Shown piece after piece: positions 1-64,000 of a stretch of DNA of 64,000 nucleotides (positions within the stretch are counted from its first letter, which is position 1; every line of letters starts with the position of its first letter). The notes beneath the pieces are model-generated. The model worked only from the letters and a program-made list of their open reading frames with translations. It searched no databases and had not been told where the DNA came from. Source of the DNA: Escherichia phage Esco_phi_B-01. Where the stretch lies: the sequence record OP292222.1. One strand, 5' to 3'. Both the position numbers and the translations under genes were made by a program.

Positions 1-1242
1 CCAAGTATCTGTTTCTACATCCAACCAATAGACACCTTTAGATTCAGAATCAATTACGTTAGCCTCTACTGTAGGGTCCATTTTTTCTTCTTTAACTTCG
101 CCTGTAATTAAAGCAAACGTATGCCCTTGGATAGAATCTAATTTATAGCAAACAGCTTTAGGGTTCCCTGTGATAGTTGAATATCCGCTTTCAAATATCT
201 TCTCGCCGTAAGTTGGTGAGCTAGGGTCAGTGTCTATAGGGGCCTCGGATGTTTTTGCTTTATAAACTCTGTCTCTACCCGCAACATAAATGAAATCGTC
301 AGAAGCACACATAGCTTCGGCAATAGTGGAAATAGGCAGTGGGAGTTTTGCATATGACCCAAATATTTCTATTTCAAACGGAAGGTCGATATCACTACCG
401 ATTTTAGCAAATGTTACATCCTGAGAACTAAAGCGAACGTCATCAGCGGACCATCTAATATCACTTGATTTACGCCCGTAAAATATTTGGTCGTAACCTA
501 GTACGTATGTAGTAGTTTCTGTTTGGTAATGCGCCGTTCTAGATACTGGATTACCTACTCTATCGTTAAACAATCTAATATAGTGCCAGTTTTGTCCTTT
601 ATCATTAGAAACTTTAGCTGTGCTTTGGAATCTTTCTAAAAGATACAGAACTCCACCAAGTTCCATTAAAATAGAACGTTTAGGGTCTTTACAAACTGCT
701 TGAATGCTTCCTTGGATTTCATGGAATCGGTCGGCTTTTAAAACATAATTTGATATAGATGACAAATGCGAATACGCCGGCGTAAAGTTAAAATCTTCCG
801 TCATTAAGGAAGCCATAATGGCATCAGTATTAAAGTTCACATAATTCTGATTATTTTTTGTGAATTTTTCTTCAATAAATTTATTAGACAATGTGAATTC
901 GCGCATATGCTCAAATGTATATGCGTTGGTAGAGAAAGTTTCAAATTCTTCAGTGTAAACCCACTCAGACTGCTCAAACCCTTGAGCAGCTACCGCAACT
1001 CGCATTTTATAAAATGAATTAGGAGAAATGAATGCCTCTTCAAACCATTCGTTATTAGGGGTGTAACCTAAATTTCTCCAAAATAATCTATCGTCGGGAA
1101 TTTCTACACCCGCATCCTTCGTTTGGGCCAGTTCTACGAAATAATAGAAGTTGGCGCCTACGTCATCCCAAAGAATGCTCACATGGTTAGCCGAGAGCTT
1201 ATCAATTCTCAGACTAGTAACATAAGGCGCTTGTACAGACAT
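1..1242 (-). CDS. 7: baseplate wedge protein gp7, N-terminal part (gene runs past window start)
   Basis: minus-strand ATG at 1240-1242, frame open to position 1; N-terminus MSVQAPYVTSLRIDKLSAN resembles T4 gp7; synteny 53-5-6-7. Confidence 0.75.
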   Translation of the reverse strand, partial: MSVQAPYVTSLRIDKLSANHVSILWDDVGANFYYFVELAQTKDAGVEIPDDRLFWRNLGYTPNNEWFEEAFISPNSFYKMRVAVAAQGFEQSEWVYTEEFETFSTNAYTFEHMREFTLSNKFIEEKFTKNNQNYVNFNTDAIMASLMTEDFNFTPAYSHLSSISNYVLKADRFHEIQGSIQAVCKDPKRSILMELGGVLYLLERFQSTAKVSNDKGQNWHYIRLFNDRVGNPVSRTAHYQTETTTYVLGYDQIFYGRKSSDIRWSADDVRFSSQDVTFAKIGSDIDLPFEIEIFGSYAKLPLPISTIAEAMCASDDFIYVAGRDRVYKAKTSEAPIDTDPSSPTYGEKIFESGYSTITGNPKAVCYKLDSIQGHTFALITGEVKEEKMDPTVEANVIDSESKGVYWLDVETDTW

Positions 1243-1269
1243 TAAATCTCCTTAAACCTCCGAAGAGGC

Positions 1270-3228
1270 TTATATTGTAATTGGTTCCAACTCTATAGTT
1301 GTGTACTGAGGACGAAGGTCATCTTCAAATACGATTAAAGAACCGTCTTTGGTAAAGATGTTGTCTTGGTCTGGTCCTGCATAAAGTTCAATAGACTGGA
1401 CTTCAAAACGGTCGGAAGTAAGGCCTATCGCGGCGATATCCCAGAAAATAAAGTCTGAGTAATAATCAATTTCGCCAATAACATAGTAGACCGATTGGTC
1501 TGCAGGAGCTGCCATTTTATCGAAGTCATCTCCGGTATAAGGTTGGATGTATTGGTTTTCAATTACATCACCTGGACGGAAAGGACCTATAACCATTTTA
1601 CCATCGCCTCGTTCGTCTTTATCTGTGGCAACAATACGTACGTTATAAGATTTAATATCATCCGATACGTTTGTTGGGACGAACTCAAATTCACTAGAAG
1701 TTACAGAACGGTTGGTGTATTGATTATAGTATTTAATACCTGCTTCAGGTGTTTTGAAGAAGTTTAATACCTCGCGAACCATTGTTACCGTAGCCGAAGA
1801 GCCAAGGATACTGTGGTCTGCATTATCAATATAAGTCAGCATTTTAGACTTGGCAAATCCATGGTTGAATATTTCAACTTCGTTAATATAATAACGGTCT
1901 ATTTGAGAAAGGATTTGAGCCGTTAGCCATTGTTCGGATTCCTGTAATTTGTTCAGTGCATATGAAACCTTAATTTTATGCTTTAAGAACAAGTAGTCTG
2001 GAGAAATAACCGAAGGAGTAATAGGCGCCAAGTTAAATTCTGAAAGATAATTTTGGATATCTTCACGTTGAACCGCAGTCAAATACAATCCTGATTTAGG
2101 TTTAATAGTAACAAAGGCGTAACCTGGTTTATTTGGGTCCGTAAAGGTTTGTACTGCTTGTACAATAGAACCAAATCGCTCTGAAACGAATGTATCATAA
2201 TCCGTACCAGTTACGGCACGCATCTGGGCTTCGCGTTTAACTACAGCTAGTTCACGAATACGTTCGATATCTTCAGGGTCACCGCCACCATCAGCACCTA
2301 CATAATCCGGATTCCCATCATAGTTTTCTGTAATTTTTTCAACCGTAATATATGCCAAAGAATCCGCATAACTAAAGTCCACTGCGCCGTTAGCAACTTC
2401 ACCATCGGTACGAAGATATTCTATAACAATGGTAGCATCTTTAACAGGTTTTAAACCGCCAATATAATTAGCTTCTAATACACCGCCCGCAACTGATTTT
2501 TCGGCAACGCCTTCACCAAAGAAGAATTCGGTATTACCATCTACGGTTTCACGCATATAGTAAATGGTTGATGTACTACCGGCATGAACCATGGATTTAT
2601 TAGTCCAGTTAGTCCATTCTGCACCATCGACATAAAGTTTAACTTCTTGTCTATCAATATCCGGGTCACGAATAAGAATAGGGGTTTTAGGGTCGTACTT
2701 AAGTTCGGTACGAATAATACGACCTTGTGCTAAAGATACAATAGGGAGATATTGGTTATTAACATCACGTACGGCAATAACGTTTTCCGTGGTAACAAAA
2801 GCATACGGGTCTGCCGAAGTATCACGAGCATAGGCCAAGAATTTAGTACCACGTGGGATACGAATATTCTTTTCATTCAGGGCCTGAGTACAGGTCAACA
2901 TAATACTTGTTTTTGCCGCGGATTTGGAACTAGGAAGGTATCCGTTATCTTGTGCAGCCTGGACAACCGAAGAACGAAGGTTTGCCGTTCCTATAAAAGA
3001 CTCGTATAAAGCTGTGTTAGCAAATTGCTGTATATAAAGAGTATTATAAGCAAGCATATCAATAAGGATATTCATTCGAGAACCAACGAAATCATAATCC
3101 TTAAATTCTTCCTGGCTGGAAAGCCAATCGATAATATTCTTTTTAATTTCTTCAAACGTAGCTCCCACAAATACTTTTGGGATAGCGTTAACGGTTCTTG
3201 TTAATTGGTAATTCGTAGGAGTAGCCAT
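1270..3228 (-). CDS. 6: baseplate wedge protein gp6
   Basis: 652 aa ORF (T4 gp6 about 660 aa); position between 5.4 and 7. Confidence 0.85.
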   Translation of the reverse strand: MATPTNYQLTRTVNAIPKVFVGATFEEIKKNIIDWLSSQEEFKDYDFVGSRMNILIDMLAYNTLYIQQFANTALYESFIGTANLRSSVVQAAQDNGYLPSSKSAAKTSIMLTCTQALNEKNIRIPRGTKFLAYARDTSADPYAFVTTENVIAVRDVNNQYLPIVSLAQGRIIRTELKYDPKTPILIRDPDIDRQEVKLYVDGAEWTNWTNKSMVHAGSTSTIYYMRETVDGNTEFFFGEGVAEKSVAGGVLEANYIGGLKPVKDATIVIEYLRTDGEVANGAVDFSYADSLAYITVEKITENYDGNPDYVGADGGGDPEDIERIRELAVVKREAQMRAVTGTDYDTFVSERFGSIVQAVQTFTDPNKPGYAFVTIKPKSGLYLTAVQREDIQNYLSEFNLAPITPSVISPDYLFLKHKIKVSYALNKLQESEQWLTAQILSQIDRYYINEVEIFNHGFAKSKMLTYIDNADHSILGSSATVTMVREVLNFFKTPEAGIKYYNQYTNRSVTSSEFEFVPTNVSDDIKSYNVRIVATDKDERGDGKMVIGPFRPGDVIENQYIQPYTGDDFDKMAAPADQSVYYVIGEIDYYSDFIFWDIAAIGLTSDRFEVQSIELYAGPDQDNIFTKDGSLIVFEDDLRPQYTTIELEPITI

Positions 3229-3236
3229 TTTAATTC

Positions 3237-3530
3237 CTATTTTATGAATACTTTAGATGAGGCTTGTGCGACTGTATCTCCGCACGAAATAGGGTCTGCC
3301 ATTTGGACAGCCTTTTTGCCTGTAACATATACCTTTGATGTTCTAGGTTGGGTTACCCCACCGTGGGTTTTATATGGTTTTTTAATTTCTGTATGAGGAG
3401 TTATTGGGTCCCCATCGACTAATACAGGAATGCCGCCTGTAAATACTTTACCCTGGGTGGCATTTATTACTGTAGGAGGCCATGCTTCATGACCTGCTGT
3501 TACGCATTGATTATAACTTAAGCCCGACAT
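3237..3530 (-). CDS. 5.4: PAAR-repeat spike tip protein gp5.4
   Basis: 97 aa, same size and position as T4 gp5.4. Confidence 0.75.
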
Positions 3531-4111
3531 TATGGCCTCGCATATACATATTCTCTGAGTTGATTAGCCCATTTACTCCAATTACCCACTATAACCTTGG
3601 TATAAACCTTAGTAAGAGTTTTTCTTACCGGTGCTGGAGGAGGGTCGGTTTCGTTACCGGCTCTAGAATTACTTCCTCCTGAGTTCCCTGTATCACCTCC
3701 TGATGACTCTTCCTGAAAGTCATAGATTAATGTGACGGTATAGGAAAAAGTCTTCTGAAGATTACCAGGGGCTTTCCAGAGGTATAATTGAGTGCTCTTG
3801 TCCTCTGGTAAATCTTTCCATGAACCTGCTGTTTTAAATTCATCACCTAATCGATATTTTAACGCATCTTCAGAAAATCCGAATACCGATTCATAGGTTC
3901 CGTATAAACGAGCCCCATCGACAATAATGCCTTCTGTTGGCTCATATTCTGTTATATTTATTTCAACTAATGTTTCGTTTGTTTCTAATTGAGCGGTAAA
4001 CGTAACATCGATTGAGGCTCCTTCCATGGAGTCTCCTAAATCTGTGCTCATAGGTAAAATATTAGCCAATGTCAATCCTCGAACCATCAATAGTATATTG
4101 ACCGGACGCAA
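3530..4111 (-). CDS. hypothetical protein at the gene 5.1 position; true start probably internal (about 4027-4051)
   Basis: ORF between gp5 and gp5.4; the 5' end overlaps the gp5 C-terminus, so an internal Met is the likely start. Confidence 0.5.
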
Positions 4112-5804
4112 TAGAACTCATAGTCGACATAGTTTCAGACCAATTACCCGCAACGGTCATATCGACGTTTCCGTTTACCGACCACTTAACATTTCCATTT
4201 ACTGTATAATCATGGTTGCCTTCGACTAAGGTTTTTGCATCACCTTTAACAGTTATATCGGCATTGCCTTCAACAATAACCGTAACATTTCCTTTAACAA
4301 TAAGGGTCCCGTCGCCTTCTACCGTTTTGGTTTCATTACCACGAATATGGATGCTTTCAGAACCGTCGGTTTGACGACGAACGTTTGCCATATTATAATA
4401 GGTTTCATCGCCACCTATATTGACTTTATTATTACCACCAACATAAGTATTAGAATCGCCTTGGGTCATATAATACCCGTCGGCTACTGTCTTAGAAGTT
4501 TTACGTCCGTCAGGAGCGACTTCTTCGTAACTACCTGTAGGGTGGATTAATCGGTAACGTTCTTGCCCTGGGGTGTTATCGAATTCTTGGATATGCCCAC
4601 CTTCAGTTTGCATGGTTTGGACATATGGGTATTCGCCTTTATAACTAGAATCCGGCTCTTTAAAAAGAATCCTTGTATCTTCCGGAGTCCACGGGTCGGC
4701 AGGGTCAGAATTTGTAGGGGCTGCAAAGGTTTGAATCATCCTATAAGAACGGCCATTAAATTCTCTTTCTTTAGGGGCCATAATACCGTATGATTCCATA
4801 TTACCTGTAAGGATAATCATTGATACCCTTGATGCTCGGCCTTTAGTTTGGTTGAACCATACTGAATTGCGAGCTTCCTCAAATGCCTTTTTATAATCAC
4901 CTATTAGCATTGCACTGAGCATACCACGGAATTTAGCAAGCCCACCTAAACCCATTTGGAAGGCCATGTTTTCAAGAGCCATTTGTCTTGAACGGTTTTC
5001 TTTATTGTAAACAGGACCTACAACACTATGCCTGCCTATATCGTTTTGAACTTTTTTAAGGTCTTCTTGGAATAATTTAGAGGCCTCGTCCATTGATATT
5101 GCACCCGGGTTTCCTTTAACTTCACGACCTATTTGATTAGATAATATTTTGTTTATCTGATTCATATCTCTAATAGGTTGTGGTGTAATAAGGTGACCTA
5201 TACCAATAGTAGGGTATCCTTCGGTATCCCAATATACCTTCAGACGAAGACCCTCATCACGATGAAGCATGTTTTCTATTGTGAAATTAGGATTATCATC
5301 AGGCTTAACTTGGCTTAAATCTAATCCATCCGGATTAATACCTACATCAGTGTTTGCATCTTGTATTACGTTAGAAGTGGCATCATATCCAACTTCACCA
5401 CCTCGGTTTAGTGCAGCGGCATCATTACCTAAATAAAGTGGATACTGCCCTGTAGGGTCACTAAAACCTTCGTTTGGATTTGCCTTTTGTTTTGAAGCCG
5501 AACCATATGTGCCGAGGACAAGCCCGTTTAATTTCCACTTATCAAGAAAGTGTCCGTAAACTTGTGTACCTGGGACCATACCAGTCATAGCGGTTTGGAT
5601 ACCTGAAACAGAGGCGGAAGATGTAGGCATTAATACCGACATCCATGGTAAATCTTCTGTACGAAGGCCTTTTACAGGACCTTGTACTTTTTCATATGGA
5701 TGCATACCCCAGACGCGTACGCGTACTCGGCCCTGTTTGAGTGGGTCCATTCGGTCTTCAACTACACCGACGAACCAACTTAAATTATCAGACATGTTAA
5801 TCAT
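4062..5804 (-). CDS. 5: baseplate hub / cell-puncturing protein gp5 with lysozyme domain
   Basis: 580 aa; central segment LRLKVYWDTEGYPTIGIGHLI resembles T4 lysozyme; C-terminal VxGN repeats typical of the gp5 beta-helix. Confidence 0.9.
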   Translation of the reverse strand: MINMSDNLSWFVGVVEDRMDPLKQGRVRVRVWGMHPYEKVQGPVKGLRTEDLPWMSVLMPTSSASVSGIQTAMTGMVPGTQVYGHFLDKWKLNGLVLGTYGSASKQKANPNEGFSDPTGQYPLYLGNDAAALNRGGEVGYDATSNVIQDANTDVGINPDGLDLSQVKPDDNPNFTIENMLHRDEGLRLKVYWDTEGYPTIGIGHLITPQPIRDMNQINKILSNQIGREVKGNPGAISMDEASKLFQEDLKKVQNDIGRHSVVGPVYNKENRSRQMALENMAFQMGLGGLAKFRGMLSAMLIGDYKKAFEEARNSVWFNQTKGRASRVSMIILTGNMESYGIMAPKEREFNGRSYRMIQTFAAPTNSDPADPWTPEDTRILFKEPDSSYKGEYPYVQTMQTEGGHIQEFDNTPGQERYRLIHPTGSYEEVAPDGRKTSKTVADGYYMTQGDSNTYVGGNNKVNIGGDETYYNMANVRRQTDGSESIHIRGNETKTVEGDGTLIVKGNVTVIVEGNADITVKGDAKTLVEGNHDYTVNGNVKWSVNGNVDMTVAGNWSETMSTMSSIASGQYTIDGSRIDIG

Positions 5805-6406
5805 TAGAGGGCTTTCTCCATTTCACGAATAAGAGCAGAAATAAAAGACTCAATATCATTAGGGTCTATAATTTTTATTTCGCGCTTATATTCATTTTTG
5901 CGAATAGCATCCTCGTAAATATCTACTGCGGCCAATGGGCCTTCGTATTGAGGATAACGTTTTTCTGTATCGCCTTTATCATACCAAGTATACGGATTTT
6001 CTGGTGTGTTGACAAGATTCCAGAATTTCTCGCCTTTTTCGTTTACATGGTAAAGGACCTGGTTTCCACCAGCTGTAGAATATCTTTGGATGGCTGCTTG
6101 GTAGGCGGCTTCTTGGCCGGTAATCCATCCATAATACGGGTCGTATATATTATTACACATCAGTAGAACCCAATATAATTGGACATTGCCATAAAGAAGA
6201 TGGGCTAATTCTTCCGGACGCGGGGCTCCATTGATATAATAAGTTTTTAGTGTATAATTTTTAGCCACTCTATCAAAGTATTCTTTATAATTTCTAAATA
6301 TATCAGTCATCGGCACGCTCAATACATCGGCATTTGTTAATGAGCCCGAATCTGGCTTGACTGTTTTTGATTCGTAATCGATAGGATCGAAAAATGAGAA
6401 GAGCAT
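5804..6406 (-). CDS. 53: baseplate wedge protein gp53
   Basis: 200 aa (T4 gp53 196 aa); synteny upstream of gene 5. Confidence 0.75.
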   Translation of the reverse strand: MLFSFFDPIDYESKTVKPDSGSLTNADVLSVPMTDIFRNYKEYFDRVAKNYTLKTYYINGAPRPEELAHLLYGNVQLYWVLLMCNNIYDPYYGWITGQEAAYQAAIQRYSTAGGNQVLYHVNEKGEKFWNLVNTPENPYTWYDKGDTEKRYPQYEGPLAAVDIYEDAIRKNEYKREIKIIDPNDIESFISALIREMEKAL

Positions 6407-6418
6407 AGGGCCTCCGAG

Positions 6419-6426
6419 TATAAATA
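6419..6426 (+). promoter_or_regulatory. late promoter TATAAATA for gene 4
   Basis: exact T4 late consensus TATAAATA about 27 nt upstream of the gene 4 ATG; RBS AAGGAGG at 6441-6447. Confidence 0.6.
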
Positions 6427-6433
6427 ATATTAA

Positions 6434-6441
6434 TATTTATA
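6434..6441 (-). promoter_or_regulatory. late promoter TATAAATA (minus strand) for gene 53 operon
   Basis: plus-strand TATTTATA is TATAAATA on the minus strand, 28 nt upstream of the gp53 start. Confidence 0.55.
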
Positions 6442-6452
6442 AGGAGGCAACT

Positions 6453-6902
6453 ATGGCTTACTCAGGGAAATTTAAACCTACCAACTTACAAAAATATAAA
6501 GGTGACTGGAAGAAAATCCAATATCGTTCCTCATGGGAAGCATGGCTCATGCGTTGGCTTGACAACCATCCTAACGTAGTCCAATGGAACTCTGAAGAGG
6601 TAGTTATTCCGTATTTTAGTAATGCAGATGGAAAGAAACGTCGATATTTTATGGACTTCTGGGTTAAGTTTGATAATGGCCAACAATTCTTTTTTGAAGT
6701 CAAACCTTTTAAAGAAACCCATCCTCCAGCGGCTCCTGCTAAAATGACTACAGCTGCTAAAAAAAGATATATCAACGAACATTATACATGGAGTGTAAAT
6801 AAAGATAAATGGAAAGCTGCTAAAGCTACAGCAGATAAAATGGGAATCAATTTTAGATTGATAACTGAAAACTCACTGAAAAAATTAGGATGGAAAGGAT
6901 GA
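6453..6902 (+). CDS. 4: head completion protein gp4
   Basis: 149 aa (T4 gp4 150 aa); synteny. Confidence 0.8.
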
Positions 6903-7726
6903 GTATATTTTCCTACATCAATGAGGCTACTGAAACCACAAAAGGTTCTAAGCCTACTCGTTCAGAACAACAATGGATAGCTTTAGGTGTTGAATATGCC
7001 AAAGCTAAGGCCAAAGGTGTCTCGGCTAAGAAATTCGCTGAAGATAAAGGCATTAAGTATTCTAGCTTTACATCTGCGATGTCTCGATACTCGAGTCGAA
7101 TTAAAACTGCTGTACAGGTCGAAAAACTCCAGAAGAAACCTGGCAATAAATTGACCAAAGCCGAACGCCAATTAATTTTGGTGAATAGTTTTAGAAAGAG
7201 TATTCGTGATAAGATTGCTAACGAAGGCGCTGCTGTAAACAATAAATCAGCTAAATGGTTTACAGAAACATTAAAGAAAGGAATTCGTGGACACCAGGTA
7301 TCTAAACCATCTCCTGGCAAGCTTTATGCTTATATCTATGATGCTAAACACAAGGACACATTACCCTACTGGGACAAATATCCTTTAATCATTTATCTTG
7401 GACTTGGTAAGCATAATCTGATGTACGGGTTGAACTTACACTATATTCCGCCTAAAGCGCGCCAACAATTTCTAGAAGAATTGCTGAAGCAATACGCGAG
7501 TACGCCTACCATTACAAACTCGACTAAATTAAAAATCGATTGGAGTAAGGTAAAAGGATTCGCTGGCGCCGACGTGATGATTAAGGCTTATATCCCTGGA
7601 AATATCAAGGGTCCTTTAGTAGAGATAAAACCTTCTGATTGGGCTAATGTCGTAATGATGCCTCTCCAGCAGTTCATGTCTAAAGGTAAGCGTTACTCAG
7701 CTCAGAAAGTATGGAAGAACGCATAA
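6890..7726 (+). CDS. 2: DNA end protector protein gp2 (alternative start 6899)
   Basis: 278 aa (T4 gp2 274 aa); overlaps gene 4 stop. Confidence 0.75.
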
Positions 7727-7811
7727 TAATCTATTATACCAGCCAGTTATTGAATGGAACAGACCTAGGACCATTATACACTGTCTGGGACTTAAGCAAT
7801 ATAGGAATCCT

Positions 7812-8402
7812 ATGAACGGTTTATTTAACCAAACTAACACTACCAACTTTATCTTAGAGGTTAGTGACTCAGGAATGACGCAGTCATTCAAATTGAACGT
7901 GCAAGATGTAACACTACCAGGTATCCATATTCCTATCTCAGACGTCCCAGGATCGACCCAGGGCATACATCGTGCTAAACTGCCAGGTTCTACTGTAGAA
8001 TTCGACCCTTTGATTGTGAACTTTCTTGTAGACCGCGAATTGAAATCATGGCTGGATGTTTATAAATGGATGCTATCATTAAACAACTATGTAACACATG
8101 AATCTGAAGCCTGGCATCCTAAAGGTCAGCCTGAGGCTATCACCCTCCACATTCTTGATAACAACAAACAGAAAATCGTAATGAGCATTCATTACTACGG
8201 CGGTTGGCCATCCGACCTTTCAGAGATTCAGTACTCTTATAAAGAAGATTCCGACCCTGCGATAATCGCTACAGCAACCTTCAACTTCAAATCGTTTGCT
8301 GTAGAAATAGATGGTACAATAGTTACAGGTCGTCCACAAATTGATTCGTATGCCGAACAACGTGTGGCTCGTATGTCTATGCATCCATCTATGAGAAAAT
8401 AA
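7812..8402 (+). CDS. 3: tail completion / sheath stabilizer gp3
   Basis: 196 aa ORF between gene 2 and gene 1, as in T4. Confidence 0.65.
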   Translation: MNGLFNQTNTTNFILEVSDSGMTQSFKLNVQDVTLPGIHIPISDVPGSTQGIHRAKLPGSTVEFDPLIVNFLVDRELKSWLDVYKWMLSLNNYVTHESEAWHPKGQPEAITLHILDNNKQKIVMSIHYYGGWPSDLSEIQYSYKEDSDPAIIATATFNFKSFAVEIDGTIVTGRPQIDSYAEQRVARMSMHPSMRK

Positions 8403-9155
8403 TGAAACTAATATCAATTGTAGGAATCAAACGTAGCGGTAAGGATACCGTTGCTAACTATGTAATTGAGAATATGGATTCCGTAAAATTCCAACTCGCT
8501 GGTCCTATTAAAAAGTATCTGGCTGAAGCTTATGAATACATATCTGATGACCCTGTATTCGACCGTAGTTATATGCCTAAACTTGATTTTAACTGTTTTG
8601 AAGGTATCGGTTACGACCGTGAAGAAATCCTTCCTTTAAAATCATATGATGTGGTTGATATTTTTGAAAATGCTATTGTTAAGCTGAATAATATCCTTCC
8701 TATTCCAGGAATTGATGTTCGTACCGCATATCATTATGGTCTTACCCCGGTCCAGTATCTGTCTGAAGAAACAAAAGACCAGCTATTTGAAGTAATAAAT
8801 AAAAATAACAATTGGTCAGTACGTCGTCTCATGCAGACCCTTGGGACTGATATTATTGTTAACCAATTTGATAAGATGTATTGGGTTAAGTTGTTCGCTT
8901 TAGACTATTTTGATAAAATATACTCTGATGCGAAATACTATGTCGTACCTGATGTTCGTCAAACACATGAAATTGATTCGCTCAGAGCGATGGGTGCTAC
9001 GATTATTCATGTAGTTCGCGCTGAAACCGGTCAAGTACAAGACTCGCACATCACTGAAGCGGGTCTACCAATTTTACCTGGTGACGTTGTTGTTGAAAAT
9101 AACGGCACTCTTTCTGAACTATACACTACTATTGATAAATTATTAGGAAATAAAA

Positions 9156-9163
<8 letters not shown>
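8402..9163 (+). CDS. 1: dNMP kinase gp1
   Basis: P-loop GIKRSGKDT; C-terminal block WSVRRLMQTLGTDIIVNQFDKMYWVKLFALDY closely matches T4 gp1. Confidence 0.85.
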
Positions 9164-10062
<899 letters not shown>

Positions 10063-10080
10063 TTTAAACTAAGGAACAAA

Positions 10081-10335
10081 ATGAAAACTTACTCTGAATT
10101 TTCTGAAAAATCTCTAACTGAATCCTCACATGGTATGGAAGTAAAACTTGGTACGGCTTTGGCTGAAGCCGAACGTTTGTTCGCGCGTATTAAAGAACTT
10201 GCTGATTCTGTTGACCCGGGTTCCTTTAAAGGTGACCAGACTAAAGTTAAAGCTCTTTTGGCTCTGTGTTCTGATGCCGGTGAAATTGCTAAGAATGGCT
10301 CTAAGATGAAGAAACGTCTGGAAGACCTAAAATAA
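10081..10335 (+). CDS. internal-protein-like small protein with capsid targeting sequence
   Basis: N-terminus MKTYSEFSEKSLTE. Confidence 0.55.
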   Translation: MKTYSEFSEKSLTESSHGMEVKLGTALAEAERLFARIKELADSVDPGSFKGDQTKVKALLALCSDAGEIAKNGSKMKKRLEDLK

Positions 10336-10347
10336 TTTAAAAAAGAT

Positions 10348-10395
10348 GTTTACAAGGTCTATAGGCATGATACTATAGACCTATCAAAACAAACT
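10348..10395 (+). promoter_or_regulatory. PeSL early promoter cassette
   Basis: GTTTAC 10348-10353, 17-nt spacer, TACTAT 10371-10376; inverted repeat GGTCTATAG/CTATAGACC. Confidence 0.65.
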
Positions 10396-10413
10396 AACCA
10401 CATGGAACCCAAA

Positions 10414-10638
10414 ATGAAAACTTATCAAGAATTTATTACAGAAGCTAAAAAGCACGAAGACCAGCTGCCGGTTGTTACAAAAACCTTTGATGGTACACTG
10501 GCCGATTTTAAAAAAATCCCTAGTGATAAACTTGCTAAATTGACCGGAAGCATCAGCGAAAAAGATGGCAAGGTTACGTTTTCTGCCCAAGGCACCGCCA
10601 ATCTTAAAAAACTTTTGAAAGCCGCTGGTGCAGAATAA
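10414..10638 (+). CDS. internal-protein-like small protein with capsid targeting sequence
   Basis: MKTYQEFITEAKK at the second in-frame ATG. Confidence 0.6.
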   Translation: MKTYQEFITEAKKHEDQLPVVTKTFDGTLADFKKIPSDKLAKLTGSISEKDGKVTFSAQGTANLKKLLKAAGAE

Positions 10639-10646
10639 AAATAATT

Positions 10647-10695
10647 GTTTACAACGGGCCTTAGTGATGATACTATAGCCCTATCAAAACAAATG
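10647..10695 (+). promoter_or_regulatory. PeSL early promoter cassette
   Basis: GTTTAC 10647-10652, TACTAT 10671-10676, followed by CTATCAAAACAAA as in the other copies. Confidence 0.6.
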
Positions 10696-10712
10696 AGTGA
10701 TTGGAGAATAAA

Positions 10713-10898
10713 ATGAAACGATGCGAATTAATTAGAAATGTTACTGCACTGGCCGCCGTTACTGCTTTTGGCTTTAGTATGTTTGCAGGATTCATGTTGG
10801 ATTTGCTTACAACTTCCGAGAATACAATCTCTTTAGTAGTGGCATTCTTAATTGGTTCAATCTCTTTCGTTATGGATAAAATCTCTAAAGGTGAATAA
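10713..10898 (+). CDS. small membrane protein (hypothetical)
   Basis: ATG 7 nt after GGAG in the PeSL 3' arm; two hydrophobic segments. Confidence 0.45.
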   Translation: MKRCELIRNVTALAAVTAFGFSMFAGFMLDLLTTSENTISLVVAFLIGSISFVMDKISKGE

Positions 10899-11299
10899 TG
10901 AACGTTGAATATTATGTATATGCGGATTACGAAAATAATCCGTCTAAAGATGAAGATAACCGTTTAGGTGTGGATGCTTTTGAATCCCCTGCAGCGGCAT
11001 GGCAATGGGTTGAAAGAACTGATATTCCTTACCGTTATATTGAAGTGGTCGACCACGCAGGAAACAAGTATCCAAAGGAAGCCTATATCCCTTCTGGGAA
11101 GGTAAATTTCCTTTTGTTCGCGGGTGATAATTATTATCCACGTGGCGGGTATACCGATTTAATCGCTAAGGCATTTTCTGAAGACGAACTACGTAATATC
11201 ATTAAAGAAAACGAGAATAAGCCTCTTTACGGTTCTAATCGTTTTGGCTGGTGGCAGATTGTTAATGCCAATACCCACACTATTGTAGACGAGGGTTAA
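10898..11299 (+). CDS. hypothetical protein
   Basis: 133 aa ORF, ATGA overlap with upstream gene. Confidence 0.5.
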   Translation: MNVEYYVYADYENNPSKDEDNRLGVDAFESPAAAWQWVERTDIPYRYIEVVDHAGNKYPKEAYIPSGKVNFLLFAGDNYYPRGGYTDLIAKAFSEDELRNIIKENENKPLYGSNRFGWWQIVNANTHTIVDEG

Positions 11300-11590
11300 A
11301 TGTTATACGTTAAGGTTACTAATCCAGAGAATGGCTATAAATCCGATCAGGTTGCAGCTGAGTTGTTGATTCGAAATTACGGCAAAGATGCTGTGCTTGA
11401 TGTTCAACAGGTTAATATTGGCCGTAGTTCAAGCGATGTTAAACTCAAAGTTAACAGCCAACGCTATAATTCTGTTAACTTTACTTTTTATACGGCAAAT
11501 GAAAATGGGTTGGTCGAATATGACATCTTTAAAAATCCTTTGAAAATTGCTTCTATTAAACTTGATTACATTAATATGTGGCCACAATGA
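11300..11590 (+). CDS. hypothetical protein
   Basis: 96 aa ORF, tight packing. Confidence 0.5.
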   Translation: MLYVKVTNPENGYKSDQVAAELLIRNYGKDAVLDVQQVNIGRSSSDVKLKVNSQRYNSVNFTFYTANENGLVEYDIFKNPLKIASIKLDYINMWPQ

Positions 11591-12063
11591 ATATTAAATT
11601 CGGACAAATTATCCCTAAAGGTTATGCAATTGAAATTGAAACCTGGGAAAATGATGGCGATAACTATAAAACCCAGACTGTATTTGGCGTAGAAGAACAT
11701 GAAATCCAACAGTACAAATATATCCTAGAACTTTTCCATGGTTCGCATTGCAACAACCCGGATAAATGCGGTAATTCGGAATGGGACGTAGTTAAGCATT
11801 TGGTTATTGCTCACATTGAATCTGGTGTAAAATCAGGCCAATTGACTCCTGAATTTTTAGATAAAGTCCTCGGTATCCAAGACTTGGAAGCCTTGCTGAA
11901 CGATGACGAAGAAGAATACTACTTGAATGAAGCCCTTACTGAGCTCCTTGGTATGGCTTGTGAATATGGTGGCGATTTTATCCGTGCAATTTCTTATGTC
12001 AAGCTGTATATCATTGAAGAAGAAATTAAAATCCCTGATGTGAAAGCACTTGATATGCTTTAA
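11587..12063 (+). CDS. hypothetical protein
   Basis: ATG at 11587 overlaps upstream stop (ATGA); the track start is a GTG 9 nt upstream. Confidence 0.5.
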   Translation: MNIKFGQIIPKGYAIEIETWENDGDNYKTQTVFGVEEHEIQQYKYILELFHGSHCNNPDKCGNSEWDVVKHLVIAHIESGVKSGQLTPEFLDKVLGIQDLEALLNDDEEEYYLNEALTELLGMACEYGGDFIRAISYVKLYIIEEEIKIPDVKALDML

Positions 12064-12148
12064 GAATTATGTGATAATATTACTCTATCATTAATACCCT
12101 CTATTACCAAAGGTTCTTCCCTCAAAGAGCCTTTCATAATAGAATTAA

Positions 12149-12222
12149 GGCCCTGTAGCTGGACGGTCAAGCGAGCGACTCATAATCGCTGGATGGTGGT
12201 TCGATTCCACCCAGGGCCACCA
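12149..12222 (+). tRNA. tRNA with CAU anticodon (Met, or Ile if lysidine-modified as in T4 tRNA-Ile)
   Basis: acceptor GGCCCTG/CAGGGCC, anticodon stem AGCGA/TCGCT with loop CTCATAA, T-arm GGTGG-TTCGATT-CCACC, 3' CCA encoded. Confidence 0.8.
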
Positions 12223-12226
12223 ATTT

Positions 12227-12301
12227 GGATGTGTAGCTCAGTGGTAGAGCAGTTGACTGTTAATCAATTGGTCCATGGTTCGAATCCATGCATGTCCGCC
12301 A
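12227..12301 (+). tRNA. tRNA-Asn (GUU)
   Basis: acceptor GGATGTG/CATGTCC with G-U pairs, D-arm TAGCTCAGTGGTAGAGC, anticodon loop CTGTTAA, T-loop TTCGAAT, CCA encoded. Confidence 0.75.
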
Positions 12302-12305
12302 AATA

Positions 12306-12381
12306 CGAGGCATAGCTCAGAAGGAAGAGCAACGGTCTTCTAAACCGTAGGTCGTAGGTTCGATCCCTACTGTCTCGACCA
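12306..12381 (+). tRNA. tRNA-Arg (UCU)
   Basis: acceptor CGAGGCA/TGTCTCG, D-arm TAGCTCAGAAGGAAGAGC, anticodon stem ACGGT/ACCGT with loop CTTCTAA, T-arm GTAGG-TTCGATC-CCTAC, CCA encoded. Confidence 0.8.
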
Positions 12382-12551
12382 AACAAGAAACCGGGTCGCT
12401 ACCGGTAAGTCGTCGGACTGAAGTTCCCTGAATAAGACCCGACTTTAAGGAGTACATGAGTTCCTCTTAAAGTCCCTTATCTCACAGCTGAAACGGCGCA
12501 CAGAACACTTGCCTAGCAGGTGGAACCCCGACAAGGTTACCCTAGGTTAAA
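12382..12551 (+). ncRNA. candidate stable small RNA downstream of the tRNAs
   Basis: about 170 nt with no credible ORF, GC-richer and self-complementary, ending at a terminator; T4 carries stable RNAs of unknown function in its tRNA cluster. Confidence 0.3.
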
Positions 12552-12579
12552 GGCCCTTCCGAAAGGTTGGGCCTTTTTT
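12552..12579 (+). terminator. rho-independent terminator
   Basis: GGCCCTTCCGAAAGGTTGGGCC followed by a T run. Confidence 0.7.
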
Positions 12580-12580
12580 G

Positions 12581-12588
12581 TATAAATA
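12581..12588 (+). promoter_or_regulatory. late promoter TATAAATA
   Basis: exact TATAAATA 27 nt upstream of the ATG at 12615. Confidence 0.55.
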
Positions 12589-12614
12589 TACAGTAAACTA
12601 ACTTAGGAAATAAT

Positions 12615-13169
12615 ATGAAACTTTTAAAATATTTGAGTTGGATTCTGTTGGTCCCACTAGATTTTATCTCTATGGTTCTGGCTGTTATCCTTGCACCTTT
12701 TGTAGTTCCTTTCCACAATAAAAAGACTGGTAAATTGCCATACGGTTTTGATTGGATGATGACATACGATAATCCAATTGACGGTGATAAAGGTCATATT
12801 AAACGTTGGGCTAAAATCAGGAAAATGCCTGGTGGTGTTTATCTCCAGAGAGTAGCTTGGCTATGGCGAAATAAAGCTTATAACTTTGCTTATCATAAAC
12901 TAGGACGTGATTGTAGTTCAGAATTCCATTATCGTGGTAATCCTGACGTAGAATCAGGTTCTCCTGATAAAGCCCACCATGGTTGGTTATGGATGTGGAA
13001 TGATGATGCCTGGGGTGTATTTGCTTCAGTTCCTTATCTTAAGGTCGGCGGAATCACATTTTACCTTCGCGTGTACTGTGGATGGAAGCTTAAGAGCCTT
13101 TTGTCTCGTAAAATCCCTAAAGCTATGTTAGCCTTCCACGTGAACCCGTTCCGGTTCTACAAGAACTGA
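12615..13169 (+). CDS. hypothetical N-terminally membrane-anchored protein, late-promoter driven
   Basis: 184 aa; N-terminal hydrophobic helix; flanked by duplicated terminator/late-promoter cassette. Confidence 0.55.
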   Translation: MKLLKYLSWILLVPLDFISMVLAVILAPFVVPFHNKKTGKLPYGFDWMMTYDNPIDGDKGHIKRWAKIRKMPGGVYLQRVAWLWRNKAYNFAYHKLGRDCSSEFHYRGNPDVESGSPDKAHHGWLWMWNDDAWGVFASVPYLKVGGITFYLRVYCGWKLKSLLSRKIPKAMLAFHVNPFRFYKN

Positions 13170-13174
13170 TTTAC

Positions 13175-13202
13175 GGCCCTTCCGAAAGGTTGGGCCTTTT
13201 TG
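13175..13202 (+). terminator. rho-independent terminator (duplicate of the 12552 copy)
   Basis: identical hairpin GGCCCTTCCGAAAGGTTGGGCC plus T run. Confidence 0.7.
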
Positions 13203-13210
13203 TATAAATA
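13203..13210 (+). promoter_or_regulatory. late promoter TATAAATA
   Basis: exact TATAAATA 29 nt upstream of the ATG at 13239. Confidence 0.55.
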
Positions 13211-13238
13211 GATAAGTTAATTAACACAGGAAACAATA

Positions 13239-13862
13239 ATGAAAACTTACAATGAATTTTTGAACGAAAGCGTTCTGAGTGAAGCCGGCTTGCGCATGAC
13301 TAAAGATATGTGGCAAGCTGCTTATGATAAAATTTCCGGGACTAAAACCACTACCGAGTTCTTTAAAAACGTTTATGATATGTATGGTTTTGATACTAGT
13401 AGCCAGAAAGAATATTACAAAGCTTCCAAAGCTTTTAAAGATATCGTAGCCGGTGGCGCTACTAAGCCTGCTAAACCAGCTAAAGCTCCTGTTGCTAAAC
13501 CTGCAGCCCCAACCAAAGTTGCACCACCTAAACCTGCTGCAGCGCCTAAAGCAGAGCCTGTAAAAGAAGCTCCTAAATCTAAAATCAAGTTTGACACCAC
13601 TACTATTGTTAAAAAATATAACCAGCTGGCTTCTTTGGTTTCTGAAATCGAAACTGAAACTAAACATCTCGTTCGAGAATTCAACGCTCTTCGTAACGGA
13701 CAGCACATTAACAACCTAGATACCCCAGACCTTTATCGCCTCTATCTGACGGTTGAAGGCCTTAAGTATACCCAGCCTATGCATGAAGAAATTGATAACA
13801 AACTTCGTCAAGCCCGCCGCCTTGCAGGTGACGCAGCACAGTTCGAAAAGACTCGTAAATAA
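13239..13862 (+). CDS. internal-protein-like protein with capsid targeting sequence and Ala/Lys/Pro-rich repeat segment
   Basis: MKTYNEFLNES N-terminus; low-complexity PAKPAKAPVAKPAAPTKVAPPKPAAAPKAEP; late promoter upstream. Confidence 0.6.
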   Translation: MKTYNEFLNESVLSEAGLRMTKDMWQAAYDKISGTKTTTEFFKNVYDMYGFDTSSQKEYYKASKAFKDIVAGGATKPAKPAKAPVAKPAAPTKVAPPKPAAAPKAEPVKEAPKSKIKFDTTTIVKKYNQLASLVSEIETETKHLVREFNALRNGQHINNLDTPDLYRLYLTVEGLKYTQPMHEEIDNKLRQARRLAGDAAQFEKTRK

Positions 13863-13865
13863 TGA

Positions 13866-13888
13866 AAGGAGACTTCGGTCTCCTTTTA
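13866..13888 (+). terminator. rho-independent terminator
   Basis: GGAGAC-TTCG-GTCTCC plus TTTT. Confidence 0.7.
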
Positions 13889-13921
13889 GGGGGTTTAGAC
13901 CAAAAATAATTTCACAAAGTT

Positions 13922-13968
13922 GTTTACACCTCCTTTAAACATGATACTATAGACCTATCAAAACAACA
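13922..13968 (+). promoter_or_regulatory. PeSL early promoter cassette
   Basis: GTTTAC 13922-13927, TACTAT 13945-13950, CTATCAAAACAAC. Confidence 0.6.
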
Positions 13969-13985
13969 GTGTGAAGGAGAGTAAA

Positions 13986-14249
13986 ATGGATAATTATGGC
14001 GAATTGTTTAATTTCTTTATGAAATGCGTTCCTGAAGAATTTGGTGCTACTGTTAACGATATTAAGGTTATAGGTGATGACCATCCCATATTTGAAACTT
14101 ACGCAGTAATGGGTAATGATGATGGACAATGGTACACCGTAAAGGTTGTGGTTAATATGTTTGCCGCCGAAGGTTATGTTAAATTGTCTACCAAAGTTTA
14201 CCATGATAACGATTTTGATGCGGAAGATTATTTCAATAATATGAAATAA
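13986..14249 (+). CDS. hypothetical protein
   Basis: ATG 7 nt after GGAGAG; 87 aa. Confidence 0.5.
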   Translation: MDNYGELFNFFMKCVPEEFGATVNDIKVIGDDHPIFETYAVMGNDDGQWYTVKVVVNMFAAEGYVKLSTKVYHDNDFDAEDYFNNMK

Positions 14250-14305
14250 TTGTTACACGGGCTCATGATTGAGATATTATGAGCCTATAATTTGAGGAGA
14301 GCATA

Positions 14306-14704
14306 ATGAATATCGAAGATAAAGAAATGCAAGAGTTGTATAATTCATTAACACCCGAACAACAAAAAGCTGCCAAAGAATTAGAGAAAGCTCTTACTTT
14401 CAGCTTGGCAAAAACTGATTGGGCCGCCATGTATGAAGAAAAAAGGAGATCGGAAATTGAAGCTGCCGAGAGAAATGAATGGATTGTAGAAACCAAGATT
14501 TCTGATGGTGGTTGCTCTGTTGAGGTGTCAGCTGTGGTTAAAGGTACTCATGGTGAAAAATCACTAGGTTGGCATAATGAGGCAAACAAATATATTGTTC
14601 TCTCAACGTCAAAAACTTATGGTCAAAAGGTTCCTGTATCCAAAGCTATTATTAAGCAAGCTCAATGGGAAGCCAATGAAATCTGCCTCGCCAAAATGAA
14701 ATAA
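14306..14704 (+). CDS. hypothetical protein
   Basis: 132 aa; RBS GAGGAGAG upstream. Confidence 0.5.
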   Translation: MNIEDKEMQELYNSLTPEQQKAAKELEKALTFSLAKTDWAAMYEEKRRSEIEAAERNEWIVETKISDGGCSVEVSAVVKGTHGEKSLGWHNEANKYIVLSTSKTYGQKVPVSKAIIKQAQWEANEICLAKMK

Positions 14705-14706
14705 AT

Positions 14707-14745
14707 GTTTACAACCCTCAGAGGACAGGGTATAATGTCCTCATG
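14707..14745 (+). promoter_or_regulatory. early promoter cassette with hairpin
   Basis: GTTTAC 14707-14712, 18-nt spacer, TATAAT 14731-14736; hairpin GAGGACA/TGTCCTC encloses the -10. Confidence 0.6.
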
Positions 14746-14779
14746 GATTACAAAATACCAACCGACTGAAGGAAATACT

Positions 14780-15373
14780 ATGAATACTTTAAAGAAAATT
14801 GTTGAGTTCATCCGTTCTAAACTGGGTACCGCGATGACTCAGAACCTGTCAATCGAAGACCAGTATACTAAAGCTGCTTCTACCCTGATTGATAAAATTA
14901 CCGAACTCCAGACTGCTCATGTTAAGTCTGTGAATGAAGAAAAACGCATTCGTGCATTGGCAAATGAAAAAGACCAACTGGCTGCTTCTAAAGAACGCGA
15001 AATTCGTAAACTGATTGCCGAAGGCGCCGATGTCCAGGTGCATGCTAAACTTGGCCTCCTTTATCGTCGTACAGCCACTCAACTTCGTAAGAAAGCTGAC
15101 GATTATATCGAAATGCGTAATGAAATTAAACTGAAGGTCAAGGAACTTGATGACTCTCGACAGGAACTGGCTGTTAAGCTCGAGTACATCCGTGAAACTC
15201 GTAATATGGCTGCCCTTGGTATTGCTACTGCCGATGATGTGGTTGAAATCGCTGCACTGACTAAGATTGATATTGAAGATACCCTGCTGCGTGTAGAAAC
15301 GTTTAAAGGCCCACAAGTTGGAATGGATACGACTTCTGCCGATATAGACGACTACATTAATTCACTTAAGTAA
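14780..15373 (+). CDS. hypothetical coiled-coil protein
   Basis: ATG after GAAGGAAATACT; long charged helical sequence. Confidence 0.5.
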
Positions 15374-15380
15374 TGTTACT

Positions 15381-15404
15381 GGGAGACTTCGGTCTCCCTA
15401 TTTG
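15381..15404 (+). terminator. rho-independent terminator
   Basis: GGGAGAC-TTCG-GTCTCCC then TATTT. Confidence 0.65.
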
Positions 15405-15421
15405 GAGGAGAGGAGAATATT

Positions 15422-15964
15422 ATGAGTTTATATGATGACCTGATATCAAATGTCGATTGGTTTAAACATAGTGGTCTTTCCCATGAAACTAATGCAGTTC
15501 TTTATAGAATTCGCCAAGACTTAGGTTATTCCAATGATTTCTTAAGTCGAACAAGCAGACGTGGGCATACTACCAAATTACCTTTTATCTTTGCTTTAGC
15601 TGAAGACCTTTCTTTTGCAGAAGCTTTAGAAATTATTGACGTAAATCTGGGTATTCAACGGGTGGAATTCGCTGGACTACGTTATTCAGTATACTCTTTA
15701 AATGAACCAAGCGATTATAAACAGCTTGTTGATGCTGATGATGATTATCACTTGGTATGCTATTTGATGTTAGAAAACGGTGACCACTTTGGTATGGTAG
15801 ACCGTCGTCCGAGTTATTCGGATATTAAAAATTACGATAAAGATGAGCTTATTATTTTAGCCAACGAATATACATCAGAGAGTCGTAAACAACAACGGAA
15901 GCTTAATCGCTTTATTGCTGAATGCCGTGAATACGCTAAAGAGGTTCAAAATGGAACGGCCTAG
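15422..15964 (+). CDS. hypothetical protein
   Basis: 180 aa; RBS GGAGGAGAGGAG upstream. Confidence 0.5.
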   Translation: MSLYDDLISNVDWFKHSGLSHETNAVLYRIRQDLGYSNDFLSRTSRRGHTTKLPFIFALAEDLSFAEALEIIDVNLGIQRVEFAGLRYSVYSLNEPSDYKQLVDADDDYHLVCYLMLENGDHFGMVDRRPSYSDIKNYDKDELIILANEYTSESRKQQRKLNRFIAECREYAKEVQNGTA

Positions 15965-16304
15965 TCTTTCATCGCATGTTTATCAATTGGCTGAATATGA
16001 TATTGCTATTTCCTTATTCACGGGAATTGTCACAGGTATGCTCGGCGGTCTGGTTGGTCTGGTAATGACCACAGTTATGGCTGCAATCGAAGGAGTCATG
16101 CCTATTGAGATGGGTTTCTATATGATAATTGCTCCGGCTGTCGTGGCTTATTTTATCCCTCTCGTGTATGATATTTGCCATACAAATGCTTTGAATGCTC
16201 CCATCCGTAAGAGATATGCTTTAGAGATGGCTAATTATAATGAGTATGTAAAACAAACCAAACGTAATGACCTTGAAACCTTTATTAAGGAATGTAAATC
16301 ATGA
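15951..16304 (+). CDS. hypothetical membrane protein
   Basis: internal ATG after GAGG; two or three TM helices. Confidence 0.45.
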   Translation: MERPSLSSHVYQLAEYDIAISLFTGIVTGMLGGLVGLVMTTVMAAIEGVMPIEMGFYMIIAPAVVAYFIPLVYDICHTNALNAPIRKRYALEMANYNEYVKQTKRNDLETFIKECKS

Positions 16305-16591
16305 ATAAAATTGAAATTGAAATCCCTGAATACAACGACGAGAAATCTGCAGAAAAAGCTATCTATGCTCTTCTGAATAAAGTAGATACCATCGAACATG
16401 AATGTGAAGCTATTGCCGATAAGTACGGTATTCAATTCGGAACAGGTGATTATGGCTCAGGACGTACATACTACCCTGTTGGTTATGAATGCTCCCAGTG
16501 GTTTAAAGATGAAATTGAAAACAATGGTGGTGAAGTTGAAAATGGCGTCGTTACAGTTGGTGCCTGGATTTCCTCTTCAGCAATGTGCTAA
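16301..16591 (+). CDS. small acidic protein, paralog family member 1 (C-terminal WISSSAMC)
   Basis: one of four tandem small ORFs sharing a C-terminal W-[IV]-S-S-S-x-x-C motif. Confidence 0.5.
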   Translation: MNKIEIEIPEYNDEKSAEKAIYALLNKVDTIEHECEAIADKYGIQFGTGDYGSGRTYYPVGYECSQWFKDEIENNGGEVENGVVTVGAWISSSAMC

Positions 16592-16600
16592 GGAAACGCT

Positions 16601-16882
16601 ATGATGAATGATAACCATAACCACCCAGAGCTTCTGGCCGCAGTAAAAGAAATTCATGAAGCTATTCGTCGTGCCGAGGAAATTGCAGACAAATATGAGA
16701 CTCATTTTAATATATACCCTGCTCGCGGTATGGGCGGTGACTATTATTCTCCTGGTGCCTTGAAAGCTGACCTTGCCCATTGGGAAGAAGATGGTCATCC
16801 TGAATGGGCTATTGTTAATACTCATGACTATACAACTGACCTGGAAAATGGTGGTTGGGTGTCCTCTTCTTCTGAATGTTAA
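16601..16882 (+). CDS. small acidic protein, paralog family member 2 (C-terminal WVSSSSEC)
   Basis: as above; RBS AAGGAAA upstream. Confidence 0.5.
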   Translation: MMNDNHNHPELLAAVKEIHEAIRRAEEIADKYETHFNIYPARGMGGDYYSPGALKADLAHWEEDGHPEWAIVNTHDYTTDLENGGWVSSSSEC

Positions 16883-16891
16883 GGAAATATT

Positions 16892-17089
16892 ATGTCTCGT
16901 GAATTAGATTGTGCAATCCGAACTGCCGCGGCGGCTATTGAAAACGTTATCCAGATTTGCAAAGAAGAACGTGAAGAAGCTGATATCTATATCGATGGTG
17001 TTCGTGACTTAGAACGACATATCACGCTTTATAACGGTTGTATTACTATTAGTGGTACCTCTTGGGTATCATCCTCTTACGAATGCTAA
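16892..17089 (+). CDS. small acidic protein, paralog family member 3 (C-terminal WVSSSYEC)
   Basis: as above. Confidence 0.5.
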   Translation: MSRELDCAIRTAAAAIENVIQICKEEREEADIYIDGVRDLERHITLYNGCITISGTSWVSSSYEC

Positions 17090-17099
17090 GGAATAAAAA

Positions 17100-17324
17100 A
17101 TGACTGATATTGATGAATTAGAAAAAGCTGCTCTTGAACTGGCTGCATTGTATAAGAAAGTAAAAGATATGGCTTCTGCTCAAAGTTTTGGTGTTGAGTT
17201 AGACGATTACGATGGTGAAGTTCGTCTTGAAGATTGGCTGAATAGCTCTTGTTACGGCGAAGAAGCTGGCCGAACCTTCGTTGCTCGTCCCGATGGTAAA
17301 ATCTGGTACCCGAGCTCATGCTAA
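17100..17324 (+). CDS. small acidic protein, paralog family member 4 (C-terminal WYPSSC)
   Basis: as above, more divergent. Confidence 0.45.
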   Translation: MTDIDELEKAALELAALYKKVKDMASAQSFGVELDDYDGEVRLEDWLNSSCYGEEAGRTFVARPDGKIWYPSSC

Positions 17325-17545
17325 AATTAAAGAAAAGATACATTCGTAAAATAAACGGTCTTCGTGATTATGCCAAAGGTTGGCCGTTAAGTATTATTAT
17401 GGCTGATAGACACCCACGTTATAATACTGAGATGACCTATTACAAAAAGTATGATTCATATTGTCGGTCTAAAGCAGGTCGTTTAGATGGTTCTTATGAA
17501 GAATACTTTGGTAAAAAACCTACTCGTATTTCGTTAGGAAAATAA
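17318..17545 (+). CDS. hypothetical basic protein
   Basis: 75 aa ORF overlapping upstream stop. Confidence 0.45.
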   Translation: MLKLKKRYIRKINGLRDYAKGWPLSIIMADRHPRYNTEMTYYKKYDSYCRSKAGRLDGSYEEYFGKKPTRISLGK

Positions 17546-17575
17546 TTTAGCCACATGGATGTGGTAGGAGGACTT

Positions 17576-17905
17576 ATGCATAAAGATTCAGTATTCAAAT
17601 ACCTTTTGAAAACGGATAAAGAATTCTATATGAATGGGCAAGCTTTCTTGTTCATTCGTGGTAAACGTGAGATGTTTTATAAATGCGACCTCTCAATGCA
17701 TCACCATATGTATCATACCCATGGCGAGTCTATACTAGGGTTCTCTAGTGACGAGACTAGACACATAGCTATGTACTACGACCATTTTAAGCTCAATGAT
17801 TGTGGTGACAACGCTTTGGTCTGGAATCCATCTTGGCGACGTTGGGATATGGTAGACAACGATAAATTATTTTTAGAATATTGTAGAAGTGATGTACAAC
17901 TCTAA
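17576..17905 (+). CDS. hypothetical His/Cys-rich protein
   Basis: ATG after GTAGGAGG; 109 aa. Confidence 0.5.
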   Translation: MHKDSVFKYLLKTDKEFYMNGQAFLFIRGKREMFYKCDLSMHHHMYHTHGESILGFSSDETRHIAMYYDHFKLNDCGDNALVWNPSWRRWDMVDNDKLFLEYCRSDVQL

Positions 17906-17948
17906 AAACTTGTGTTACTATTACCCTACACAAACATGAGGAGAACAT

Positions 17949-18188
17949 ATGTGGTATTACTCTCCGCTGTCTGATAAGTCTGATGAGCCGGTACGAATTA
18001 GTCGTGCTAAGTTTAAAAAGATTTATGGCTTTGCCTATAAGAAGTCTGATTATGGTGTTCGTTTTGAAGATGCCCACTGTATCAATGACCCTTATGCGGA
18101 AGAAATCTCTAATGAGATAATTCCTATCGTTAAGAATAATTCTGATGATATGTGGGAATTGCATAACGATTACGTTGCTGAAATTTAA
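17949..18188 (+). CDS. hypothetical protein
   Basis: 79 aa; RBS GAGGAGA upstream. Confidence 0.5.
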   Translation: MWYYSPLSDKSDEPVRISRAKFKKIYGFAYKKSDYGVRFEDAHCINDPYAEEISNEIIPIVKNNSDDMWELHNDYVAEI

Positions 18189-18207
18189 GTTTACTGAGGA
18201 AAATATT

Positions 18208-19167
18208 ATGATGCTAGTTATTGGTTCTCGTGCACTGCACCACGCCGGTCTGATTGAAAGTAAGTATATCGAAAATTCTGATTGGGATTTTATTGCCGAC
18301 CAAGGCTCATGGAATCACTTTAAAGCCCGGATGTTCGGCGCTCATGTGCACGTAGACAACCCAGACGTCCAGGCTTTTAAATGCATGCACAACGGTAAAG
18401 AAACCTATTTTGAAGCTTATATCGTCCGCGCCTTGACTAACGTACGTGAAATTACCGGCGAGCTTCAGGACGAAGATTTAACCTCAAGTTATCGACTCCT
18501 GAAATACGCCGAAAATCATATTAAAAAGGATCGTCTTACAGGTTTCTATTGGGCAACGCCTGATATCTGTCTGGCTATCAAAATGAGCCATCGTTATTTG
18601 AAGAACCACCCTTTCTTTTTGAAGACGATGTCCCACATCAAATATCTTCGTAATAAAGGTGTAACCTTGAATGAAGAGCTCCAAGAAATCATGCTGCAAC
18701 GCCAGAAAGAAACGTTGAGCTATTCTCATCCTAAATTGGATGTAAACAAATCATCATTCTTTAATGATACCATTTATACATTAGACCATGACTCCATCCA
18801 CGAAGCTGTGGCATTGGCTGGACGCCCTGCATATACCTTTTATATGAAAGATGGTTCTGAAGTCATGACCTCACGTGAGAAGTTTGAAGCTTTGCCTGAA
18901 GCTATTAAACTGGCTGGCGTATATGAAGAAACTTGTGTGTTGGCCCTAGAACGTTCACAGGTTCCTAACGACTTTAATATTTCACCATCATTAAGTTTCT
19001 ATATGGCTCTTGAGAAAGTGTGTACCTCAATCACTTCAGGCTGGTTCCGCACTTATGCCTGGGAAAACTACCAAGCTGTAGTGAATATGTATAAGACGCT
19101 AGGTGAAAATGACTACATCAAGCGGTTCCAAGATAACCAACATTTAATTCGTCCTTTCACAAAATAA
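18208..19167 (+). CDS. predicted Pol-beta-superfamily nucleotidyltransferase (hypothetical)
   Basis: N-terminal IGSRALHHAGLIESKYIENSDWDF fits the GS...D-x-D nucleotidyltransferase signature; ATG after TGAGGAAAA. Confidence 0.5.
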   Translation: MMLVIGSRALHHAGLIESKYIENSDWDFIADQGSWNHFKARMFGAHVHVDNPDVQAFKCMHNGKETYFEAYIVRALTNVREITGELQDEDLTSSYRLLKYAENHIKKDRLTGFYWATPDICLAIKMSHRYLKNHPFFLKTMSHIKYLRNKGVTLNEELQEIMLQRQKETLSYSHPKLDVNKSSFFNDTIYTLDHDSIHEAVALAGRPAYTFYMKDGSEVMTSREKFEALPEAIKLAGVYEETCVLALERSQVPNDFNISPSLSFYMALEKVCTSITSGWFRTYAWENYQAVVNMYKTLGENDYIKRFQDNQHLIRPFTK

Positions 19168-19179
19168 TTGCATAAAACA

Positions 19180-19225
19180 GTATACAAGGTCTATAGGTGT
19201 GATACTATAGACCTATCAAAACAAC
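19180..19225 (+). promoter_or_regulatory. degenerate PeSL cassette (-35 mutated to GTATAC)
   Basis: GTATACAAGGTCTATAGG...TACTATAGACCTATCAAAACAAC, same as other PeSLs except in the -35. Confidence 0.45.
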
Positions 19226-19245
19226 AGAGTGAAATGGAGAATAAA

Positions 19246-19458
19246 ATGAAACTTTCTAACCAAGCAATCAACATGTTAAACGAAGTTCGTGCAGCTGGTG
19301 CTAAATGCCTGATGGTTAACACTCGTGACGGTGACCTTCGTCAAGCATTTGGTGAATTGAAATCTGCTGACCTGGTTAAATGTTCAGTTGGTATCGGTAA
19401 CGCACTTCGTGTATCTTTATCCCCTAAAGGTAAAATGTACTTTTTCAACAAAAAGTAA
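19246..19458 (+). CDS. hypothetical protein (alternative start 19234)
   Basis: ATG after GGAG of the PeSL 3' arm. Confidence 0.5.
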   Translation: MKLSNQAINMLNEVRAAGAKCLMVNTRDGDLRQAFGELKSADLVKCSVGIGNALRVSLSPKGKMYFFNKK

Positions 19459-19472
19459 TTGAGGAAAATATT

Positions 19473-20159
19473 ATGAACAGCCCGAAAACTTTTAATTCTC
19501 AAGCTCGTGCAGTAGGTAGTTTTGCCGGTAAAATTTCTAACGATAAAATCAAAAACGAAACTATGTTCTTCAACAGCTCGTTGGCTTTCGCTTTTGATAA
19601 TGGTGGCCCTATTACTCGCAGCTTCATCATGAACCTGCCGGATGATTGGAACACTGACCAGGTTGTATTTGATTCTCGAGTTCATATGCTTATGCCTGGT
19701 TGGTATCCTGCTATCCCAGGTTATCATCATGATGATGTACCACGTCCGGATATTCCGGTTGGTCAACACTTTATTACTGCAGGGCAACCTGATTATGATA
19801 ATCCTCGATACCATTCTGAACATATTCTTGGTCTTGTTAACGCTGATGTGTGTCCTACTTATTTTGCAACCGGAACTGCACAATTTAGCCAGATTCCTGA
19901 TGGCGAACTTATCTATCGCCGGTGGCATAAAGAAGTTCTGGAAAAAATCGAGTCCAATGAATTAACCAAGTGGGATGCTCCTGACCGCACATTGCTCCAG
20001 TTTGATTGGCAGACATGGCATACAGGTTCTCGTGCAGTAAGTAATGGCTGGCGCTGGTTTGGTCGTGTGTCTCGTAATACCGACCGTGTTAAAAAGATTA
20101 CAAATGAAATCCGCGTTAATGCTCAAGTATATCTGGAATTCCCTATGGAGGGCTGGTAA
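19473..20159 (+). CDS. hypothetical protein
   Basis: 228 aa; RBS GAGGAAAA upstream. Confidence 0.5.
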   Translation: MNSPKTFNSQARAVGSFAGKISNDKIKNETMFFNSSLAFAFDNGGPITRSFIMNLPDDWNTDQVVFDSRVHMLMPGWYPAIPGYHHDDVPRPDIPVGQHFITAGQPDYDNPRYHSEHILGLVNADVCPTYFATGTAQFSQIPDGELIYRRWHKEVLEKIESNELTKWDAPDRTLLQFDWQTWHTGSRAVSNGWRWFGRVSRNTDRVKKITNEIRVNAQVYLEFPMEGW

Positions 20160-20746
20160 TGGCCCTTTATGAACCTGGTTGCATGGGTGTTGATGTAAAC
20201 TTCATCCGTCGGTCAGAAAATGCCGGAATCATTATCCCAAGTGGTGAACATATGATTATTAAAAAGTCCTGGCGAAATATTGATGATGGGGATGAAGGAA
20301 TTTCAGCCAGTACAATAGATTGGTCGGGTTGTACTGCTGAAATGAAACAACTTTTAATTGAGGAATATAAAATGGGCTATATCGTAAATGGTTGGCAACC
20401 GGAACCCCATAAAGAACAGACACCAGACCCATTGATTTGTTATAGCAAAAAATACGGCTTTCGTACATGGAGTGATGAATACGACAAATTAGTGAGTTCT
20501 AGGTTCTATGTTTGGATGGGTATATTATTTTTCCCACTCCTAGGGTTTTTCCTGACAACAGATAATGACTTACCCATTAGTGTATTCGCTTCAGCGATGT
20601 CTGCAGCTATCTTAGGACTTATCGCATCATTTTTATGGACTGCAGTTATTGAAGTACCTTTTCGTATTTCTAAAGTTAAAAAGGTATATGACGATATCAC
20701 TAAGAAAAATACATTAAACTCTTTTATTGAGGAATGCCGTAAATGA
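20159..20746 (+). CDS. hypothetical protein with C-terminal membrane domain
   Basis: 195 aa; two TM helices near the C-terminus. Confidence 0.5.
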   Translation: MALYEPGCMGVDVNFIRRSENAGIIIPSGEHMIIKKSWRNIDDGDEGISASTIDWSGCTAEMKQLLIEEYKMGYIVNGWQPEPHKEQTPDPLICYSKKYGFRTWSDEYDKLVSSRFYVWMGILFFPLLGFFLTTDNDLPISVFASAMSAAILGLIASFLWTAVIEVPFRISKVKKVYDDITKKNTLNSFIEECRK

Positions 20747-20979
20747 GTATTGCTATTTACATTAAATCCGAATCGTGTGATTCATATCTGTATTCCTACG
20801 ACACAGGAACATCAGAAGAGAAAATCAAAGAAGATTTAGAAAGCGACTTGGATATGTTCCGACCTATTTCTGATTATATGGTCCAAATATCTGATAGTGA
20901 AAGTCCGTCAACAGAAACGTGTGTTGAAATTATTATACGAGATATTTTTGAACAATCATGGAAACGAGACGATGAGTAA
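20743..20979 (+). CDS. hypothetical acidic protein
   Basis: 78 aa, ATGA overlap. Confidence 0.45.
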   Translation: MSIAIYIKSESCDSYLYSYDTGTSEEKIKEDLESDLDMFRPISDYMVQISDSESPSTETCVEIIIRDIFEQSWKRDDE

Positions 20980-21418
20980 AGTTAAAGAATTATCTGCTGG
21001 TATTTTGTTCATGACCGCCGATAAAGAACTAGTTATGGGTCGTGTAACAGGCTCTCGTAATCCAGAGAACATGCGTCATAAATGGGACATTCCTAAAGGT
21101 CATGTCGAACCGGGTGAAGAGCCTATTCAAGCAGCAATGCGTGAAACCGAAGAAGAGATTGGATTCACAGCATACGATCCTGCGTTCCTGAAAGACCTAG
21201 GTGAGTTCAAATATTCAAGCAATAAGAATCTACATCTGTTCTTATATACTGTGCCTGTCGAACACGAGCAGTTCAAGAATTGCAAATGTACAGCTTACCA
21301 TACGTTCCCTGATGGTCGTACGATTCCTGAATTCGATGCTTTTGCCTTAATTAAACGTCCACAATGGAAATACGTCATGGGCCCGTCGATGTTTAAGGTT
21401 TTAGATTCACTCTTTTGA
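20972..21418 (+). CDS. nudE: Nudix hydrolase NudE
   Basis: Nudix box [23 protein letters not shown]; directly upstream of e as in T4. Confidence 0.8.
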
Positions 21419-21426
21419 TATAAATA
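21419..21426 (+). promoter_or_regulatory. late promoter TATAAATA of lysozyme gene e
   Basis: exact TATAAATA 23 nt upstream of the e ATG. Confidence 0.6.
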
Positions 21427-21448
21427 CCTCCTATAATCAGGAGGTATT
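21423..21448 (+). promoter_or_regulatory. RBS-sequestering hairpin of gene e
   Basis: AATACCTCCT-ATAATC-AGGAGGTATT; the 3' arm contains the SD AGGAGG. Confidence 0.6.
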
Positions 21449-21449
21449 T

Positions 21450-21938
21450 ATGGATATTTTTGATATGTTACGTCAAGACGAAGGTCTTGATTTAAATCTT
21501 TATAAAGACACCGAAGGTTATTGGACTATTGGTATAGGCCAGTTAGTTACCAAGAACCCATCTAAAGATGTTGCTCGCGCTGAACTTGATAAGCTTATGG
21601 GGCGAGTTTGTAATGGTCGTATTACTATGGCTGAAGCTGAACAGCTCTTTAACCGTTCAGTGGAAAATGCTCGTAGAGCTATAATGCGTAATCCTAAATT
21701 GAAACCGGTTTATGATGTGCTGGACGAAGTTCGTCGTTGCGCATTGATTAATATGGTCTTCCAAATGGGCGAAGCTGGTGTAGCAGGATTTACCAACTCT
21801 CTGCGTATGCTCCAACAGAAACGTTGGGATGATGCAGCAGTTAACCTGGCACAGTCTCGTTGGTACAAGCAAACCCCGAATCGTGCCAAGCGTGTTATCG
21901 CCACCTTTAAAACCGGTACTTGGGCTGCTTATAGATAA
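21450..21938 (+). CDS. e: endolysin (T4 lysozyme e homolog)
   Basis: [35 protein letters not shown] and [32 protein letters not shown] closely match T4 lysozyme. Confidence 0.9.
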
Positions 21939-21942
21939 AGCA

Positions 21943-21985
21943 GTTTACATCTCCTAGAATTGTGATAGTATATCTACAGTTACTT
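21943..21985 (+). promoter_or_regulatory. PeSL-like early promoter
   Basis: GTTTAC 21943-21948, 17-nt spacer, TAGTAT 21966-21971. Confidence 0.5.
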
Positions 21986-22021
21986 GAACAAACTAATTAA
22001 ATTTACATTTGAAGGACCCGT

Positions 22022-22618
22022 ATGAAAACGTATAAAGAATTTATCACCGAAGCTACTGCAGGAAAGGTCAAAGGCATTAATAAAGATGAGTGGACTTACC
22101 GAGGAAACGGTGTTGACCGCATAGGAAACGGCTTTGACGCTAAAACAGCTCCTATTGAACGATACTTAGCTACAAAGGCTTCCGACTTTAAAGCTTTCGC
22201 TTGGGAAGGACTTCGCTGGCGTAACGATTTGAATATTGAAGCTGATGGACTTAAATTTGGCCATATTCAAGATGTTGTTGCTAGTAACTTAGACTCGGAC
22301 TTTATTAAAGCTGATGAATCCCTTCGTCGCTGGAATTTAAAACTGTTCTCTAAACAGAAAGGTCCGGTGTTTGTACCTAAAGCAGGTAAATGGACTATTG
22401 ATAATAAATTGGCTAAGGCTGTCAACTTCGCCGGACTTGAATTTGCCAAGCATAAATCAGCATGGAAAGGTCTTGATGCAATGGCTTTTCGTAAAGAATT
22501 TGCCGATGTTATGACTAAAGCCGGCTTTAAGGCAGAACTAGATACCTCTAAAGGTACGTTTAAAGACGCTAATATTCAGTACGCTTACGCCGTTGCTAAT
22601 GCAGCCCGTGGTAATTAA
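22022..22618 (+). CDS. internal protein (IPIII-like) with capsid targeting sequence
   Basis: MKTYKEFITEA N-terminus; 198 aa; sits between e and denV where T4 has ipIII/ipII. Confidence 0.6.
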   Translation: MKTYKEFITEATAGKVKGINKDEWTYRGNGVDRIGNGFDAKTAPIERYLATKASDFKAFAWEGLRWRNDLNIEADGLKFGHIQDVVASNLDSDFIKADESLRRWNLKLFSKQKGPVFVPKAGKWTIDNKLAKAVNFAGLEFAKHKSAWKGLDAMAFRKEFADVMTKAGFKAELDTSKGTFKDANIQYAYAVANAARGN

Positions 22619-22644
22619 TAAAGTCCTCTTATAGATAAAAAGTT

Positions 22645-22693
22645 GTTTACTTCTCCTGTAGGCATGATACTATAGACCTATCAACTACAGGAG
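22645..22693 (+). promoter_or_regulatory. PeSL early promoter cassette
   Basis: GTTTAC 22645-22650, TACTAT 22668-22673; inverted repeat CTCCTGTAG/CTACAGGAG with the SD in the 3' arm. Confidence 0.7.
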
Positions 22694-22699
22694 ATTAAA

Positions 22700-23116
22700 A
22701 TGACTCGTATCAACCTTACCTTAGTATCTGAATTGGCTGACCAACACTTAATGGCCGAATATCGTGAATTACCACGTGTTTTCGGTGCAGTTCGTAAGCA
22801 TGTTGCTAACGGTAAACGTGTTCGTGATTTTAAAATCAGCCCTACTTTTATCCTTGGCACAGGCCATGTTACATTCTTTTATGATAAGCTTGAATTTTTA
22901 CGTAAGCGTCAAATTGAGCTTATAGCCGAATGTTTAAAACGTGGCTTTAATATCAAGGATACTACAGTCCAGGACATTAGTGATATTCCTCAGGAATTCC
23001 GTGGTGATTATGTTCCTCACGAAGCTTCTATCGCTATTTCACAAGCCCGTTTGGATGAAAAAATTGCACAACGCCCTACCTGGTACAAACATTATGGTAA
23101 GGCGATTTATGCATAA
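22700..23116 (+). CDS. denV: endonuclease V, pyrimidine dimer DNA glycosylase DenV
   Basis: 138 aa, essentially identical over its length to T4 DenV as I recall it. Confidence 0.9.
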
Positions 23117-23155
23117 GGGAGCAACCTGGACCTCACAATTCTGTGAGGGACTCCC
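23117..23155 (+). other. nested GC-rich stem-loop directly after denV
   Basis: GGGAG-CAACCTGGA-[CCTCACA-ATTC-TGTGAGG]-GA-CTCCC; no T run follows. Confidence 0.4.
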
Positions 23156-23254
23156 GCCAACCTGTAATAAGGTCGAGCCCAAGTGCGGTAATGGGTAAAT
23201 GCAGAAATGGATGAATTAATGTGCCAAGGAGTGGCCCACAACTAAGAGACAATT

Positions 23255-23800
23255 ATGAAAACGTTTTTAACTGGTAGTTACCTATCCCTGATGAATGCTT
23301 TTGCAAACCATTCTGATGCTAGAGTAGAACACATTTGTAATAGTGGGTTTTATGTACCTGATTCACAAACCCTGTTTAAAGAATGCTGCACCCTAAAACT
23401 TGATGGTGGGCGCCAATCTGGTAAAACAAGGGCAGTATCCATTTTTGCGTCTGATTGGCTCGCAGGTGGTGGGACTGTAATTATTTTGTCTAATTGCGCC
23501 GCGTATGCTAATGTTTCGGCTACTGCAATCCGAAAGGAATATTTTAATAACCATACAGAAAGTATTAAGTACCGTTTGTACACTGATTCTGTTCGTAGTT
23601 TTATTGGTAACACTGCATGTAAATTCCGTGGATTATCACTTTCACGGGTTCTGTATATAATTGATGAGCCTGTTAAAACACCCGATATGGATAAGATTTA
23701 TGATGCCCATATAAAGGTGGTGCAACATTGCTGTCGTGCATCATGTGAAGAAAGCAATCAAACTACTCGCCCTCTGTTCTTTGTGATAGGAATGCAATGA
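23255..23800 (+). CDS. hypothetical P-loop NTPase-like protein
   Basis: Walker-A-like GGRQSGKT and Walker-B-like LYIIDEP. Confidence 0.45.
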   Translation: MKTFLTGSYLSLMNAFANHSDARVEHICNSGFYVPDSQTLFKECCTLKLDGGRQSGKTRAVSIFASDWLAGGGTVIILSNCAAYANVSATAIRKEYFNNHTESIKYRLYTDSVRSFIGNTACKFRGLSLSRVLYIIDEPVKTPDMDKIYDAHIKVVQHCCRASCEESNQTTRPLFFVIGMQ

Positions 23801-24093
23801 TGACCGATGAAGAACTTTTTGAGTTCTGTTATTTCTCACGTAAGGTTCGAAGAGAGGACCTTACTACAAACTTTGAGCATGCTTATTTCTACCCATTAGA
23901 ATATGTATTCATGTCAGGGCCCTTTAAGGGCTCTCGTTTTAGATGCCACGCTCCTAGTATCCGATTAATGAAACAGGTTCCTTACTTCACCCTCGAGTTC
24001 ATCTCTGGGCCTTGTAAGGGTATTATTACTCGCAGTCTCTTGACGTATGACCAAGAGATTCATATGATTTCTGACTGGAAAAAATATGTCTAA
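23797..24093 (+). CDS. hypothetical protein with internal repeat
   Basis: 98 aa; two similar segments (SGPFKGSRFRC / SGPCKGIITRS). Confidence 0.45.
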   Translation: MMTDEELFEFCYFSRKVRREDLTTNFEHAYFYPLEYVFMSGPFKGSRFRCHAPSIRLMKQVPYFTLEFISGPCKGIITRSLLTYDQEIHMISDWKKYV

Positions 24094-24304
24094 ATTGACA
24101 ATTGAAGGCTCTGATGAAGCTTTGAAGATGTTTGTTGACTGGTTCCATGAACAAGGCGAACAAGGCTTTATGGAATGTTGGGACGGCGGCCAATGGAATG
24201 GTAAAGAAACTGTTTACCCGACTACGTATATCTCTGTTAGTGGTGGATATGACGGCCTTCGTTTTGTAGAATATGATATTGCATCTGATGAGGAAGTGAA
24301 ATGA
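24086..24304 (+). CDS. hypothetical protein
   Basis: 72 aa, overlapping stops. Confidence 0.45.
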   Translation: MSKLTIEGSDEALKMFVDWFHEQGEQGFMECWDGGQWNGKETVYPTTYISVSGGYDGLRFVEYDIASDEEVK

Positions 24305-24579
24305 TTGAAGATATCAAAGGTTACAAGCCACATACCGACGATAAAATCAGTAAAGTGAATGCCATTAAAGATGCTGAAGTTCGATTAGGCTTAATCTTTA
24401 AAGCATTAGAAGAAGAATACGTTGAAGCCTTTACATGCTCAGGTGTTGATAAAATGAGTGATGAAGAATTCGACCTCACTCATGAACGTCTCGCCCAGAT
24501 TCGTACGGCAATCGAACGCTTGAAAGAAGCTTCTATGTGGGCCTGCCGTTCCGTTTTCCAACCTGAAGAAAAATACTAA
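24301..24579 (+). CDS. hypothetical protein
   Basis: 92 aa. Confidence 0.45.
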   Translation: MIEDIKGYKPHTDDKISKVNAIKDAEVRLGLIFKALEEEYVEAFTCSGVDKMSDEEFDLTHERLAQIRTAIERLKEASMWACRSVFQPEEKY

Positions 24580-24584
24580 AAGCA

Positions 24585-24634
24585 GTTTACATCTCCTGTA
24601 GACGTGGTACTATAGACCTATCAACTACAGGAGA
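24585..24634 (+). promoter_or_regulatory. PeSL early promoter cassette
   Basis: GTTTAC 24585-24590, TACTAT 24608-24613; inverted repeat CTCCTGTAG/CTACAGGAG. Confidence 0.7.
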
Positions 24635-24641
24635 TTACAAA

Positions 24642-25100
24642 ATGTCAGAAATTAATTCAGAAGTATTCATCCGCCGCAACAAATTACGTCGTCAGTTCGA
24701 AACCGAATTTCGTGAACTTAACGCGTCCATCAAAAAAGCCGCCATTAAGAGCGGTGTCCCAGCTTTCTTTATTAAGTACTCTAATCACTTGTTGGACCGT
24801 GCTATCCAACGTGAAATTGACGAAAAATATGTTTTCTCTTTGTTCAAGAAGCTCCATAATCATGTTAAAGAAATCCATGAATTTTTAATCCAGGAGCCTC
24901 TTCCTGACGTAGAATCTGAAATTATCCCAGGTAAGGTGTATCGTCCACTGCGTCTCGAGATTACCGATAAAACCTTATGGTTGGGTATGACCGTAGATCG
25001 TAAACATCCTGATAAAGGATATTCATTAAAATGTCGTATGGCATTTGTTAACTCTAAACGTTTAGAAGGTAAAACCAGCACGAAAGTAATCTATCTTTAA
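24642..25100 (+). CDS. hypothetical protein
   Basis: 152 aa. Confidence 0.5.
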   Translation: MSEINSEVFIRRNKLRRQFETEFRELNASIKKAAIKSGVPAFFIKYSNHLLDRAIQREIDEKYVFSLFKKLHNHVKEIHEFLIQEPLPDVESEIIPGKVYRPLRLEITDKTLWLGMTVDRKHPDKGYSLKCRMAFVNSKRLEGKTSTKVIYL

Positions 25101-25112
25101 TAATGAGGTCTC

Positions 25113-25652
25113 ATGAAAAAAGTATTAGCCACTTTACTATTGACAGTTAGTATGTCTGCCTATAGCGTAGAGCCTACTTTCAGTAATGAACAACTCGATA
25201 ATTTACATTATGCGTATGCTTTCGGTGAACAATACCAAAAGTCGGGAAAGTTCAAAGAAAACCCTAATCAAAAAGGATTAGGATATATAATGGCCGGATT
25301 ATTATGGCAGGAATCGTCTGCCGGAATTAATCAAGGTTTAAATAAAGATAAGCACCATGCTTATGGCATGTTCCAAAATTACTTGCCTACGTTAAGAAGT
25401 CGTGTTCAACAGGTAGGTTGGAAGATGTCAGACAAAGAAATAATTCGTATGGTCCAAAAACGACAGAACAGTGCCTCTTGGGCCTACATTGAGCTGTCTT
25501 ATTGGATTAATGTTCACAAAGGTGACCTGAGAAAAGCGATTGCTTCTTATAATGCGGGCTGGAATGTCAAAGCAGGCAGTAAATATGCTTCCGAAGTTCT
25601 AGAAAAGGCCAATTACCTAAAATCTAAAAAGATGTTTGAGGCGGTATATTAA
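25113..25652 (+). CDS. secreted lytic-transglycosylase-like protein (hypothetical)
   Basis: N-terminal signal peptide; WQESSAG and YNAGWN resemble SLT-domain catalytic motifs. Confidence 0.45.
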   Translation: MKKVLATLLLTVSMSAYSVEPTFSNEQLDNLHYAYAFGEQYQKSGKFKENPNQKGLGYIMAGLLWQESSAGINQGLNKDKHHAYGMFQNYLPTLRSRVQQVGWKMSDKEIIRMVQKRQNSASWAYIELSYWINVHKGDLRKAIASYNAGWNVKAGSKYASEVLEKANYLKSKKMFEAVY

Positions 25653-26009
25653 ATGATTAAACAGATGACTATAGCGCTTATGTTGATTGCTCCGGGAGTA
25701 TTAGCATCACAGGTTGATGATACAAATAATTCAATTGTCGAGTATGCCACCCGTACAGCAAAAGATTATTGTCATCCGAGTAATACTGAATGTGTTATTG
25801 AATTCAGTTCAAAAATAACAGCTGCTTTTAAAGATGGACAGAACGACGTCGAGCATCGCCGAATGAAAGAGAAAACTCTTTCTAAAAGATACGAGCAACG
25901 TCTAAACGTTACTGAATGTGTTCCGTCTGATAAAAAGTACAAAGAAATGTGCGCGTCTATGGTAGACAGACTCGTTGACTCTTACAACCGAGGGCTAAAC
26001 TCTAAATGA
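25653..26009 (+). CDS. secreted Cys-containing protein (hypothetical)
   Basis: signal peptide MIKQMTIALMLIAPGVLAS; 118 aa. Confidence 0.45.
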   Translation: MIKQMTIALMLIAPGVLASQVDDTNNSIVEYATRTAKDYCHPSNTECVIEFSSKITAAFKDGQNDVEHRRMKEKTLSKRYEQRLNVTECVPSDKKYKEMCASMVDRLVDSYNRGLNSK

Positions 26010-26485
26010 TTATTGATTATATTAAGGGCGATATCGTCGCCCTGTTTCTTCAAGGTAATATTATTGCACACGGGTGCAACTGTTTTCATACTATGGGTTC
26101 AGGTGTTGCCGGTCAATTAGCAAGGGCCTATCCTAAAATATTAGAAATTGATAAGACCACTACTGAATACGGTTCTCGTGATAAATTAGGCGACATGTCT
26201 ATTGTTTTTAAACATAAGCCTAATGGATTTGCAATGTGCTATAATTTATACACCCAATACGAACCAGGCCCTAATCTTGATTACGGTGCTTTAGTAAACT
26301 GTATGATAGAATTAAATCTACAAGCAAACGACCTTTTGTTTAAACCAAGAATTTATATTCCTCGTATAGGTTGTGGTATTGCTGGCGGTGATTGGGACAA
26401 GGTTTCTAAATTAATCGACATGTTTACTCCTGATATTGATTTAATAGTGGTGGATTATGAAAGCACATTACCCACATCCGTTTGA
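26006..26485 (+). CDS. macrodomain-like protein (predicted ADP-ribose binding/processing)
   Basis: GNIIAHGCNCFHTMGSGVAGQLARAYP resembles the macrodomain N-C-x-x-x-M-G-x-G-[IV]-A signature; later GCGIAGGDW. Confidence 0.5.
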   Translation: MIIDYIKGDIVALFLQGNIIAHGCNCFHTMGSGVAGQLARAYPKILEIDKTTTEYGSRDKLGDMSIVFKHKPNGFAMCYNLYTQYEPGPNLDYGALVNCMIELNLQANDLLFKPRIYIPRIGCGIAGGDWDKVSKLIDMFTPDIDLIVVDYESTLPTSV

Positions 26486-26669
26486 CCCTAAAAACAAAGC
26501 GGAAATTATTCGGCACTGGACCGAAACCCGAGTAACTAAATGCCCTATAAAAAGTCAGCATAACACCGATAAATGGTATATTGGTGAATACGTTGAATAT
26601 ACTTTTATAGATAAAAATAAACGTAAACAGCATGTAGAAGAATATTGCTTAAAGGTGCAATGGTTATGA
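26457..26669 (+). CDS. hypothetical protein
   Basis: 70 aa. Confidence 0.4.
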   Translation: MKAHYPHPFDPKNKAEIIRHWTETRVTKCPIKSQHNTDKWYIGEYVEYTFIDKNKRKQHVEEYCLKVQWL

Positions 26670-26872
26670 GCCAAGCCCGAATTCTTAAAACGGCCAAATG
26701 TGAAAAATGCGAATGGCCAGTAATAGCCGCTTTATGCAACGATGAAATGGAATGTGAATTTGATTACTGGTGGTACTGTTCTAATAAAGGATGTTCTAAT
26801 CATAAGGGTGAAGGTTTTCATTCCGGTTATTGCGAACATCCTAAATTTGTGCGATATGGGGAACCCAAATGA
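26666..26872 (+). CDS. Cys-rich small protein (possible zinc binding)
   Basis: CEKCEWP...CNDEMECEF...CSNKGCSNH...CEHP; ATGA overlap. Confidence 0.45.
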   Translation: MSQARILKTAKCEKCEWPVIAALCNDEMECEFDYWWYCSNKGCSNHKGEGFHSGYCEHPKFVRYGEPK

Positions 26873-27042
26873 GTTTGAGTAAAGAACAGAAAGACAAATT
26901 GTTTGAGCTTATCCATGAGCTCATGGAACTTAATATAGAATGTGAATTTGATAACTCTCTGGACTGGGATTGGAGAGGTGACGAAGAGGATGAGTTTTCT
27001 AAAAAGGAAAACGAATTAATAGCTTATGTGAATACGCTTTAA
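26869..27042 (+). CDS. hypothetical small acidic protein
   Basis: 57 aa ORF below the track cutoff; ATGA overlap with upstream stop. Confidence 0.35.
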   Translation: MSLSKEQKDKLFELIHELMELNIECEFDNSLDWDWRGDEEDEFSKKENELIAYVNTL

Positions 27043-27051
27043 GAAGGTAAT

Positions 27052-27624
27052 ATGGCTCAACTTTATTTTCATTATGCGGCAATGAACTCAGGTAAGACCG
27101 CTTCATTGCTAACGGCCGCTCATAACTACAAAGAACGCGGTATGGGCGTGCTCCTTTTAAAGCCTGCGATAGACAATAGAGAATCAAGCCATACCATTTC
27201 GTCTCGTATAGGGATTAGTCAAGAGGCTAATGCAGTGACTCCGGATATGGACCTATACGAGTTCTATCGTTGGGCTGAATCTCAAAAAGATATCCACTGT
27301 GTGTTTGTGGATGAAGCCCAGTTCTTAGAACCTGCACAGATAAAACAACTGGCAAAGATAGTAGACAATTATAATGTTCCGGTTATGTGTTACGGGCTAA
27401 GAACTGATTTTCAGGGTAAACTGTTTCCTGGTTCTGCTGAATTACTCGCTACGGCAGATAAACTCGTTGAGTACAAAGGTGTGTGCCATTGCGGCCGTAA
27501 AGCTACTATGACTGCTAGGGTCCAAGATGGTGTCGCAATTAAGGACGGAGCCCAAGTTTCTATAGGTGGCAACGATTCTTACGTGTCATTGTGCAGGAAG
27601 CACTGGATAGAAATAACGAGTTGA
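27052..27624 (+). CDS. tk: thymidine kinase
   Basis: MAQLYFHYAAMNSGKTASLL P-loop; C-terminal CHCGRKAT...SLCRKHW zinc site typical of type II thymidine kinases. Confidence 0.9.
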   Translation: MAQLYFHYAAMNSGKTASLLTAAHNYKERGMGVLLLKPAIDNRESSHTISSRIGISQEANAVTPDMDLYEFYRWAESQKDIHCVFVDEAQFLEPAQIKQLAKIVDNYNVPVMCYGLRTDFQGKLFPGSAELLATADKLVEYKGVCHCGRKATMTARVQDGVAIKDGAQVSIGGNDSYVSLCRKHWIEITS

Positions 27625-27631
27625 GGGTACT

Positions 27632-27910
27632 ATGGACCTAAATTCAAAGATTTTAATTCTAGCGTTCGCTGTGGCCATCTCTTATATTGTTCTTTCGCCC
27701 ATCATGGATGATGCGGCTTACAAAAGAGAGATAGAAGTTGTAGCAGCGACGTATAATGCTAATAATAAAGAATGTCCTAATAAAAATGGAGTGGATTTAA
27801 TTAAAGCACATTATATGCTTTCTATTACCTCGCCTATACAGAGGAATTGGGTTGAATATAATTTTAACGACGTGTTCTATTCTTATTGTCGTAAGCTTAA
27901 AAAGCTATAA
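27632..27910 (+). CDS. hypothetical membrane-anchored protein
   Basis: N-terminal TM helix; 92 aa. Confidence 0.45.
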   Translation: MDLNSKILILAFAVAISYIVLSPIMDDAAYKREIEVVAATYNANNKECPNKNGVDLIKAHYMLSITSPIQRNWVEYNFNDVFYSYCRKLKKL

Positions 27911-28003
27911 ATAGTAATACTAACCGTAGAGCTTTAGCTTTTGGTAATCGCTATCGGTTAAGGCCGAAAGGCAAATTCGTATAAAATAACAAAGGACTTT
28001 TGT

Positions 28004-28297
28004 ATGGGTATTTTCCGTACAGTGGCTTGTATCCTTATGATTGGATGTTTAAGCCCGACATCTTCACTAGCAAACAAATCCGACCCTAAATTGATGGACG
28101 CCTTTGCTAGTAGTGCGATGCCAGTTTATGCGCAAATGAGTAAACCTAGTGTAAAGGCCTCCGAAGACTACTGGGCTTATGTAACTGCTTCTTGGAAAAT
28201 TTCAAATTGCAATACAATAGAGTCTTGCTCGATTGAAGGTCGGGCTATCGGAGAACGATACGCTAAACTAATGAAGGTAGATGATGAAATTCAATGA
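28004..28297 (+). CDS. rI: lysis inhibition regulator rI-like
   Basis: 97 aa, signal-anchor N-terminus, conserved Cys pair; same size as T4 RI; next to tk. Confidence 0.6.
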   Translation: MGIFRTVACILMIGCLSPTSSLANKSDPKLMDAFASSAMPVYAQMSKPSVKASEDYWAYVTASWKISNCNTIESCSIEGRAIGERYAKLMKVDDEIQ

Positions 28298-28667
28298 TTT
28301 CGTACTTAGTCGAGGGACTGAAGTAGATTCTTATATTGGTTGGCTGTTGGTTTCTTTAGCCTATTTTAAGTCAGCCCATTTGGAAACCAAAAGCTATGCA
28401 AGACACAAAGCATATGACTTCTATTATACAGAAGTTCAAGGACCACTAGACCAGTTCAGTGAACAGTATTTAGGATTTAGTGGCAAAGAATATAAAGCAT
28501 CACTACCATCTGCTTCAGAACTGCCTAAAGACCCCATAGATTTTCTTGATGAACTTATTAAAGCGTCTGATAAAATCTACAAAAATCTTCCTAAGGCCAT
28601 CCAATCGACTTTGGACGACATCACTGGTGTCTTTTACCAGACTAAGTATTTGTTAACGTTAGAATAA
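28281..28667 (+). CDS. hypothetical protein
   Basis: 128 aa overlapping rI stop. Confidence 0.5.
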   Translation: MMKFNDFVLSRGTEVDSYIGWLLVSLAYFKSAHLETKSYARHKAYDFYYTEVQGPLDQFSEQYLGFSGKEYKASLPSASELPKDPIDFLDELIKASDKIYKNLPKAIQSTLDDITGVFYQTKYLLTLE

Positions 28668-28672
28668 TCAAA

Positions 28673-28699
28673 GGTCTCACTTCGGTGGGACCTTTTTTC
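28673..28699 (+). terminator. rho-independent terminator
   Basis: GGTCTCAC-TTCG-GTGGGACC plus TTTTTT. Confidence 0.7.
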
Positions 28700-28707
28700 G
28701 TTTTAGT

Positions 28708-28760
28708 GTTTACATCCTCTAGGAACGTGATACTATAGACCTATCAACTAATGAGGAGAA
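28708..28760 (+). promoter_or_regulatory. PeSL early promoter cassette
   Basis: GTTTAC 28708-28713, TACTAT 28731-28736, CTATCAACTAATGAGGAG. Confidence 0.65.
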
Positions 28761-28764
28761 AGTT

Positions 28765-28947
28765 ATGTTAACTACCGAACAGATTGAGAAAATTATTAAA
28801 CTCGCCCAGCATATTGAAAACGCATCCAATGACCTAGCTGTTGAATATTGTGAAGGCTATTCATATTCCGGAATAGAGCAGTGTAAACGAGATTTGGCTA
28901 ACTCTAAAGCAGCCTTGGTTGAGTATCTTAATGAGTTGAAAGCATAA
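28765..28947 (+). CDS. hypothetical small protein
   Basis: 60 aa after PeSL. Confidence 0.45.
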   Translation: MLTTEQIEKIIKLAQHIENASNDLAVEYCEGYSYSGIEQCKRDLANSKAALVEYLNELKA

Positions 28948-29204
28948 TGGCTGTTGGATTTGCTAAGGACGGAGCTGAACAGCTCGAAATGGAAGCGGTC
29001 GTTCAGGCCGCTATAGTACACGCCCGTAAGCAAGTAGCAGTTGAACGTGAATCGGCTAAATATTGTTTTGATTGTGATGAAGAGATTCCTGAAGCACGAC
29101 GTCAAGCTATCAAAGGTGTGATATATTGTATAGGTTGTCAGTCAATGCATGATGAAATTTTTAAACGTGAGCCACGTAACTGTTGGCACAGGAGCATGAG
29201 ATGA
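28947..29204 (+). CDS. TraR/DksA-family C4 zinc finger protein
   Basis: CFDCDEEIPEARRQAIKGVIYCIGCQ: C-x2-C-x17-C-x2-C with the conserved IPEARR segment. Confidence 0.6.
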   Translation: MAVGFAKDGAEQLEMEAVVQAAIVHARKQVAVERESAKYCFDCDEEIPEARRQAIKGVIYCIGCQSMHDEIFKREPRNCWHRSMR

Positions 29205-29295
29205 TTTACTATCTTGAACCTTGGGCTTGGCTTACAATGCTTATTGGTCCAGTTTTAATGGGTTTATTCTTTTCATGGTTAGCGAGGAAACTGTA

Positions 29296-29493
29296 ATGTT
29301 ATACGACCCGAGTGGTAATTCTGAAGATGGTATTATTGTCCTTTTGGCAGATGTTGAAGAGTCTGACGATGACATCTTTGTTAAAGATTGGGAAGAAAAA
29401 GGCGGAATCACGCTCCAACAAGAAAATGATATGATTTGTCTGAATGCAAGCCAAGTCGAAGAACTTTATAGTATTTTAAAACATAACCGTTGA
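29296..29493 (+). CDS. hypothetical acidic protein
   Basis: ATG after GAGGAAACTGTA. Confidence 0.45.
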   Translation: MLYDPSGNSEDGIIVLLADVEESDDDIFVKDWEEKGGITLQQENDMICLNASQVEELYSILKHNR

Positions 29494-29503
29494 GGAACAG
29501 AAA

Positions 29504-30064
29504 ATGATTATTGAAACAACTGAATTGTTTGGTGAACTGACCGCTGAAGTAGTTGATAATGCAATTGTGCTTTCACAAGAAGACGATAAAATCGTACTAA
29601 CTATCCAAGATATTAAACCACTTTATGATTTAAAGGTTTTGGATAAAGATGGGTATCTTGATGGACGCCATAGAGCATCGTTTGATATTAACGACGATGT
29701 ATGGGCCCAGATTTATAAAAATGAAGACGGATTTAATATCGAAACTGATACGGAATGTCTAAGCATTAGGAATTCTAGTAATTTCTTTAAATGTATTTTT
29801 AAACTGTTCCAGGAAGAATGCAAGCCTGAAGTTGAATGGAAAGTTCCAGGTCAAGATGCGGTGATTCGTTCTAGTGAAACATTTGAAGGTGATGAAGAAG
29901 AAATGGATTATGATACCGAACTAACCGTGTATCAACACCAGGGCCGTGATTTGCTATCCTTGGTCCAAAGACACGACGGTGAAAGTGAATTGGTATTTAC
30001 TAAAGACGAGCTAAAAGTTTTAGTCTCTTATCTGAACTCTGTTATCCCAACTATGAACTCTTAA
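29504..30064 (+). CDS. hypothetical acidic protein
   Basis: 186 aa; RBS GAGGAACAGAAA upstream. Confidence 0.5.
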   Translation: MIIETTELFGELTAEVVDNAIVLSQEDDKIVLTIQDIKPLYDLKVLDKDGYLDGRHRASFDINDDVWAQIYKNEDGFNIETDTECLSIRNSSNFFKCIFKLFQEECKPEVEWKVPGQDAVIRSSETFEGDEEEMDYDTELTVYQHQGRDLLSLVQRHDGESELVFTKDELKVLVSYLNSVIPTMNS

Positions 30065-30074
30065 GGAAAATATT

Positions 30075-30527
30075 ATGATTATCAATTCAAACTCTTGGCA
30101 CGTTAAATTACACGACCGTTTTTACGACCGTCATTCTCGACCACACTCTTTGTGTGCTTATTTCTGGAAAATGGTTTGGGCTTGTTTTGCTTGTGCAGTT
30201 GTTGCAGGTAGTACGCTTTTTGGATTAACTGTTGCAGGAGCTGGTGTATTAGAGCATTTCTTTGTATTAAGTACTCCCGTTCTGTTGAGCCTCGGGTTTG
30301 TTTTAGGGTTGACTGCAATAGCTCTTATTATTGCGCTATCCATCGGTTTGGCATTCGGTGCGATGAATTTACACGCATGGTATGATGCCCGTAAAGAAGA
30401 AAAGGAATGGGAACGAATTAAAGCTAAACGTGAAGGAAAGGAAATTAAAGAAAATATAGTCGTCCAATACATTAAAGCTCGTAAATCTAAGATGTGTCCT
30501 GTAATTCACTTCGAGAACAAAGAATGA
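30075..30527 (+). CDS. hypothetical membrane protein
   Basis: 150 aa; three predicted TM helices. Confidence 0.5.
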   Translation: MIINSNSWHVKLHDRFYDRHSRPHSLCAYFWKMVWACFACAVVAGSTLFGLTVAGAGVLEHFFVLSTPVLLSLGFVLGLTAIALIIALSIGLAFGAMNLHAWYDARKEEKEWERIKAKREGKEIKENIVVQYIKARKSKMCPVIHFENKE

Positions 30528-31534
30528 GAACAGTTATGAAAGGCTACTTCGGTAGCCATCTTTATGGAACAAGTACTCCGGAATCCGATGTCGATTTTAA
30601 AGAAATCTTTGTTCCACATCCGCGTGATATTCTGTTAGGTACGGCAATGAACCATACCAACCTGAACACGAATAACACTGCTTCCAAAAACACTAAAGAT
30701 GATGTTGACCATGAGCTTTACAGCCTGAAATATTTCTTTAAACTGGCTGCTGAAGGCGAAACCGTTGCTCTGGATATGCTCCACACTCCACCTGAACTAG
30801 TGGTTAAATCTGATTTACCTGATGTATGGAAATTTATCCAAGATAACCGTTCACGTTTCTATACAACTAACATGAAAGCCTATTTAGGGTACGTCCGTAA
30901 GCAAGCTTCTAAATATGGTGTTAAGGGTTCTCGATTGGCTGCTCTGCGTGGTGTACTGGCAATTGTTAACCAGATTCCTGAACAGTGGGTCGATTATCAA
31001 GAAGGCATTCCAGATCGTTTACGTCGGACTAAGGTAGAAGATATCAAGCACAGGCTCCCTGAAAACGAGTTTTGCGAATGGGTATTTCATAACCATGAGA
31101 AAACAGGTCCTCAAACGTTCTATACTGTCCTCGGACGTAAGTACCAAACTACTTTGTCATTGGTCGAGCTTAAGCAATCTCTGAATAAACTCGATGCCGA
31201 ATATGGCGAACGTGCTCGTAAGGCTGAAGCCAATGAAGGTATTGACTGGAAAGCTCTGAGCCATGCTTATCGTGCCGGGTACCAATTGATGGAAATCTAC
31301 CAAACTGGTGACTTGGTATTCCCATTGCGTGAAGCCTCTATCATTAAGCTGATTAAAGCTGGTGAATTACCATTTAAAGAAGTTCAAGAACTTCTTGAAG
31401 ATACTGTCGATTTAGTTGAAGTTCTGGCCATCCAGGCAGCTAAGAATGGTATGCCTGCGAAGGTGGACATGAAGTTCTGGGACAAGTTCGTCGAAGAGGT
31501 GTACCTTGACAACCACAACTCTTATTACCGTTAA
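30524..31534 (+). CDS. predicted nucleotidyltransferase (Pol-beta superfamily); alternative start 30536
   Basis: N-terminal YFGSHLYGTSTPESDVDF fits hG[GS]...[DE]h[DE]h; followed by terminator and PeSL. Confidence 0.55.
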   Translation: MRTVMKGYFGSHLYGTSTPESDVDFKEIFVPHPRDILLGTAMNHTNLNTNNTASKNTKDDVDHELYSLKYFFKLAAEGETVALDMLHTPPELVVKSDLPDVWKFIQDNRSRFYTTNMKAYLGYVRKQASKYGVKGSRLAALRGVLAIVNQIPEQWVDYQEGIPDRLRRTKVEDIKHRLPENEFCEWVFHNHEKTGPQTFYTVLGRKYQTTLSLVELKQSLNKLDAEYGERARKAEANEGIDWKALSHAYRAGYQLMEIYQTGDLVFPLREASIIKLIKAGELPFKEVQELLEDTVDLVEVLAIQAAKNGMPAKVDMKFWDKFVEEVYLDNHNSYYR

Positions 31535-31542
31535 CTAAATTT

Positions 31543-31566
31543 AGGACCCTTCGGGGTCCTTTTTTG
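31543..31566 (+). terminator. rho-independent terminator
   Basis: GGACCC-TTCG-GGGTCC plus TTTTTT. Confidence 0.7.
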
Positions 31567-31584
31567 GGTTTAGTGCAAAAAAGA

Positions 31585-31640
31585 GTTTACACTCTCGTAG
31601 AGCATGTTATTATGGACCTATCAAATCTACTGAGTGAAAC
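31585..31640 (+). promoter_or_regulatory. PeSL-like early promoter
   Basis: GTTTAC 31585-31590, 17-nt spacer, TATTAT 31608-31613, CTATCAAATCTACTGAG. Confidence 0.55.
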
Positions 31641-31650
31641 GGAGAATATA

Positions 31651-32631
31651 ATGTTAACTATCAAAATCAACAAAGGTATCTATCGCGGTAATGAAATCTC
31701 TGGTACGTTCATGAGTTCAGGTAAAACCTGGTTCCCTAATAAAATTCATGAATCCGAAGCTCATCTCGGTGATGGCAAGGTATTTGTACAGATTGATGGT
31801 GTTGAACGTGGTGTGTGGGTGTTCAAATGCGACATCGAAATGGAAGGTGCTGAAGCTCATGCAATGGTTACTGAATCCTCTGAAGAAATGAAACATCGCA
31901 TCAACAAACGTTTTAAAGTAATGAACATGATGACTAACGGAATCATCGATGGTAAAATTCGTTCCCTTATCATCTCTGGTGCCGCAGGTATTGGTAAAAC
32001 GTATTCTTTGGATAAAGCATTACAAAATGCCCACGAAAATGAAACTATCGAATATAAATCAATCAACGGAAAGATTAGTGGAATCGGTCTTTACGAGCAG
32101 CTTTGGAATAACCGCGGCCCTAATAGTGTTCTTCTTATTGATGATGTTGATGTATTCTCTGACATGGATATCCTGAACCTTCTGAAAGCCGCATTGGATA
32201 CCGGTGAGAAACGTAAGGTGTGCTGGAGCACTTCAAGTTCTTATCTCGATGATAAAAATATCGATAAAGAATTCGAATACGAAGGCACCATCGTGTTCAT
32301 CACCAACGTTGATATTGACCGTGAATTAGAGCGTGGAACTAAACTTGCTCCACACCTCCAAGCTTTAGTATCTCGTTCAGTTTACTTAGACCTCGGAGTT
32401 CACTCGAATGAAGAGATTATGGTTCGTGTTGAAGACGTTATCCTGTCCACTGATATGATGCAAAACCGAGGTCTGACTGATGCTGAGACTTATCAAGCTC
32501 TAGCATGGATGAAGGCCAATGTATCTCGTCTTCGTAACGTATCATTACGCACGGCTCTTTACCTGGCGGACTTCATTGCCACCGATAAAAATGACTGGAG
32601 CGAAATCGCTGAAGTTACACTTCTGAAATAA
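31651..32631 (+). CDS. AAA-type P-loop ATPase (hypothetical)
   Basis: Walker A GAAGIGKT, Walker B VLLIDDVD; ATG after GGAGAATATA. Confidence 0.6.
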   Translation: MLTIKINKGIYRGNEISGTFMSSGKTWFPNKIHESEAHLGDGKVFVQIDGVERGVWVFKCDIEMEGAEAHAMVTESSEEMKHRINKRFKVMNMMTNGIIDGKIRSLIISGAAGIGKTYSLDKALQNAHENETIEYKSINGKISGIGLYEQLWNNRGPNSVLLIDDVDVFSDMDILNLLKAALDTGEKRKVCWSTSSSYLDDKNIDKEFEYEGTIVFITNVDIDRELERGTKLAPHLQALVSRSVYLDLGVHSNEEIMVRVEDVILSTDMMQNRGLTDAETYQALAWMKANVSRLRNVSLRTALYLADFIATDKNDWSEIAEVTLLK

Positions 32632-32641
32632 AGGTGAAATT

Positions 32642-32983
32642 ATGTTCGAACAATTTAGTTATGACCTTATAAAAGCAGAGTTGAAATACTCTAATGCCAT
32701 GAAACAGTCTATTGAAGACTATGATAATGAATTTAAACACCAATTCGCCGAGAAGGTTTACAAAACCGATTGTGAAGAAGGAGACTACAAGAGACTGGCC
32801 TTGGCCGCGAAGACCCAAGCCTTAATAAATCTAGACCGTAAGCAGGTTAAGTTGGCAGGCGACTTCAGAGATGAACTCTGCGCCATCAGGAACGAATACC
32901 TTATTCGTATTAAACACCAACGTAAAGAGAATACCCAATCCGCTTGGTTTAGTGGGCAAGCCGGTGAAAAAAGTTTTTATTAG
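32642..32983 (+). CDS. hypothetical protein
   Basis: 113 aa. Confidence 0.5.
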   Translation: MFEQFSYDLIKAELKYSNAMKQSIEDYDNEFKHQFAEKVYKTDCEEGDYKRLALAAKTQALINLDRKQVKLAGDFRDELCAIRNEYLIRIKHQRKENTQSAWFSGQAGEKSFY

Positions 32984-32985
32984 TT

Positions 32986-33035
32986 GTTTACATCTCCAGT
33001 AGAAATGATACTATAGACATATCAACTACTGGAGG
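32986..33035 (+). promoter_or_regulatory. PeSL early promoter cassette
   Basis: GTTTAC 32986-32991, TACTAT 33009-33014; inverted repeat CTCCAGTAG/CTACTGGAG. Confidence 0.7.
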
Positions 33036-33040
33036 TTATC

Positions 33041-33565
33041 ATGAACGCTAAAGATATTTTTTCACTGATTAATTTTAACAATGGTAATTTCAAATCTGAA
33101 AAACAAAGCAAGTTCTTTAACGACGTTGCTTGTGGTAATGAGATTACCGTATCTGGAGGAGAGATTTACAAAAGCCGTTGGAACTGGATTGCTATCATCG
33201 ATTCAGTTGGTATTGTAGAGCTCTATAAAAACACCAACAAAAAACGTACTCTTCACTGGAGTCGTGAAACCAACCAAGCTTATCAAGCTGAGCGTAATAA
33301 ACGTTTAATGCCTACCGAATCTGACCTGGCAAACGTTAAATCAGATATCGCTTATTTTGATAATCTGATTGCCGAACAACAAGCGGTTATTGATAAGTTT
33401 GACGAAATCAAAGCTTGTAAAGAGATTCCTGAATTCATGCGGGAATCAGTAAACGAACAATACGCCCTCACTTCAGGTCGTATCGAGCAGTACAAATCAC
33501 AACGAGCTGAACGCCAAGCTCTGCTTCAGAAATTTGAAGAGCGTTTAAAGACGGTTCTCGCATAA
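33041..33565 (+). CDS. hypothetical protein with C-terminal coiled coil
   Basis: 174 aa. Confidence 0.5.
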   Translation: MNAKDIFSLINFNNGNFKSEKQSKFFNDVACGNEITVSGGEIYKSRWNWIAIIDSVGIVELYKNTNKKRTLHWSRETNQAYQAERNKRLMPTESDLANVKSDIAYFDNLIAEQQAVIDKFDEIKACKEIPEFMRESVNEQYALTSGRIEQYKSQRAERQALLQKFEERLKTVLA

Positions 33566-33628
33566 ACGCTTTATACCAAGGATGGTATAATGGTTCTAGG
33601 TTCTTAATTACTTACTGAGGAAATTATT

Positions 33629-34474
33629 ATGTCACAAGCAATTAATCAAATTCGTTCTGAAGTTAAAAAAGTTGTTAAATTTGGTCGTATTCCGAGTTCT
33701 AAAGAAGTGGTTGAAAAGGTCCTATATATGATGTGGGACAAGTTCAATGTTTGTACTGTTAAAGATGACTTCACTAAAATCTTTGACAAGACTAAAGGTT
33801 CGTTTACGTTAGAAGACCGAGTCATGAAAACTCTTCGTAAAACGGGTATGTTGTCTCGTGCTAATGCCAAAATTATTCTTAAAAATTATAACAAAGGCTA
33901 CGACCTTTATGGTCGTTTAATCCCGGCGATGACATTTGATGAAGTTGTTAAAGACCTTAATACTAATCAACGTCGTCTACTGGCCCTTGGTGCTCGCCTT
34001 GCAAAAGGTCAAGATAAACAAATGACCTTTAAGACTAACGGTTCAGGTGATTGGATTATCTTTAATATTGTTAATCATCCAAGAAATGAAAACGAGTATA
34101 CTATTTCCCATTACAGTGGGTGTCAATACGACAACTGGAAGTTCCATCTGCGCTTGGCCCTGTCTGAATTAGAACAACACGGTGTTCTTAGTTTTGGTGA
34201 TGCTGAAACTGGAGTAGGCCAACGTATTAAACTTTATAAAATTAAAGACCTGGCTGAAGAGCATTCAGAACAAGCTCCTAAAATGGAACCTGTACCAGTG
34301 CGCAGCAATGAGAAACATCAAGCCCAAATCGAGTATTTTAGCAATTTGCTTACTTGCTTGAATGTTACAATCCAACAACAAGATGATGAGATTTTCCGAC
34401 TCTCCGGTCTGAATGCCAAAGCTAAGGCTGAACGACAAAAATATATCGATATCTTAAATCTTCTTAAGGATTAA
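33629..34474 (+). CDS. hypothetical protein
   Basis: 281 aa; RBS TGAGGAAAT upstream. Confidence 0.5.
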   Translation: MSQAINQIRSEVKKVVKFGRIPSSKEVVEKVLYMMWDKFNVCTVKDDFTKIFDKTKGSFTLEDRVMKTLRKTGMLSRANAKIILKNYNKGYDLYGRLIPAMTFDEVVKDLNTNQRRLLALGARLAKGQDKQMTFKTNGSGDWIIFNIVNHPRNENEYTISHYSGCQYDNWKFHLRLALSELEQHGVLSFGDAETGVGQRIKLYKIKDLAEEHSEQAPKMEPVPVRSNEKHQAQIEYFSNLLTCLNVTIQQQDDEIFRLSGLNAKAKAERQKYIDILNLLKD

Positions 34475-34476
34475 TT

Positions 34477-34677
34477 ATGGAAATCGCAGGTTTTATTCTT
34501 CTGTACCTTGCATTAGGATTCATTACTGTTCTGATTGGCCGCAAACATATGGAAATTAGCTCAGGTAGCGAAGCAGTATTCGCTACCTTTATTTGGCCGG
34601 TGCTTGCTTTATTTGGAATAGTTTCTATTGTGACTTGGCCTTTCGCTAAATTCTATGAAAAATTATTTGGACTTTAA
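34477..34677 (+). CDS. small membrane protein
   Basis: 66 aa, two TM helices. Confidence 0.45.
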   Translation: MEIAGFILLYLALGFITVLIGRKHMEISSGSEAVFATFIWPVLALFGIVSIVTWPFAKFYEKLFGL

Positions 34678-34678
34678 T

Positions 34679-35548
34679 ATGAACATTAAAACACGTAAAG
34701 AATACTCTATATACGACCATGACACGACTCGTCGTATCGCTATCGATCGGCTGGCCGACTTTGGTCATATTTGTAATGGTAATTATACTTATGGTGTAGG
34801 CCGTAAAGGGACTTATATTAGTTCTTTGAATGATTATTGCCGTAGCCCAGCTCATTTATTTGGTGCAACACTACGAGCTAATATTAAAGACCTCTTGGCT
34901 ACTGCAGGACGTATTTCTACGGTTCCTGTTAATATAAAGAATATTAATTTTACGGCTCGTAACCTAGTCATTAATATTCTGCCTGATGGTATTCAAGTTC
35001 GTTTCCGTCCTACTTCAAAAGGTAATAAGGCTCTTCGTGAAGCATTCGAAACCTTATTCAGAGAAGCAATGACTCGTATTAAGGCCGTAGAATCATATAA
35101 AGTTACAACCGATGAATATGCTGATTGTTCTGGACGGGCTGATGCAGTGTATTTTAATGTTAAACTAACTCGTGAATATCTTTTGTCTTATGCCCCTTAT
35201 CAACCCCAACAAAAGGACCCACAAATGGAACGTCGTATCTCTGCAGTATCATGTGACAGCGTAGGCCAGTATGCAGCCTATGACAAATTCAAAACCACAG
35301 CTGTGCCTAGTCCATTCAATTCAGAACCGTATCATTGGAAAATTAGACCTGATAATTCTTTGGTTGTTACTAACCCTACGATGAAACCTATCGAGAAGTA
35401 TCATGAGGACCACCTCCAGGAATCAATCCACCGTTTAAACGGTCAGATCGAAGATGAGAAAAAGAGTATTCAAGACGTATTGATTCGCATCAAGAATATG
35501 GAAATCCAGCGTGACAAGCTTCGCGCGGCAGTATTAGCTCTAAAATAA
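34679..35548 (+). CDS. hypothetical protein
   Basis: ATG immediately after upstream stop (TAATATG). Confidence 0.5.
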   Translation: MNIKTRKEYSIYDHDTTRRIAIDRLADFGHICNGNYTYGVGRKGTYISSLNDYCRSPAHLFGATLRANIKDLLATAGRISTVPVNIKNINFTARNLVINILPDGIQVRFRPTSKGNKALREAFETLFREAMTRIKAVESYKVTTDEYADCSGRADAVYFNVKLTREYLLSYAPYQPQQKDPQMERRISAVSCDSVGQYAAYDKFKTTAVPSPFNSEPYHWKIRPDNSLVVTNPTMKPIEKYHEDHLQESIHRLNGQIEDEKKSIQDVLIRIKNMEIQRDKLRAAVLALK

Positions 35549-35549
35549 T

Positions 35550-35600
35550 GTTTACATCCAAGGACGGATGGAGTATAATCCTTTTATCAACTACTGAGGA
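35550..35600 (+). promoter_or_regulatory. PeSL-like early promoter
   Basis: GTTTAC 35550-35555, 18-nt spacer, TATAAT 35574-35579, then CTACTGAGGAG. Confidence 0.6.
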
Positions 35601-35607
35601 GAATATC

Positions 35608-36618
35608 ATGACTCGTACTGAATACATCAATGCCTTTACTAAGTATATCACTGACAATACCCCTCCATTAACCCCATATATGGTAATAGTTTCTAATATC
35701 AATAAATGGGTAGACCAAATTGATGATGCATTATCGCGCTGTTTCAAAGCTGAAATAGAAAAGATTGCAGGGCGTTTGTTTATTCCTGATATCGTAGATA
35801 CATTTAAAGGTTCTCGACTGCTTTCTCGACTGGTCAATAAGGACATCCTTTCTGAGTTCGGTAAAGAGAAATATCCGGGTTCTAACCATGTTGTTAGCTA
35901 CAAATGGTTTGGTGATACCATAAAAGATTATGTCAAAATTAAAGGTATGGACCCTAGTAGTTTATTTCCGCAACGTTGGGTTAGCGAATTCAAGGCTAAC
36001 TCTGCATTAATTCTCAAAGCGGCCTCTAAAACTATAGTTTCCGGTGATTGTCGTACTATTCACCCGATGGCTAATTGCATGATTAAAACAAATAGTTATA
36101 AAGGAAAAGCTATTATTTCTGTTATTTGGTCGCCTAATAGGAAACCTAAAGATGATGCGGAAGTTGTAAAGTATCAAGATATTGCTTACGATACCTTGAA
36201 TACTATCGAACAAGCCTTAGCTTTGATGGATACAGTAGAGAAATATGAGACCCAAGAAGTTAAACACCACTTAGGCTGGAAAGGATATGAAGTTTTAGTA
36301 ACAGTTCGCGAAATCAAATGGCCTGTTCCAAAAACTGACGCTGAAATTTACCAAGAAAAATGTGAGGAAATTGTGAATACTGATAAAGAGCCTGCTACAT
36401 TAGAAGACTTGATTAACGACTTGAACAGCCCTATCATGGCCCATACACCAATTACTAAATCCAAGTTACCGGAAATCGTTGCCTTAGAAAAAGCGTATAA
36501 AGATGCCCTTGCTATCAACAAAAAACTGACCGGACAATATACCGCTGCCAAGAAACTTTGGGAAGAGTCTACCAATCGTTTAGACCGTCTTGAACAGGCT
36601 CTGGAGCTGTTGAAATGA
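35608..36618 (+). CDS. hypothetical protein
   Basis: 336 aa from the ATG after GAGGAGAATATC. Confidence 0.5.
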   Translation: MTRTEYINAFTKYITDNTPPLTPYMVIVSNINKWVDQIDDALSRCFKAEIEKIAGRLFIPDIVDTFKGSRLLSRLVNKDILSEFGKEKYPGSNHVVSYKWFGDTIKDYVKIKGMDPSSLFPQRWVSEFKANSALILKAASKTIVSGDCRTIHPMANCMIKTNSYKGKAIISVIWSPNRKPKDDAEVVKYQDIAYDTLNTIEQALALMDTVEKYETQEVKHHLGWKGYEVLVTVREIKWPVPKTDAEIYQEKCEEIVNTDKEPATLEDLINDLNSPIMAHTPITKSKLPEIVALEKAYKDALAINKKLTGQYTAAKKLWEESTNRLDRLEQALELLK

Positions 36619-36926
36619 AACAGCGTTTAGCTGAAGATATTGCTTCAGCATCTAATACCGGTTTATTGAAATTTATTAAAGCCGAGGATGTTGAAGTTGA
36701 ATTGGTTGGTAAAATTCATGGTTGTGATGATTATGGTGATGCCGTTAATTGGGATGCAGTAATGGCTATGGTCGCACGACGAGAACAAGCTTCTAAGAAT
36801 GTTCCTAACTGTCCTAAGTGTGGCACAGAACAGGTTCAATTGGTCCATTGGCAAACCAGTAATCTTCGATATAAATGCCGCCATTGCAAACACAAATTTG
36901 AGCGAGACGAAAATGGCAAAGCGTAA
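36615..36926 (+). CDS. zinc-ribbon protein (hypothetical)
   Basis: CPKCGTEQ...CRHCKHKF C4 arrangement. Confidence 0.5.
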
Positions 36927-37149
36927 AGAATATGTAGAGGCTGCCGATAAGGCAGTCCGCGAACTTACTCTGGCTTATTATAAAGAGCATGGTAAATTTC
37001 CGGACAGTTATTCAGTATTGAAATCTGCTTTAACTCGTTCGTATAATAATATACTATCTGATGTGTATGATTTAAAATACGAACACCTAGAAAAATATGG
37101 AACAGAACTTGACCGTTCTGAAGCATTCAAACAAGTATTAGGAATTTAA
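36913..37149 (+). CDS. hypothetical protein
   Basis: internal ATG of track ORF 36799, overlapping upstream stop. Confidence 0.45.
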
Positions 37150-37150
37150 A

Positions 37151-37414
37151 ATGTTTAAAGTTTATGGGTACGATTCAAATATTCACCGTTGTGTTTTCTG
37201 TGATAATGCCAAACGTCTACTTGATGTTAAGAAGCAACCTTACGAATTCATTAACGTGATGCCGGAAAAAGGTGTATTTGATGATGAGAAGATTGCTGAA
37301 CTCTTGGCTGCTCTTGGACGTGAGTCTCAAGTAGGTTTGACCATGCCCCAGGTATTTGCTCCAGACGGAACTTCTATTGGCGGCTTTGACCAACTGCGAG
37401 CATATTTCAAATGA
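37151..37414 (+). CDS. nrdC: thioredoxin/glutaredoxin NrdC
   Basis: 87 aa; MFKVYGYDSNIHRCVFCDNAKRLL...GLTMPQVFAPDG closely matches T4 NrdC including the CxxC motif. Confidence 0.9.
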   Translation: MFKVYGYDSNIHRCVFCDNAKRLLDVKKQPYEFINVMPEKGVFDDEKIAELLAALGRESQVGLTMPQVFAPDGTSIGGFDQLRAYFK

Positions 37415-37567
37415 TTGAATTATCGTTGGGTGTTTTGTATCTTATCATCGGTATTGGTTATGCTAGACCCTAGCTAAATTAGATGATTCCGGTGACTTTT
37501 GTTGGTGGCTGACGTCTATGATTTGTTGGCCTTTATTTCTGGTTGGTGCTTCATTCTGGAACTTTAA

Positions 37568-37876
37568 ATGATTGAATTAAATGAACAGACCATTTTTCTA
37601 GGTGATGGCACTGAAGATGACCTAGAATATAAACTATATGAATATATGGTTTGGCTGGCTAAAGCAGAAGGTATAGACTTTGTTGTAGCTCACCCATATG
37701 GCGAGAACACCGTTGTAATTGGTGGCGTTGCTTATGAAGTCCAATGGCAATACGTCGGGCTCGAATCCGAAGAATTTGAAGAAGATGAGCATGGTGATTG
37801 GCATCCAGTTGGCCCTTGGTATTGGGAAAACGGCGAGCCTGATTTTGAAGTAATTAGTTGGTGGCGTGACCATTAA
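37568..37876 (+). CDS. hypothetical acidic Trp-rich protein
   Basis: 102 aa. Confidence 0.5.
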   Translation: MIELNEQTIFLGDGTEDDLEYKLYEYMVWLAKAEGIDFVVAHPYGENTVVIGGVAYEVQWQYVGLESEEFEEDEHGDWHPVGPWYWENGEPDFEVISWWRDH

Positions 37877-37992
37877 GCCATGGTATGTCGCTCGGTGGGA
37901 AACTACCGAGCCAGAGGAACCAGTTTACAACGATTCCGAAATAGATTATAATGAACCTTCAAACAATGATTTAATCGATATGGAGTTTGGAT

Positions 37993-38166
37993 ATGAGTAC
38001 CAAAATTGAAGTTGGCCGTCATAAAGGCCGTCTGATTGAACATTCTCTTTACGAGTTATCGGATTCGGGTTCTTTACCTGACCTAGAGTCCGATTTGATT
38101 AAAGCTGCAGCCGATTATATTCATTGGCTTGAAGCTCAACTCCGCTTTTCTGATGAGGCCTTCTGA
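37993..38166 (+). CDS. hypothetical small protein
   Basis: 57 aa ORF below the track cutoff; GGAG 7 nt upstream; stop overlaps next ATG. Confidence 0.4.
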   Translation: MSTKIEVGRHKGRLIEHSLYELSDSGSLPDLESDLIKAAADYIHWLEAQLRFSDEAF

Positions 38167-38468
38167 TGAATTTATTTGAATTTGAAGGTAAAACTGTTCG
38201 TATTACTAAAGAAGATGTCGACCATTATGTTGACTGGCCTGAATTAAACGGCAATCGCGGTTTTGAGTCAGGCGAGCTCTGTGAAGGTGCTGAAGTTAAA
38301 ATCTTGAAGGTGGAGATTTCTCCGTGGGGCAATCCTGAAATCATTGGCGTAACTGCTATCGAATTCAATGGTAAGGTATACGAATACACTAAAGAAATGT
38401 TTGAAGATACTAAAGCTTCATTCTGGTGTTTTTGGACTAACGATGATAATGAATTTGAGGTCGCATGA
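38166..38468 (+). CDS. hypothetical protein
   Basis: 100 aa. Confidence 0.5.
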   Translation: MNLFEFEGKTVRITKEDVDHYVDWPELNGNRGFESGELCEGAEVKILKVEISPWGNPEIIGVTAIEFNGKVYEYTKEMFEDTKASFWCFWTNDDNEFEVA

Positions 38469-38650
38469 AAACTGTATTAGTCTATACTGAAAAGTTAAAT
38501 GGTGACAAGGTCTGGAAACTTCTTATCAAAGGAAGTCCTAATGACCAGTTTATGGCTACCTGCGTAGGATTATACACTCGTCCTACCAAAAAGATGATTC
38601 GTCAATTTAAACGGTTACACCGTATGTTTTACGGTACATTTGAAAAATAA
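38465..38650 (+). CDS. hypothetical basic protein
   Basis: 61 aa. Confidence 0.45.
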   Translation: MKTVLVYTEKLNGDKVWKLLIKGSPNDQFMATCVGLYTRPTKKMIRQFKRLHRMFYGTFEK

Positions 38651-38685
38651 TAAATACCCTTATCTAATAATGGTAAGGGTTTATT

Positions 38686-39159
38686 ATGTTGTTGACCGGC
38701 AAATTATACAAAGAAGAAAAACAAAAACTTTATGATGCACAATGTGGTAAGTGTTTGATTTGTAAACGTGAATTAAACCCTGATGTTCAAAGTAACCACC
38801 TTGACCACGACCATGAATTGAGCGGGCCAAAAGCCGGTAAGGTTCGTGGTTTACTATGTAACCTGTGCAATGCTGCAGAAGGACAAATGAAGCATAAGTT
38901 CAACCGTTCTGGTCTTAAAGGTCAAAACGTTGACTACCTCGAATGGTTAGAGAATTTGCTGGTCTATCTGAAATCTGATTACACTGAAAACAATATCCAT
39001 CCTAATTTCGTTCCTGATAAAACCAAAGAGTTCAGTAGATTAGGTAAGGAAGAAATGATTGCTGAAATGCTTTCACATGGAATGACTTATAATGAATCTG
39101 ACACAAAGAAACAAATGGTCGATTCATTTAAAAAACAACTGAGGAAATCGCTTAAATGA
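38686..39159 (+). CDS. 49: endonuclease VII (Holliday junction resolvase gp49)
   Basis: 157 aa; GKCLICKRELNPDVQSNHLDHDHELSGPKAGKVRGLLCNLCNAAEGQMKHKF closely matches T4 endo VII. Confidence 0.9.
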   Translation: MLLTGKLYKEEKQKLYDAQCGKCLICKRELNPDVQSNHLDHDHELSGPKAGKVRGLLCNLCNAAEGQMKHKFNRSGLKGQNVDYLEWLENLLVYLKSDYTENNIHPNFVPDKTKEFSRLGKEEMIAEMLSHGMTYNESDTKKQMVDSFKKQLRKSLK

Positions 39160-39253
39160 TTAATTTTTATGCCTTAACCGAATCTATGAATGATATTATC
39201 CGGCGCATGGGTGTTGAGTATCCTGCCCAATGGTTATTTGTTGTAACTAATAC

Positions 39254-39481
39254 ATGGACTATCGTATGAATAAATTTCGTAATGCTGCTTCTGATATCCT
39301 GGCCAATATTACATTTGTCCTGTTTATTGTGTGCCTTTTAATCCTGGTTATCCCATTTGGATTGCTGTTTGTGATGATTGGTGCGCTGAGTACTGAAAAG
39401 GGTCTTGAAGGGTCTGAGTTCGAAAAACGAATCCAGTCTGTTCATAGTGTTATTTCTAAAATGTTGAAGGTGAAAGAATGA
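39254..39481 (+). CDS. small membrane protein
   Basis: 75 aa, one long hydrophobic segment. Confidence 0.45.
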   Translation: MDYRMNKFRNAASDILANITFVLFIVCLLILVIPFGLLFVMIGALSTEKGLEGSEFEKRIQSVHSVISKMLKVKE

Positions 39482-39774
39482 AACGTTTTGAAGAGTATGT
39501 AGCTACTGATTGGGCTGCTTGGGACAAGTTTGGCCAAGAATGGTACTTCCATGACTGTGACCTGAACCCAGAATTCTTTAAAGATAAGGAAGATGACCTT
39601 AAAGATATCTATGCTCTTTCAGAGATTCACGGTATTAAACCTACCGTCTACTTCTCTTTTGATGATACTGGGTTCCTTATCCAGATTTACATCCCGTATG
39701 GAACTAATGAAGACGAAGTTATCAAAACTTGGGACTACCAAGGAGTTATTTCCTGTGGACCAAAAGTTAACTAA
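39478..39774 (+). CDS. hypothetical protein
   Basis: 98 aa. Confidence 0.5.
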   Translation: MKRFEEYVATDWAAWDKFGQEWYFHDCDLNPEFFKDKEDDLKDIYALSEIHGIKPTVYFSFDDTGFLIQIYIPYGTNEDEVIKTWDYQGVISCGPKVN

Positions 39775-40072
39775 AATTGAGATTTACGGTATCCCTGAGA
39801 CGGTCATGCGCTGTCCAGGGTGCATTGCAGTTCTATCGCTCCTAAATTCCCTTTCTATCCCACATACTTTCTATCCTGTGATTAACCAGACGCCGTCAGG
39901 CGCAGTATATGATAAGCCTCTTATAGTATCATTGGCCAAACGTGCTGGCTTCAAGAGCTTAGCTATACGCTATCCTGTAATCTTTGTTGATAATAAGAAA
40001 ATAGAAAATATTCCTGCCTTCAAATCCCTTTTGATTGAGCTTGGCTATGACCGAGATTTAATTGAAGATTAG
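39755..40072 (+). CDS. glutaredoxin-like (NrdH-like) protein, GTG-initiated
   Basis: CPGC active-site motif after beta strand KIEIYGI; no in-frame ATG; GTG at 39755 is 9 nt after AGGAG and overlaps the upstream ORF. Confidence 0.45.
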   Translation: MDQKLTKIEIYGIPETVMRCPGCIAVLSLLNSLSIPHTFYPVINQTPSGAVYDKPLIVSLAKRAGFKSLAIRYPVIFVDNKKIENIPAFKSLLIELGYDRDLIED

Positions 40073-40073
40073 T

Positions 40074-40127
40074 GTTTACTTCCTCTCCTCACGTGTTATA
40101 GTCTATCCTATCAACACATGAGGAGAA
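40074..40127 (+). promoter_or_regulatory. PeSL early promoter cassette
   Basis: GTTTAC 40074-40079, TATAGT 40097-40102; inverted repeat CTCCTCACGTG/CACATGAGGAG. Confidence 0.6.
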
Positions 40128-40131
40128 CATT

Positions 40132-40308
40132 ATGACTATCCAAGATAAAGAAATTAAAGTCAACCAGTATTATTCAATCAACGGCAAAGCTGTTCTAGTA
40201 ACTGAAATATCTAGCCTGGACGTGTGGTATACCATAATCGACCTTAATATTAAAATGATTTGTGACCGTGGTGTATTTTGTTCGATAGCTAAGGAAATTA
40301 AATTATGA
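40132..40308 (+). CDS. hypothetical small protein
   Basis: 58 aa ORF below the track cutoff; ATG after AGGAGAACATT. Confidence 0.4.
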   Translation: MTIQDKEIKVNQYYSINGKAVLVTEISSLDVWYTIIDLNIKMICDRGVFCSIAKEIKL

Positions 40309-40559
40309 GCCTGAAATTGCATTCAATGAAAAATGTCGTCACCCTTAATCTGGATGATGAGCGCCTAATTTTTCTCACCGTCACTGATAAGAATATTGAA
40401 ATTGCAAATGGTCCTAAGACTTATTGCTGCCCAGTGAAGAATTGGAAGCATGTAACCTTTTTGACCCTGGCCGACCGTCTGAAAGACCTTAAGTTGGATT
40501 TGGATATCAAAGATATCCAGTACATTAAAAACCTTATTGGATACAAACTGTTGAGGTAA
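40305..40559 (+). CDS. hypothetical protein
   Basis: 84 aa. Confidence 0.5.
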   Translation: MSLKLHSMKNVVTLNLDDERLIFLTVTDKNIEIANGPKTYCCPVKNWKHVTFLTLADRLKDLKLDLDIKDIQYIKNLIGYKLLR

Positions 40560-40561
40560 CT

Positions 40562-40855
40562 ATGGGTAAAACTATCCGTCGTAAAGAATTGCCATCTAGA
40601 GATTTTAATTGCATTGCTAGACGTAAAGCACCTGATGGCGTATCGGAAGAAACTTTGAATGAAAATATCTTCCGGTCAGATAAATGGAAACGCTTTAGCG
40701 GTGTTGATTCTGAAGTTAAGAATGAAATGAATCGCCAACTTCGTAAAGAAGTGAGAAAGCTGAAAAAAGATGTTTACAACGACGATGAACCTGATTACAA
40801 TACTTCTCATCGAGTTGCAAAACGTAAATCAAACGAGTGCTATCGTTACAGCTGA
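40562..40855 (+). CDS. hypothetical basic protein
   Basis: 97 aa. Confidence 0.5.
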   Translation: MGKTIRRKELPSRDFNCIARRKAPDGVSEETLNENIFRSDKWKRFSGVDSEVKNEMNRQLRKEVRKLKKDVYNDDEPDYNTSHRVAKRKSNECYRYS

Positions 40856-40862
40856 GGAAAAT

Positions 40863-40994
40863 ATGAATATCAAACGTATGCTTTTTAAACAAGGATTATA
40901 CACCTTAAATGTTGCTCCAAAAGGCGATACGACTAAGTGGTCAGTAAATGACTGGATTAAATTTATTGATGAAAACGGCAACTGGAAAATTTAA
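40863..40994 (+). CDS. hypothetical small protein
   Basis: ATG after GAGGAAAAT; the track ORF extends upstream into the previous gene. Confidence 0.4.
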   Translation: MNIKRMLFKQGLYTLNVAPKGDTTKWSVNDWIKFIDENGNWKI

Positions 40995-41195
40995 ATGAAT
41001 CCTGAATCTAAATTATCACAACGAATTGCTGAAGCCCGTCGTCAGTTCTTTGAAAATATGGTAGCTCAAGGTATTGATGACGAAGTTTTTCTAAACTGGT
41101 TTTGGAATAACAAATATTCAAAATGCGCAGGAGCAATATTAATATCAGCCGCCGCGATGTATGAAGGTTGGAAAGGTGCATTAGCACAAAAATAG
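40995..41195 (+). CDS. hypothetical protein
   Basis: 66 aa. Confidence 0.45.
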   Translation: MNPESKLSQRIAEARRQFFENMVAQGIDDEVFLNWFWNNKYSKCAGAILISAAAMYEGWKGALAQK

Positions 41196-41240
41196 TTTAC
41201 AAACTCTTGGGACCAGAGTATAATGGTCCTACGGATTATA
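41195..41240 (+). promoter_or_regulatory. PeSL-like early promoter
   Basis: GTTTAC 41195-41200, 18-nt spacer, TATAAT 41219-41224; short hairpin GGACC/GGTCC. Confidence 0.6.
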
Positions 41241-41263
41241 AATTTTAAACTGAGGAAATTATT

Positions 41264-41593
41264 ATGTCACAAGCTATTAAAAACGTACTGAACTCTTTCG
41301 CTTTCGATAAAGTTAATGAACTGATGAAAACTGGCTTTGTAACTCCTCAGGTTCTTGACCAATGGGTTGCTGAACTGTTACCAATTATGCATTCTAAAGA
41401 CCAAAAAATCGGTAAGAATGGTATTCGTGAAATCCTGGTTCAATATATTCTTGATGAGTTTGATGTTGCTGCCTTCGGTGTTGAATCTAAAGCTTGGCAC
41501 CCAGGTGAAATCACAGACAAAACCATCCGTCGTATGAAGAACCAACGTAAGAAAAAATTCGTTGACCTGAAAATTGTTAAGGCTGCGAAATGA
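41264..41593 (+). CDS. hypothetical protein
   Basis: 109 aa; RBS TGAGGAAAT upstream. Confidence 0.5.
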   Translation: MSQAIKNVLNSFAFDKVNELMKTGFVTPQVLDQWVAELLPIMHSKDQKIGKNGIREILVQYILDEFDVAAFGVESKAWHPGEITDKTIRRMKNQRKKKFVDLKIVKAAK

Positions 41594-41856
41594 TTAAAAT
41601 AAAACTCTCTAATTACGATAAAAACTTGGAAATGATTGCTATGAAAGAAGAACTCCTGAATGATGCCCGCTTTACAGGTTATGCAGTCCAATTTAATGGT
41701 GATGGGGCTCTCCAGATTGAAGGTGACCACTTTATTATCGAATATGAATTTAAACGGTACTGGCTATACGCTAAAGATGAAGTTGGCGGTATTGATTACG
41801 TCGATGAGTTTGATAATCTTGATGATGCATTAGAAGGAGCTCGATTCCTACAATGA
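41590..41856 (+). CDS. hypothetical protein
   Basis: 88 aa. Confidence 0.5.
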   Translation: MIKIKLSNYDKNLEMIAMKEELLNDARFTGYAVQFNGDGALQIEGDHFIIEYEFKRYWLYAKDEVGGIDYVDEFDNLDDALEGARFLQ

Positions 41857-42116
41857 AACCTATATCCACCACCCTCGCTTATGAAGGTCTCGGATTTTTC
41901 TTAATAGATAACTGTATGGATGTTGAGTTTGTTTGTGGTGAGACTTCTTTAGTATGGAAGTCTCATATTTCCAAATACAACCATCGGGATTATCCGGAAC
42001 TTTTTAAAGAATTTTGCGGATATATGTCCGAACATGGATGTACTGATACAATTTCTTATCCCGAGTTCATACAAATCCTTGAAACAGTATTTCAGGCTTA
42101 TTGCTTACTCCGTTGA
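41853..42116 (+). CDS. hypothetical protein
   Basis: 87 aa. Confidence 0.5.
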   Translation: MKPISTTLAYEGLGFFLIDNCMDVEFVCGETSLVWKSHISKYNHRDYPELFKEFCGYMSEHGCTDTISYPEFIQILETVFQAYCLLR

Positions 42117-42182
42117 TGCTTTAAACGGGTCTCCAAATACTATGATATAATAGACCTATGATTTGAGTTATCTGAGGTAACA

Positions 42183-42740
42183 ATGACCGAAATTAAACTG
42201 ACTAAAAATAACTATGTAAATAATAAGGAGCTTCTGAAAGCCATTACCCAGTGGAAAACGGAACTCCGAGAAAATACCGACCCTAATAAAATAGTTCGTC
42301 AGAACGACGTTATCGGCTTGGCTATTATGCTCATTGCTGAAGGCCTTTCTAAGCGTTTCAACTTCTCCGGATATACCCAATCTTGGAAGCAAGAAATGAT
42401 TGCTGATGGAATCGAAGCTTCTATTAAAGGCCTTCACAACTTCGACGAAACAAAATACGACAACCCACATGCATATATCACTATGGCTTGTTTTAATGCC
42501 TTTGTTCAGCGTATCAAGAAAGAACGTAAAGAAATGGCAAAGAAATACAGCTACTTCGTCCATAACGTTTATGACGCTAATGACGACGACATGGTAGGTA
42601 TCGCAGATGAAACTTTTATCCAGGATATTTACGACAAAATGACTCAGTACGAAACCTCTTTAGTTAAAGCGCCAGGGTCTGATAAGAGCGCCGAATCTAA
42701 AGTTGGTGAGCTGGATTTTTTATATGGAACTCAAGATTAA
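42183..42740 (+). CDS. 55: late sigma factor gp55
   Basis: 185 aa; NYVNNKELL...[55 protein letters not shown] closely matches T4 gp55. Confidence 0.9.
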
Positions 42741-42951
42741 CCTGGTAGGCCTTTTAGAAGAAGTAGATGGAGAGTATTCGGCAATTCCTTATGTTCTTAA
42801 AATGTATCTTAAGGATATTGCCAAGCTTCCTATTGTAATAGACCCAAAACACCCTGATTCGGTAGAAATTAAAGCTGAAAAAGGAACATTAACTTATAAC
42901 TATCACGTTACCGACGAAGATTTTTATATAAAACTGAATTACAAGGATTAA
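42724..42951 (+). CDS. hypothetical protein
   Basis: internal ATG overlapping the gp55 3' end. Confidence 0.45.
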
Positions 42952-42952
42952 T

Positions 42953-43264
42953 ATGCAAAGCACCGACATTTCTCAATTGACTGAAGAGCAAATTGAAGAA
43001 GCCCAGAAGCGTTTAGAAGAGAATAATGCTAAAGAAGCCGCTTCTCAAGCTGCCAAAATTCTTAAAAAGAATGCCCGTGAAATTAAGCGTCTTAATACCC
43101 ATGCTCAGGGCGCTGTTCTTGAAAACAATTTCGAAGCTTACAAATATGCTATAATTAAATTACGTGGTATTTACCGTCAACCAACTACTGACGAAATCGT
43201 TAGAGTTATGTGGGAAACTACGCGTAAACAGATTTGGGAAATTATCAATGGCGCTAGTAAATAA
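42953..43264 (+). CDS. hypothetical protein
   Basis: 103 aa. Confidence 0.5.
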   Translation: MQSTDISQLTEEQIEEAQKRLEENNAKEAASQAAKILKKNAREIKRLNTHAQGAVLENNFEAYKYAIIKLRGIYRQPTTDEIVRVMWETTRKQIWEIINGASK

Positions 43265-43448
43265 ACCCTTTAAACGGCTTCTTATTGGAGCCGCCTTCAG
43301 ACTTCGCTCATACGGTAATATTTGTATTAAGCAGACTGAAACCGAATATAAAATGGTTGGGCAGTATTCCGATGAAATTTTTCGGATTGAGCCTGTAGCC
43401 AAGGTTTGGGTGGATTCACATCAACTTAAGAAGTGGTGGCAACGATGA
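43248..43448 (+). CDS. hypothetical basic protein
   Basis: in-frame ATG overlapping upstream gene end. Confidence 0.4.
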   Translation: MALVNKPFKRLLIGAAFRLRSYGNICIKQTETEYKMVGQYSDEIFRIEPVAKVWVDSHQLKKWWQR

Positions 43449-43603
43449 TAACATGGACTGCCGGTTAATGAATGACGAATACGAAAAAGTTTAAGAGGTG
43501 TATTATGACTATTGATGATGTAGATATTCTTACTTCCGACGAATTAAAACGATTGGGTAATATATTTCAAGACGAACATCCTGATTTTTAAGAGGTCATA
43601 TGA

Positions 43604-43777
43604 ATGACGAATTCGACGGATTTTGATAAGATTAAATCTGACAAAAATGAGATGATACTTAAATTTGAAGCTGCTCGTATTAAAGCGGAAAATGAAGGTA
43701 CTATTACCTATAAGCCTATCAAGTTCAGGTCTTCTCATGAACCTCTGTACGGGGTATTAATTGGTAAAGGAGCTTAG
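43604..43777 (+). CDS. hypothetical small protein
   Basis: 57 aa ORF below the track cutoff; AAGAGG upstream; ends inside the terminator hairpin. Confidence 0.35.
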   Translation: MTNSTDFDKIKSDKNEMILKFEAARIKAENEGTITYKPIKFRSSHEPLYGVLIGKGA

Positions 43778-43789
43778 GCTCCTTTTTTG
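43768..43789 (+). terminator. rho-independent terminator
   Basis: GGAGC-TTAG-GCTCC plus TTTTTT. Confidence 0.65.
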
Positions 43790-43817
43790 CTTTATATTCG
43801 GATGATAAAATGAATTT

Positions 43818-44435
43818 ATGAAATACATCACATACCTGACAATATATTCCGGGACTAAGCTTCCACCGTTTTATATAGGGTCCACCACTTTAGAGAAGCA
43901 TTTGAATGGATACCACGGAAGTGTCCTTTCTAAAGCGTATAAAGAAATCTATAAAAACGAGCTTTTAGAGCATCCTGAACTATTTGACTCATGTATTGTA
44001 AGTGAACATCCCACAAGAGAAGAGGCTTTAGAAGCTGAAAGAATGTACCAGTTAAGAACTGATGCAGCTCAAAATCCTTTATTCTTTAATAGGGCTATTG
44101 CCGCCCCTAAAGGGTTCTTCGGGCTTTCGCTACCTAAAGAGCATCACCCTCTTTACGGCTCTCATAATGCCAAAGGGTATATTCATTCCTATAATCCTGT
44201 TACATTAGAACAGACCTTTGCACCTACGGTCCCTGAAGGATATGTAGAAGGTCGTTCTCCTAATTATAAAGCATCTAGTCACAATAAGGGCAGGAAGTGG
44301 TATAATAACGGAATAGAACATAAACTGATTAATCCGTCTAATATTCCTGATGGATGGGTCAAAGGCAAACTTCCGGGCTCGGCTTCTAAAGCCGCCTCTA
44401 AAATGTGGGAACGAATACGTAATGAAAATTCTTAA
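43818..44435 (+). CDS. GIY-YIG homing endonuclease (Seg-like)
   Basis: N-terminal KYITYLT...FYIGST (GIY-YIG-type), conserved R and E downstream; basic C-terminal DNA-binding-like region; sits where T4 has alpha-gt. Confidence 0.6.
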   Translation: MKYITYLTIYSGTKLPPFYIGSTTLEKHLNGYHGSVLSKAYKEIYKNELLEHPELFDSCIVSEHPTREEALEAERMYQLRTDAAQNPLFFNRAIAAPKGFFGLSLPKEHHPLYGSHNAKGYIHSYNPVTLEQTFAPTVPEGYVEGRSPNYKASSHNKGRKWYNNGIEHKLINPSNIPDGWVKGKLPGSASKAASKMWERIRNENS

Positions 44436-45444
44436 TACAGGCGACTGGCACCTTGGAGTTAAGAACGACGACCCTTGGGTCCAAAACATTCAATTGACCG
44501 GCATTAAAGATGCTATCAATTATTCTAAAGCAAATGGTATTACTGTATGGATTCAATACGGTGATATTTTTGATGTCCGTAAAGCCATTACTCATAAGTG
44601 TATGGAATTTGCTCGGCATATTTCAGATTTGCTTAAAACCAATGGCATCACCATGTATACCATTGTTGGTAACCATGATGCCCACTACAAAAACACCCTA
44701 ACTCCGAATGCTGCTTCTGAAGTTCTGGGTAAATATGACCATATCAAGGTTATTGAGAAACCTACTACGGTTAACTTTGATGGCACCGAAATTGATTTGA
44801 TTCCATGGATGTGTGAAGAAAACACGACTGATATCATGGACCATATCAAAAATACCACAGCAGATTTCTGTATTGGTCATTGGGAATTAAATGGTTTCTA
44901 TTTCTATAAAGGAATGAAATCTCACGGTTTAGAACCTGATTTCCTTAAAAAGTATAAGCAAGTTTGGTCAGGCCACTTCCATACTATTTCTGATGCAGCA
45001 AACGTCAAGTACATTGGTACTCCATGGACCCTTACTGCAGGCGATGAGAACGACCCTCGTGGTTTCTGGATTTTCGATACCGAAACTCATAAAATGGATT
45101 TCATCATTAACGAAACCTGTTGGCATCGTAAGATTCATTATCCTAATGCGACTATCGATTACAAAGATTTTACAAATATCGCAGTTCGTGTTATAGTCGA
45201 TAAAATCGATGACGGCCTTACTAAGTTTGAATCAGAACTTGAAAAGGTTGTTCACTCTTTACGTATTGTGTCTAAGGTAGATAATAGTGTTGATATCGAT
45301 GATTCTGAAGAGGAAGATGAAGTTAAATCCCTCTTGGATATGATGTATGATTATATCGACGCCCTTCCTGATGGCCACACTGAAGAAGACGTTAAAGCCC
45401 TTAAGACTATGGCCGCACAACTTTATAATGAGGTTACACGATGA
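44422..45444 (+). CDS. 47: recombination endonuclease subunit gp47 (Mre11-like)
   Basis: N-terminal MKILNTGDWHLG phosphoesterase motif; 340 aa; upstream of gene 46. Confidence 0.85.
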   Translation: MKILNTGDWHLGVKNDDPWVQNIQLTGIKDAINYSKANGITVWIQYGDIFDVRKAITHKCMEFARHISDLLKTNGITMYTIVGNHDAHYKNTLTPNAASEVLGKYDHIKVIEKPTTVNFDGTEIDLIPWMCEENTTDIMDHIKNTTADFCIGHWELNGFYFYKGMKSHGLEPDFLKKYKQVWSGHFHTISDAANVKYIGTPWTLTAGDENDPRGFWIFDTETHKMDFIINETCWHRKIHYPNATIDYKDFTNIAVRVIVDKIDDGLTKFESELEKVVHSLRIVSKVDNSVDIDDSEEEDEVKSLLDMMYDYIDALPDGHTEEDVKALKTMAAQLYNEVTR

Positions 45445-45704
45445 CTTTAGATGAATTCAAAAAATCGGGACTTGAACTGGAACACGACTGTATAGTTATT
45501 GACGATGATGGCCAACCTAGTACAATTAAGTTCTGGTTTGAAGCCGTGAGCACTCGTGATACCGGCGAGCTTATTAAAGTTTATGTTGCTACCGATTGGG
45601 CTGTAGAATTTAGCTTTAATGTAATGGTAGATGATACTCCAGAAACATTAATTCATATGGCTGAATCATGCATCAAGGATGCGTATAACGATGAAGACTT
45701 TTAA
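45441..45704 (+). CDS. hypothetical protein
   Basis: 87 aa between 47 and 46. Confidence 0.45.
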   Translation: MTLDEFKKSGLELEHDCIVIDDDGQPSTIKFWFEAVSTRDTGELIKVYVATDWAVEFSFNVMVDDTPETLIHMAESCIKDAYNDEDF

Positions 45705-47373
45705 GTTAAAAAAAGTAACGTATAAAAATATTATGTCGGTAGGGCAGCAGCCCATTACAATCCAACTTGACAAGGTCCAAAAGACCTTAGTCACTGGTAA
45801 AAATGGTGCAGGGAAATCAACATTCCTTGAAGCTGTAACATTTGCTCTGTTCGGTAAGCCTTTTCGTGATGTTAAGAAAGGGCAGTTGATTAACTCAAGT
45901 AACAAGAAAGACCTTTTGGTCGAACTGTGGATGGAATATGATGGCAAAGAATACTATATCAAACGCGGGCAAAAACCCAACGTTTTTGAAATCTCTTGTG
46001 ACGGTGAACGTCTTGATGAATCTGCCAGCAGTAAAGACTTCCAAGCGGAATTTGAACAGCTTATCGGAATGTCCTATGCAAGCTTCAAACAAATTGTCGT
46101 ACTCGGCACAGCTGGATATACCCCTTTTATGGGCCTATCCACTCCTGCAAGAAGAAAACTCGTCGAAGACCTCTTAGAGGTTTCTGTATTAGCGGATATG
46201 GATAAGTTAAACAAATCTTTGATTCGTGAGACTAATAGCCAAATCCAAGTAATAGACGTTAAGCAAGATTCTATTACCCAACAAATTAAAATTTATAATG
46301 ACAACGAAGAACGTCAACGTAAATTATCTGGCGAAAACGCTGCCCGTCTACAATTAATGTATGATGAGCTCGTTAAAGAAGCCAGGACTGCGAAGGCGAG
46401 CATAGAATCCCTGACTGATGAATTACTCAATGTTATCGTAGATGATGACCCTAGCGACTCCATGAGTGACCTGAGTAATAAAGGATTTGCAATCAAAAAT
46501 GATATGGCGACCTTTACAAAGGTGGTTAAGTTATACGAAACTGGTGGTCACTGCCCTACGTGTATGCAAGGGTTAGAAGAGCATGGTAATATCCTTACTA
46601 AAATTAAGGATAAAAACTTTGAGCTTCAAAAATCTTTGGATAAGATTAATGAGCAATACCAAGAGCTCAAGCTCATTAAAGACCAAGTAACCGAACAACG
46701 CAATAAAGCGTTGGCTATTAAATCTCAGATAGCTACTCATAAGCAGCAAGCCATTACTGCTGTAGAGAAAGCCAAAAAGGTTAAGGTATTAATTGACCAA
46801 GCAGCAGCTGAGTTCGTAAGTAATGCCGAAGAGATTGCTACGCTTCAAGCAGAGCTTGATAAAATCGTCTCTACCAAATCGTCCTTGGTAATGGAAAAAT
46901 ATCATCGTGGAATTCTGACAGAAATGTTGAAGGATACTGGTATTAAAGGTTCCATTATTAAGAAATACATTCCTATCTTTAATAAGCAGATTAATTCTTA
47001 TTTGAAGATTATGGAAGCGGACTACGTCTTTACCCTAGACGAAGAATTCAATGAGACGATTAAATCACGTGGACGTGAAGACTTTAGTTATGCTTCATTT
47101 TCACAGGGTGAGAAAGCACGTATTGATATAGCACTTCTTTTTACATGGCGCGATATTGCTTCTAAGGTATCAGGTGTTAATATCAGCACGTTAATTCTTG
47201 ATGAAGTTTTTGATAGTGCAACTGACGCTGAAGGCGTTAAGAGCATTGCAACCATCTTGAATAGCCTTGAGGATACGAACGTGTTCATTATCTCTCACCG
47301 AGACCATGACCCACAAGCTTATGGCCAACATCTTCAAATGAAGAAAGTTGGGCGATTCACGGTGTTAGAATGA
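45691..47373 (+). CDS. 46: recombination endonuclease subunit gp46 (Rad50-like ATPase)
   Basis: Walker A GKNGAGKST, long coiled-coil centre with CPTC zinc hook, C-terminal signature SQGE and Walker B LILDEV; 560 aa. Confidence 0.85.
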   Translation: MKTFKLKKVTYKNIMSVGQQPITIQLDKVQKTLVTGKNGAGKSTFLEAVTFALFGKPFRDVKKGQLINSSNKKDLLVELWMEYDGKEYYIKRGQKPNVFEISCDGERLDESASSKDFQAEFEQLIGMSYASFKQIVVLGTAGYTPFMGLSTPARRKLVEDLLEVSVLADMDKLNKSLIRETNSQIQVIDVKQDSITQQIKIYNDNEERQRKLSGENAARLQLMYDELVKEARTAKASIESLTDELLNVIVDDDPSDSMSDLSNKGFAIKNDMATFTKVVKLYETGGHCPTCMQGLEEHGNILTKIKDKNFELQKSLDKINEQYQELKLIKDQVTEQRNKALAIKSQIATHKQQAITAVEKAKKVKVLIDQAAAEFVSNAEEIATLQAELDKIVSTKSSLVMEKYHRGILTEMLKDTGIKGSIIKKYIPIFNKQINSYLKIMEADYVFTLDEEFNETIKSRGREDFSYASFSQGEKARIDIALLFTWRDIASKVSGVNISTLILDEVFDSATDAEGVKSIATILNSLEDTNVFIISHRDHDPQAYGQHLQMKKVGRFTVLE

Positions 47374-47561
47374 GTGATTTTATAACAGGCCAGCATTTGT
47401 TGGCCGTTCCAGAAATAAAGAGATATGTTTTAGTTAACAACTTCTCTGGAGACGAACATCTTGTTACTGAAGATTATCTCCAAAATGCTTTTAAGTCAGA
47501 ATATGTTACAATAATGTCAAATAGAAATCCAGCATGGTTTGTCTATGAGTACTTTGATTAA
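47370..47561 (+). CDS. hypothetical protein
   Basis: 63 aa. Confidence 0.45.
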   Translation: MSDFITGQHLLAVPEIKRYVLVNNFSGDEHLVTEDYLQNAFKSEYVTIMSNRNPAWFVYEYFD

Positions 47562-47617
47562 ATTGCTTTAAAATATTGATTTATAATACATTTACCAACT
47601 AAATGAGAGAAAATATT

Positions 47618-48037
47618 ATGTTTGCTACTTCTAATGGCGTTACCGTTAAAGATATCCAAGTTAAAACCATCCGTACTGATTCCAACCCACATAATCAGAA
47701 CCGTATCCGTAAATCATGGGTACTGAATATTGATACCAACTCTGCACGCCGATTGCAGTCTCTTCCACAAGAAACCAAGTTTATGCTGTACAGTATCATC
47801 GATAATGATGTATCTGATAAGTGGATTGAAATCATGCGTAAACACTTTAAAGATTCTTTGGCTGCAGGTGCTAAACTTGTTATCGACCGCGACGGTTCTG
47901 AACGTTTAGAAGATGATTATTGCGTCGACCCTGATGAGCAGTTGCTTGAAGCCGGTTCTATTATTGCTTCCAAGATTCCAGAGTATATTGAATCTCTGCC
48001 TGAATCAATCCGTAAACAAATGATCGTAATTGCTTAA
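47618..48037 (+). CDS. hypothetical protein at the rpbA position (between 46 and 45)
   Basis: 139 aa from the ATG after GAGAGAAAATATT; name by synteny only. Confidence 0.45.
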   Translation: MFATSNGVTVKDIQVKTIRTDSNPHNQNRIRKSWVLNIDTNSARRLQSLPQETKFMLYSIIDNDVSDKWIEIMRKHFKDSLAAGAKLVIDRDGSERLEDDYCVDPDEQLLEAGSIIASKIPEYIESLPESIRKQMIVIA

Positions 48038-48062
48038 TAATTTGACTTGATAAGGAAACATT

Positions 48063-48761
48063 ATGAAATTCTCTAAAGAAACCCTGAACATTCTTAAAAA
48101 CTTCTCTGGTATTAACCCAGGCATTATGCTTAAACCAGGTAACACCATTCTGACCCGATCTGTTACCGGTGCAAGTTACGGTGAAGCTACTGTAAGTGAT
48201 ACCTTCGATATCGAAGCGGCAATCTATGATTTGAATGGCTTCTTAAGTATTCTGTCTTTGGTATCGGAAAGTGCTGAAGTTTCGGTAAGTGAAGACCAAA
48301 CCACATTAATTATTAAAGACCAACGTTCAACAATTAAGTGGCCTATTGCTGACCCAAGCACAATCGCATTCCCAAGTAAAGCTATTCCGTTCCCTGTGGC
48401 TGAAGTTATTTTCGACCTGAAAGCCGAAGATTATCAACAGTTGATGCGTGTGTCCTCCGGTCTGAGTATTGATACATTTGCAATCACTGTAGACGATGGT
48501 AAAATTGTTATCAACGGTTATAAACAAGTCGACGATAAAGAATTAACTCGTCCATTGTATTCTCTGGTCGTGGCTGACCATGATGGTCCTGACTTTAAGT
48601 TCATCATTAACAAAACCAATATGAAAATGATGCCTGCCGATTATCATGTGTTGTTATGGGCGCGCGGTGAAGGTCAGGATGCTCGATTTGCAGCTAAGTT
48701 TGAAGGTACACAAGCTTCTTACGTATTAGCTATGGAAGCAGGCTCAAGCCACTCGTTCTAA
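48063..48761 (+). CDS. 45: sliding clamp gp45
   Basis: 232 aa; SILSLV...NMKMMPADYHVLLWA closely matches T4 gp45. Confidence 0.9.
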   Translation: MKFSKETLNILKNFSGINPGIMLKPGNTILTRSVTGASYGEATVSDTFDIEAAIYDLNGFLSILSLVSESAEVSVSEDQTTLIIKDQRSTIKWPIADPSTIAFPSKAIPFPVAEVIFDLKAEDYQQLMRVSSGLSIDTFAITVDDGKIVINGYKQVDDKELTRPLYSLVVADHDGPDFKFIINKTNMKMMPADYHVLLWARGEGQDARFAAKFEGTQASYVLAMEAGSSHSF

Positions 48762-48822
48762 AGCATAGGGAGGAATTTCCTCCCTTGGAGTATAATGTAA
48801 AAACAAACCTGAGGAAATTAAT

Positions 48823-49782
48823 ATGCTTACAGTAAATAATAATGAATTCATGTTCGAACAGAAATATCGTCCAGGTACTTTATCTGAATGTATTCTGCCT
48901 GCTCATGATAAAGAAACTCTCCAAGCCATTGTTAATAAGGGCCTAATCCCTAACATTATCCTAGTCTCTGCTTCACCAGGCACAGGTAAAACTACCGTGG
49001 CTAAAGCATTGTGTGCTGATACAAATTCAGACATGTTGTTTGTTAACGGTTCCGACTGTCGTATTGATTTCGTTCGTAACGAACTTACTCGTTTTGCATC
49101 TTCTAAATCTATCGAAGGTAAACGTAAGGTAATTGTTATTGACGAATTCGACCGTGCTGGTGTTGCTGAAGCTCAACGCCACCTTCGTTCATTCTTAGAG
49201 GCCTATTCCTCAAACTGTTCTGTAATTATTACAGCAAACAATATTGATGGTATCATCGGTCCACTTCAATCCCGTTGTCGTGTAATTAAATTTGGTGAAG
49301 CCACTCCAGCTGACCAAACAGCCATGATGAAAGAAATGATTCATCGTGCCGTAGCAATTTGTAAAAACGAAAATATCGAAGTCGAAGACCTTAAAGTTAT
49401 TGCTGCTTTAGTTAAACAAAACTTCCCTGACTTCCGTAAAACAGTTAACCAACTGGACCGTTATTCCTCAAGTGGTAAAATCGATGCAGGCATTTTGAGT
49501 ATTGTAATGAATACCAATTCGCCTATTGATGAAGTAGTGGCTGCACTGAAAGATAAAAACTTTAAAGAACTCCGTGCATTAGCTCCACGTCATGTCAATG
49601 ATTATGCCAACTTTATTATGGCATTGGCTAACGAACTCTATGGTAAATTGCCTGGACCAAGCATTGTTAGAATGTATGAAATCGTCGGTGAAAATAACCA
49701 ATACCACGGTATTGCTGCTAACCCAGAAATTCACCTGACTTATCTGTTTATCCAACTTGCTCTGGAGCTCCAATGGCTATAA
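48823..49782 (+). CDS. 44: clamp loader large subunit gp44
   Basis: 319 aa, Walker A SPGTGKTT, Walker B VIVIDEFD. Confidence 0.9.
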   Translation: MLTVNNNEFMFEQKYRPGTLSECILPAHDKETLQAIVNKGLIPNIILVSASPGTGKTTVAKALCADTNSDMLFVNGSDCRIDFVRNELTRFASSKSIEGKRKVIVIDEFDRAGVAEAQRHLRSFLEAYSSNCSVIITANNIDGIIGPLQSRCRVIKFGEATPADQTAMMKEMIHRAVAICKNENIEVEDLKVIAALVKQNFPDFRKTVNQLDRYSSSGKIDAGILSIVMNTNSPIDEVVAALKDKNFKELRALAPRHVNDYANFIMALANELYGKLPGPSIVRMYEIVGENNQYHGIAANPEIHLTYLFIQLALELQWL

Positions 49783-50345
49783 GTCTTTTTGATGATGACG
49801 TTGAACTGAATGAACATGAAGTTGCTTGGAAACAACGTAACGACGCTGCTATTCAAGCCTTGGCCGATTCATTTAAAGAAAAGGCTGAAAACGAATTGTT
49901 TGCCATTATGAACGATATCACATACGGTAAAAAACAACGTAACTTGGCTCAATCAGAAAACTATAATCAATTTTGGCTAGATAATAGTTTGAGCCAGCAC
50001 GTAGATTGCATTATGCAAGCCGCGATGGTTAACTGTCTTAAACTTGACGACCAAAGTCACTTCAATTATCTTTTACATGCTGTTCCTAAGGGTAAGAGAT
50101 TTGGTAAATGGGCTAAGGCCCATGATGATGAAGTTAGTGTAGTTTTTATTACTCGTTTATTGATGAAATACCATTCAATTAATAATGATGACGCTTATCG
50201 TTATCTCGAGACTTATAAAATTAAAGGCCATCTTCCGGCAATGCTTAAGAAGATGAAAGGGTTGGTTACGGACGAGTTCCTGAAATCCGTAACTAAAAAT
50301 GTGAAAGAACAAAAAGATTTGAAAAAGAAAGCATTGGAATGGTAA
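49773..50345 (+). CDS. 62: clamp loader small subunit gp62
   Basis: 190 aa directly after gene 44. Confidence 0.8.
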   Translation: MAISLFDDDVELNEHEVAWKQRNDAAIQALADSFKEKAENELFAIMNDITYGKKQRNLAQSENYNQFWLDNSLSQHVDCIMQAAMVNCLKLDDQSHFNYLLHAVPKGKRFGKWAKAHDDEVSVVFITRLLMKYHSINNDDAYRYLETYKIKGHLPAMLKKMKGLVTDEFLKSVTKNVKEQKDLKKKALEW

Positions 50346-50351
50346 ATTAAA

Positions 50352-50714
50352 ATGATTGAAATTACTCTGAAACAACCTGAAGACTTCTTGAAAGTGAAAG
50401 AGACCCTAACTCGTATGGGTATCGCTAATAATAAAGAAAAGAAACTATATCAATCCTGTCACATTTTGCAAAAGCAAGGACGGTATTATATTGTCCACTT
50501 TAAAGAGATGTTGCGTATGGATGGCCGCCAGGTAGATATCGATGGTGAAGACTACCAACGCCGTGATTCCATAGCCCAGCTTCTTAAGGATTGGGGACTT
50601 ATTGATATTGTAGACGATTCTGAATTGTTCGAAATTACTAATAATTTCCGTGTCATTTCATTTAAACAGAAAAATGACTGGGAACTGCTGTCTAAGTATA
50701 CGATTGGTAATTAA
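50352..50714 (+). CDS. regA: translational repressor RegA
   Basis: MIEITLKQPEDFLKVKETLTRMGIANNKEK...FRVISFKQK closely matches T4 RegA. Confidence 0.9.
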   Translation: MIEITLKQPEDFLKVKETLTRMGIANNKEKKLYQSCHILQKQGRYYIVHFKEMLRMDGRQVDIDGEDYQRRDSIAQLLKDWGLIDIVDDSELFEITNNFRVISFKQKNDWELLSKYTIGN

Positions 50715-50724
50715 GTTTAAGCAA

Positions 50725-50745
50725 AGGGACTTTGGTCCCTTTTTG
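50725..50745 (+). terminator. hairpin plus T run between regA and gene 43 (terminator and/or gene 43 translational operator)
   Basis: AGGGAC-TTTG-GTCCCT plus TTTT, followed by GAGTATAAT and the gene 43 RBS. Confidence 0.5.
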
Positions 50746-50802
50746 GAGTATAATTATTCATCAACAAACAAAAGACAATCACTCGTCTATAAAGGAAATG
50801 AA

Positions 50803-53514
50803 ATGCAAGAATTCTATTTGACAGTCGAACAAATCGGTGATAATATTCTCGAACGTTACATCGATAAAAATGGTAACGAACGTAGTCGTGAAGTTCCTTA
50901 CAAGCCTACAATGTTTATGCATGCCAACCCAGAGCAAGCCGTAAAATATATTGACATCTACGGTAAGGGCTGTGTTAAGAAAGAATTCGATTCAATGCGC
51001 GATGCTTCTCAGTGGATGAAGCGAATGGACGATATGGGTCTCGAAGCCCTTGGTATGGACGACTACAAATTAGCCTATTTGTCTGATACCTATCGTAAAG
51101 AAATCAAGTATGATTCTTCCAAGATTCGTATTGCTAACTTCGACATCGAGGTAACATCTCCTGATGGATTCCCTGAACCTGCCCAGGCTAAACATCCTAT
51201 CGATGCCATTACTCACTACGACTCGATTGACGATAAATTCTATGTATTCGACCTTTTAGTTTCACCTTATGGTACGGTCGAAGAGTGGTCGATTAAAATC
51301 GCTGAGAAACTCCAAGACGAAGGTGGTGACGAAGTTCCACAAGAAATCATTGACAAAATCGTTTATCTTCCGTTTAATTCTGAAGAAGAAATGATGCTTG
51401 AGTATCTGAATTTCTGGCAACAGAAAACTCCTGTGATTTTGACTGGATGGAACGTTGAATCATTTGACGTGCCATACGTTTATAACCGTCTGAAAAATCT
51501 GTTTGGTGAGAACACTGCTAAGCGATTAAGCCCGCATCGTAAGACTCGTGTTAAAGTTATCGAGAATATGTACGGTGTTCGTGAAATTATTACACTGTTC
51601 GGTATTTCTGTTCTGGATTATATCGACCTTTATAAAAAATTCAGCTTTACTAACCAGCCTTCTTATTCTCTGGATTATGTTTCTGAATATGAATTGAAAG
51701 TAGGTAAGTTGAAATATGATGGTCCTATCTCCAAGTTACGTGAGACAAACCACCAACGATATATTTCCTATAACATTATCGACGTATATCGTGTTGTGCA
51801 GATTGATATGAAACGCCAGTTCATTCTTCTTAGTCTGGACATGGGTTATTATGCTAAGATGCAGATTCAGTCAGTGTTCAGTCCAATTAAGACTTGGGAC
51901 GCTATTATCTTTAATAGCCTTAAAGAACAGGGTAAAGTTATTCCTCAGGCCAAATCGCATGCGGTTCAACCTTATCCAGGTGCTTTCGTTAAGGAACCTA
52001 TTCCTAACGCGTACAAATATGTAATGAGTTTCGACCTTACATCTCTGTACCCAAGTATCATTCGACAAGTGAATATAAGCCCAGAGACCATCGCAGGCAC
52101 ATTCGCCAACGCACCGATACATGAATATATTGCCGGAACTGCTCCGCGTCCTAGCGACACCTACAGTTGCTCTCCTAACGGCATGATGTACTATAAAGAC
52201 CGTGATGGTGTGATTCCTACAGAAATCACGAAGGTGTTCTTACAACGTAAAGAACATAAAGGTTATATGCTCGCAGCTCAACGTAATGGTGAGTTAATTA
52301 AAGAAGCATTAGAAAATCCTAATCCATCTGTTGATAGTCCACTGGATATCGATTATCGTTTCGACTTCTCTGACGAAATCAAAGCCCAGATTAAAAAATT
52401 GTCAGCATCTTCTTTAAAAGAAATGTTGTTCAAAGCCGAACGTACTGAAGTCGCAGGTATGACTGCTCAGATTAACCGTAAGTTGCTTATCAACTCCCTT
52501 TATGGTGCACTTGGTAACGTATGGTTCCGTTACTATGACCTCAGGAACGCAACTGCAATCACATTGTTTGGTCAAATGGCCCTCCAATGGATTGAACGTA
52601 AGGTTAACGAATATCTGAATAGCGTATGTAAGACCGAAAACCAGAAGTTCGTGCTCTATGGTGATACCGACTCCATTTATGTTAAGGCCGATGCAATCAT
52701 CAATAAAGTAGGCGAAGATAAATTCCGTGATACTAACCACTGGGTTGACTTCTTAGATAAATTTGCACGTGAACGTATGGAACCAGCTATTGATGCAGGC
52801 TTCCGTGAGATGTGTGAATACATGAACAATAAACAGCACTTGATGTTCATGGACCGAGAAGCTATCGCAGGTCCTCCACTTGGTTCTAAAGGTCTTGGTG
52901 GATTCTGGACAGGCAAGAAACGTTATGCACTGAACGTTTGGGACATGGAAGGTACTCGTTATGCCGAACCACACTTGAAAATCATGGGTCTCGAAACTCA
53001 GAAATCAAGTACACCTAAAGCGGTTCAGAAAGCACTGAAAGAATGTATCCGTCGTATGCTTCAAGAAGGCGAGGCCTCTTTGCAAGAGTATTTCAAACAG
53101 TTTAATAAGGAATTTAACGAATTAGACTATGTAAGCATTGCTGCAGTATCCAGTGCTAACAACATCGAGAAATATAATGAAGGTGGTTTCCCTGGTTCTA
53201 AATGCCCGTATCACATCAAAGGTTGCTTAGCTTACATGCGTGCTTCTGCTGGTGATTTGACTATGCCTCGTATCGTTGATGGTGAAAAGGTATATGTACT
53301 GCCACTTAAAGAAGGCAACCCGTTCGGTGAAGCTTGTATGGCATGGCCGTCAGGTATTGAACTTCCGATTCAGATTCGTGACCAAGTCCTCCGTTGGATG
53401 GACTACAACGTACTGTTCCAAAAGACCTTTATCAAACCCCTGACCGGTTTTACTGAGTCTGCTAAAATCGACTACGAGAAAAAAGCAACATTATTTGACA
53501 TGTTTGACTTTTAA
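50803..53514 (+). CDS. 43: DNA polymerase gp43 (family B)
   Basis: 903 aa from MQEFYLTVEQIGDN; exonuclease motif FDIEV, polymerase motifs SLYPSI and YGDTDS; N-terminus resembles RB69 pol. Confidence 0.9.
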   Translation: MQEFYLTVEQIGDNILERYIDKNGNERSREVPYKPTMFMHANPEQAVKYIDIYGKGCVKKEFDSMRDASQWMKRMDDMGLEALGMDDYKLAYLSDTYRKEIKYDSSKIRIANFDIEVTSPDGFPEPAQAKHPIDAITHYDSIDDKFYVFDLLVSPYGTVEEWSIKIAEKLQDEGGDEVPQEIIDKIVYLPFNSEEEMMLEYLNFWQQKTPVILTGWNVESFDVPYVYNRLKNLFGENTAKRLSPHRKTRVKVIENMYGVREIITLFGISVLDYIDLYKKFSFTNQPSYSLDYVSEYELKVGKLKYDGPISKLRETNHQRYISYNIIDVYRVVQIDMKRQFILLSLDMGYYAKMQIQSVFSPIKTWDAIIFNSLKEQGKVIPQAKSHAVQPYPGAFVKEPIPNAYKYVMSFDLTSLYPSIIRQVNISPETIAGTFANAPIHEYIAGTAPRPSDTYSCSPNGMMYYKDRDGVIPTEITKVFLQRKEHKGYMLAAQRNGELIKEALENPNPSVDSPLDIDYRFDFSDEIKAQIKKLSASSLKEMLFKAERTEVAGMTAQINRKLLINSLYGALGNVWFRYYDLRNATAITLFGQMALQWIERKVNEYLNSVCKTENQKFVLYGDTDSIYVKADAIINKVGEDKFRDTNHWVDFLDKFARERMEPAIDAGFREMCEYMNNKQHLMFMDREAIAGPPLGSKGLGGFWTGKKRYALNVWDMEGTRYAEPHLKIMGLETQKSSTPKAVQKALKECIRRMLQEGEASLQEYFKQFNKEFNELDYVSIAAVSSANNIEKYNEGGFPGSKCPYHIKGCLAYMRASAGDLTMPRIVDGEKVYVLPLKEGNPFGEACMAWPSGIELPIQIRDQVLRWMDYNVLFQKTFIKPLTGFTESAKIDYEKKATLFDMFDF

Positions 53515-53516
53515 GT

Positions 53517-53570
53517 GTTTACATACCACATGGAACGTGGTATTATCCTTCCTATCAACTACATGAGGAA
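53517..53570 (+). promoter_or_regulatory. PeSL-like early promoter
   Basis: GTTTAC 53517-53522, TATTAT 53541-53546, CCTATCAACTACATGAGGAA. Confidence 0.55.
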
Positions 53571-53576
53571 ATTATA

Positions 53577-53813
53577 ATGGAAGCTTTAATCGTTAGTGCT
53601 GGTGTTTTAGGATTCGGTTCTCTGGCTATTATGTTCATTGGTTACTTTTTACCATGGATTCTAGCTCTTTTGCGAGGCACCCGTAGCAATGTCGGAATCT
53701 TCTTCCTTAATCTCTTGTTAGGATGGACGATGATTGGTTGGGTAGTGGCTTTAATCTGGGCCATCGTCGCTGAACGTAAATCAAACGCACAAATCATTAT
53801 CGTTAAACAATGA
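53577..53813 (+). CDS. imm: superinfection immunity protein Imm-like
   Basis: 78 aa, two TM helices, LLGWTMIGWVVALIWA motif; immediately after gene 43 as in T4. Confidence 0.65.
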   Translation: MEALIVSAGVLGFGSLAIMFIGYFLPWILALLRGTRSNVGIFFLNLLLGWTMIGWVVALIWAIVAERKSNAQIIIVKQ

Positions 53814-53947
53814 AGATAATTATTTTATTTCTTATAATGACTGCCTTTACCGTTTATTGGGCAGTGGCAATTCCTCCAATGATTCCAACATTAATCATAG
53901 GATGGATTATTCTTATAGCACAAATTAAGTATAACTGTTTTAATTGA
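53810..53947 (+). CDS. small hydrophobic membrane peptide
   Basis: 45 aa ORF below the track cutoff, ATGA overlap with imm stop, almost entirely hydrophobic. Confidence 0.35.
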   Translation: MKIIILFLIMTAFTVYWAVAIPPMIPTLIIGWIILIAQIKYNCFN

Positions 53948-53954
53948 GGATATT

Positions 53955-54455
53955 ATGAAAAAGTTAATTATCGCAATGAGTATGCTCCTATCAGGTTGCG
54001 CGGTCCAATACGGTGATGCAGTTTCGGCTGATGAAGTTGGTAAAGCTCGTATTGCAGCTGAACAGAAACAATTCGACGGCGAAATGAAATTCCGTGCCGG
54101 TTCTGGACTTGTGTATACCCGAGCTAATAATCAATGTGGTAATAACTGTGCAAAATATGCTCAAAGGGAAATCGAATTCCAACGTGAACAAGAGTCTAAG
54201 CGTGAAGAGGTACTAGCCAAACACCAGGCAGAAATGAAGCGCCAAGATGATTTGTACAAAAAGCAGAAACTGTATTCTATGTGTGTAAACCATATCAATC
54301 TACAGATTTCTGTCCATGAGGCTCGTTATTACGAAATGCTCGAAACCGAGAGCTTCGATAAAGCTCGTGATTATAAGAAACAAATCAACAAGCTTAAGAC
54401 CAAAGTGCCTGCTGCAGTAGAACAGTGCATGGAATACGGTAAAGATAAGATTTAA
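53955..54455 (+). CDS. lipoprotein (hypothetical)
   Basis: signal peptide with lipobox LLSGC; charged coiled-coil mature part. Confidence 0.55.
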   Translation: MKKLIIAMSMLLSGCAVQYGDAVSADEVGKARIAAEQKQFDGEMKFRAGSGLVYTRANNQCGNNCAKYAQREIEFQREQESKREEVLAKHQAEMKRQDDLYKKQKLYSMCVNHINLQISVHEARYYEMLETESFDKARDYKKQINKLKTKVPAAVEQCMEYGKDKI

Positions 54456-54515
54456 GCAATAGAAATTTATTAAAAATAGTGTATAATGTACCTACATTCA
54501 CTTGAGGAACAGATA

Positions 54516-56189
54516 ATGAAAAAGGTTGTTATTTTAGGCGCAGGTCTTGGCTCACGGTTGTATCCAATTACTAACGAAATCCCGAAGGTATTGGTTAACT
54601 ATAAACAACATACGGTATTAAAGCATTTGTATGATTTGTATAGTAACCAATCAGATGAAATTATTCTGGTTATTCACAGCAAATTTAACGACCTCGTTAA
54701 AGGCTATATTAAATCCATTAACATGATTACTGGTGATAAGCCTAAATTCACTATTCGTAACGTTGATGTTGCTAATGGTTCAGCTCATGCAATCGATTGC
54801 ATTGCCGAAGATATCATTGGCCATAATGTCCTGTTTAACTGGTGTGACATCATTCCTATCGGTCATAAAGTTGAATGGGGTAACGACTACTGTTATACCT
54901 ATGGAACTGACTGTCGTTTTACATTTGAAGAACCGTACTTACGTGAAATTGGTACTGGTGGCGGTGTAGTTGGTTTGTATCAGGTAGCCAATTGGACAGG
55001 TTTCGACCGTTCTAATTATGGTGAAGACCTTGCTGATAACCTGGATTCAATGGTCTATTTGACCGAACGTAAACTGGATTTTGTAGTTGATGTCGGTGAC
55101 AAATTGAAACTGGCTAAGGCCCATGAAGAATCTGAAATTAACCGTGAATTTAATAAATTAGAATTCACCGAGAATCTGGCTATTAAAGTACCAACTAACG
55201 AATTAGGTAAAGAAATTCAATCTAAAGAAATCAATTGGTATAATTCTATTGATTCTGAATTCGTTCCTAGCATTGTAGACTTTTCTCCAGGCGAATTCAT
55301 TAAAATGGAACGTATCTTTGGTCGAACCATGGCAGATGCCTACCGGTTTATGTCCAAAGAAACTAAAGTCCTCATGGTTTATAAGGTCATTAGTGCATTA
55401 CGTTCATTTGGTGGAACTATTGATAACCCGTCCGATGAGCAATGGTATTCCGATGTTAAGAAAGAAGTATTGGACAAGGTCCTTATTCGTAATGCTTCTA
55501 TTGCTGGATTGATTGAAGGCTTTGCTCCACAGGGCATTACCCATGTTAACGATTTCAAAGTAGGCGACCCTGAAAAACTTCTTCGCCATGCACTAGAAAT
55601 TCTGTCTGAACATAAAGAACCGTACCAACTTATTCATGGCGACCCGCACTACAGTAATATTATGCTGTCGGACGAAGGTGATATTAAAATCATCGACCCA
55701 CGTGGTTATTTCGGTAATAGTTCTAAAGGCCCTGCGATTTATGATGAAGCTAAGGTGCTTTATTCTATCGATGGCTATGACAAATTTAACTCAGACCCTC
55801 TATGGGGCGGATTAACTCGTAACGGAACTCGTGTATTCGTTGATATCGAAAAGATTATGCCTTTAGACGATATCCCTATGTGCACATTTAAGCACAAGCT
55901 CTGGATTGCTGTTATTTGGATGGCTCTGGCAGGTTACTTTAAGAATAACCCTCTGAAAGCTCTAGGTGCTTATTATAACGGTTTGTACCAACTGAGTGTG
56001 CTGCTGAAGCGGCATCCTCGTAAGCGTAAGCTTATTACGGGTGAATTTGTCGATGAAGTTCGTGACCCTATTACGGCTCAAATTATTACTCGTTGTCCTG
56101 ATAAGTGGGTTTTGCTTGACCAGGAAACTGGTGTAAAATATAAACCTACAGGTTCTACTGAACTCCACAAACAATGGAAGAAAATTTAA
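54516..56189 (+). CDS. bifunctional nucleotidyltransferase / small-molecule kinase fusion
   Basis: N-terminus KVVILGAGLGSRLYPITNEIPKVLV fits sugar-phosphate (LicC/MurU/RmlA-type) nucleotidyltransferases; C-terminus LIHGDPHYSNIM...IIDPRG fits the APH/choline-kinase-like catalytic loop. Confidence 0.6.
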   Translation: MKKVVILGAGLGSRLYPITNEIPKVLVNYKQHTVLKHLYDLYSNQSDEIILVIHSKFNDLVKGYIKSINMITGDKPKFTIRNVDVANGSAHAIDCIAEDIIGHNVLFNWCDIIPIGHKVEWGNDYCYTYGTDCRFTFEEPYLREIGTGGGVVGLYQVANWTGFDRSNYGEDLADNLDSMVYLTERKLDFVVDVGDKLKLAKAHEESEINREFNKLEFTENLAIKVPTNELGKEIQSKEINWYNSIDSEFVPSIVDFSPGEFIKMERIFGRTMADAYRFMSKETKVLMVYKVISALRSFGGTIDNPSDEQWYSDVKKEVLDKVLIRNASIAGLIEGFAPQGITHVNDFKVGDPEKLLRHALEILSEHKEPYQLIHGDPHYSNIMLSDEGDIKIIDPRGYFGNSSKGPAIYDEAKVLYSIDGYDKFNSDPLWGGLTRNGTRVFVDIEKIMPLDDIPMCTFKHKLWIAVIWMALAGYFKNNPLKALGAYYNGLYQLSVLLKRHPRKRKLITGEFVDEVRDPITAQIITRCPDKWVLLDQETGVKYKPTGSTELHKQWKKI

Positions 56190-56572
56190 TGTCGTATCGA
56201 GTAGAAAATAAGCCACATTTATGTTTTGATATCGATAACACAATCACGATTTGGAACCATGACCGTGATTATGAGAACTTTAAACCGGACACCGAAATGG
56301 TGTCCATGATTAATAAGCTTTATGATGAAGGGTACGAGATTACATTGTTCACCGCGCGTGGCATGACTTCATGTGGCCCAGGTCGAATCTTGGTTGAAGT
56401 AGTTCCTGCCTTGGTTAAGAACCTTGAAAAAATTGGATTGAAATATCACAATTTGCTTACACATAAGCCGAGTTATACTTTTATCATCGATGACCGAGCA
56501 ATCCGTCCTGACCACTTTAAAGAAATGGTTCGTGAAGGAACTCTTGATGGTTATAAGGCCTATCATCCATGA
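56189..56572 (+). CDS. HAD-superfamily phosphatase-like protein (alternative start 56174)
   Basis: motif I CFDIDNTIT (DxDxT), motif II ITLFTARG, motif IV FIIDDRA. Confidence 0.55.
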   Translation: MSYRVENKPHLCFDIDNTITIWNHDRDYENFKPDTEMVSMINKLYDEGYEITLFTARGMTSCGPGRILVEVVPALVKNLEKIGLKYHNLLTHKPSYTFIIDDRAIRPDHFKEMVREGTLDGYKAYHP

Positions 56573-57105
56573 ATCCAAAAATCATTGTTATAGACGGCCC
56601 GGATAATTCCGGGAAGTCCACTTTAATTAAAAATCTGTTATCCAATAAGAAATACCGCCTTATTGATTTTCCTAAAAAGATTAATGGCAAGTGTATTTCA
56701 TTAGGAACTGATAACGATAAGGCTTTAGTTGAAACTCTGTATAAGTTTTTAGACCCTAATTTCGTTTATATCCTTGACCGTGGTTATCCAAGTAATATTG
56801 TTTACTCAGGATTCCTTCGTGGTGAAATGGACCCTTATGTAGAACTGGAAGATTGGAAAGGGTTTAAATCTGAATTTAACGTTATCGAGGTTATTTTAAC
56901 TCGCAACCCATTAGACGAAGACTTCGAAGACGACCTTATTAAATTAACCGAAGATGAGTTCAACCTAACTATCCGGCAATACGAAACATGTTTTGAAAAC
57001 GTGTTTAAAATCTTAAATCATGACGGCCATAATAATTTGCTTAATGTTGATATGGTAGAATTAAAACGTCTGAACGAATATATTGAAAATAAGGTGAATA
57101 AATGA
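56569..57105 (+). CDS. P-loop nucleotide kinase-like protein (thymidylate-kinase-like)
   Basis: IVIDGPDNSGKST P-loop at the N-terminus; 178 aa. Confidence 0.5.
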   Translation: MNPKIIVIDGPDNSGKSTLIKNLLSNKKYRLIDFPKKINGKCISLGTDNDKALVETLYKFLDPNFVYILDRGYPSNIVYSGFLRGEMDPYVELEDWKGFKSEFNVIEVILTRNPLDEDFEDDLIKLTEDEFNLTIRQYETCFENVFKILNHDGHNNLLNVDMVELKRLNEYIENKVNK

Positions 57106-57800
57106 AACACATTACCGCTGTTAGTTTTGAAAATGCATTTAAACAAATGAACGAAGAAATCCTGGAAGCTCCACAGTTTGCAGTTGATTCTCGTATCGGA
57201 CGTTGTTATGAAATTGGTTCTGCTTCGGTAGAAGTACTGGATGCAAGCACCTATAAATTCACCGACCCACGTATTAATCGTATTAGTTATGAATATGCCG
57301 AATCCTTTTGGAAATTTATGATTTCTGGTGGTACTGACGCTGCCGAAGCATTTAAGGAATACCCTAATGTTGCTAAGTTCATTGATAAGCCGAAAAGTGA
57401 CGTATTGCCTGCAAACTTCAACACTTTCTATGGACCTCGAATTGTGGCCCAACTCCCAGCCCTACTTAAAGAGCTTAAAGAAAAGGCTAACTCGCGAAGA
57501 GTTGTGTTCCAGATTCTCCAAGAACAAGACCAAGCCCTCCTTGATTCTGACGAATCCTTAGAATATCCGTGTACCGATTCGGTAACGTATTATATTCGTG
57601 ACGGACGTTTGTATGCACACACCCATATGCGTTCACAGAACTGCGCTGTTGTTATGCAGCTGGATTTCTATCTGCAGGGTAAACTGATGGCATTTATTGC
57701 TGAACAGTGTGGTGTCGGTTTAGGTACATATTCCCACACCATGGTAAGTGCACACGTGTTTGAACGCGATTTTGACTACGTCCGAGGTTTCCTGAAATGA
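57102..57800 (+). CDS. 42: dCMP hydroxymethylase gp42
   Basis: catalytic region EYPCTDSVTYYIRDGRLYAHTHMRSQNCAVV aligns with T4 gp42 DFMCTNTVQYLIRDKKINAVVNMRSNDVVFG. Confidence 0.8.
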   Translation: MKHITAVSFENAFKQMNEEILEAPQFAVDSRIGRCYEIGSASVEVLDASTYKFTDPRINRISYEYAESFWKFMISGGTDAAEAFKEYPNVAKFIDKPKSDVLPANFNTFYGPRIVAQLPALLKELKEKANSRRVVFQILQEQDQALLDSDESLEYPCTDSVTYYIRDGRLYAHTHMRSQNCAVVMQLDFYLQGKLMAFIAEQCGVGLGTYSHTMVSAHVFERDFDYVRGFLK

Positions 57801-58690
57801 GTTTGTTTATCGTTCCTATTTTCAGTATGCGTAGTTACGAAACAGGTGAATATGCCGTCCTTAAGGACGGCAATTTTCAACTCCATTTAAATCGTGCTCG
57901 TCCAGGTGATTATCTGGCTTATCCTAGAAATTCGAGCGATATCAAAGAATGCATTGAATTATTCCCGGAACTGAATTTCGTACCACTTTGGTATAAAGAA
58001 AATGCTTATGAAACCCGTAAACATTTCTGGTCTGAAAATGAGTTTGTAGTCGATTCACTAATCGAATACTACGATTGCTCAGGACTGGTAACTGATATCA
58101 CCGGTTATGATGGTGCTCACACTGTACAATTCAACTTTAATATCACAATGGACCCTGAAGTTCCTCGTTATTATATCGACGAGTTCATTGATATTGATGT
58201 GGCTTCAGTTGAACGTTCACTTTATACTACAGTCCTGAATCAATGCCAGAAAGACGTCCTGGTGTCACGAGGTGCATCCTCTGATAAGATTTTTGTAGAC
58301 CAAAAGGTAATTAATCCTGCAGTAATTGAGCGTTACTCTGAAGGTCTAGCGCCTATTAAAATTGATGGTATTTTCCATCCATTCCGTATTTCGGATAAGT
58401 GCTATCAATTCGAAAGAGTTGTAGACCAAGCTGCCGCTGAAGGTGCTCGTCTTTATATCACTGACCCGAATGATTCATTTAAGCGTGAAGACTATCGTCC
58501 TGATGTAGAGATTATTAAATTCAAACCGAGTAAGGTTGAATATTATCAAATTCTGAAATCAAGACCACATATCATTTATCATGAGAACCCAGGTTTAGTA
58601 TTCCATCCTGGTCTGGCTGAATTCATTTATTTCGGTGCCAATATTCATTCTGAATACGAAATGCCACGTTATGAGGACGTAGTATGCTAG
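57797..58690 (+). CDS. hypothetical protein at the beta-gt position (candidate DNA glycosyltransferase)
   Basis: 297 aa between gene 42 and uvsX, where T4 has beta-glucosyltransferase; no recognisable similarity to T4 beta-gt by eye. Confidence 0.4.
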   Translation: MSLFIVPIFSMRSYETGEYAVLKDGNFQLHLNRARPGDYLAYPRNSSDIKECIELFPELNFVPLWYKENAYETRKHFWSENEFVVDSLIEYYDCSGLVTDITGYDGAHTVQFNFNITMDPEVPRYYIDEFIDIDVASVERSLYTTVLNQCQKDVLVSRGASSDKIFVDQKVINPAVIERYSEGLAPIKIDGIFHPFRISDKCYQFERVVDQAAAEGARLYITDPNDSFKREDYRPDVEIIKFKPSKVEYYQILKSRPHIIYHENPGLVFHPGLAEFIYFGANIHSEYEMPRYEDVVC

Positions 58691-58892
58691 GTCCTCTATT
58701 GCTTTTTATAGGTTTGTTATTATTCTCTTTCGGAGCCTTGCTATTACTAGTGTGGCTCGAGAAACGAGAAGTTCGGAAGATAGTCGATAAGGCTATCAAC
58801 CGAGGAATTAAGTAATGCTGTAGCTGTGAAGTGATATAATTACCCTATCTTAAAACGTGAGAAAAATATAATGATGCCTATGGAAAAATATA

Positions 58893-60065
58893 ATGTCTGA
58901 TTTAAAATCCCGTTTGATTAAAGCTTCTACTTCTAAAATGACTGCCGACCTGACCAAATCTAAATTGTTTAATGGTCGTGACGAAGTTCCTACTCGTATT
59001 CCTATGCTTAATATTGCATTGGGTGGTGCGTTGAATGCAGGCTTACAATCAGGTTTGACAATCTTTGCTGCACCGTCTAAACACTTTAAAACGTTGTTTG
59101 GATTAACTATGGTTGCGGCATATATGAAGAAATATCCAGACGCAATTTGCTTGTTCTATGACTCTGAATTCGGTGCTTCAGAATCTTATTTCCGTTCAAT
59201 GGGTGTTGACCTGGAACGTGTGGTTCATACGCCAATCCAGTCAGTCGAACAACTGAAGGTTGACATGACCAACCAATTAGAAGAAATTACTCGTGGCGAA
59301 AAGGTTATTATCTTTATCGACTCCATCGGTAACACTGCTTCTAAGAAAGAAACCGAAGATGCTTTGAACGAGAAAGTTGTAGGTGATATGACTCGTGCTA
59401 AGTCTCTGAAATCTCTGTTCCGTATCGTAACACCTTATCTGACTATCAAGGATATTCCTTGCGTAGCAATTAACCATACGGCTATGGAAATTGGTGGAAT
59501 GTATCCTAAAGAGATTATGGGTGGCGGTACTGGTATTCTGTACTCTGCTTCTACCGTATTCTTTATCTCTAAACGTCAGGTTAAAGATGGTACCGAGCTC
59601 ACTGGTTATGACTTCACCCTGAAGGCCGAAAAATCTCGTACTGTTAAAGAGAAATCAACGTTCCCAATTACTGTGAACTTTGAAGGTGGTATCGACCCAT
59701 TTAGTGGTCTGCTCGAAATGGCTACTGATATTGGCTTTGTTGTGAAACCTAAAGCTGGTTGGTATAATCGTGCATTCCTTGACGAAACCACGGGTGAAAT
59801 GGTTCAAGAAGAAAAATCATGGCGTGCTAAAGCTACCGATTGTGTCGAGTTCTGGGGACCGCTGTTTAAACATGCTCCATTCCGTGAAGCAATCGAGAAT
59901 AAGTATAAGCTCGGTGCAATTAATTCTATTAAAGAAGTCGATGATGCGGTGAACGACCTTATTAACTCTCGTGTCTCTAAGAACGTTGCAGTTAAATTGA
60001 GTGGCGACACTCAAAGCGCAGCTGATATCGAAAACGATTTAGAAGAGATGGATTTAGATGACTGA
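58893..60065 (+). CDS. uvsX: recombinase UvsX (RecA-like)
   Basis: 390 aa; MSDLKSRLIKASTSK..., Walker A, EKSWRAKATDCVEFWGPLFKH closely match T4 UvsX. Confidence 0.9.
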   Translation: MSDLKSRLIKASTSKMTADLTKSKLFNGRDEVPTRIPMLNIALGGALNAGLQSGLTIFAAPSKHFKTLFGLTMVAAYMKKYPDAICLFYDSEFGASESYFRSMGVDLERVVHTPIQSVEQLKVDMTNQLEEITRGEKVIIFIDSIGNTASKKETEDALNEKVVGDMTRAKSLKSLFRIVTPYLTIKDIPCVAINHTAMEIGGMYPKEIMGGGTGILYSASTVFFISKRQVKDGTELTGYDFTLKAEKSRTVKEKSTFPITVNFEGGIDPFSGLLEMATDIGFVVKPKAGWYNRAFLDETTGEMVQEEKSWRAKATDCVEFWGPLFKHAPFREAIENKYKLGAINSIKEVDDAVNDLINSRVSKNVAVKLSGDTQSAADIENDLEEMDLDD

Positions 60066-60387
60066 TTTATCTGATTTAGATAATTTTGTTAAAGATACTG
60101 AAGAGGGTCCTAGTGACCCTCGTTATTATGAGAAATCGTTAGATATAATCCGTAAGTCAATGGGTTCTGTTAAGCAGGAAATTATGCTTACATTACCTGA
60201 TGGCACTGCTCACATCGTTTATGTGATGAATATTGTTATTGAGAAAGATGGAAAAGTGTCGGTTGATTTCGGAACGCCTTCCGAAGACCGAAAAGAAGAG
60301 CTAGCGCTTCATGTAGAAAAATGTGTTACAATGCAAATACAAGAAGAACTGGATAAAATTAAATCTAAGAGGTGGTGGAAGTGGTAG
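60058..60387 (+). CDS. 40: gp40-like protein (head vertex assembly chaperone position)
   Basis: 109 aa between uvsX and gene 41; by synteny. Confidence 0.5.
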   Translation: MTDLSDLDNFVKDTEEGPSDPRYYEKSLDIIRKSMGSVKQEIMLTLPDGTAHIVYVMNIVIEKDGKVSVDFGTPSEDRKEELALHVEKCVTMQIQEELDKIKSKRWWKW

Positions 60388-61811
60388 AAACTATTTTGGC
60401 TCAACTGCTAGGCAATAGTGATTATTTCACTAAGGTCTGGCCTTATATGAATGATTCTTATTTTGACCAGGGTCCGGCAAAGACCCTTTTCAAAGAAATC
60501 AAAAAACATGTCAATGAATATAATGCGGTGCCTTCTAAAAATGCTTTGAGTATTGCATTAGATAACAGCACCCTTTCAGAAGTTGAACATCAAGGAGCTA
60601 AAGAGCTTTTAAATTCTCTGAATGCAGGCCCTGAAGACCAAGAATGGTTGGTTAAAGAGACAGAGAAATATGTTCAGAAGGCAGCGATGTATAATGCCAC
60701 TTCAAAAATTATTGAAATTCAAACTAATGCCGACCTTCCGGTTGAGCAACAAAATAGAAAACTCCCAGGTATTGGTGCTATTCCAGATATCATGCGTGAT
60801 GCATTATCGATTTGTTTCGATTCTGAATTAGGCCATGACTGGATGGATGACTATGAAGAACGTTTTAAAAGTTATTCTGATAAAGCACGTAAGGTTCCAT
60901 TCCGTCTTAATATTCTGAATAAGATTACTAAGGGTGGCGCTGAGTTTGGTACTGAAAACGTATTGTTAGCAGGAACAAACGTAGGTAAGTCTCTGGGTCT
61001 GTGTTCATTGGCTGCTGATTACCTTCAATCCGGTTACGATGTTCTTTATATCTCCATGGAGATGGCAGAGGAAGTATGTGCTAAGCGTATCGATGCTAAC
61101 CTTCTAGATGTATCACTGGATGATATTGATGATGGTCACGTCTCATGGCCTGAATATAAAGCCAAGATGGATAAGTGGCGTTCAACTGCTACTTTAGGTC
61201 GTTTAAAGATTAAACAGTATCCTACTGGTGGTGCTAATGCCGATACATTCCGTGCATTATTAAACGAATACAAGCTCAAACAAAACTTTGTCCCACAGGT
61301 CGTTATCGTCGACTACTTGGCCATCTGTGCTTCATCCCGTACGAAAGTTTTCTCTGAAAACAGTTATGGATTGATTAAGATGGTTGCCGAAGAACTACGT
61401 GGACTTGCAGTAGAGAAGAAATTATTGTTGTGGACTGCAGCCCAGACTACTCGTGGCGCGAACGTTGCAGCCGAAATCGATATGGCTGATATCGCTGAAT
61501 CCTTTGGTATTGCACATACTGCAGACTTCATGTTAGGTGTGGTCGAGACAGAAGAGTTTGCTCAGATGGGTATGCAGATGGTTAAGCAGCTTAAATCCCG
61601 TTATGGTGATAAGAGCTACTACAACAAATTTAAGATTGGTGTTAAGAAAGGAAACCAGCGTTGGTATGAAGTTGAAGACGATTCTAACCCAGGCCCAGTG
61701 AACACCGTTCGTGAGGCTACAGGTGAAATGAATCGCCAAGCAGAGGTCAATCGTCAGTCGCGTGTTAATAGAAGCGATTTAGACGATTTAGCAGCATCTA
61801 TCAAATTTTAA
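60372..61811 (+). CDS. 41: replicative DNA helicase gp41 (DnaB-like), GTG start
   Basis: VEVVETILAQL... parallels T4 MVEIILSHL; Walker A LLAGTNVGKS; ISMEMAEEVCAKRIDAN; 479 aa. Confidence 0.9.
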   Translation: MVEVVETILAQLLGNSDYFTKVWPYMNDSYFDQGPAKTLFKEIKKHVNEYNAVPSKNALSIALDNSTLSEVEHQGAKELLNSLNAGPEDQEWLVKETEKYVQKAAMYNATSKIIEIQTNADLPVEQQNRKLPGIGAIPDIMRDALSICFDSELGHDWMDDYEERFKSYSDKARKVPFRLNILNKITKGGAEFGTENVLLAGTNVGKSLGLCSLAADYLQSGYDVLYISMEMAEEVCAKRIDANLLDVSLDDIDDGHVSWPEYKAKMDKWRSTATLGRLKIKQYPTGGANADTFRALLNEYKLKQNFVPQVVIVDYLAICASSRTKVFSENSYGLIKMVAEELRGLAVEKKLLLWTAAQTTRGANVAAEIDMADIAESFGIAHTADFMLGVVETEEFAQMGMQMVKQLKSRYGDKSYYNKFKIGVKKGNQRWYEVEDDSNPGPVNTVREATGEMNRQAEVNRQSRVNRSDLDDLAASIKF

Positions 61812-61832
61812 GGAGCTTCGGCTCCTTTTTTG
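61811..61832 (+). terminator. rho-independent terminator
   Basis: GGAGC-TTCG-GCTCC plus TTTTTT. Confidence 0.7.
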
Positions 61833-61840
61833 TTTTAAGG

Positions 61841-61890
61841 GTTTACTTCTCCTGTAGGCATGATACTATAGACCTGTCAACTAATGGAGA
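61841..61890 (+). promoter_or_regulatory. PeSL early promoter cassette
   Basis: GTTTAC 61841-61846, TACTAT 61864-61869, CTCCTGTAGG...CTAATGGAG. Confidence 0.65.
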
Positions 61891-61895
61891 ACAAA

Positions 61896-62213
61896 ATGAA
61901 AACCATCGACTGTAAAGCGGAATATAAAGTGTATTACCATGGAAGTTGTAGTGTTGCTAATATTGGTAATATGCTTTGTCCTCCTGAGGAAACAGGAGTT
62001 CTGTCTGAAACTGGTCGTAAGAAAAACCTGAACCGTGTGTTCTTTACTGAAGATATTGGTTTGGCTAAGATTTATGCTGGCCGAGCTGCTCGTTCGGTGG
62101 GAGGAGAACCTCGTCTTTATCGTGTAATTGCTCCGGTAGATGTGGTTTGTTTAAATGATACCAAAGGCGCTACGGTTTATCACGCTGAATGGGCCTTCTG
62201 TGAGGAAATCTAA
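61896..62213 (+). CDS. hypothetical protein (alternative start 61884)
   Basis: ATG after GGAG of the PeSL 3' arm. Confidence 0.5.
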   Translation: MKTIDCKAEYKVYYHGSCSVANIGNMLCPPEETGVLSETGRKKNLNRVFFTEDIGLAKIYAGRAARSVGGEPRLYRVIAPVDVVCLNDTKGATVYHAEWAFCEEI

Positions 62214-62417
62214 ATGTTTAAATTAGAAATCGTAGTGTTTATTGGTTGGTTTGAAAATGGTAATATGTTTACCAAAGAAACTGCGCTGGATGTTAGTGAC
62301 CAAAAAATGATTGAATGGGTTACAGTGCAGTATGCAGAAGTGAATAATGCACTGGTGAAAGCCTTTGTTAATGACAATAAAGTTTTTGAATATGATGCCC
62401 GCATTGAGGAAATCTAA
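62214..62417 (+). CDS. hypothetical protein
   Basis: 67 aa; N-terminal hydrophobic segment. Confidence 0.45.
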   Translation: MFKLEIVVFIGWFENGNMFTKETALDVSDQKMIEWVTVQYAEVNNALVKAFVNDNKVFEYDARIEEI

Positions 62418-62558
62418 ATGGAAGAGGTTGAATGTGTAGTATGTGGTTGTTCGGTATGTGAAGACCAGGCGGTATTTGATGCTTGGGACAACGCAACTTG
62501 TTTAGACTGCGATAGCGAATACGAAGAAATTGCTCATAAACATGAAGACGAGGAATAA
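62418..62558 (+). CDS. small Cys-rich acidic protein (possible zinc ribbon)
   Basis: 46 aa ORF below the track cutoff; CVVCGCSVC...CLDC. Confidence 0.35.
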   Translation: MEEVECVVCGCSVCEDQAVFDAWDNATCLDCDSEYEEIAHKHEDEE

Positions 62559-62798
62559 ATGAATATTGTATTAATGAAGCCGACCTCTAGCTCTTTTTGG
62601 AATAAATCTTTTGGTAAGCATAATATGTTTATCCAACGCACCGTAAGCAGCTGGGAACTAGTTCTTTCAGTCGGTCACAACGATTATGAACAAGAATACG
62701 TAGAGTTCTTCGAATTTCCTGTGAAGCCTACTAAGCGTCAGATTCGTCAGACCAAACATAAATTCCGTAAAATTTATTTGGAAGATTCATTAAAATAA
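62559..62798 (+). CDS. hypothetical protein
   Basis: 79 aa. Confidence 0.45.
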   Translation: MNIVLMKPTSSSFWNKSFGKHNMFIQRTVSSWELVLSVGHNDYEQEYVEFFEFPVKPTKRQIRQTKHKFRKIYLEDSLK

Positions 62799-62799
62799 A

Positions 62800-62850
62800 G
62801 TTTACAACGGTCTATGGTAGTGATACTATAGACCTATCAACTAATGAGGA
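62800..62850 (+). promoter_or_regulatory. PeSL early promoter cassette
   Basis: GTTTAC 62800-62805, TACTAT 62824-62829; inverted repeat GGTCTATGG/CTATAGACC; CTATCAACTAATGAGGAG. Confidence 0.65.
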
Positions 62851-62857
62851 GTTAAAA

Positions 62858-63151
62858 ATGAAAAAGTTATTAATCGCAGCAATCCTTACAGTAGCATCAT
62901 GTGGTACAGCTCCAGTTACGGCTGGATTGGATAAAGACCTTTGTGAATGGTCTATGACCGCAGACCAAGAATCAGTTGAACATCAGATTTACGCTGATAT
63001 CATGAATATCACTAAACGTGACCGTCCTGATATGGTTAAAGAAGTATCTGACCAATTGGCTTCTAGCGGTGTTATGCAGTATAACTATGTTCTGTACTGT
63101 GATGCTAATTTCGATAACAAAAATATTGTTAAAGAGGTGATAGGTGAATAA
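62858..63151 (+). CDS. lipoprotein (hypothetical)
   Basis: signal peptide with lipobox LTVASCG; 97 aa. Confidence 0.5.
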   Translation: MKKLLIAAILTVASCGTAPVTAGLDKDLCEWSMTADQESVEHQIYADIMNITKRDRPDMVKEVSDQLASSGVMQYNYVLYCDANFDNKNIVKEVIGE

Positions 63152-63584
63152 GATTAACAGAAATTTGGTTATCAAAAAGCTCCGTTGCAAAAATCCAAAT
63201 GCACAAGCATACAGGATGTTTTGGAGCGACGACCACCAGTACCTGGGTTATTTTCTTGTTGATAGTGATGATAGAATTACAATGGCCCATAAACTTCTTA
63301 ACAGAGAATTAAACCATTGGCAAGAACTTATTGCGGTAAGGTCTAAATTATTTTCATGTAATGCAATGCATCAATTGGTTTATTTTTTCGCTGAAGGTAT
63401 TCCTGACAAGGTTGAGTTTGATGGATTCGAATTTAAAGATATCCACCCGGACAACGAATTGAACGACCGCGTTAATATGGATATCCCTAGCAAGTATATC
63501 AAAAACAGTCTGTTGAAAATTCTGGAAGCTCCGGTTTATTCAATTGACGACCAGATTTTTAATGCCTTTATGAACCGAGGTTAA
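63144..63584 (+). CDS. hypothetical protein
   Basis: 146 aa. Confidence 0.5.
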   Translation: MNKINRNLVIKKLRCKNPNAQAYRMFWSDDHQYLGYFLVDSDDRITMAHKLLNRELNHWQELIAVRSKLFSCNAMHQLVYFFAEGIPDKVEFDGFEFKDIHPDNELNDRVNMDIPSKYIKNSLLKILEAPVYSIDDQIFNAFMNRG

Positions 63585-63585
63585 T

Positions 63586-63777
63586 ATGACTGCAATGTGT
63601 ACGGGCTCTAAGATTTCTGTATTCGAACTGTTCGAAGAATATGAAATCGTATCAAAAGACCAAGAAGCTATCCATATTATTGCCGGTGATGGCGTAACTT
63701 GGATTATCCCACTTTACCACGAAGATACATATGAAGTCACTGATGCAAATGGTGATAAAGCTATTTTCGTAATATAA
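63586..63777 (+). CDS. hypothetical protein
   Basis: 63 aa. Confidence 0.45.
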   Translation: MTAMCTGSKISVFELFEEYEIVSKDQEAIHIIAGDGVTWIIPLYHEDTYEVTDANGDKAIFVI

Positions 63778-63793
63778 ATAAGGCCAGGAGCCT

Positions 63794-63955
63794 ATGAAAT
63801 CTTTTAAAGAAGTTATGAACGAAGATATGGTCGCAGGCGATGCTGGTGGAAATCCATCTAATATTGCCTCCGGAACTACCTCAGGCGCAGTCGTCAACAA
63901 AGGGCCTGAACAAATCCCATCTAAAAAGCGTAAAGAAAAATCCGAAAACGAATGA
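63794..63955 (+). CDS. hypothetical small protein
   Basis: 53 aa ORF below the track cutoff; RBS AGGAG upstream. Confidence 0.35.
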   Translation: MKSFKEVMNEDMVAGDAGGNPSNIASGTTSGAVVNKGPEQIPSKKRKEKSENE

Positions 63956-64000
63956 TATAATGGCTCTATTAATTTAGAGCCCAAGGAAAAATAATGTCAT

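Follow-up and report, generated by a model that had tools for sequence, protein, structure and literature searches.

The Dhakavirus version of the T-even imm locus: Imm, a translationally coupled small membrane protein and a predicted outer-membrane lipoprotein of the Imm.1 family

The window analysed here, a 64,000-nucleotide stretch of Escherichia phage Esco_phi_B-01 (OP292222.1), belongs to a JS98-like Dhakavirus and has about 98% nucleotide identity to JS98 and MN04 by megablast. Directly downstream of the gene 43 stop codon (53514, + strand), three genes follow one another on the + strand, at exactly the coordinates given in the original prediction, which had proposed that they form a superinfection-exclusion cluster. 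The first is imm (53577..53813), encoding a protein of 78 aa. The second (53810..53947) encodes a hydrophobic peptide of 45 aa and the third (53955..54455) a lipoprotein of 166 aa that belongs to the Imm.1 family. The corresponding JS98 genes are named imm, orf44 and orf43. A promoter-like site, TTTACA-17-TATTAT with a TG extension (53518..53546, + strand), is present 31 nt upstream of imm. It is of the T4 early (sigma-70) type, matches the consensus at 10 of 12 positions and has the top score in the region. A scan of the segment 53350-54650 revealed no terminator-like site. The promoter-like site is likely the start of a three-gene early transcript, and the evidence supports the view that imm, the 42.1/Y02C peptide gene and the Imm.1-family lipoprotein gene are packed closely into a single unit that follows a promoter resembling those of T4 early genes. 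On the 3' side of the trio are sugar-nucleotide genes of the arabinose type.

The T-even imm locus is conserved, and the region is its Dhakavirus form; as a genome-scan finding it is already known and ordinary. The trio is found almost base for base in dozens of sequenced Dhakaviruses. The window also encodes its own sp, at 62858-63151.

The imm product, an inner-membrane protein with two TM segments, belongs to the T4 Imm family. Its match to Pfam PF14373 (Imm_superinfect) scores 65.1 bits (E=5e-18; cut-off 27.9 bits), and that to phrog_1039, 'immunity to superinfection', has E=5e-32. It aligns over its full length with T4 Imm at 46% identity (E=6e-22). Hydropathy analysis (Kyte-Doolittle, 19-residue windows, a score of at least 1.6) showed two hydrophobic segments, at about residues 3-34 (or 1-34) and 39-66. 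The two-TM Imm-like protein described from the sequence is therefore a bona fide T4 Imm homologue. T4 Imm keeps the DNA of T-even phages that adsorb secondarily from passing through the inner membrane (PMC7677548, PMC6832632), and by analogy the window Imm would block the entry of superinfecting T-even DNA. A Shine-Dalgarno sequence, GAGGAAA, is present upstream of imm.

The start codon of the peptide gene and the stop codon of imm lie in a shared overlap of 4 nt, ATGA, and the peptide is hydrophobic over residues 1-39. Homologues of 45-49 aa with an invariant C-terminal motif were found in seven genera. The T4 counterpart is a 49-aa ORF between imm and 42 ('42.1'/Y02C), to which the window peptide aligns with a BLASTP E value of 3e-13. 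Both match phrog_3610 (E=3e-21 for the window peptide and 1e-25 for the T4 ORF), and the L016/L017 orthologue has a precomputed match to PF26865, Phage_T4_Y02C. Across the seven genera the synonymous sites of the gene are saturated (pS 0.63-0.98) and pN is 0.18-0.36. The ATGA coupling is retained even when the upstream gene is one other than imm. A chance ORF in the spacer between imm and the lipoprotein gene could be suspected from the very short length, the lack of an obvious Shine-Dalgarno sequence of its own and the missing annotation in the T4 RefSeq record and several Dhakavirus records, but this is highly improbable in the face of the preserved length, frame and motif, the low pN, a PHROG of its own with the PF26865 match on a homologue, and an overlap that is kept with other upstream genes. 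The peptide, whose reading frame had been noticed in the original prediction, is a conserved small membrane protein, translationally coupled to imm and under purifying selection.

The signal peptide of the third gene product ends in a lipobox, LLSGC, with Ala at the +2 position, which predicts anchoring on the periplasmic face of the outer membrane. The mature part contains 27 K+R and 24 D+E in 151 residues. In the AlphaFold (AF2) model, which has a pLDDT of 82, it folds into a beta-hairpin, a single long helix and a helical bundle, in that order. Residues 63-163 are predicted to be helical, and the pLDDT is 88-98 across the last ~90 residues. These features agree with the earlier description of a lipoprotein with a charged helical periplasmic domain. 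Conserved residues of the hairpin are G49, G51, Y54, R56 and Q60. There is a CGNNC loop, and the helical part carries the invariant cysteines C110 and C158. The membrane-proximal hairpin is the conserved part of the protein and the helical bundle is variable. Of 27 diverse family members, 26 keep the lipobox, defined by the pattern [LVI][ASTVI][GAS]C, with its Cys, and none of these has Asp at +2. The one remaining member has no lipid anchor and carries an ordinary signal peptide instead, so a periplasmic location is a constant feature of the family. A Pfam search with the lipoprotein gave no match at E<=1, the family profile, run against the sequences of solved structures, gave nothing below E=0.5, and fold searches of the PDB and BFVD returned only generic helical matches. 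NCBIfam and PADLOC had no match for any of the three proteins.

The gene order in T4 is 43, imm.1, imm, the unannotated 49-aa ORF and 42. The product of imm.1, encoded between 43 and imm, is a 125-aa lipoprotein with the lipobox LAGC. It matches phrog_1754 (E=6e-43, residues 1-124), as does the window lipoprotein (E=4e-52, residues 1-163), and when T4 Imm.1 is aligned with the family, the lipobox Cys and both C110 and C158 are invariant. The earlier statement that T4 has no lipoprotein at this site is therefore false. Comparison with T4 imm.1 and imm, which had been proposed along with it, showed that all three gene families are present in T4 in a permuted order. When hhalign profiles of 19 and 27 sequences were compared with T4 alone or with T4 plus Mosigvirus, residues 1-31 of the window lipoprotein were the only part aligned with T4 Imm.1 (probability 93-96%); this part consists of the signal peptide and ~15 mature residues (96% probability). 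An exhaustive HMM search of 1.84 billion representatives with a JS98-type profile yielded a family of only 24 clusters, among which the T4 type was absent. T4 Imm.1 matches Pfam PF17578 (DUF5481) with 239 bits. The window lipoprotein does not, at the E<=1 limit given above, and therefore represents a sister subfamily, not DUF5481 itself.

The lipoprotein gene is contiguous with imm in nine lineages, in three gene orders. These lineages are Dhakavirus, Gaprivervirus, Tequatrovirus, Gelderlandvirus, phage Ursula, Mosigvirus and three metagenomic ones. The Mosigvirus lipoprotein and imm genes lie together away from gene 43, at a different locus beside spackle (sp). In most genera the usual constant neighbour of the lipoprotein gene is gene 43, rather than imm. 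PEi20 (Kanagawavirus) has the lipoprotein, the peptide and sp, and Imm was not found in its whole genome. Winklervirus and Kagamiyamavirus are also without imm at the locus, and in all three genera the lipoprotein and peptide genes flank sugar-nucleotide genes, not imm. Many phages have Imm without the lipoprotein or the peptide. Imm is widespread, occurring in phages of Klebsiella, Acinetobacter and Mycobacterium and in Salmonella siphoviruses, host groups that are not among the lipoprotein matches listed. Since PEi20 has the lipoprotein and peptide without Imm, the partnership of Imm and the lipoprotein is not obligate. A dependence of Imm on the lipoprotein was rejected, both from PEi20 and from the wide occurrence of Imm without it. 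The region from gene 43 to 42/uvsX is variable and gathers small early genes, and the adjacency of imm and the lipoprotein gene may therefore be partly historical.

Superinfection exclusion in T4 has been credited for decades to two proteins, Imm and Sp, and to our knowledge how Imm works is still not understood. The literature searched reports no function for imm.1, DUF5481 or the 42.1 peptide. The recurrent linkage of the lipoprotein gene to imm, and to spackle in Mosigvirus, favours a role in the envelope or in superinfection, short of proof. The joint reading that we prefer, a conserved imm locus with an envelope-protection role for the lipoprotein and the peptide, is given a probability of roughly 0.55. 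Judged from linkage and timing, the lipoprotein and peptide would join Imm and Spackle as envelope proteins produced in the opening minutes of infection. Most probably they would shield the envelope of the infected cell from secondary adsorption, be it by exclusion, by resistance to lysis from without or by stabilising lysis inhibition. From its anchor in the inner leaflet of the outer membrane, the lipoprotein would work in the periplasm. Instead of masking one receptor it would target a step shared by every T-even infection, and it would not be an obligate cofactor of Imm. The proposal of a superinfection-exclusion cluster thus survives in part: the Imm homologue, the tight early unit and the recurrent imm/sp linkage speak for it, and the lipoprotein as a receptor mask does not.

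The Imm.1 family and the peptide follow imm through several rearrangements and lie beside sp in Mosigvirus, and they are therefore candidates for missing exclusion components. A more specific proposal adds the Imm.1-family lipoprotein, and perhaps the Y02C peptide with it, to Imm and Spackle as a third, hitherto unrecognised T-even exclusion or envelope-protection factor; this is put forward tentatively and is itself rather doubtful. Its conserved beta-hairpin might then serve as a contact surface, and the step affected could be the one in which the tail tip or gp5 crosses the periplasm, or the one in which the trans-envelope DNA conduit forms. Even if the lipoprotein and peptide play no part in exclusion, the database annotations are corrected. 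T4 imm.1 carries the label 'iduronate sulfatase', its homologues are called 'capsid and scaffold protein', and RefSeq has no annotation for the T4 49-aa ORF.

The strongest alternative is that the lipoprotein and peptide are unrelated to superinfection, have another early role in the envelope and came to lie beside imm through the hot spot after gene 43. They might, for instance, tune the envelope stress of the host, the integrity of the outer membrane or peptidoglycan during infection or the timing of lysis, or serve a function specific to the host. PEi20, with both genes and no Imm in its genome, fits such a role, as do the sugar-nucleotide neighbours in Kanagawavirus, Winklervirus and Kagamiyamavirus and the constancy of gene 43, not imm, as neighbour in most genera. 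Neither protein is similar to any known exclusion protein. However, the Mosigvirus lipoprotein gene moved with imm to sp, which is hard to explain by accumulation in a hot spot alone, and the contiguity of imm and the lipoprotein gene survives three gene orders. T4 imm.1 and sp also share an expression class, which is early for both RNA and protein (PMC9697503, supplement). An unrelated role is a distinct possibility, though not the reading that we favour.

The original prediction had compared the lipoprotein with T5 Llp. Both T5 Llp and the lambdoid Cor are lipoproteins of the outer membrane, and the receptor that they block is FhuA; Llp is synthesised early in infection. A receptor mask of this kind would bind an outer-membrane receptor from the periplasmic side and block productive adsorption. 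The lipoprotein is predicted to be outer-membrane-anchored, periplasmic and early, its gene is linked to imm, and its conserved hairpin is membrane-proximal, near the periplasmic turns of outer-membrane proteins, all of which would suit such a mask. The sequence and the fold, however, lend the analogy no support. The match to phrog_1119 (Cor; E=0.014) is confined to residues 1-18, that is, to the signal peptide, and does not place the lipoprotein in the Llp/Cor family. The 151-residue mature part has a hairpin and helical fold in the AlphaFold model, with the generic PDB matches noted above, and one family member has no lipid anchor. The primary receptors of T-even phages differ within a genus (OmpC, Tsx, FadL, OmpA), yet the lipoprotein is nearly invariant within genera: T4-type Imm.1 is 95-100% identical to T4 Imm.1 in 502 of 657 records, and the Dhakavirus lipoprotein is 90-99% identical to the window protein in 51 records. 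Receptor masking is therefore disfavoured and is an improbable function for this protein.

Two further candidates were rejected. An o-spanin (Rz1-like) was discarded on the early type of the promoter and the lack of an i-spanin neighbour; T4-like spanins, pseT.2 and pseT.3, are encoded at other loci, for example in PEi20. A lysozyme inhibitor (Sp, MliC/PliC or Ivy) was discarded as there is no Pfam match at E<=1, no similarity to Sp and no specific fold. The GxGLxY hairpin followed by a CxxxC loop is, in our estimation, reminiscent of the loops of lysozyme inhibitors.

Among known systems the closest is JS98, the type species of Dhakavirus, in which the order and spacing of the three genes are unchanged from the window. 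The JS98 peptide is annotated from a later start codon, giving 36 aa, whereas the window peptide is 45 aa. In the T4 locus, too, these three gene families follow directly after gene 43 on its strand, with an ATGA overlap that couples imm and the peptide and with early-type expression. T4 Imm.1, like the window lipoprotein, has a lipobox and two conserved C-terminal cysteines. The two loci differ in that the lipoprotein gene is last in the window and in Gaprivervirus but first in T4, and in that the downstream genes are 42 and beta-gt in T4 and sugar-nucleotide genes in the window. In addition, the 166-aa window lipoprotein has the GxGLxY hairpin and the CGNNC loop, and the 125-aa T4 Imm.1 has neither.

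Llp and Cor resemble the window lipoprotein in being phage-encoded and in their predicted placement in the inner leaflet of the outer membrane. There is no detectable homology between them, and the mature part of the window protein is predicted to be mostly helical. The family to which it belongs keeps its sequence across phages with different receptors and showed no sign of receptor specificity.

T4 Spackle (Sp, gp61.3) is a periplasmic inhibitor of the gp5 tail lysozyme. The Sp mechanism is known (PMC7677548), and background on T4 Imm and Sp is also given in PMC6832632. Spackle is a small, early, periplasmic T-even protein that contains a disulfide, and the window lipoprotein is predicted to share these features. 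Spackle is, however, soluble and has no sequence similarity to the lipoprotein, whereas the window protein is predicted to be lipid-anchored. In Mosigvirus, sp adjoins imm and the gene for the Imm.1-like lipoprotein.

Three open reading frames on the + strand (53577-54455) lie directly 3' of the stop codon of gene 43, the DNA polymerase gene, at 53514. The first, imm (53577-53813), encodes a 78-aa protein with two membrane-length hydrophobic stretches by hydropathy. The second (53810-53947), whose ATG overlaps the preceding stop (ATGA), encodes a 45-aa peptide that is continuously hydrophobic over residues 1-39. The third (53955-54455), with GAGGA in front, encodes a 166-aa lipoprotein. The original prediction had described all three accurately in every particular, as judged from ORF coordinates, hydropathy and composition. 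A T4 early-type promoter-like site (TTTACA-17-TATTAT, 10 of 12 matches, TG extension) is present at 53518-53546, the next promoter-like site (54460-54487) stands ahead of the gene after the lipoprotein, and a scan of 53350-54650 found no terminator-like hairpin. With a promoter 5' of imm and no such hairpin, the three genes look like a single early transcription unit.

The segment 53400-54600 matched 54 phage records by megablast. The best, at 98% identity, are Dhakavirus records, among them JS98, JS10, MN04 and IME281, and in JS98 the trio is labelled imm, orf44 ('similar to RB69 orf054c') and orf43 (hypothetical). The locus has therefore been in the databases many times already; it is a known, widely sequenced and conserved T-even module, and ordinary as a scan finding. 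Upstream, coordinate arithmetic gave a regA-gene 43 gap of ~89 bp (50714-50803), compared with ~300 bp in JS98 and UP19 (comparison locus L001, 2104-2404), where it holds a 71-aa ORF (orf47, RB32 ORF047c-like). The window phage appears to lack this small gene, and owing to the short gap a mechanical ORF list gives gene 43 a spurious GTG-extended N-terminus at 50650.

As predicted, the first protein is Imm. It matched PF14373 at 65 bits (cut-off 27.9 bits) and phrog_1039, 'immunity to superinfection', at E=5e-32, and T4 Imm aligns with it end to end at 46% identity. Proteins of this family block DNA entry at the inner membrane, and the window Imm would be expected to do the same.

The prediction that T4 has no lipoprotein at this site was wrong. 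The T4 record has the order 43, imm.1 (378 bp), imm, an unannotated 150-bp stretch and 42. On translation, Imm.1 starts MKIAILVIALGLAGC..., a lipobox, and the 150-bp stretch contains a 49-aa ORF that begins with an ATG overlapping the stop codon of imm. This ORF is 53% identical to the window peptide over the C-terminal 30 residues (E=3e-13). T4 therefore has both a lipoprotein and a peptide at the site, and the Dhakavirus locus (imm, peptide, lipoprotein) is, from these comparisons, a permutation of the T4 locus (lipoprotein, imm, peptide). Several database entries look like annotation errors. In the T4 RefSeq (NC_000866, locus L003) the conserved 49-aa ORF between imm and 42 (4228-4377, - strand) is unannotated and imm.1 (4637-5014, - strand) is named 'iduronate sulfatase'; several records label lipoprotein homologues 'capsid and scaffold protein' or 'recombination endonuclease subunit-containing protein'.

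The window lipoprotein matched phrog_1754 over its full length (E=4e-52); weak matches to Cor and 'lipoprotein' PHROGs covered the signal peptide only and were rejected. Past the signal peptide it has no membrane-length hydrophobic stretch by hydropathy, and the 151-residue mature protein has 27 K+R and 24 D+E. An AlphaFold model from a 27-sequence alignment (pLDDT 82; 88-98 from residue 70 on) consists of a short helix (25-39), a β-hairpin (42-56), a long helix (63-131) and C-terminal helices (134-149 and 151-163). Conservation, scored over 27 diverse family members, peaks in the hairpin region (residues 42-60; mean top-residue frequency 0.59) and is only 0.30 in the helical two-thirds. Y54, C110 and C158 are invariant in all 27, and K2, G14, C15, G49, G51 and Q60 nearly so. 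The two remaining cysteines, C61 and C65 (CGNNC), are either both present or both replaced (QVSxES in the S16 type), as expected for a putative disulfide pair. In E. coli the residue at +2 decides the membrane to which a lipoprotein is sorted. Asp at +2 is absent from all 26 lipobox-bearing members, and the rule thus predicts anchoring in the outer membrane. The remaining member, P0035 from a metagenomic contig (L018 385-792), has the same gene order (imm, peptide, protein) as lipobox-bearing members and an ordinary cleavable signal peptide (…AFGVNA|E) with no lipobox. Its sequence points to periplasmic location as the invariant feature of the family; the lipid anchor is apparently dispensable in at least one lineage and not universal.

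T4 Imm.1 also matched phrog_1754 over its full length (E=6e-43), which places it in the same PHROG. It matched Pfam DUF5481 at 239 bits, a model that gave no match to the window lipoprotein. Profiles of the JS98 type, the group of the window protein, built from 19 or 27 sequences, aligned with profiles of the T4 and Mosigvirus type over residues 1-31 only (probability 93-96%), a stretch comprising the signal peptide and the motif GC-x-x-Q-x-G-x-x-V-x-x-x-[ED]-V-G-[KQ]. Run exhaustively as an HMM against 1.84 billion representative proteins, the JS98-type profile retrieved only 24 clusters, the T4 type not among them. Both types follow one cysteine plan: a lipid Cys, a pair that may be absent, and two C-terminal cysteines, invariant in a family alignment with T4 Imm.1 among its sequences. 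The shared PHROG, post-lipobox motif and cysteine plan favor common ancestry, as do the same neighbors and the finding of no T4-type Imm.1 within the window, sp region included. The two are therefore treated as probable divergent subfamilies of one family. That T4 has a lipoprotein beside imm is independent of this relationship.

The peptide is evidently a real gene. The window peptide (E=3e-21) and the T4 ORF (E=1e-25) both matched phrog_3610, the VR7 record names it 'gp42.1', and a metagenomic orthologue has a precomputed match to PF26865, 'Phage_T4_Y02C'. Its homologues, 45-49 aa long, are found in Dhakavirus, Gaprivervirus, Tequatrovirus, Kanagawavirus, Winklervirus and Kagamiyamavirus, and the JS98 annotation points to another in RB69; they have in common the motif Y-x(6)-P-x-M-[IV]-P-T-x(4)-W-x(4)-Q-x-[KR]-[YF]-x-C-[FI]-N-stop. 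Between genera, pS was 0.63-0.98 and pN 0.18-0.36. The ATG overlaps the imm stop in T4, Dhakavirus, Gaprivervirus and metagenomic locus L016; in Edwardsiella phage PEi20 it overlaps instead the stop of an arabinose-5-phosphate isomerase gene.

The lipoprotein's neighbors were tabulated in every lineage that could be fetched. The order (43) imm, peptide, lipoprotein was found in Dhakavirus, Gaprivervirus and metagenomic loci L016/L017 and L018; 43, lipoprotein, imm, peptide, 42 in T4; and 43, lipoprotein, imm, 42 in S16, Ursula and metagenomic L022. Mosigvirus p000v uses a different site from the gene 43 neighborhood of other genera: there, dmd and the primase gene flank an uninterrupted run of three genes, for an Imm.1-like lipoprotein (LTGC), Imm and spackle (L011 3495-4530). 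The lipoprotein-imm pair was thus kept through three gene orders and one relocation, ending in the last case beside the other known exclusion gene. In PEi20, Entb_45, CHI14 and EcS1 the order is 43, lipoprotein, isomerase, peptide and sugar genes, with no imm at the locus. PEi20 (L012-L015) keeps the lipoprotein, the peptide and sp, and an HMM search of its whole genome found no Imm (best E=0.13; positive control 4.5e-36); it is apparently a T-even relative without imm. Imm is also far more widespread (1633 phage records, those of Klebsiella, Acinetobacter and Mycobacterium phages among them) than the lipoprotein (126 JS98-type and 657 T4-type records, listed hosts mainly Enterobacterales). 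The genes are therefore associated, not interdependent.

Beyond the identities, predicted locations, co-transcription signals, conservation and linkage shown for the three proteins, the favored reading is that the lipoprotein and peptide would be part of Imm's early program, altering the infected-cell envelope against secondary adsorption. The small conserved hairpin near the anchor would suit binding to the host envelope or to something that all T-even infections share. In a time course of T4 infection followed by transcriptomics and proteomics, imm.1 (listed under UniProt P18057 as a 'hypothetical predicted membrane protein') and sp both fell into the 'early RNA, early protein' class (PMC9697503, supplementary files 4 and 6). 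Protein of the T4 relative is therefore present in the first minutes, when exclusion is established, in agreement with the early-type promoter at the window locus. A comparative paper lists Imm.1 among T4-group-specific genes and speculates on exclusion (PMC5885020); the literature searched yielded no experimental statement on imm.1 or the 49-aa ORF and no mention of DUF5481. Almost equal weight is given to a different envelope function for the lipoprotein and peptide, their linkage to imm being largely historical; PEi20 speaks most strongly for this view, the Mosigvirus relocation most strongly against it. The lipoprotein is unlikely to mask a receptor in the manner of Llp or Cor, since it has no homology to either and hardly varies within Tequatrovirus (95-100% identity in 502 of 657 records) or within Dhakavirus, whereas receptor use differs among phages of a single genus. 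The locus keeps a modest interest for the lipoprotein and peptide, to which no function is assigned, as candidate factors in T-even superinfection exclusion, a long-standing problem.

Exclusion in T4 is credited to two products, Sp and Imm, Sp being a periplasmic inhibitor of the gp5 tail lysozyme (PMC7677548). Imm, located in the plasma membrane, acts in a way described as 'less easily understood', and both resistance to lysis from without and maintenance of lysis inhibition are partly defective in imm mutants and in sp mutants (PMC6832632). Directly 3' of the lipoprotein, a sugar-nucleotide gene set (54486-58690, + strand) replaces the 42 and beta-gt segment of T4. It comprises a 567-aa NTP_transferase and APH-kinase fusion, a 132-aa HAD-like 'phosphoheptose isomerase', a 178-aa P-loop 'thymidylate kinase'-like protein, a gene 42-like ORF (57102-57800) and an RB69 orf047c-like ORF. 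Its ORFs match RB69 orf052c, 051c, 045c, 048c and 047c, a set linked in the literature to arabinosyl-hmC DNA modification (PMC6024577). A 97-aa spackle (sp) homologue (62858-63151, + strand; E=2e-46 against Mosigvirus Sp) follows ~9 kb downstream of imm. This phage accordingly has genes for both of the exclusion factors documented in T4, which stand apart in the window but are adjacent in Mosigvirus.

Follow-up and report, generated by a model that had tools for sequence, protein, structure and literature searches.

What is the function of the five tightly packed genes that occupy, in a T4-type coliphage, the slot between imm and uvsX where T4 carries gene 42, beta-gt and also segA? The initial annotation of the 64,000-nucleotide stretch analysed here (the window; Escherichia phage Esco_phi_B-01, OP292222.1) listed only the first two of these T4 genes, and proposed that the phage makes its own activated donor and transfers a non-glucose group onto hmC, the block perhaps being the unassigned biosynthetic side of the modification of RB69-type phages. 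Donor-synthesis genes are indeed present, but neither hmC as acceptor nor a free-sugar route was upheld. We consider it likely (probability of about 0.8) that these genes are a Dhakavirus version of the known cluster for DNA hypermodification with arabinosyl-5-hydroxycytosine (5ara-hC), a pathway in which cytosine is replaced by 5-hydroxycytosine plus arabinose and which protects phage DNA against bacterial nucleases. This pathway is already published and is not new: a 2018 study (PMC6024577) proposed the module, the biochemistry of which was worked out in 2025-2026; Dhakaviruses were covered on the basis of synteny and named among the lineages with conserved 5hodC synteny (PMC13326640). What is distinctive here is the minimal gene set, the JS98-type genome lacking an arabinose-5-P isomerase, a U32-like gene and a second transferase.

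The block (54516-58690, + strand) consists of five overlapping open reading frames, all genuine genes, encoding proteins of 557 (54516-56189), 132 (56174-56572), 178 (56569-57105), 232 (57102-57800) and 297 amino acids (57797-58690). The first junction is a 16 nt overlap and the three others are ATGA, in line with the tight coupling described from the outset upstream of the ThyA-type gene. A GAGGA Shine-Dalgarno motif lies 7 nt upstream of the first ATG at 54516, and the true start of the second gene is probably its second ATG (56189), in a TAATG overlap with the stop of the upstream gene. Just 5' of the block, a sigma-70-like match (TAGAAA, 16 nt spacer, TATAAT; 54460-54487, + strand; 10/12 matches) is weak evidence of a promoter, as the region has no more sites of this kind than expected from shuffled sequences. 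The phage is JS98-like: the block is 98.5% identical to that of the Dhakavirus JS98, and the region was present in 242 phage records in a database search. Across the five genes, 57 of the 62 nucleotide differences from JS98 are synonymous, and pN/pS values of 0-0.17 indicate strong purifying selection.

The nature of the acceptor base depends on the 232-aa protein (57102-57800, + strand), which had been taken for the gene 42 dCMP hydroxymethylase, hence the presumed hmC in the DNA. It does belong to the ThyA superfamily and, like gp42, carries L143E and N177D (Glu154 and Asp188 in our alignment, with Cys157 at the position of ThyA C146). However, it is 79.7% identical to RB69 gp48, versus 24.5% over 159 aa to T4 gp42, and it matched PDB entries 9iqu/9iqc with E=2e-125, versus E=1.5e-4 for T4 gp42 (1b49). 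It also bears Asn180 (D169N) where gp42 keeps Asp, the published diagnostic residue of the 5-hydroxy-dCMP synthase branch (PMC13326640), whose value was validated on nine further homologs, Thanatos among them. RB69 gp48 itself was experimentally shown to be a 5-hydroxy-dCMP synthase, which binds flavin and forms 5hodC from O2 (PMC13326640). Gene-42 orthology was thus rejected in favour of a 5-hydroxy-dCMP synthase, i.e., a flavin-dependent dCMP C5-hydroxylase, and with it fell the deduction of hmC. D169N points to 5-hydroxycytosine as the acceptor base, and membership in the synthase branch to a sugar ether-linked to it. Older literature did treat the JS98 and RB69 genes as gene 42 alleles and the RB69 base as ara-hmC, the assignment invoked earlier for RB69-type phages, but this base has since been reassigned as a 5hoC derivative with an ether linkage; moreover, the JS98-type genome holds no further gp42-like gene. 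It is therefore highly improbable that a gp42-type hydroxymethylase provides hmC here, to be converted to arabinosyl-hmC from a free sugar via a LicC/LicA-like pair.

The first two genes account for donor synthesis. The first (54516-56189, + strand) encodes a bifunctional sugar-activating enzyme (NTkin) of the RB69 gp53:52 / HY126 AfhE type, with an N-terminal sugar-1-phosphate nucleotidyltransferase domain (about aa 1-215, nt 54516-55160, + strand) and a C-terminal anomeric kinase domain of the APH fold (about aa 214-557, nt 55155-56186, + strand). Profile searches exceeded the Pfam gathering cut-offs for both NTP_transferase (aa 3-100; 33.9 bits, cut-off 21.2) and APH (aa 346-417; 26.0 bits, cut-off 23.2), in accordance with the fusion to an APH/choline-kinase-like kinase first recognised from the motifs at aa 8-27 (GAGLGSRLYPITNEIPKVLV), 374-383 (HGDPHYSNIM) and 392-397 (IIDPRG). 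RB69 gp53 (44%) and gp52 (41%) align colinearly with this protein, which matches PHROG 4098 (E=5e-268) and, weakly, the NCBIfam MurU and MTR kinase models, none above model threshold. The association of an APH-fold anomeric kinase with a sugar-1-P nucleotidyltransferase recalls MurU/AmgK, LicC/LicA and 5-methylthioribose kinase, but the two activities are fused here, unlike in the MurU/AmgK and LicC/LicA pairs. Furthermore, salvage of a free sugar, as suggested by analogy with LicC/LicA, disagrees with the characterised homologs, whose substrate is a sugar 5-phosphate requiring a HAD 5-phosphatase step: according to PMC13326640 (citing He et al., 2026), the kinase acts on C1 of arabinose-5-phosphate, the HAD enzyme takes off the 5-phosphate and the N-terminal domain yields UDP-arabinofuranose. 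The same source describes the pathway roles of gp52:53, gp51 and gp55 homologs, and the HY126 enzymes AfhE (arabinose-5-P kinase / UDP-arabinose pyrophosphorylase) and AfhF (1,5-bisphosphate 5-phosphatase). The latter step provides a role, left open initially, for the small HAD phosphatase of RB69 gp51 / HY126 AfhF type (56174-56572, + strand), a predicted arabinofuranose-1,5-bisphosphate 5-phosphatase. As expected of the phosphatase first proposed, this protein contains HAD motifs I-IV (FDIDNTIT, LFTARG, HKP, IIDDRA) and matches PDB 9iqw (E=8e-53), 1xpj (E=5e-12) and PHROG 1238; it is 61% identical to RB69 gp51, and its match to TIGR01689 (capsule-biosynthesis phosphatase) is below threshold.

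The last gene (57797-58690, + strand) encodes a GT-B glycosyltransferase with a GT-B/GT4-like fold, orthologous to RB69 gp47:46 (about 65-70% identity) and, as already remarked, devoid of BLAST similarity to T4 beta-gt. It is the sole transferase of its kind in the JS98-type genome and a putative base-proximal (first) arabinosyltransferase. The third gene (56569-57105, + strand) encodes a P-loop kinase of RB69 gp45 type (about 38-45% identity) with the thymidylate-kinase fold ascribed to it earlier. Rather than to donor synthesis, where it had been placed, this protein probably serves the acceptor (nucleotide) branch, with modified dCMP as predicted substrate; 5hodCMP synthases are accompanied by such a protein also in Rhizobium phage RL38J1, which uses hexoses (Table 1, PMC13326640). 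Outside the block, but in the same pathway, lies a T4 gp1-type dNMP kinase (8402-9163, + strand; PHROG 139, deoxynucleoside monophosphate kinase, E=2e-58), whose RB69 ortholog gp159 converts 5hodCMP to 5hodCDP (PMC13326640). Since a kinase handling 5hodCMP is already present, the second one requires a reason. Glycosylation before replication would offer one: 5hodCMP would be the substrate of the first transferase, the thymidylate-kinase-fold enzyme would accept the bulky arabinosyl-5hodCMP, too large for the gp1 kinase, and the polymerase would insert the glycosylated nucleotide. The genes for hydroxylase, transferase and kinase do lie side by side and are translationally coupled, and single transferases did not arabinosylate 5hoC-DNA in vitro, the first acceptor, DNA or mononucleotide, being left unsettled (PMC13326640). 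Such an order of events nevertheless seems unlikely, as T4 gene 42 and beta-gt are likewise adjacent, yet beta-gt acts on DNA, and as, in vitro, the subsequent arabinoses are attached to DNA (PMC13326640).

Orthology, folds and signature residues are established here, and enzyme activities are taken from the literature on homologs; we infer the sugar identity, the single arabinosylation, the host origin of arabinose-5-P and the kinase substrate. In the acceptor branch of the 5ara-hC pathway, gp56 dCTPase (gene outside the window; 91% identity, in the rest of JS98) would supply dCMP for C5 hydroxylation by the ThyA homolog, a flavin- and O2-dependent reaction in RB69 and HY126. The gp1-type kinase, and probably also the 56569-57105 kinase, would phosphorylate 5hodCMP, and the resulting triphosphate would enter DNA in place of C. 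In the donor branch, the APH-fold domain would phosphorylate D-arabinose-5-phosphate at C1, the HAD phosphatase would strip the 5-phosphate to leave arabinofuranose-1-phosphate, and the nucleotidyltransferase domain would use UTP to form UDP-arabinofuranose, from which the GT-B enzyme would transfer arabinose to the 5-hydroxyl. Arabinose-5-P is synthesised in E. coli by KdsD/GutQ. As the JS98-type genome has neither an arabinose-5-P isomerase nor a second transferase, these host enzymes would be its source and mono-arabinosyl-5-hydroxycytosine the product. T4 follows the same logic with gp42 and alpha-, beta-gt: a ThyA-superfamily enzyme yields C5-oxygenated dCMP with support from dNMP kinase and dCTPase, and a GT-B enzyme, encoded in the same genomic slot, uses a UDP-sugar. 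However, T4 relies on folate hydroxymethylation instead of flavin/O2 hydroxylation, and the phage studied here, unlike T4, must make its donor, its sugar being predicted to be ether-linked straight to the ring.

The RB69 gp45-gp55 cluster (Mosigvirus; Lee et al., 2026, PMC13326640) shares with the window its core of five genes (gp53:52, gp51, gp45, gp48, gp47:46) and the hydroxylase signature residues. Homologs of RB69 gp55 (arabinose-5-P isomerase), gp50 (U32-peptidase-like), gp49 and gp3 (a distant second transferase), or of T4 beta-gt, were absent from the window and the rest of JS98, and the kinase gene follows the HAD gene and precedes the hydroxylase, whereas in RB69 it comes after the transferase. 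The HY126 Afh system (He et al., 2026, Nat Chem Biol) shares the AfhE-type bifunctional architecture; 9iqu, 9iqc and 9iqw, matched by our hydroxylase and HAD proteins, adjoin 9iqz ("phage HY126 glycosyltransferase") in accession number and presumably are Afh proteins. The two systems are presumably equivalent gene by gene, but HY126 also has a 366-aa gp3-type transferase (9iqz), which is missing from the window. The nearest relative of the module is that of Klebsiella phage vB_Kpn_F48 (Marfavirus; NTkin 81.5%, HAD 83%, kinase 78%, hydroxylase 87%), with the common order NTkin-HAD-kinase-...-hydroxylase-GT and likewise no isomerase, but with a U32-like and a gp49-like gene between kinase and hydroxylase. 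These four proteins are thus nearer to Marfavirus although the phage backbone is RB69-like, the window polymerase being 83.7% identical to RB69 gp43, as the initial annotation had perceived, and that of F48 more distant (69%). The NTkin (about 41-45%) and the kinase are only 40-45% identical to those of the characterised RB69 lineage despite 84% polymerase identity, which counts against our assignment of the block. Shewanella phage Thanatos (TH1_060-TH1_065), whose hydroxylase homolog was shown to produce 5hodC, resembles the window in its single transferase, its missing isomerase, and the lipoprotein and Imm-like membrane protein between polymerase and NTkin genes; it differs in possessing a gene of the U32-like type and in its NTkin, which is RB69-type (56% identical to that of RB69, 47% to that of the window).

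These comparisons bear on the identity of the sugar. Isomerase-less modules of the Dhakavirus/Marfavirus type may activate another host pentose phosphate (e.g., ribose-5-P or deoxypentose-5-P), leading to a non-arabinose 5-O-glycosyl-hydroxycytosine. The isomerase was indeed found in none of the JS98-type genome, F48 and Thanatos, and is recorded in 276 phage records versus 367 for the fusion; in the accessible literature, verified arabinosyl-5hoC concerns Mosigvirus, Serratia and Acinetobacter phages, groups whose sequenced members encode it. We found no chemical analysis of Dhakavirus DNA in the literature. Thanatos, the only isomerase-less relative with published mass spectrometry, was reported to contain a deoxypentose in addition to 5hoC (nucleotide m/z 438.094), but Lee et al. 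take it as mono-arabinosylated (PMC13326640); RL38J1 pairs 5hoC with hexoses. The NTkin identities (45% to RB69, 81.5% to F48) are also consistent with another substrate. However, NTkin divergence from RB69-type lineages (45-50% identity) only slightly exceeds that within them (52-56%), and RB69 (67.5% in the clade comparison) and F48 (69.6%) are equally close as regards the transferase, an enzyme that has to recognise the donor sugar. The RB69-type NTkin of Thanatos further indicates that isomerase loss does not follow the divergent NTkin clade, and E. coli has its own arabinose-5-P. A sugar other than arabinose thus appears rather unlikely. Elsewhere in the window, the alpha-gt slot between 55 and 47 holds a homing endonuclease (43818-44435; phrog_10820, E=2e-92), in agreement with the initial description.

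The five consecutive + strand genes at 54516-58690 are best explained as an arabinosyl-5-hydroxycytosine cluster, and the block is already known. The gp43-uvsX module was proposed in 2018 as a route to UDP-arabinose, with mention of a homolog in the Dhakavirus IME08 (PMC6024577), and the annotation of Bas47 speaks of a "putative enzyme involved in UDP-arabinose biosynthesis". Publications of 2025-2026 cover the enzymology, structures and chemistry of the system and name Dhakaviruses among the syntenic lineages (PMC13326640). The initial annotation had recognized a DNA hypermodification module, which agrees with this known system, but was substantively wrong about the acceptor base; the biosynthetic side of arabinosylation, which it took to be unassigned, had been proposed in 2018 and characterized biochemically and structurally in 2025-2026. 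Arabinosylated 5-hydroxycytosine guards phage DNA against CRISPR nucleases as well as restriction enzymes; type IV systems sense the modified base. In JS98-type phages, the genes of the block are still annotated as hypothetical protein, 'phosphoheptose isomerase' or 'thymidylate kinase'. Dhakaviruses serve in phage-therapy work, which gives knowledge of their actual DNA chemistry some practical use.

Eight + strand ORFs fill the interval from the end of the DNA polymerase gene (53514) to the start of uvsX (58893), the last five forming the block. The genes of the block are tightly joined, with a 16-nt overlap at the first junction (TAATG if translation starts at a second ATG, 56189) and ATGA at the other three. 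The region is present in 242 phage records and is 98.5% identical in JS98 (genus Dhakavirus), where the five block genes differ by 62 nt, 57 of them synonymous (pN/pS 0-0.17). The five ORFs are real genes under selection. Scanning the region for promoters and terminators yielded nothing exceeding shuffle expectation.

The error on the acceptor base concerned the fourth gene (57102-57800, 232 aa), which had been called gene 42, a dCMP hydroxymethylase. Its product has the ThyA fold (Pfam PF00303, 49.7 bits vs. a cut-off of 24.3) and is 79.7% identical to RB69 gp48 and 72% identical to TH1_062 of the Shewanella phage Thanatos-1, vs. 24.5% across 159 aa for T4 gp42. In the PDB, it matches 9iqu, 9iqc and 9ir2 with E=2e-125, and T4 gp42 (1b49) with E=1.5e-4 only. 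The protein was aligned by residue with RB69 gp48, T4 gp42, the JS98 thymidylate synthase and E. coli ThyA, the last serving for residue numbering. Cys157 is the catalytic cysteine (ThyA C146), Asp188 is the dCMP-specifying N177D and Glu154 is an acidic residue at the position of ThyA L143. Asn180, within MRSQNCAV, occupies the position of ThyA D169, where Asp is kept by T4 gp42 and by both true thymidylate synthases aligned. D169N is indeed diagnostic according to Lee et al. (2026; PMC13326640): RB69 gp48 and DLP3 gp80 convert dCMP into 5-hydroxy-dCMP (5hodCMP) with O2 and flavin, nine more D169N homologs, including that of Thanatos, produced 5hodC, and the arabinose of RB69 DNA is ether-linked to 5-hydroxycytosine (5hoC), not to hmC. 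Orthology to gp42 is thus ruled out by the low identity, the poor 1b49 match and the replacement of Asp by Asn. The deduction that the DNA contains hmC fails with it, because the enzyme matches RB69 gp48, carries D169N and belongs to a family that makes 5hodC. The proper reading of the acceptor base is 5-hydroxycytosine. By analogy, this hydroxylase would bind flavin and hydroxylate dCMP in an O2-dependent manner, as shown for homologs only. Older reviews contain the same error, treating the gene of the ThyA homolog as an allele of gene 42.

The first gene (54516-56189, 557 aa), referred to here as NTkin, was correctly read as a fusion of a nucleotidyltransferase and an APH-type kinase. Its N-terminus lies above the gathering threshold of Pfam NTP_transferase, with the G-x-G-x-R...K motif at aa 8-27, and its C-terminus above that of Pfam APH, with the catalytic loop H-x-D-x4-N (HGDPHYSN, aa 374-381, the initially quoted motif extending over aa 374-383) and the metal-binding Asp in IIDPRG (aa 392-397). 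It is colinear over its full length with RB69 gp53 (aa 1-215, 44% identity) and gp52 (aa 214-557, 41%), with 45% identity overall; a PDB sequence search returned no close solved structure. The second gene (56174-56572, annotated as 132 aa) does encode a HAD phosphatase, in line with the initial reading: motifs I-IV are all present and the protein matches 9iqw (E=8e-53) and 1xpj (5e-12), despite the lack of any Pfam match and a sub-threshold NCBIfam match. It is 61% identical to RB69 gp51. From a mechanistic point of view, the work of He et al. [quoted passage not shown] Arabinose-5-P, ATP and UTP are the substrates predicted for NTkin from this HY126 literature, and the presence of a phosphatase in the block is explained by the need of the AfhE/AfhF route for dephosphorylation of the 1,5-bisphosphate. 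Since the homologous route starts, in that summary, from arabinose-5-phosphate, the earlier suggestion of free-sugar salvage by a LicC/LicA-type pair does not hold. Database names such as 'GlmU', 'phosphoheptose isomerase' and 'capsule biosynthesis protein' suggested a role in capsule or LPS-sugar synthesis, which was rejected given that the genes are tightly coupled to the hydroxylase and orthologous to those of a DNA-modification cluster. Concerning the phosphatase gene itself, no Shine-Dalgarno sequence precedes the annotated start (56174), and the second ATG at 56189, which overlaps the NTkin stop (TAATG), has GGAAGA 7 nt upstream and agrees with the N-terminus of RB69 gp51. The protein is probably 127 aa long rather than 132 aa.

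The third gene (56569-57105, 178 aa) had been described as a thymidylate-kinase-like P-loop kinase, a view borne out by the fold and motifs (P-loop, D-R-x motif, TMK fold) and not by the curated family profiles, which it matches below cut-off and through the P-loop only (PF02223, 15.6 bits vs. 27; TIGR00041, 18.3 vs. 83.25). Despite its TMK-like fold, the protein is not classed as a dTMP kinase. Its model rests on a shallow alignment, the word-indexed homolog search having given 9 proteins only; the RB69 ortholog is gp45. Phage RL38J1, which uses hexoses, likewise pairs its 5hodCMP synthase with a TMK-like gene (PMC13326640, Table 1); on this ground the kinase is assigned to the nucleotide branch and not to donor synthesis, modified dCMP being its putative substrate. 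The window also contains, at 8402-9163, the gene of a gp1-type dNMP kinase; the RB69 ortholog of that enzyme phosphorylates 5hodCMP (PMC13326640).

Directly after the hydroxylase gene, the fifth gene (57797-58690, 297 aa) encodes a protein with a GT-B two-Rossmann fold and homology to RB69 gp47:46 (70% and 65% identity), for which a PDB sequence search gave remote matches or none. Enzymes of the gp47:46 type are proposed to act first, at the position nearest the base, with a second arabinose added by a gp3-type enzyme; by the same account, arabinofuranose transfer from UDP-Araf onto 5hoC had been demonstrated in vitro for neither the RB69 nor the DLP3 ortholog (PMC13326640). By analogy, the protein is predicted to be the first 5hoC arabinosyltransferase, and the accessible literature leaves both readings as to whether the first sugar is placed onto DNA or onto the mononucleotide.

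The gene set around these enzymes is reduced. Searches by tblastn (E<1) of the window and the remaining 106 kb of JS98 found no homolog of the RB69 arabinose-5-P isomerase gp55, the second transferase gp3, the U32-peptidase-like gp50 or gp49, nor T4 beta-gt or a true gp42, and did find the gp56 dCTPase (91% identity). JS98-type phages thus differ from the RB69-type di-arabinosylating set, which has the isomerase, the gp3-type transferase and the U32-like gp50. In the phage collection searched, 367 records carry the NTkin fusion gene and 276 the isomerase, which is absent from about 51 Dhakavirus, 25 Klebsiella phage and some Proteus phage records. The Dhakavirus configuration is the smallest gene set among those examined. 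It demonstrates that the module can do without a phage isomerase, the U32-like gene and a second transferase, all three being accessories. Because a single transferase is present, the DNA is predicted to be mono-arabinosylated. KdsD and GutQ form arabinose-5-P in E. coli metabolism, and these host enzymes would supply it here. The U32-like gene is conserved in RB69 (gp50, 26492-27661), in the Klebsiella Marfavirus F48 (8675-9835) and in Thanatos (TH1_065, 6927-8063), with 79% identity between RB69 and Thanatos. In E. coli RNA, 5-hydroxycytidine and 5-hydroxyuridine depend on the U32 family members RlhA and TrhP, and a link between the phage gene and pyrimidine C5 hydroxylation is conceivable.

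It has to be considered that such a module, without isomerase or U32-like gene and with one transferase, as proposed for Dhakaviruses and Klebsiella Marfaviruses in common, might activate another host pentose phosphate instead of making UDP-arabinose, which we regard as unlikely. Thanatos-1 (MT457552), which lacks the isomerase, has a reported nucleotide of m/z 438.094, corresponding to 5hodCMP plus a deoxypentose, 16 Da below the arabinosyl form, with fragments 244.09 and 128.045 that fit 5-hydroxycytosine plus deoxypentose (PMC12838424); yet its NTkin is of the RB69 type, and Lee et al. (PMC13326640) describe the phage as mono-arabinosylated, contrary to the published mass. The verified arabinosyl-5hoC phages that we traced all belong to isomerase-encoding groups, and no chemical analysis of Dhakavirus DNA was found in the literature. 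The transferase, however, is equally near the RB69 and F48 enzymes. The idea that a divergent NTkin clade signals a different substrate was weakened by the Thanatos NTkin and by the identities to RB69-type lineages (45-50%), a divergence barely exceeding that among those lineages (52-56%). Arabinosyl-5-hydroxycytosine is therefore preferred. Were a different sugar used, the DNA of common coliphages, some of them therapy candidates, would contain a 5-O-glycosyl-hydroxycytosine that has not been described to date and may be related to the 'deoxypentose' of Thanatos, which is itself unexplained.

The NTkin-to-hydroxylase genes have an evolutionary history unlike that of the flanking replication genes. 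The polymerase (50803-53514) is RB69-like, as initially proposed (83.7% identity vs. 69.3% to F48), and uvsX (58893-60065) is also nearest RB69 (91%). By contrast, the genes at 54516-57800 are closer to F48 than to RB69: 81.5% vs. 45% for NTkin, 83% vs. 61% for HAD, 78% vs. about 38-40% for the kinase and 87% vs. about 80% for the hydroxylase, with the transferase at 69.6% and 67.5%. This incongruence implies a horizontal exchange of the 54516-57800 module. The RB69 reference splits the transferase (gp46/gp47, 24597-25497) and the fusion (gp52/gp53, 28094-29780) into ORF pairs, across which the intact 297-aa and 557-aa genes of the window are colinear; the splits are due to sequencing errors.

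Smaller ORFs surround the block. Downstream of imm (53577-53813, +), a 45-aa membrane ORF (53810-53947, +) overlaps the imm stop by ATGA and has homologs in RB69 (orf054c) and in the T4 '42-imm intercistronic region'; a conserved small protein of this type is probably under-annotated across T4-like phages. The following 166-aa ORF (53955-54455, +) is a predicted lipoprotein (lipobox LSGC; phrog_1754, unknown function) occupying the slot of the RB69 arabinose-5-P isomerase; Thanatos also has a lipoprotein, a non-homologous one, and an Imm-like protein between its polymerase and NTkin genes. A 43-aa single-transmembrane ORF (58684-58815, +; MLGPLLLFIGLLLFSFGALLLLVWLEKREVRKIVDKAINRGIK), whose start codon overlaps the transferase stop, is 100% conserved and unannotated in JS98, and the loci of RB69, F48 and Thanatos yielded no homolog. 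Finally, a 205-aa homing-endonuclease ORF (43818-44435, +; phrog_10820, E=2e-92, weak GIY-YIG Pfam match) lies directly upstream of gene 47 and overlaps it. JS98, recorded without homing endonucleases in a 2010 review, has only a-gt.2 and 47.1 at this site, and the ORF looks like a recent mobile insertion.
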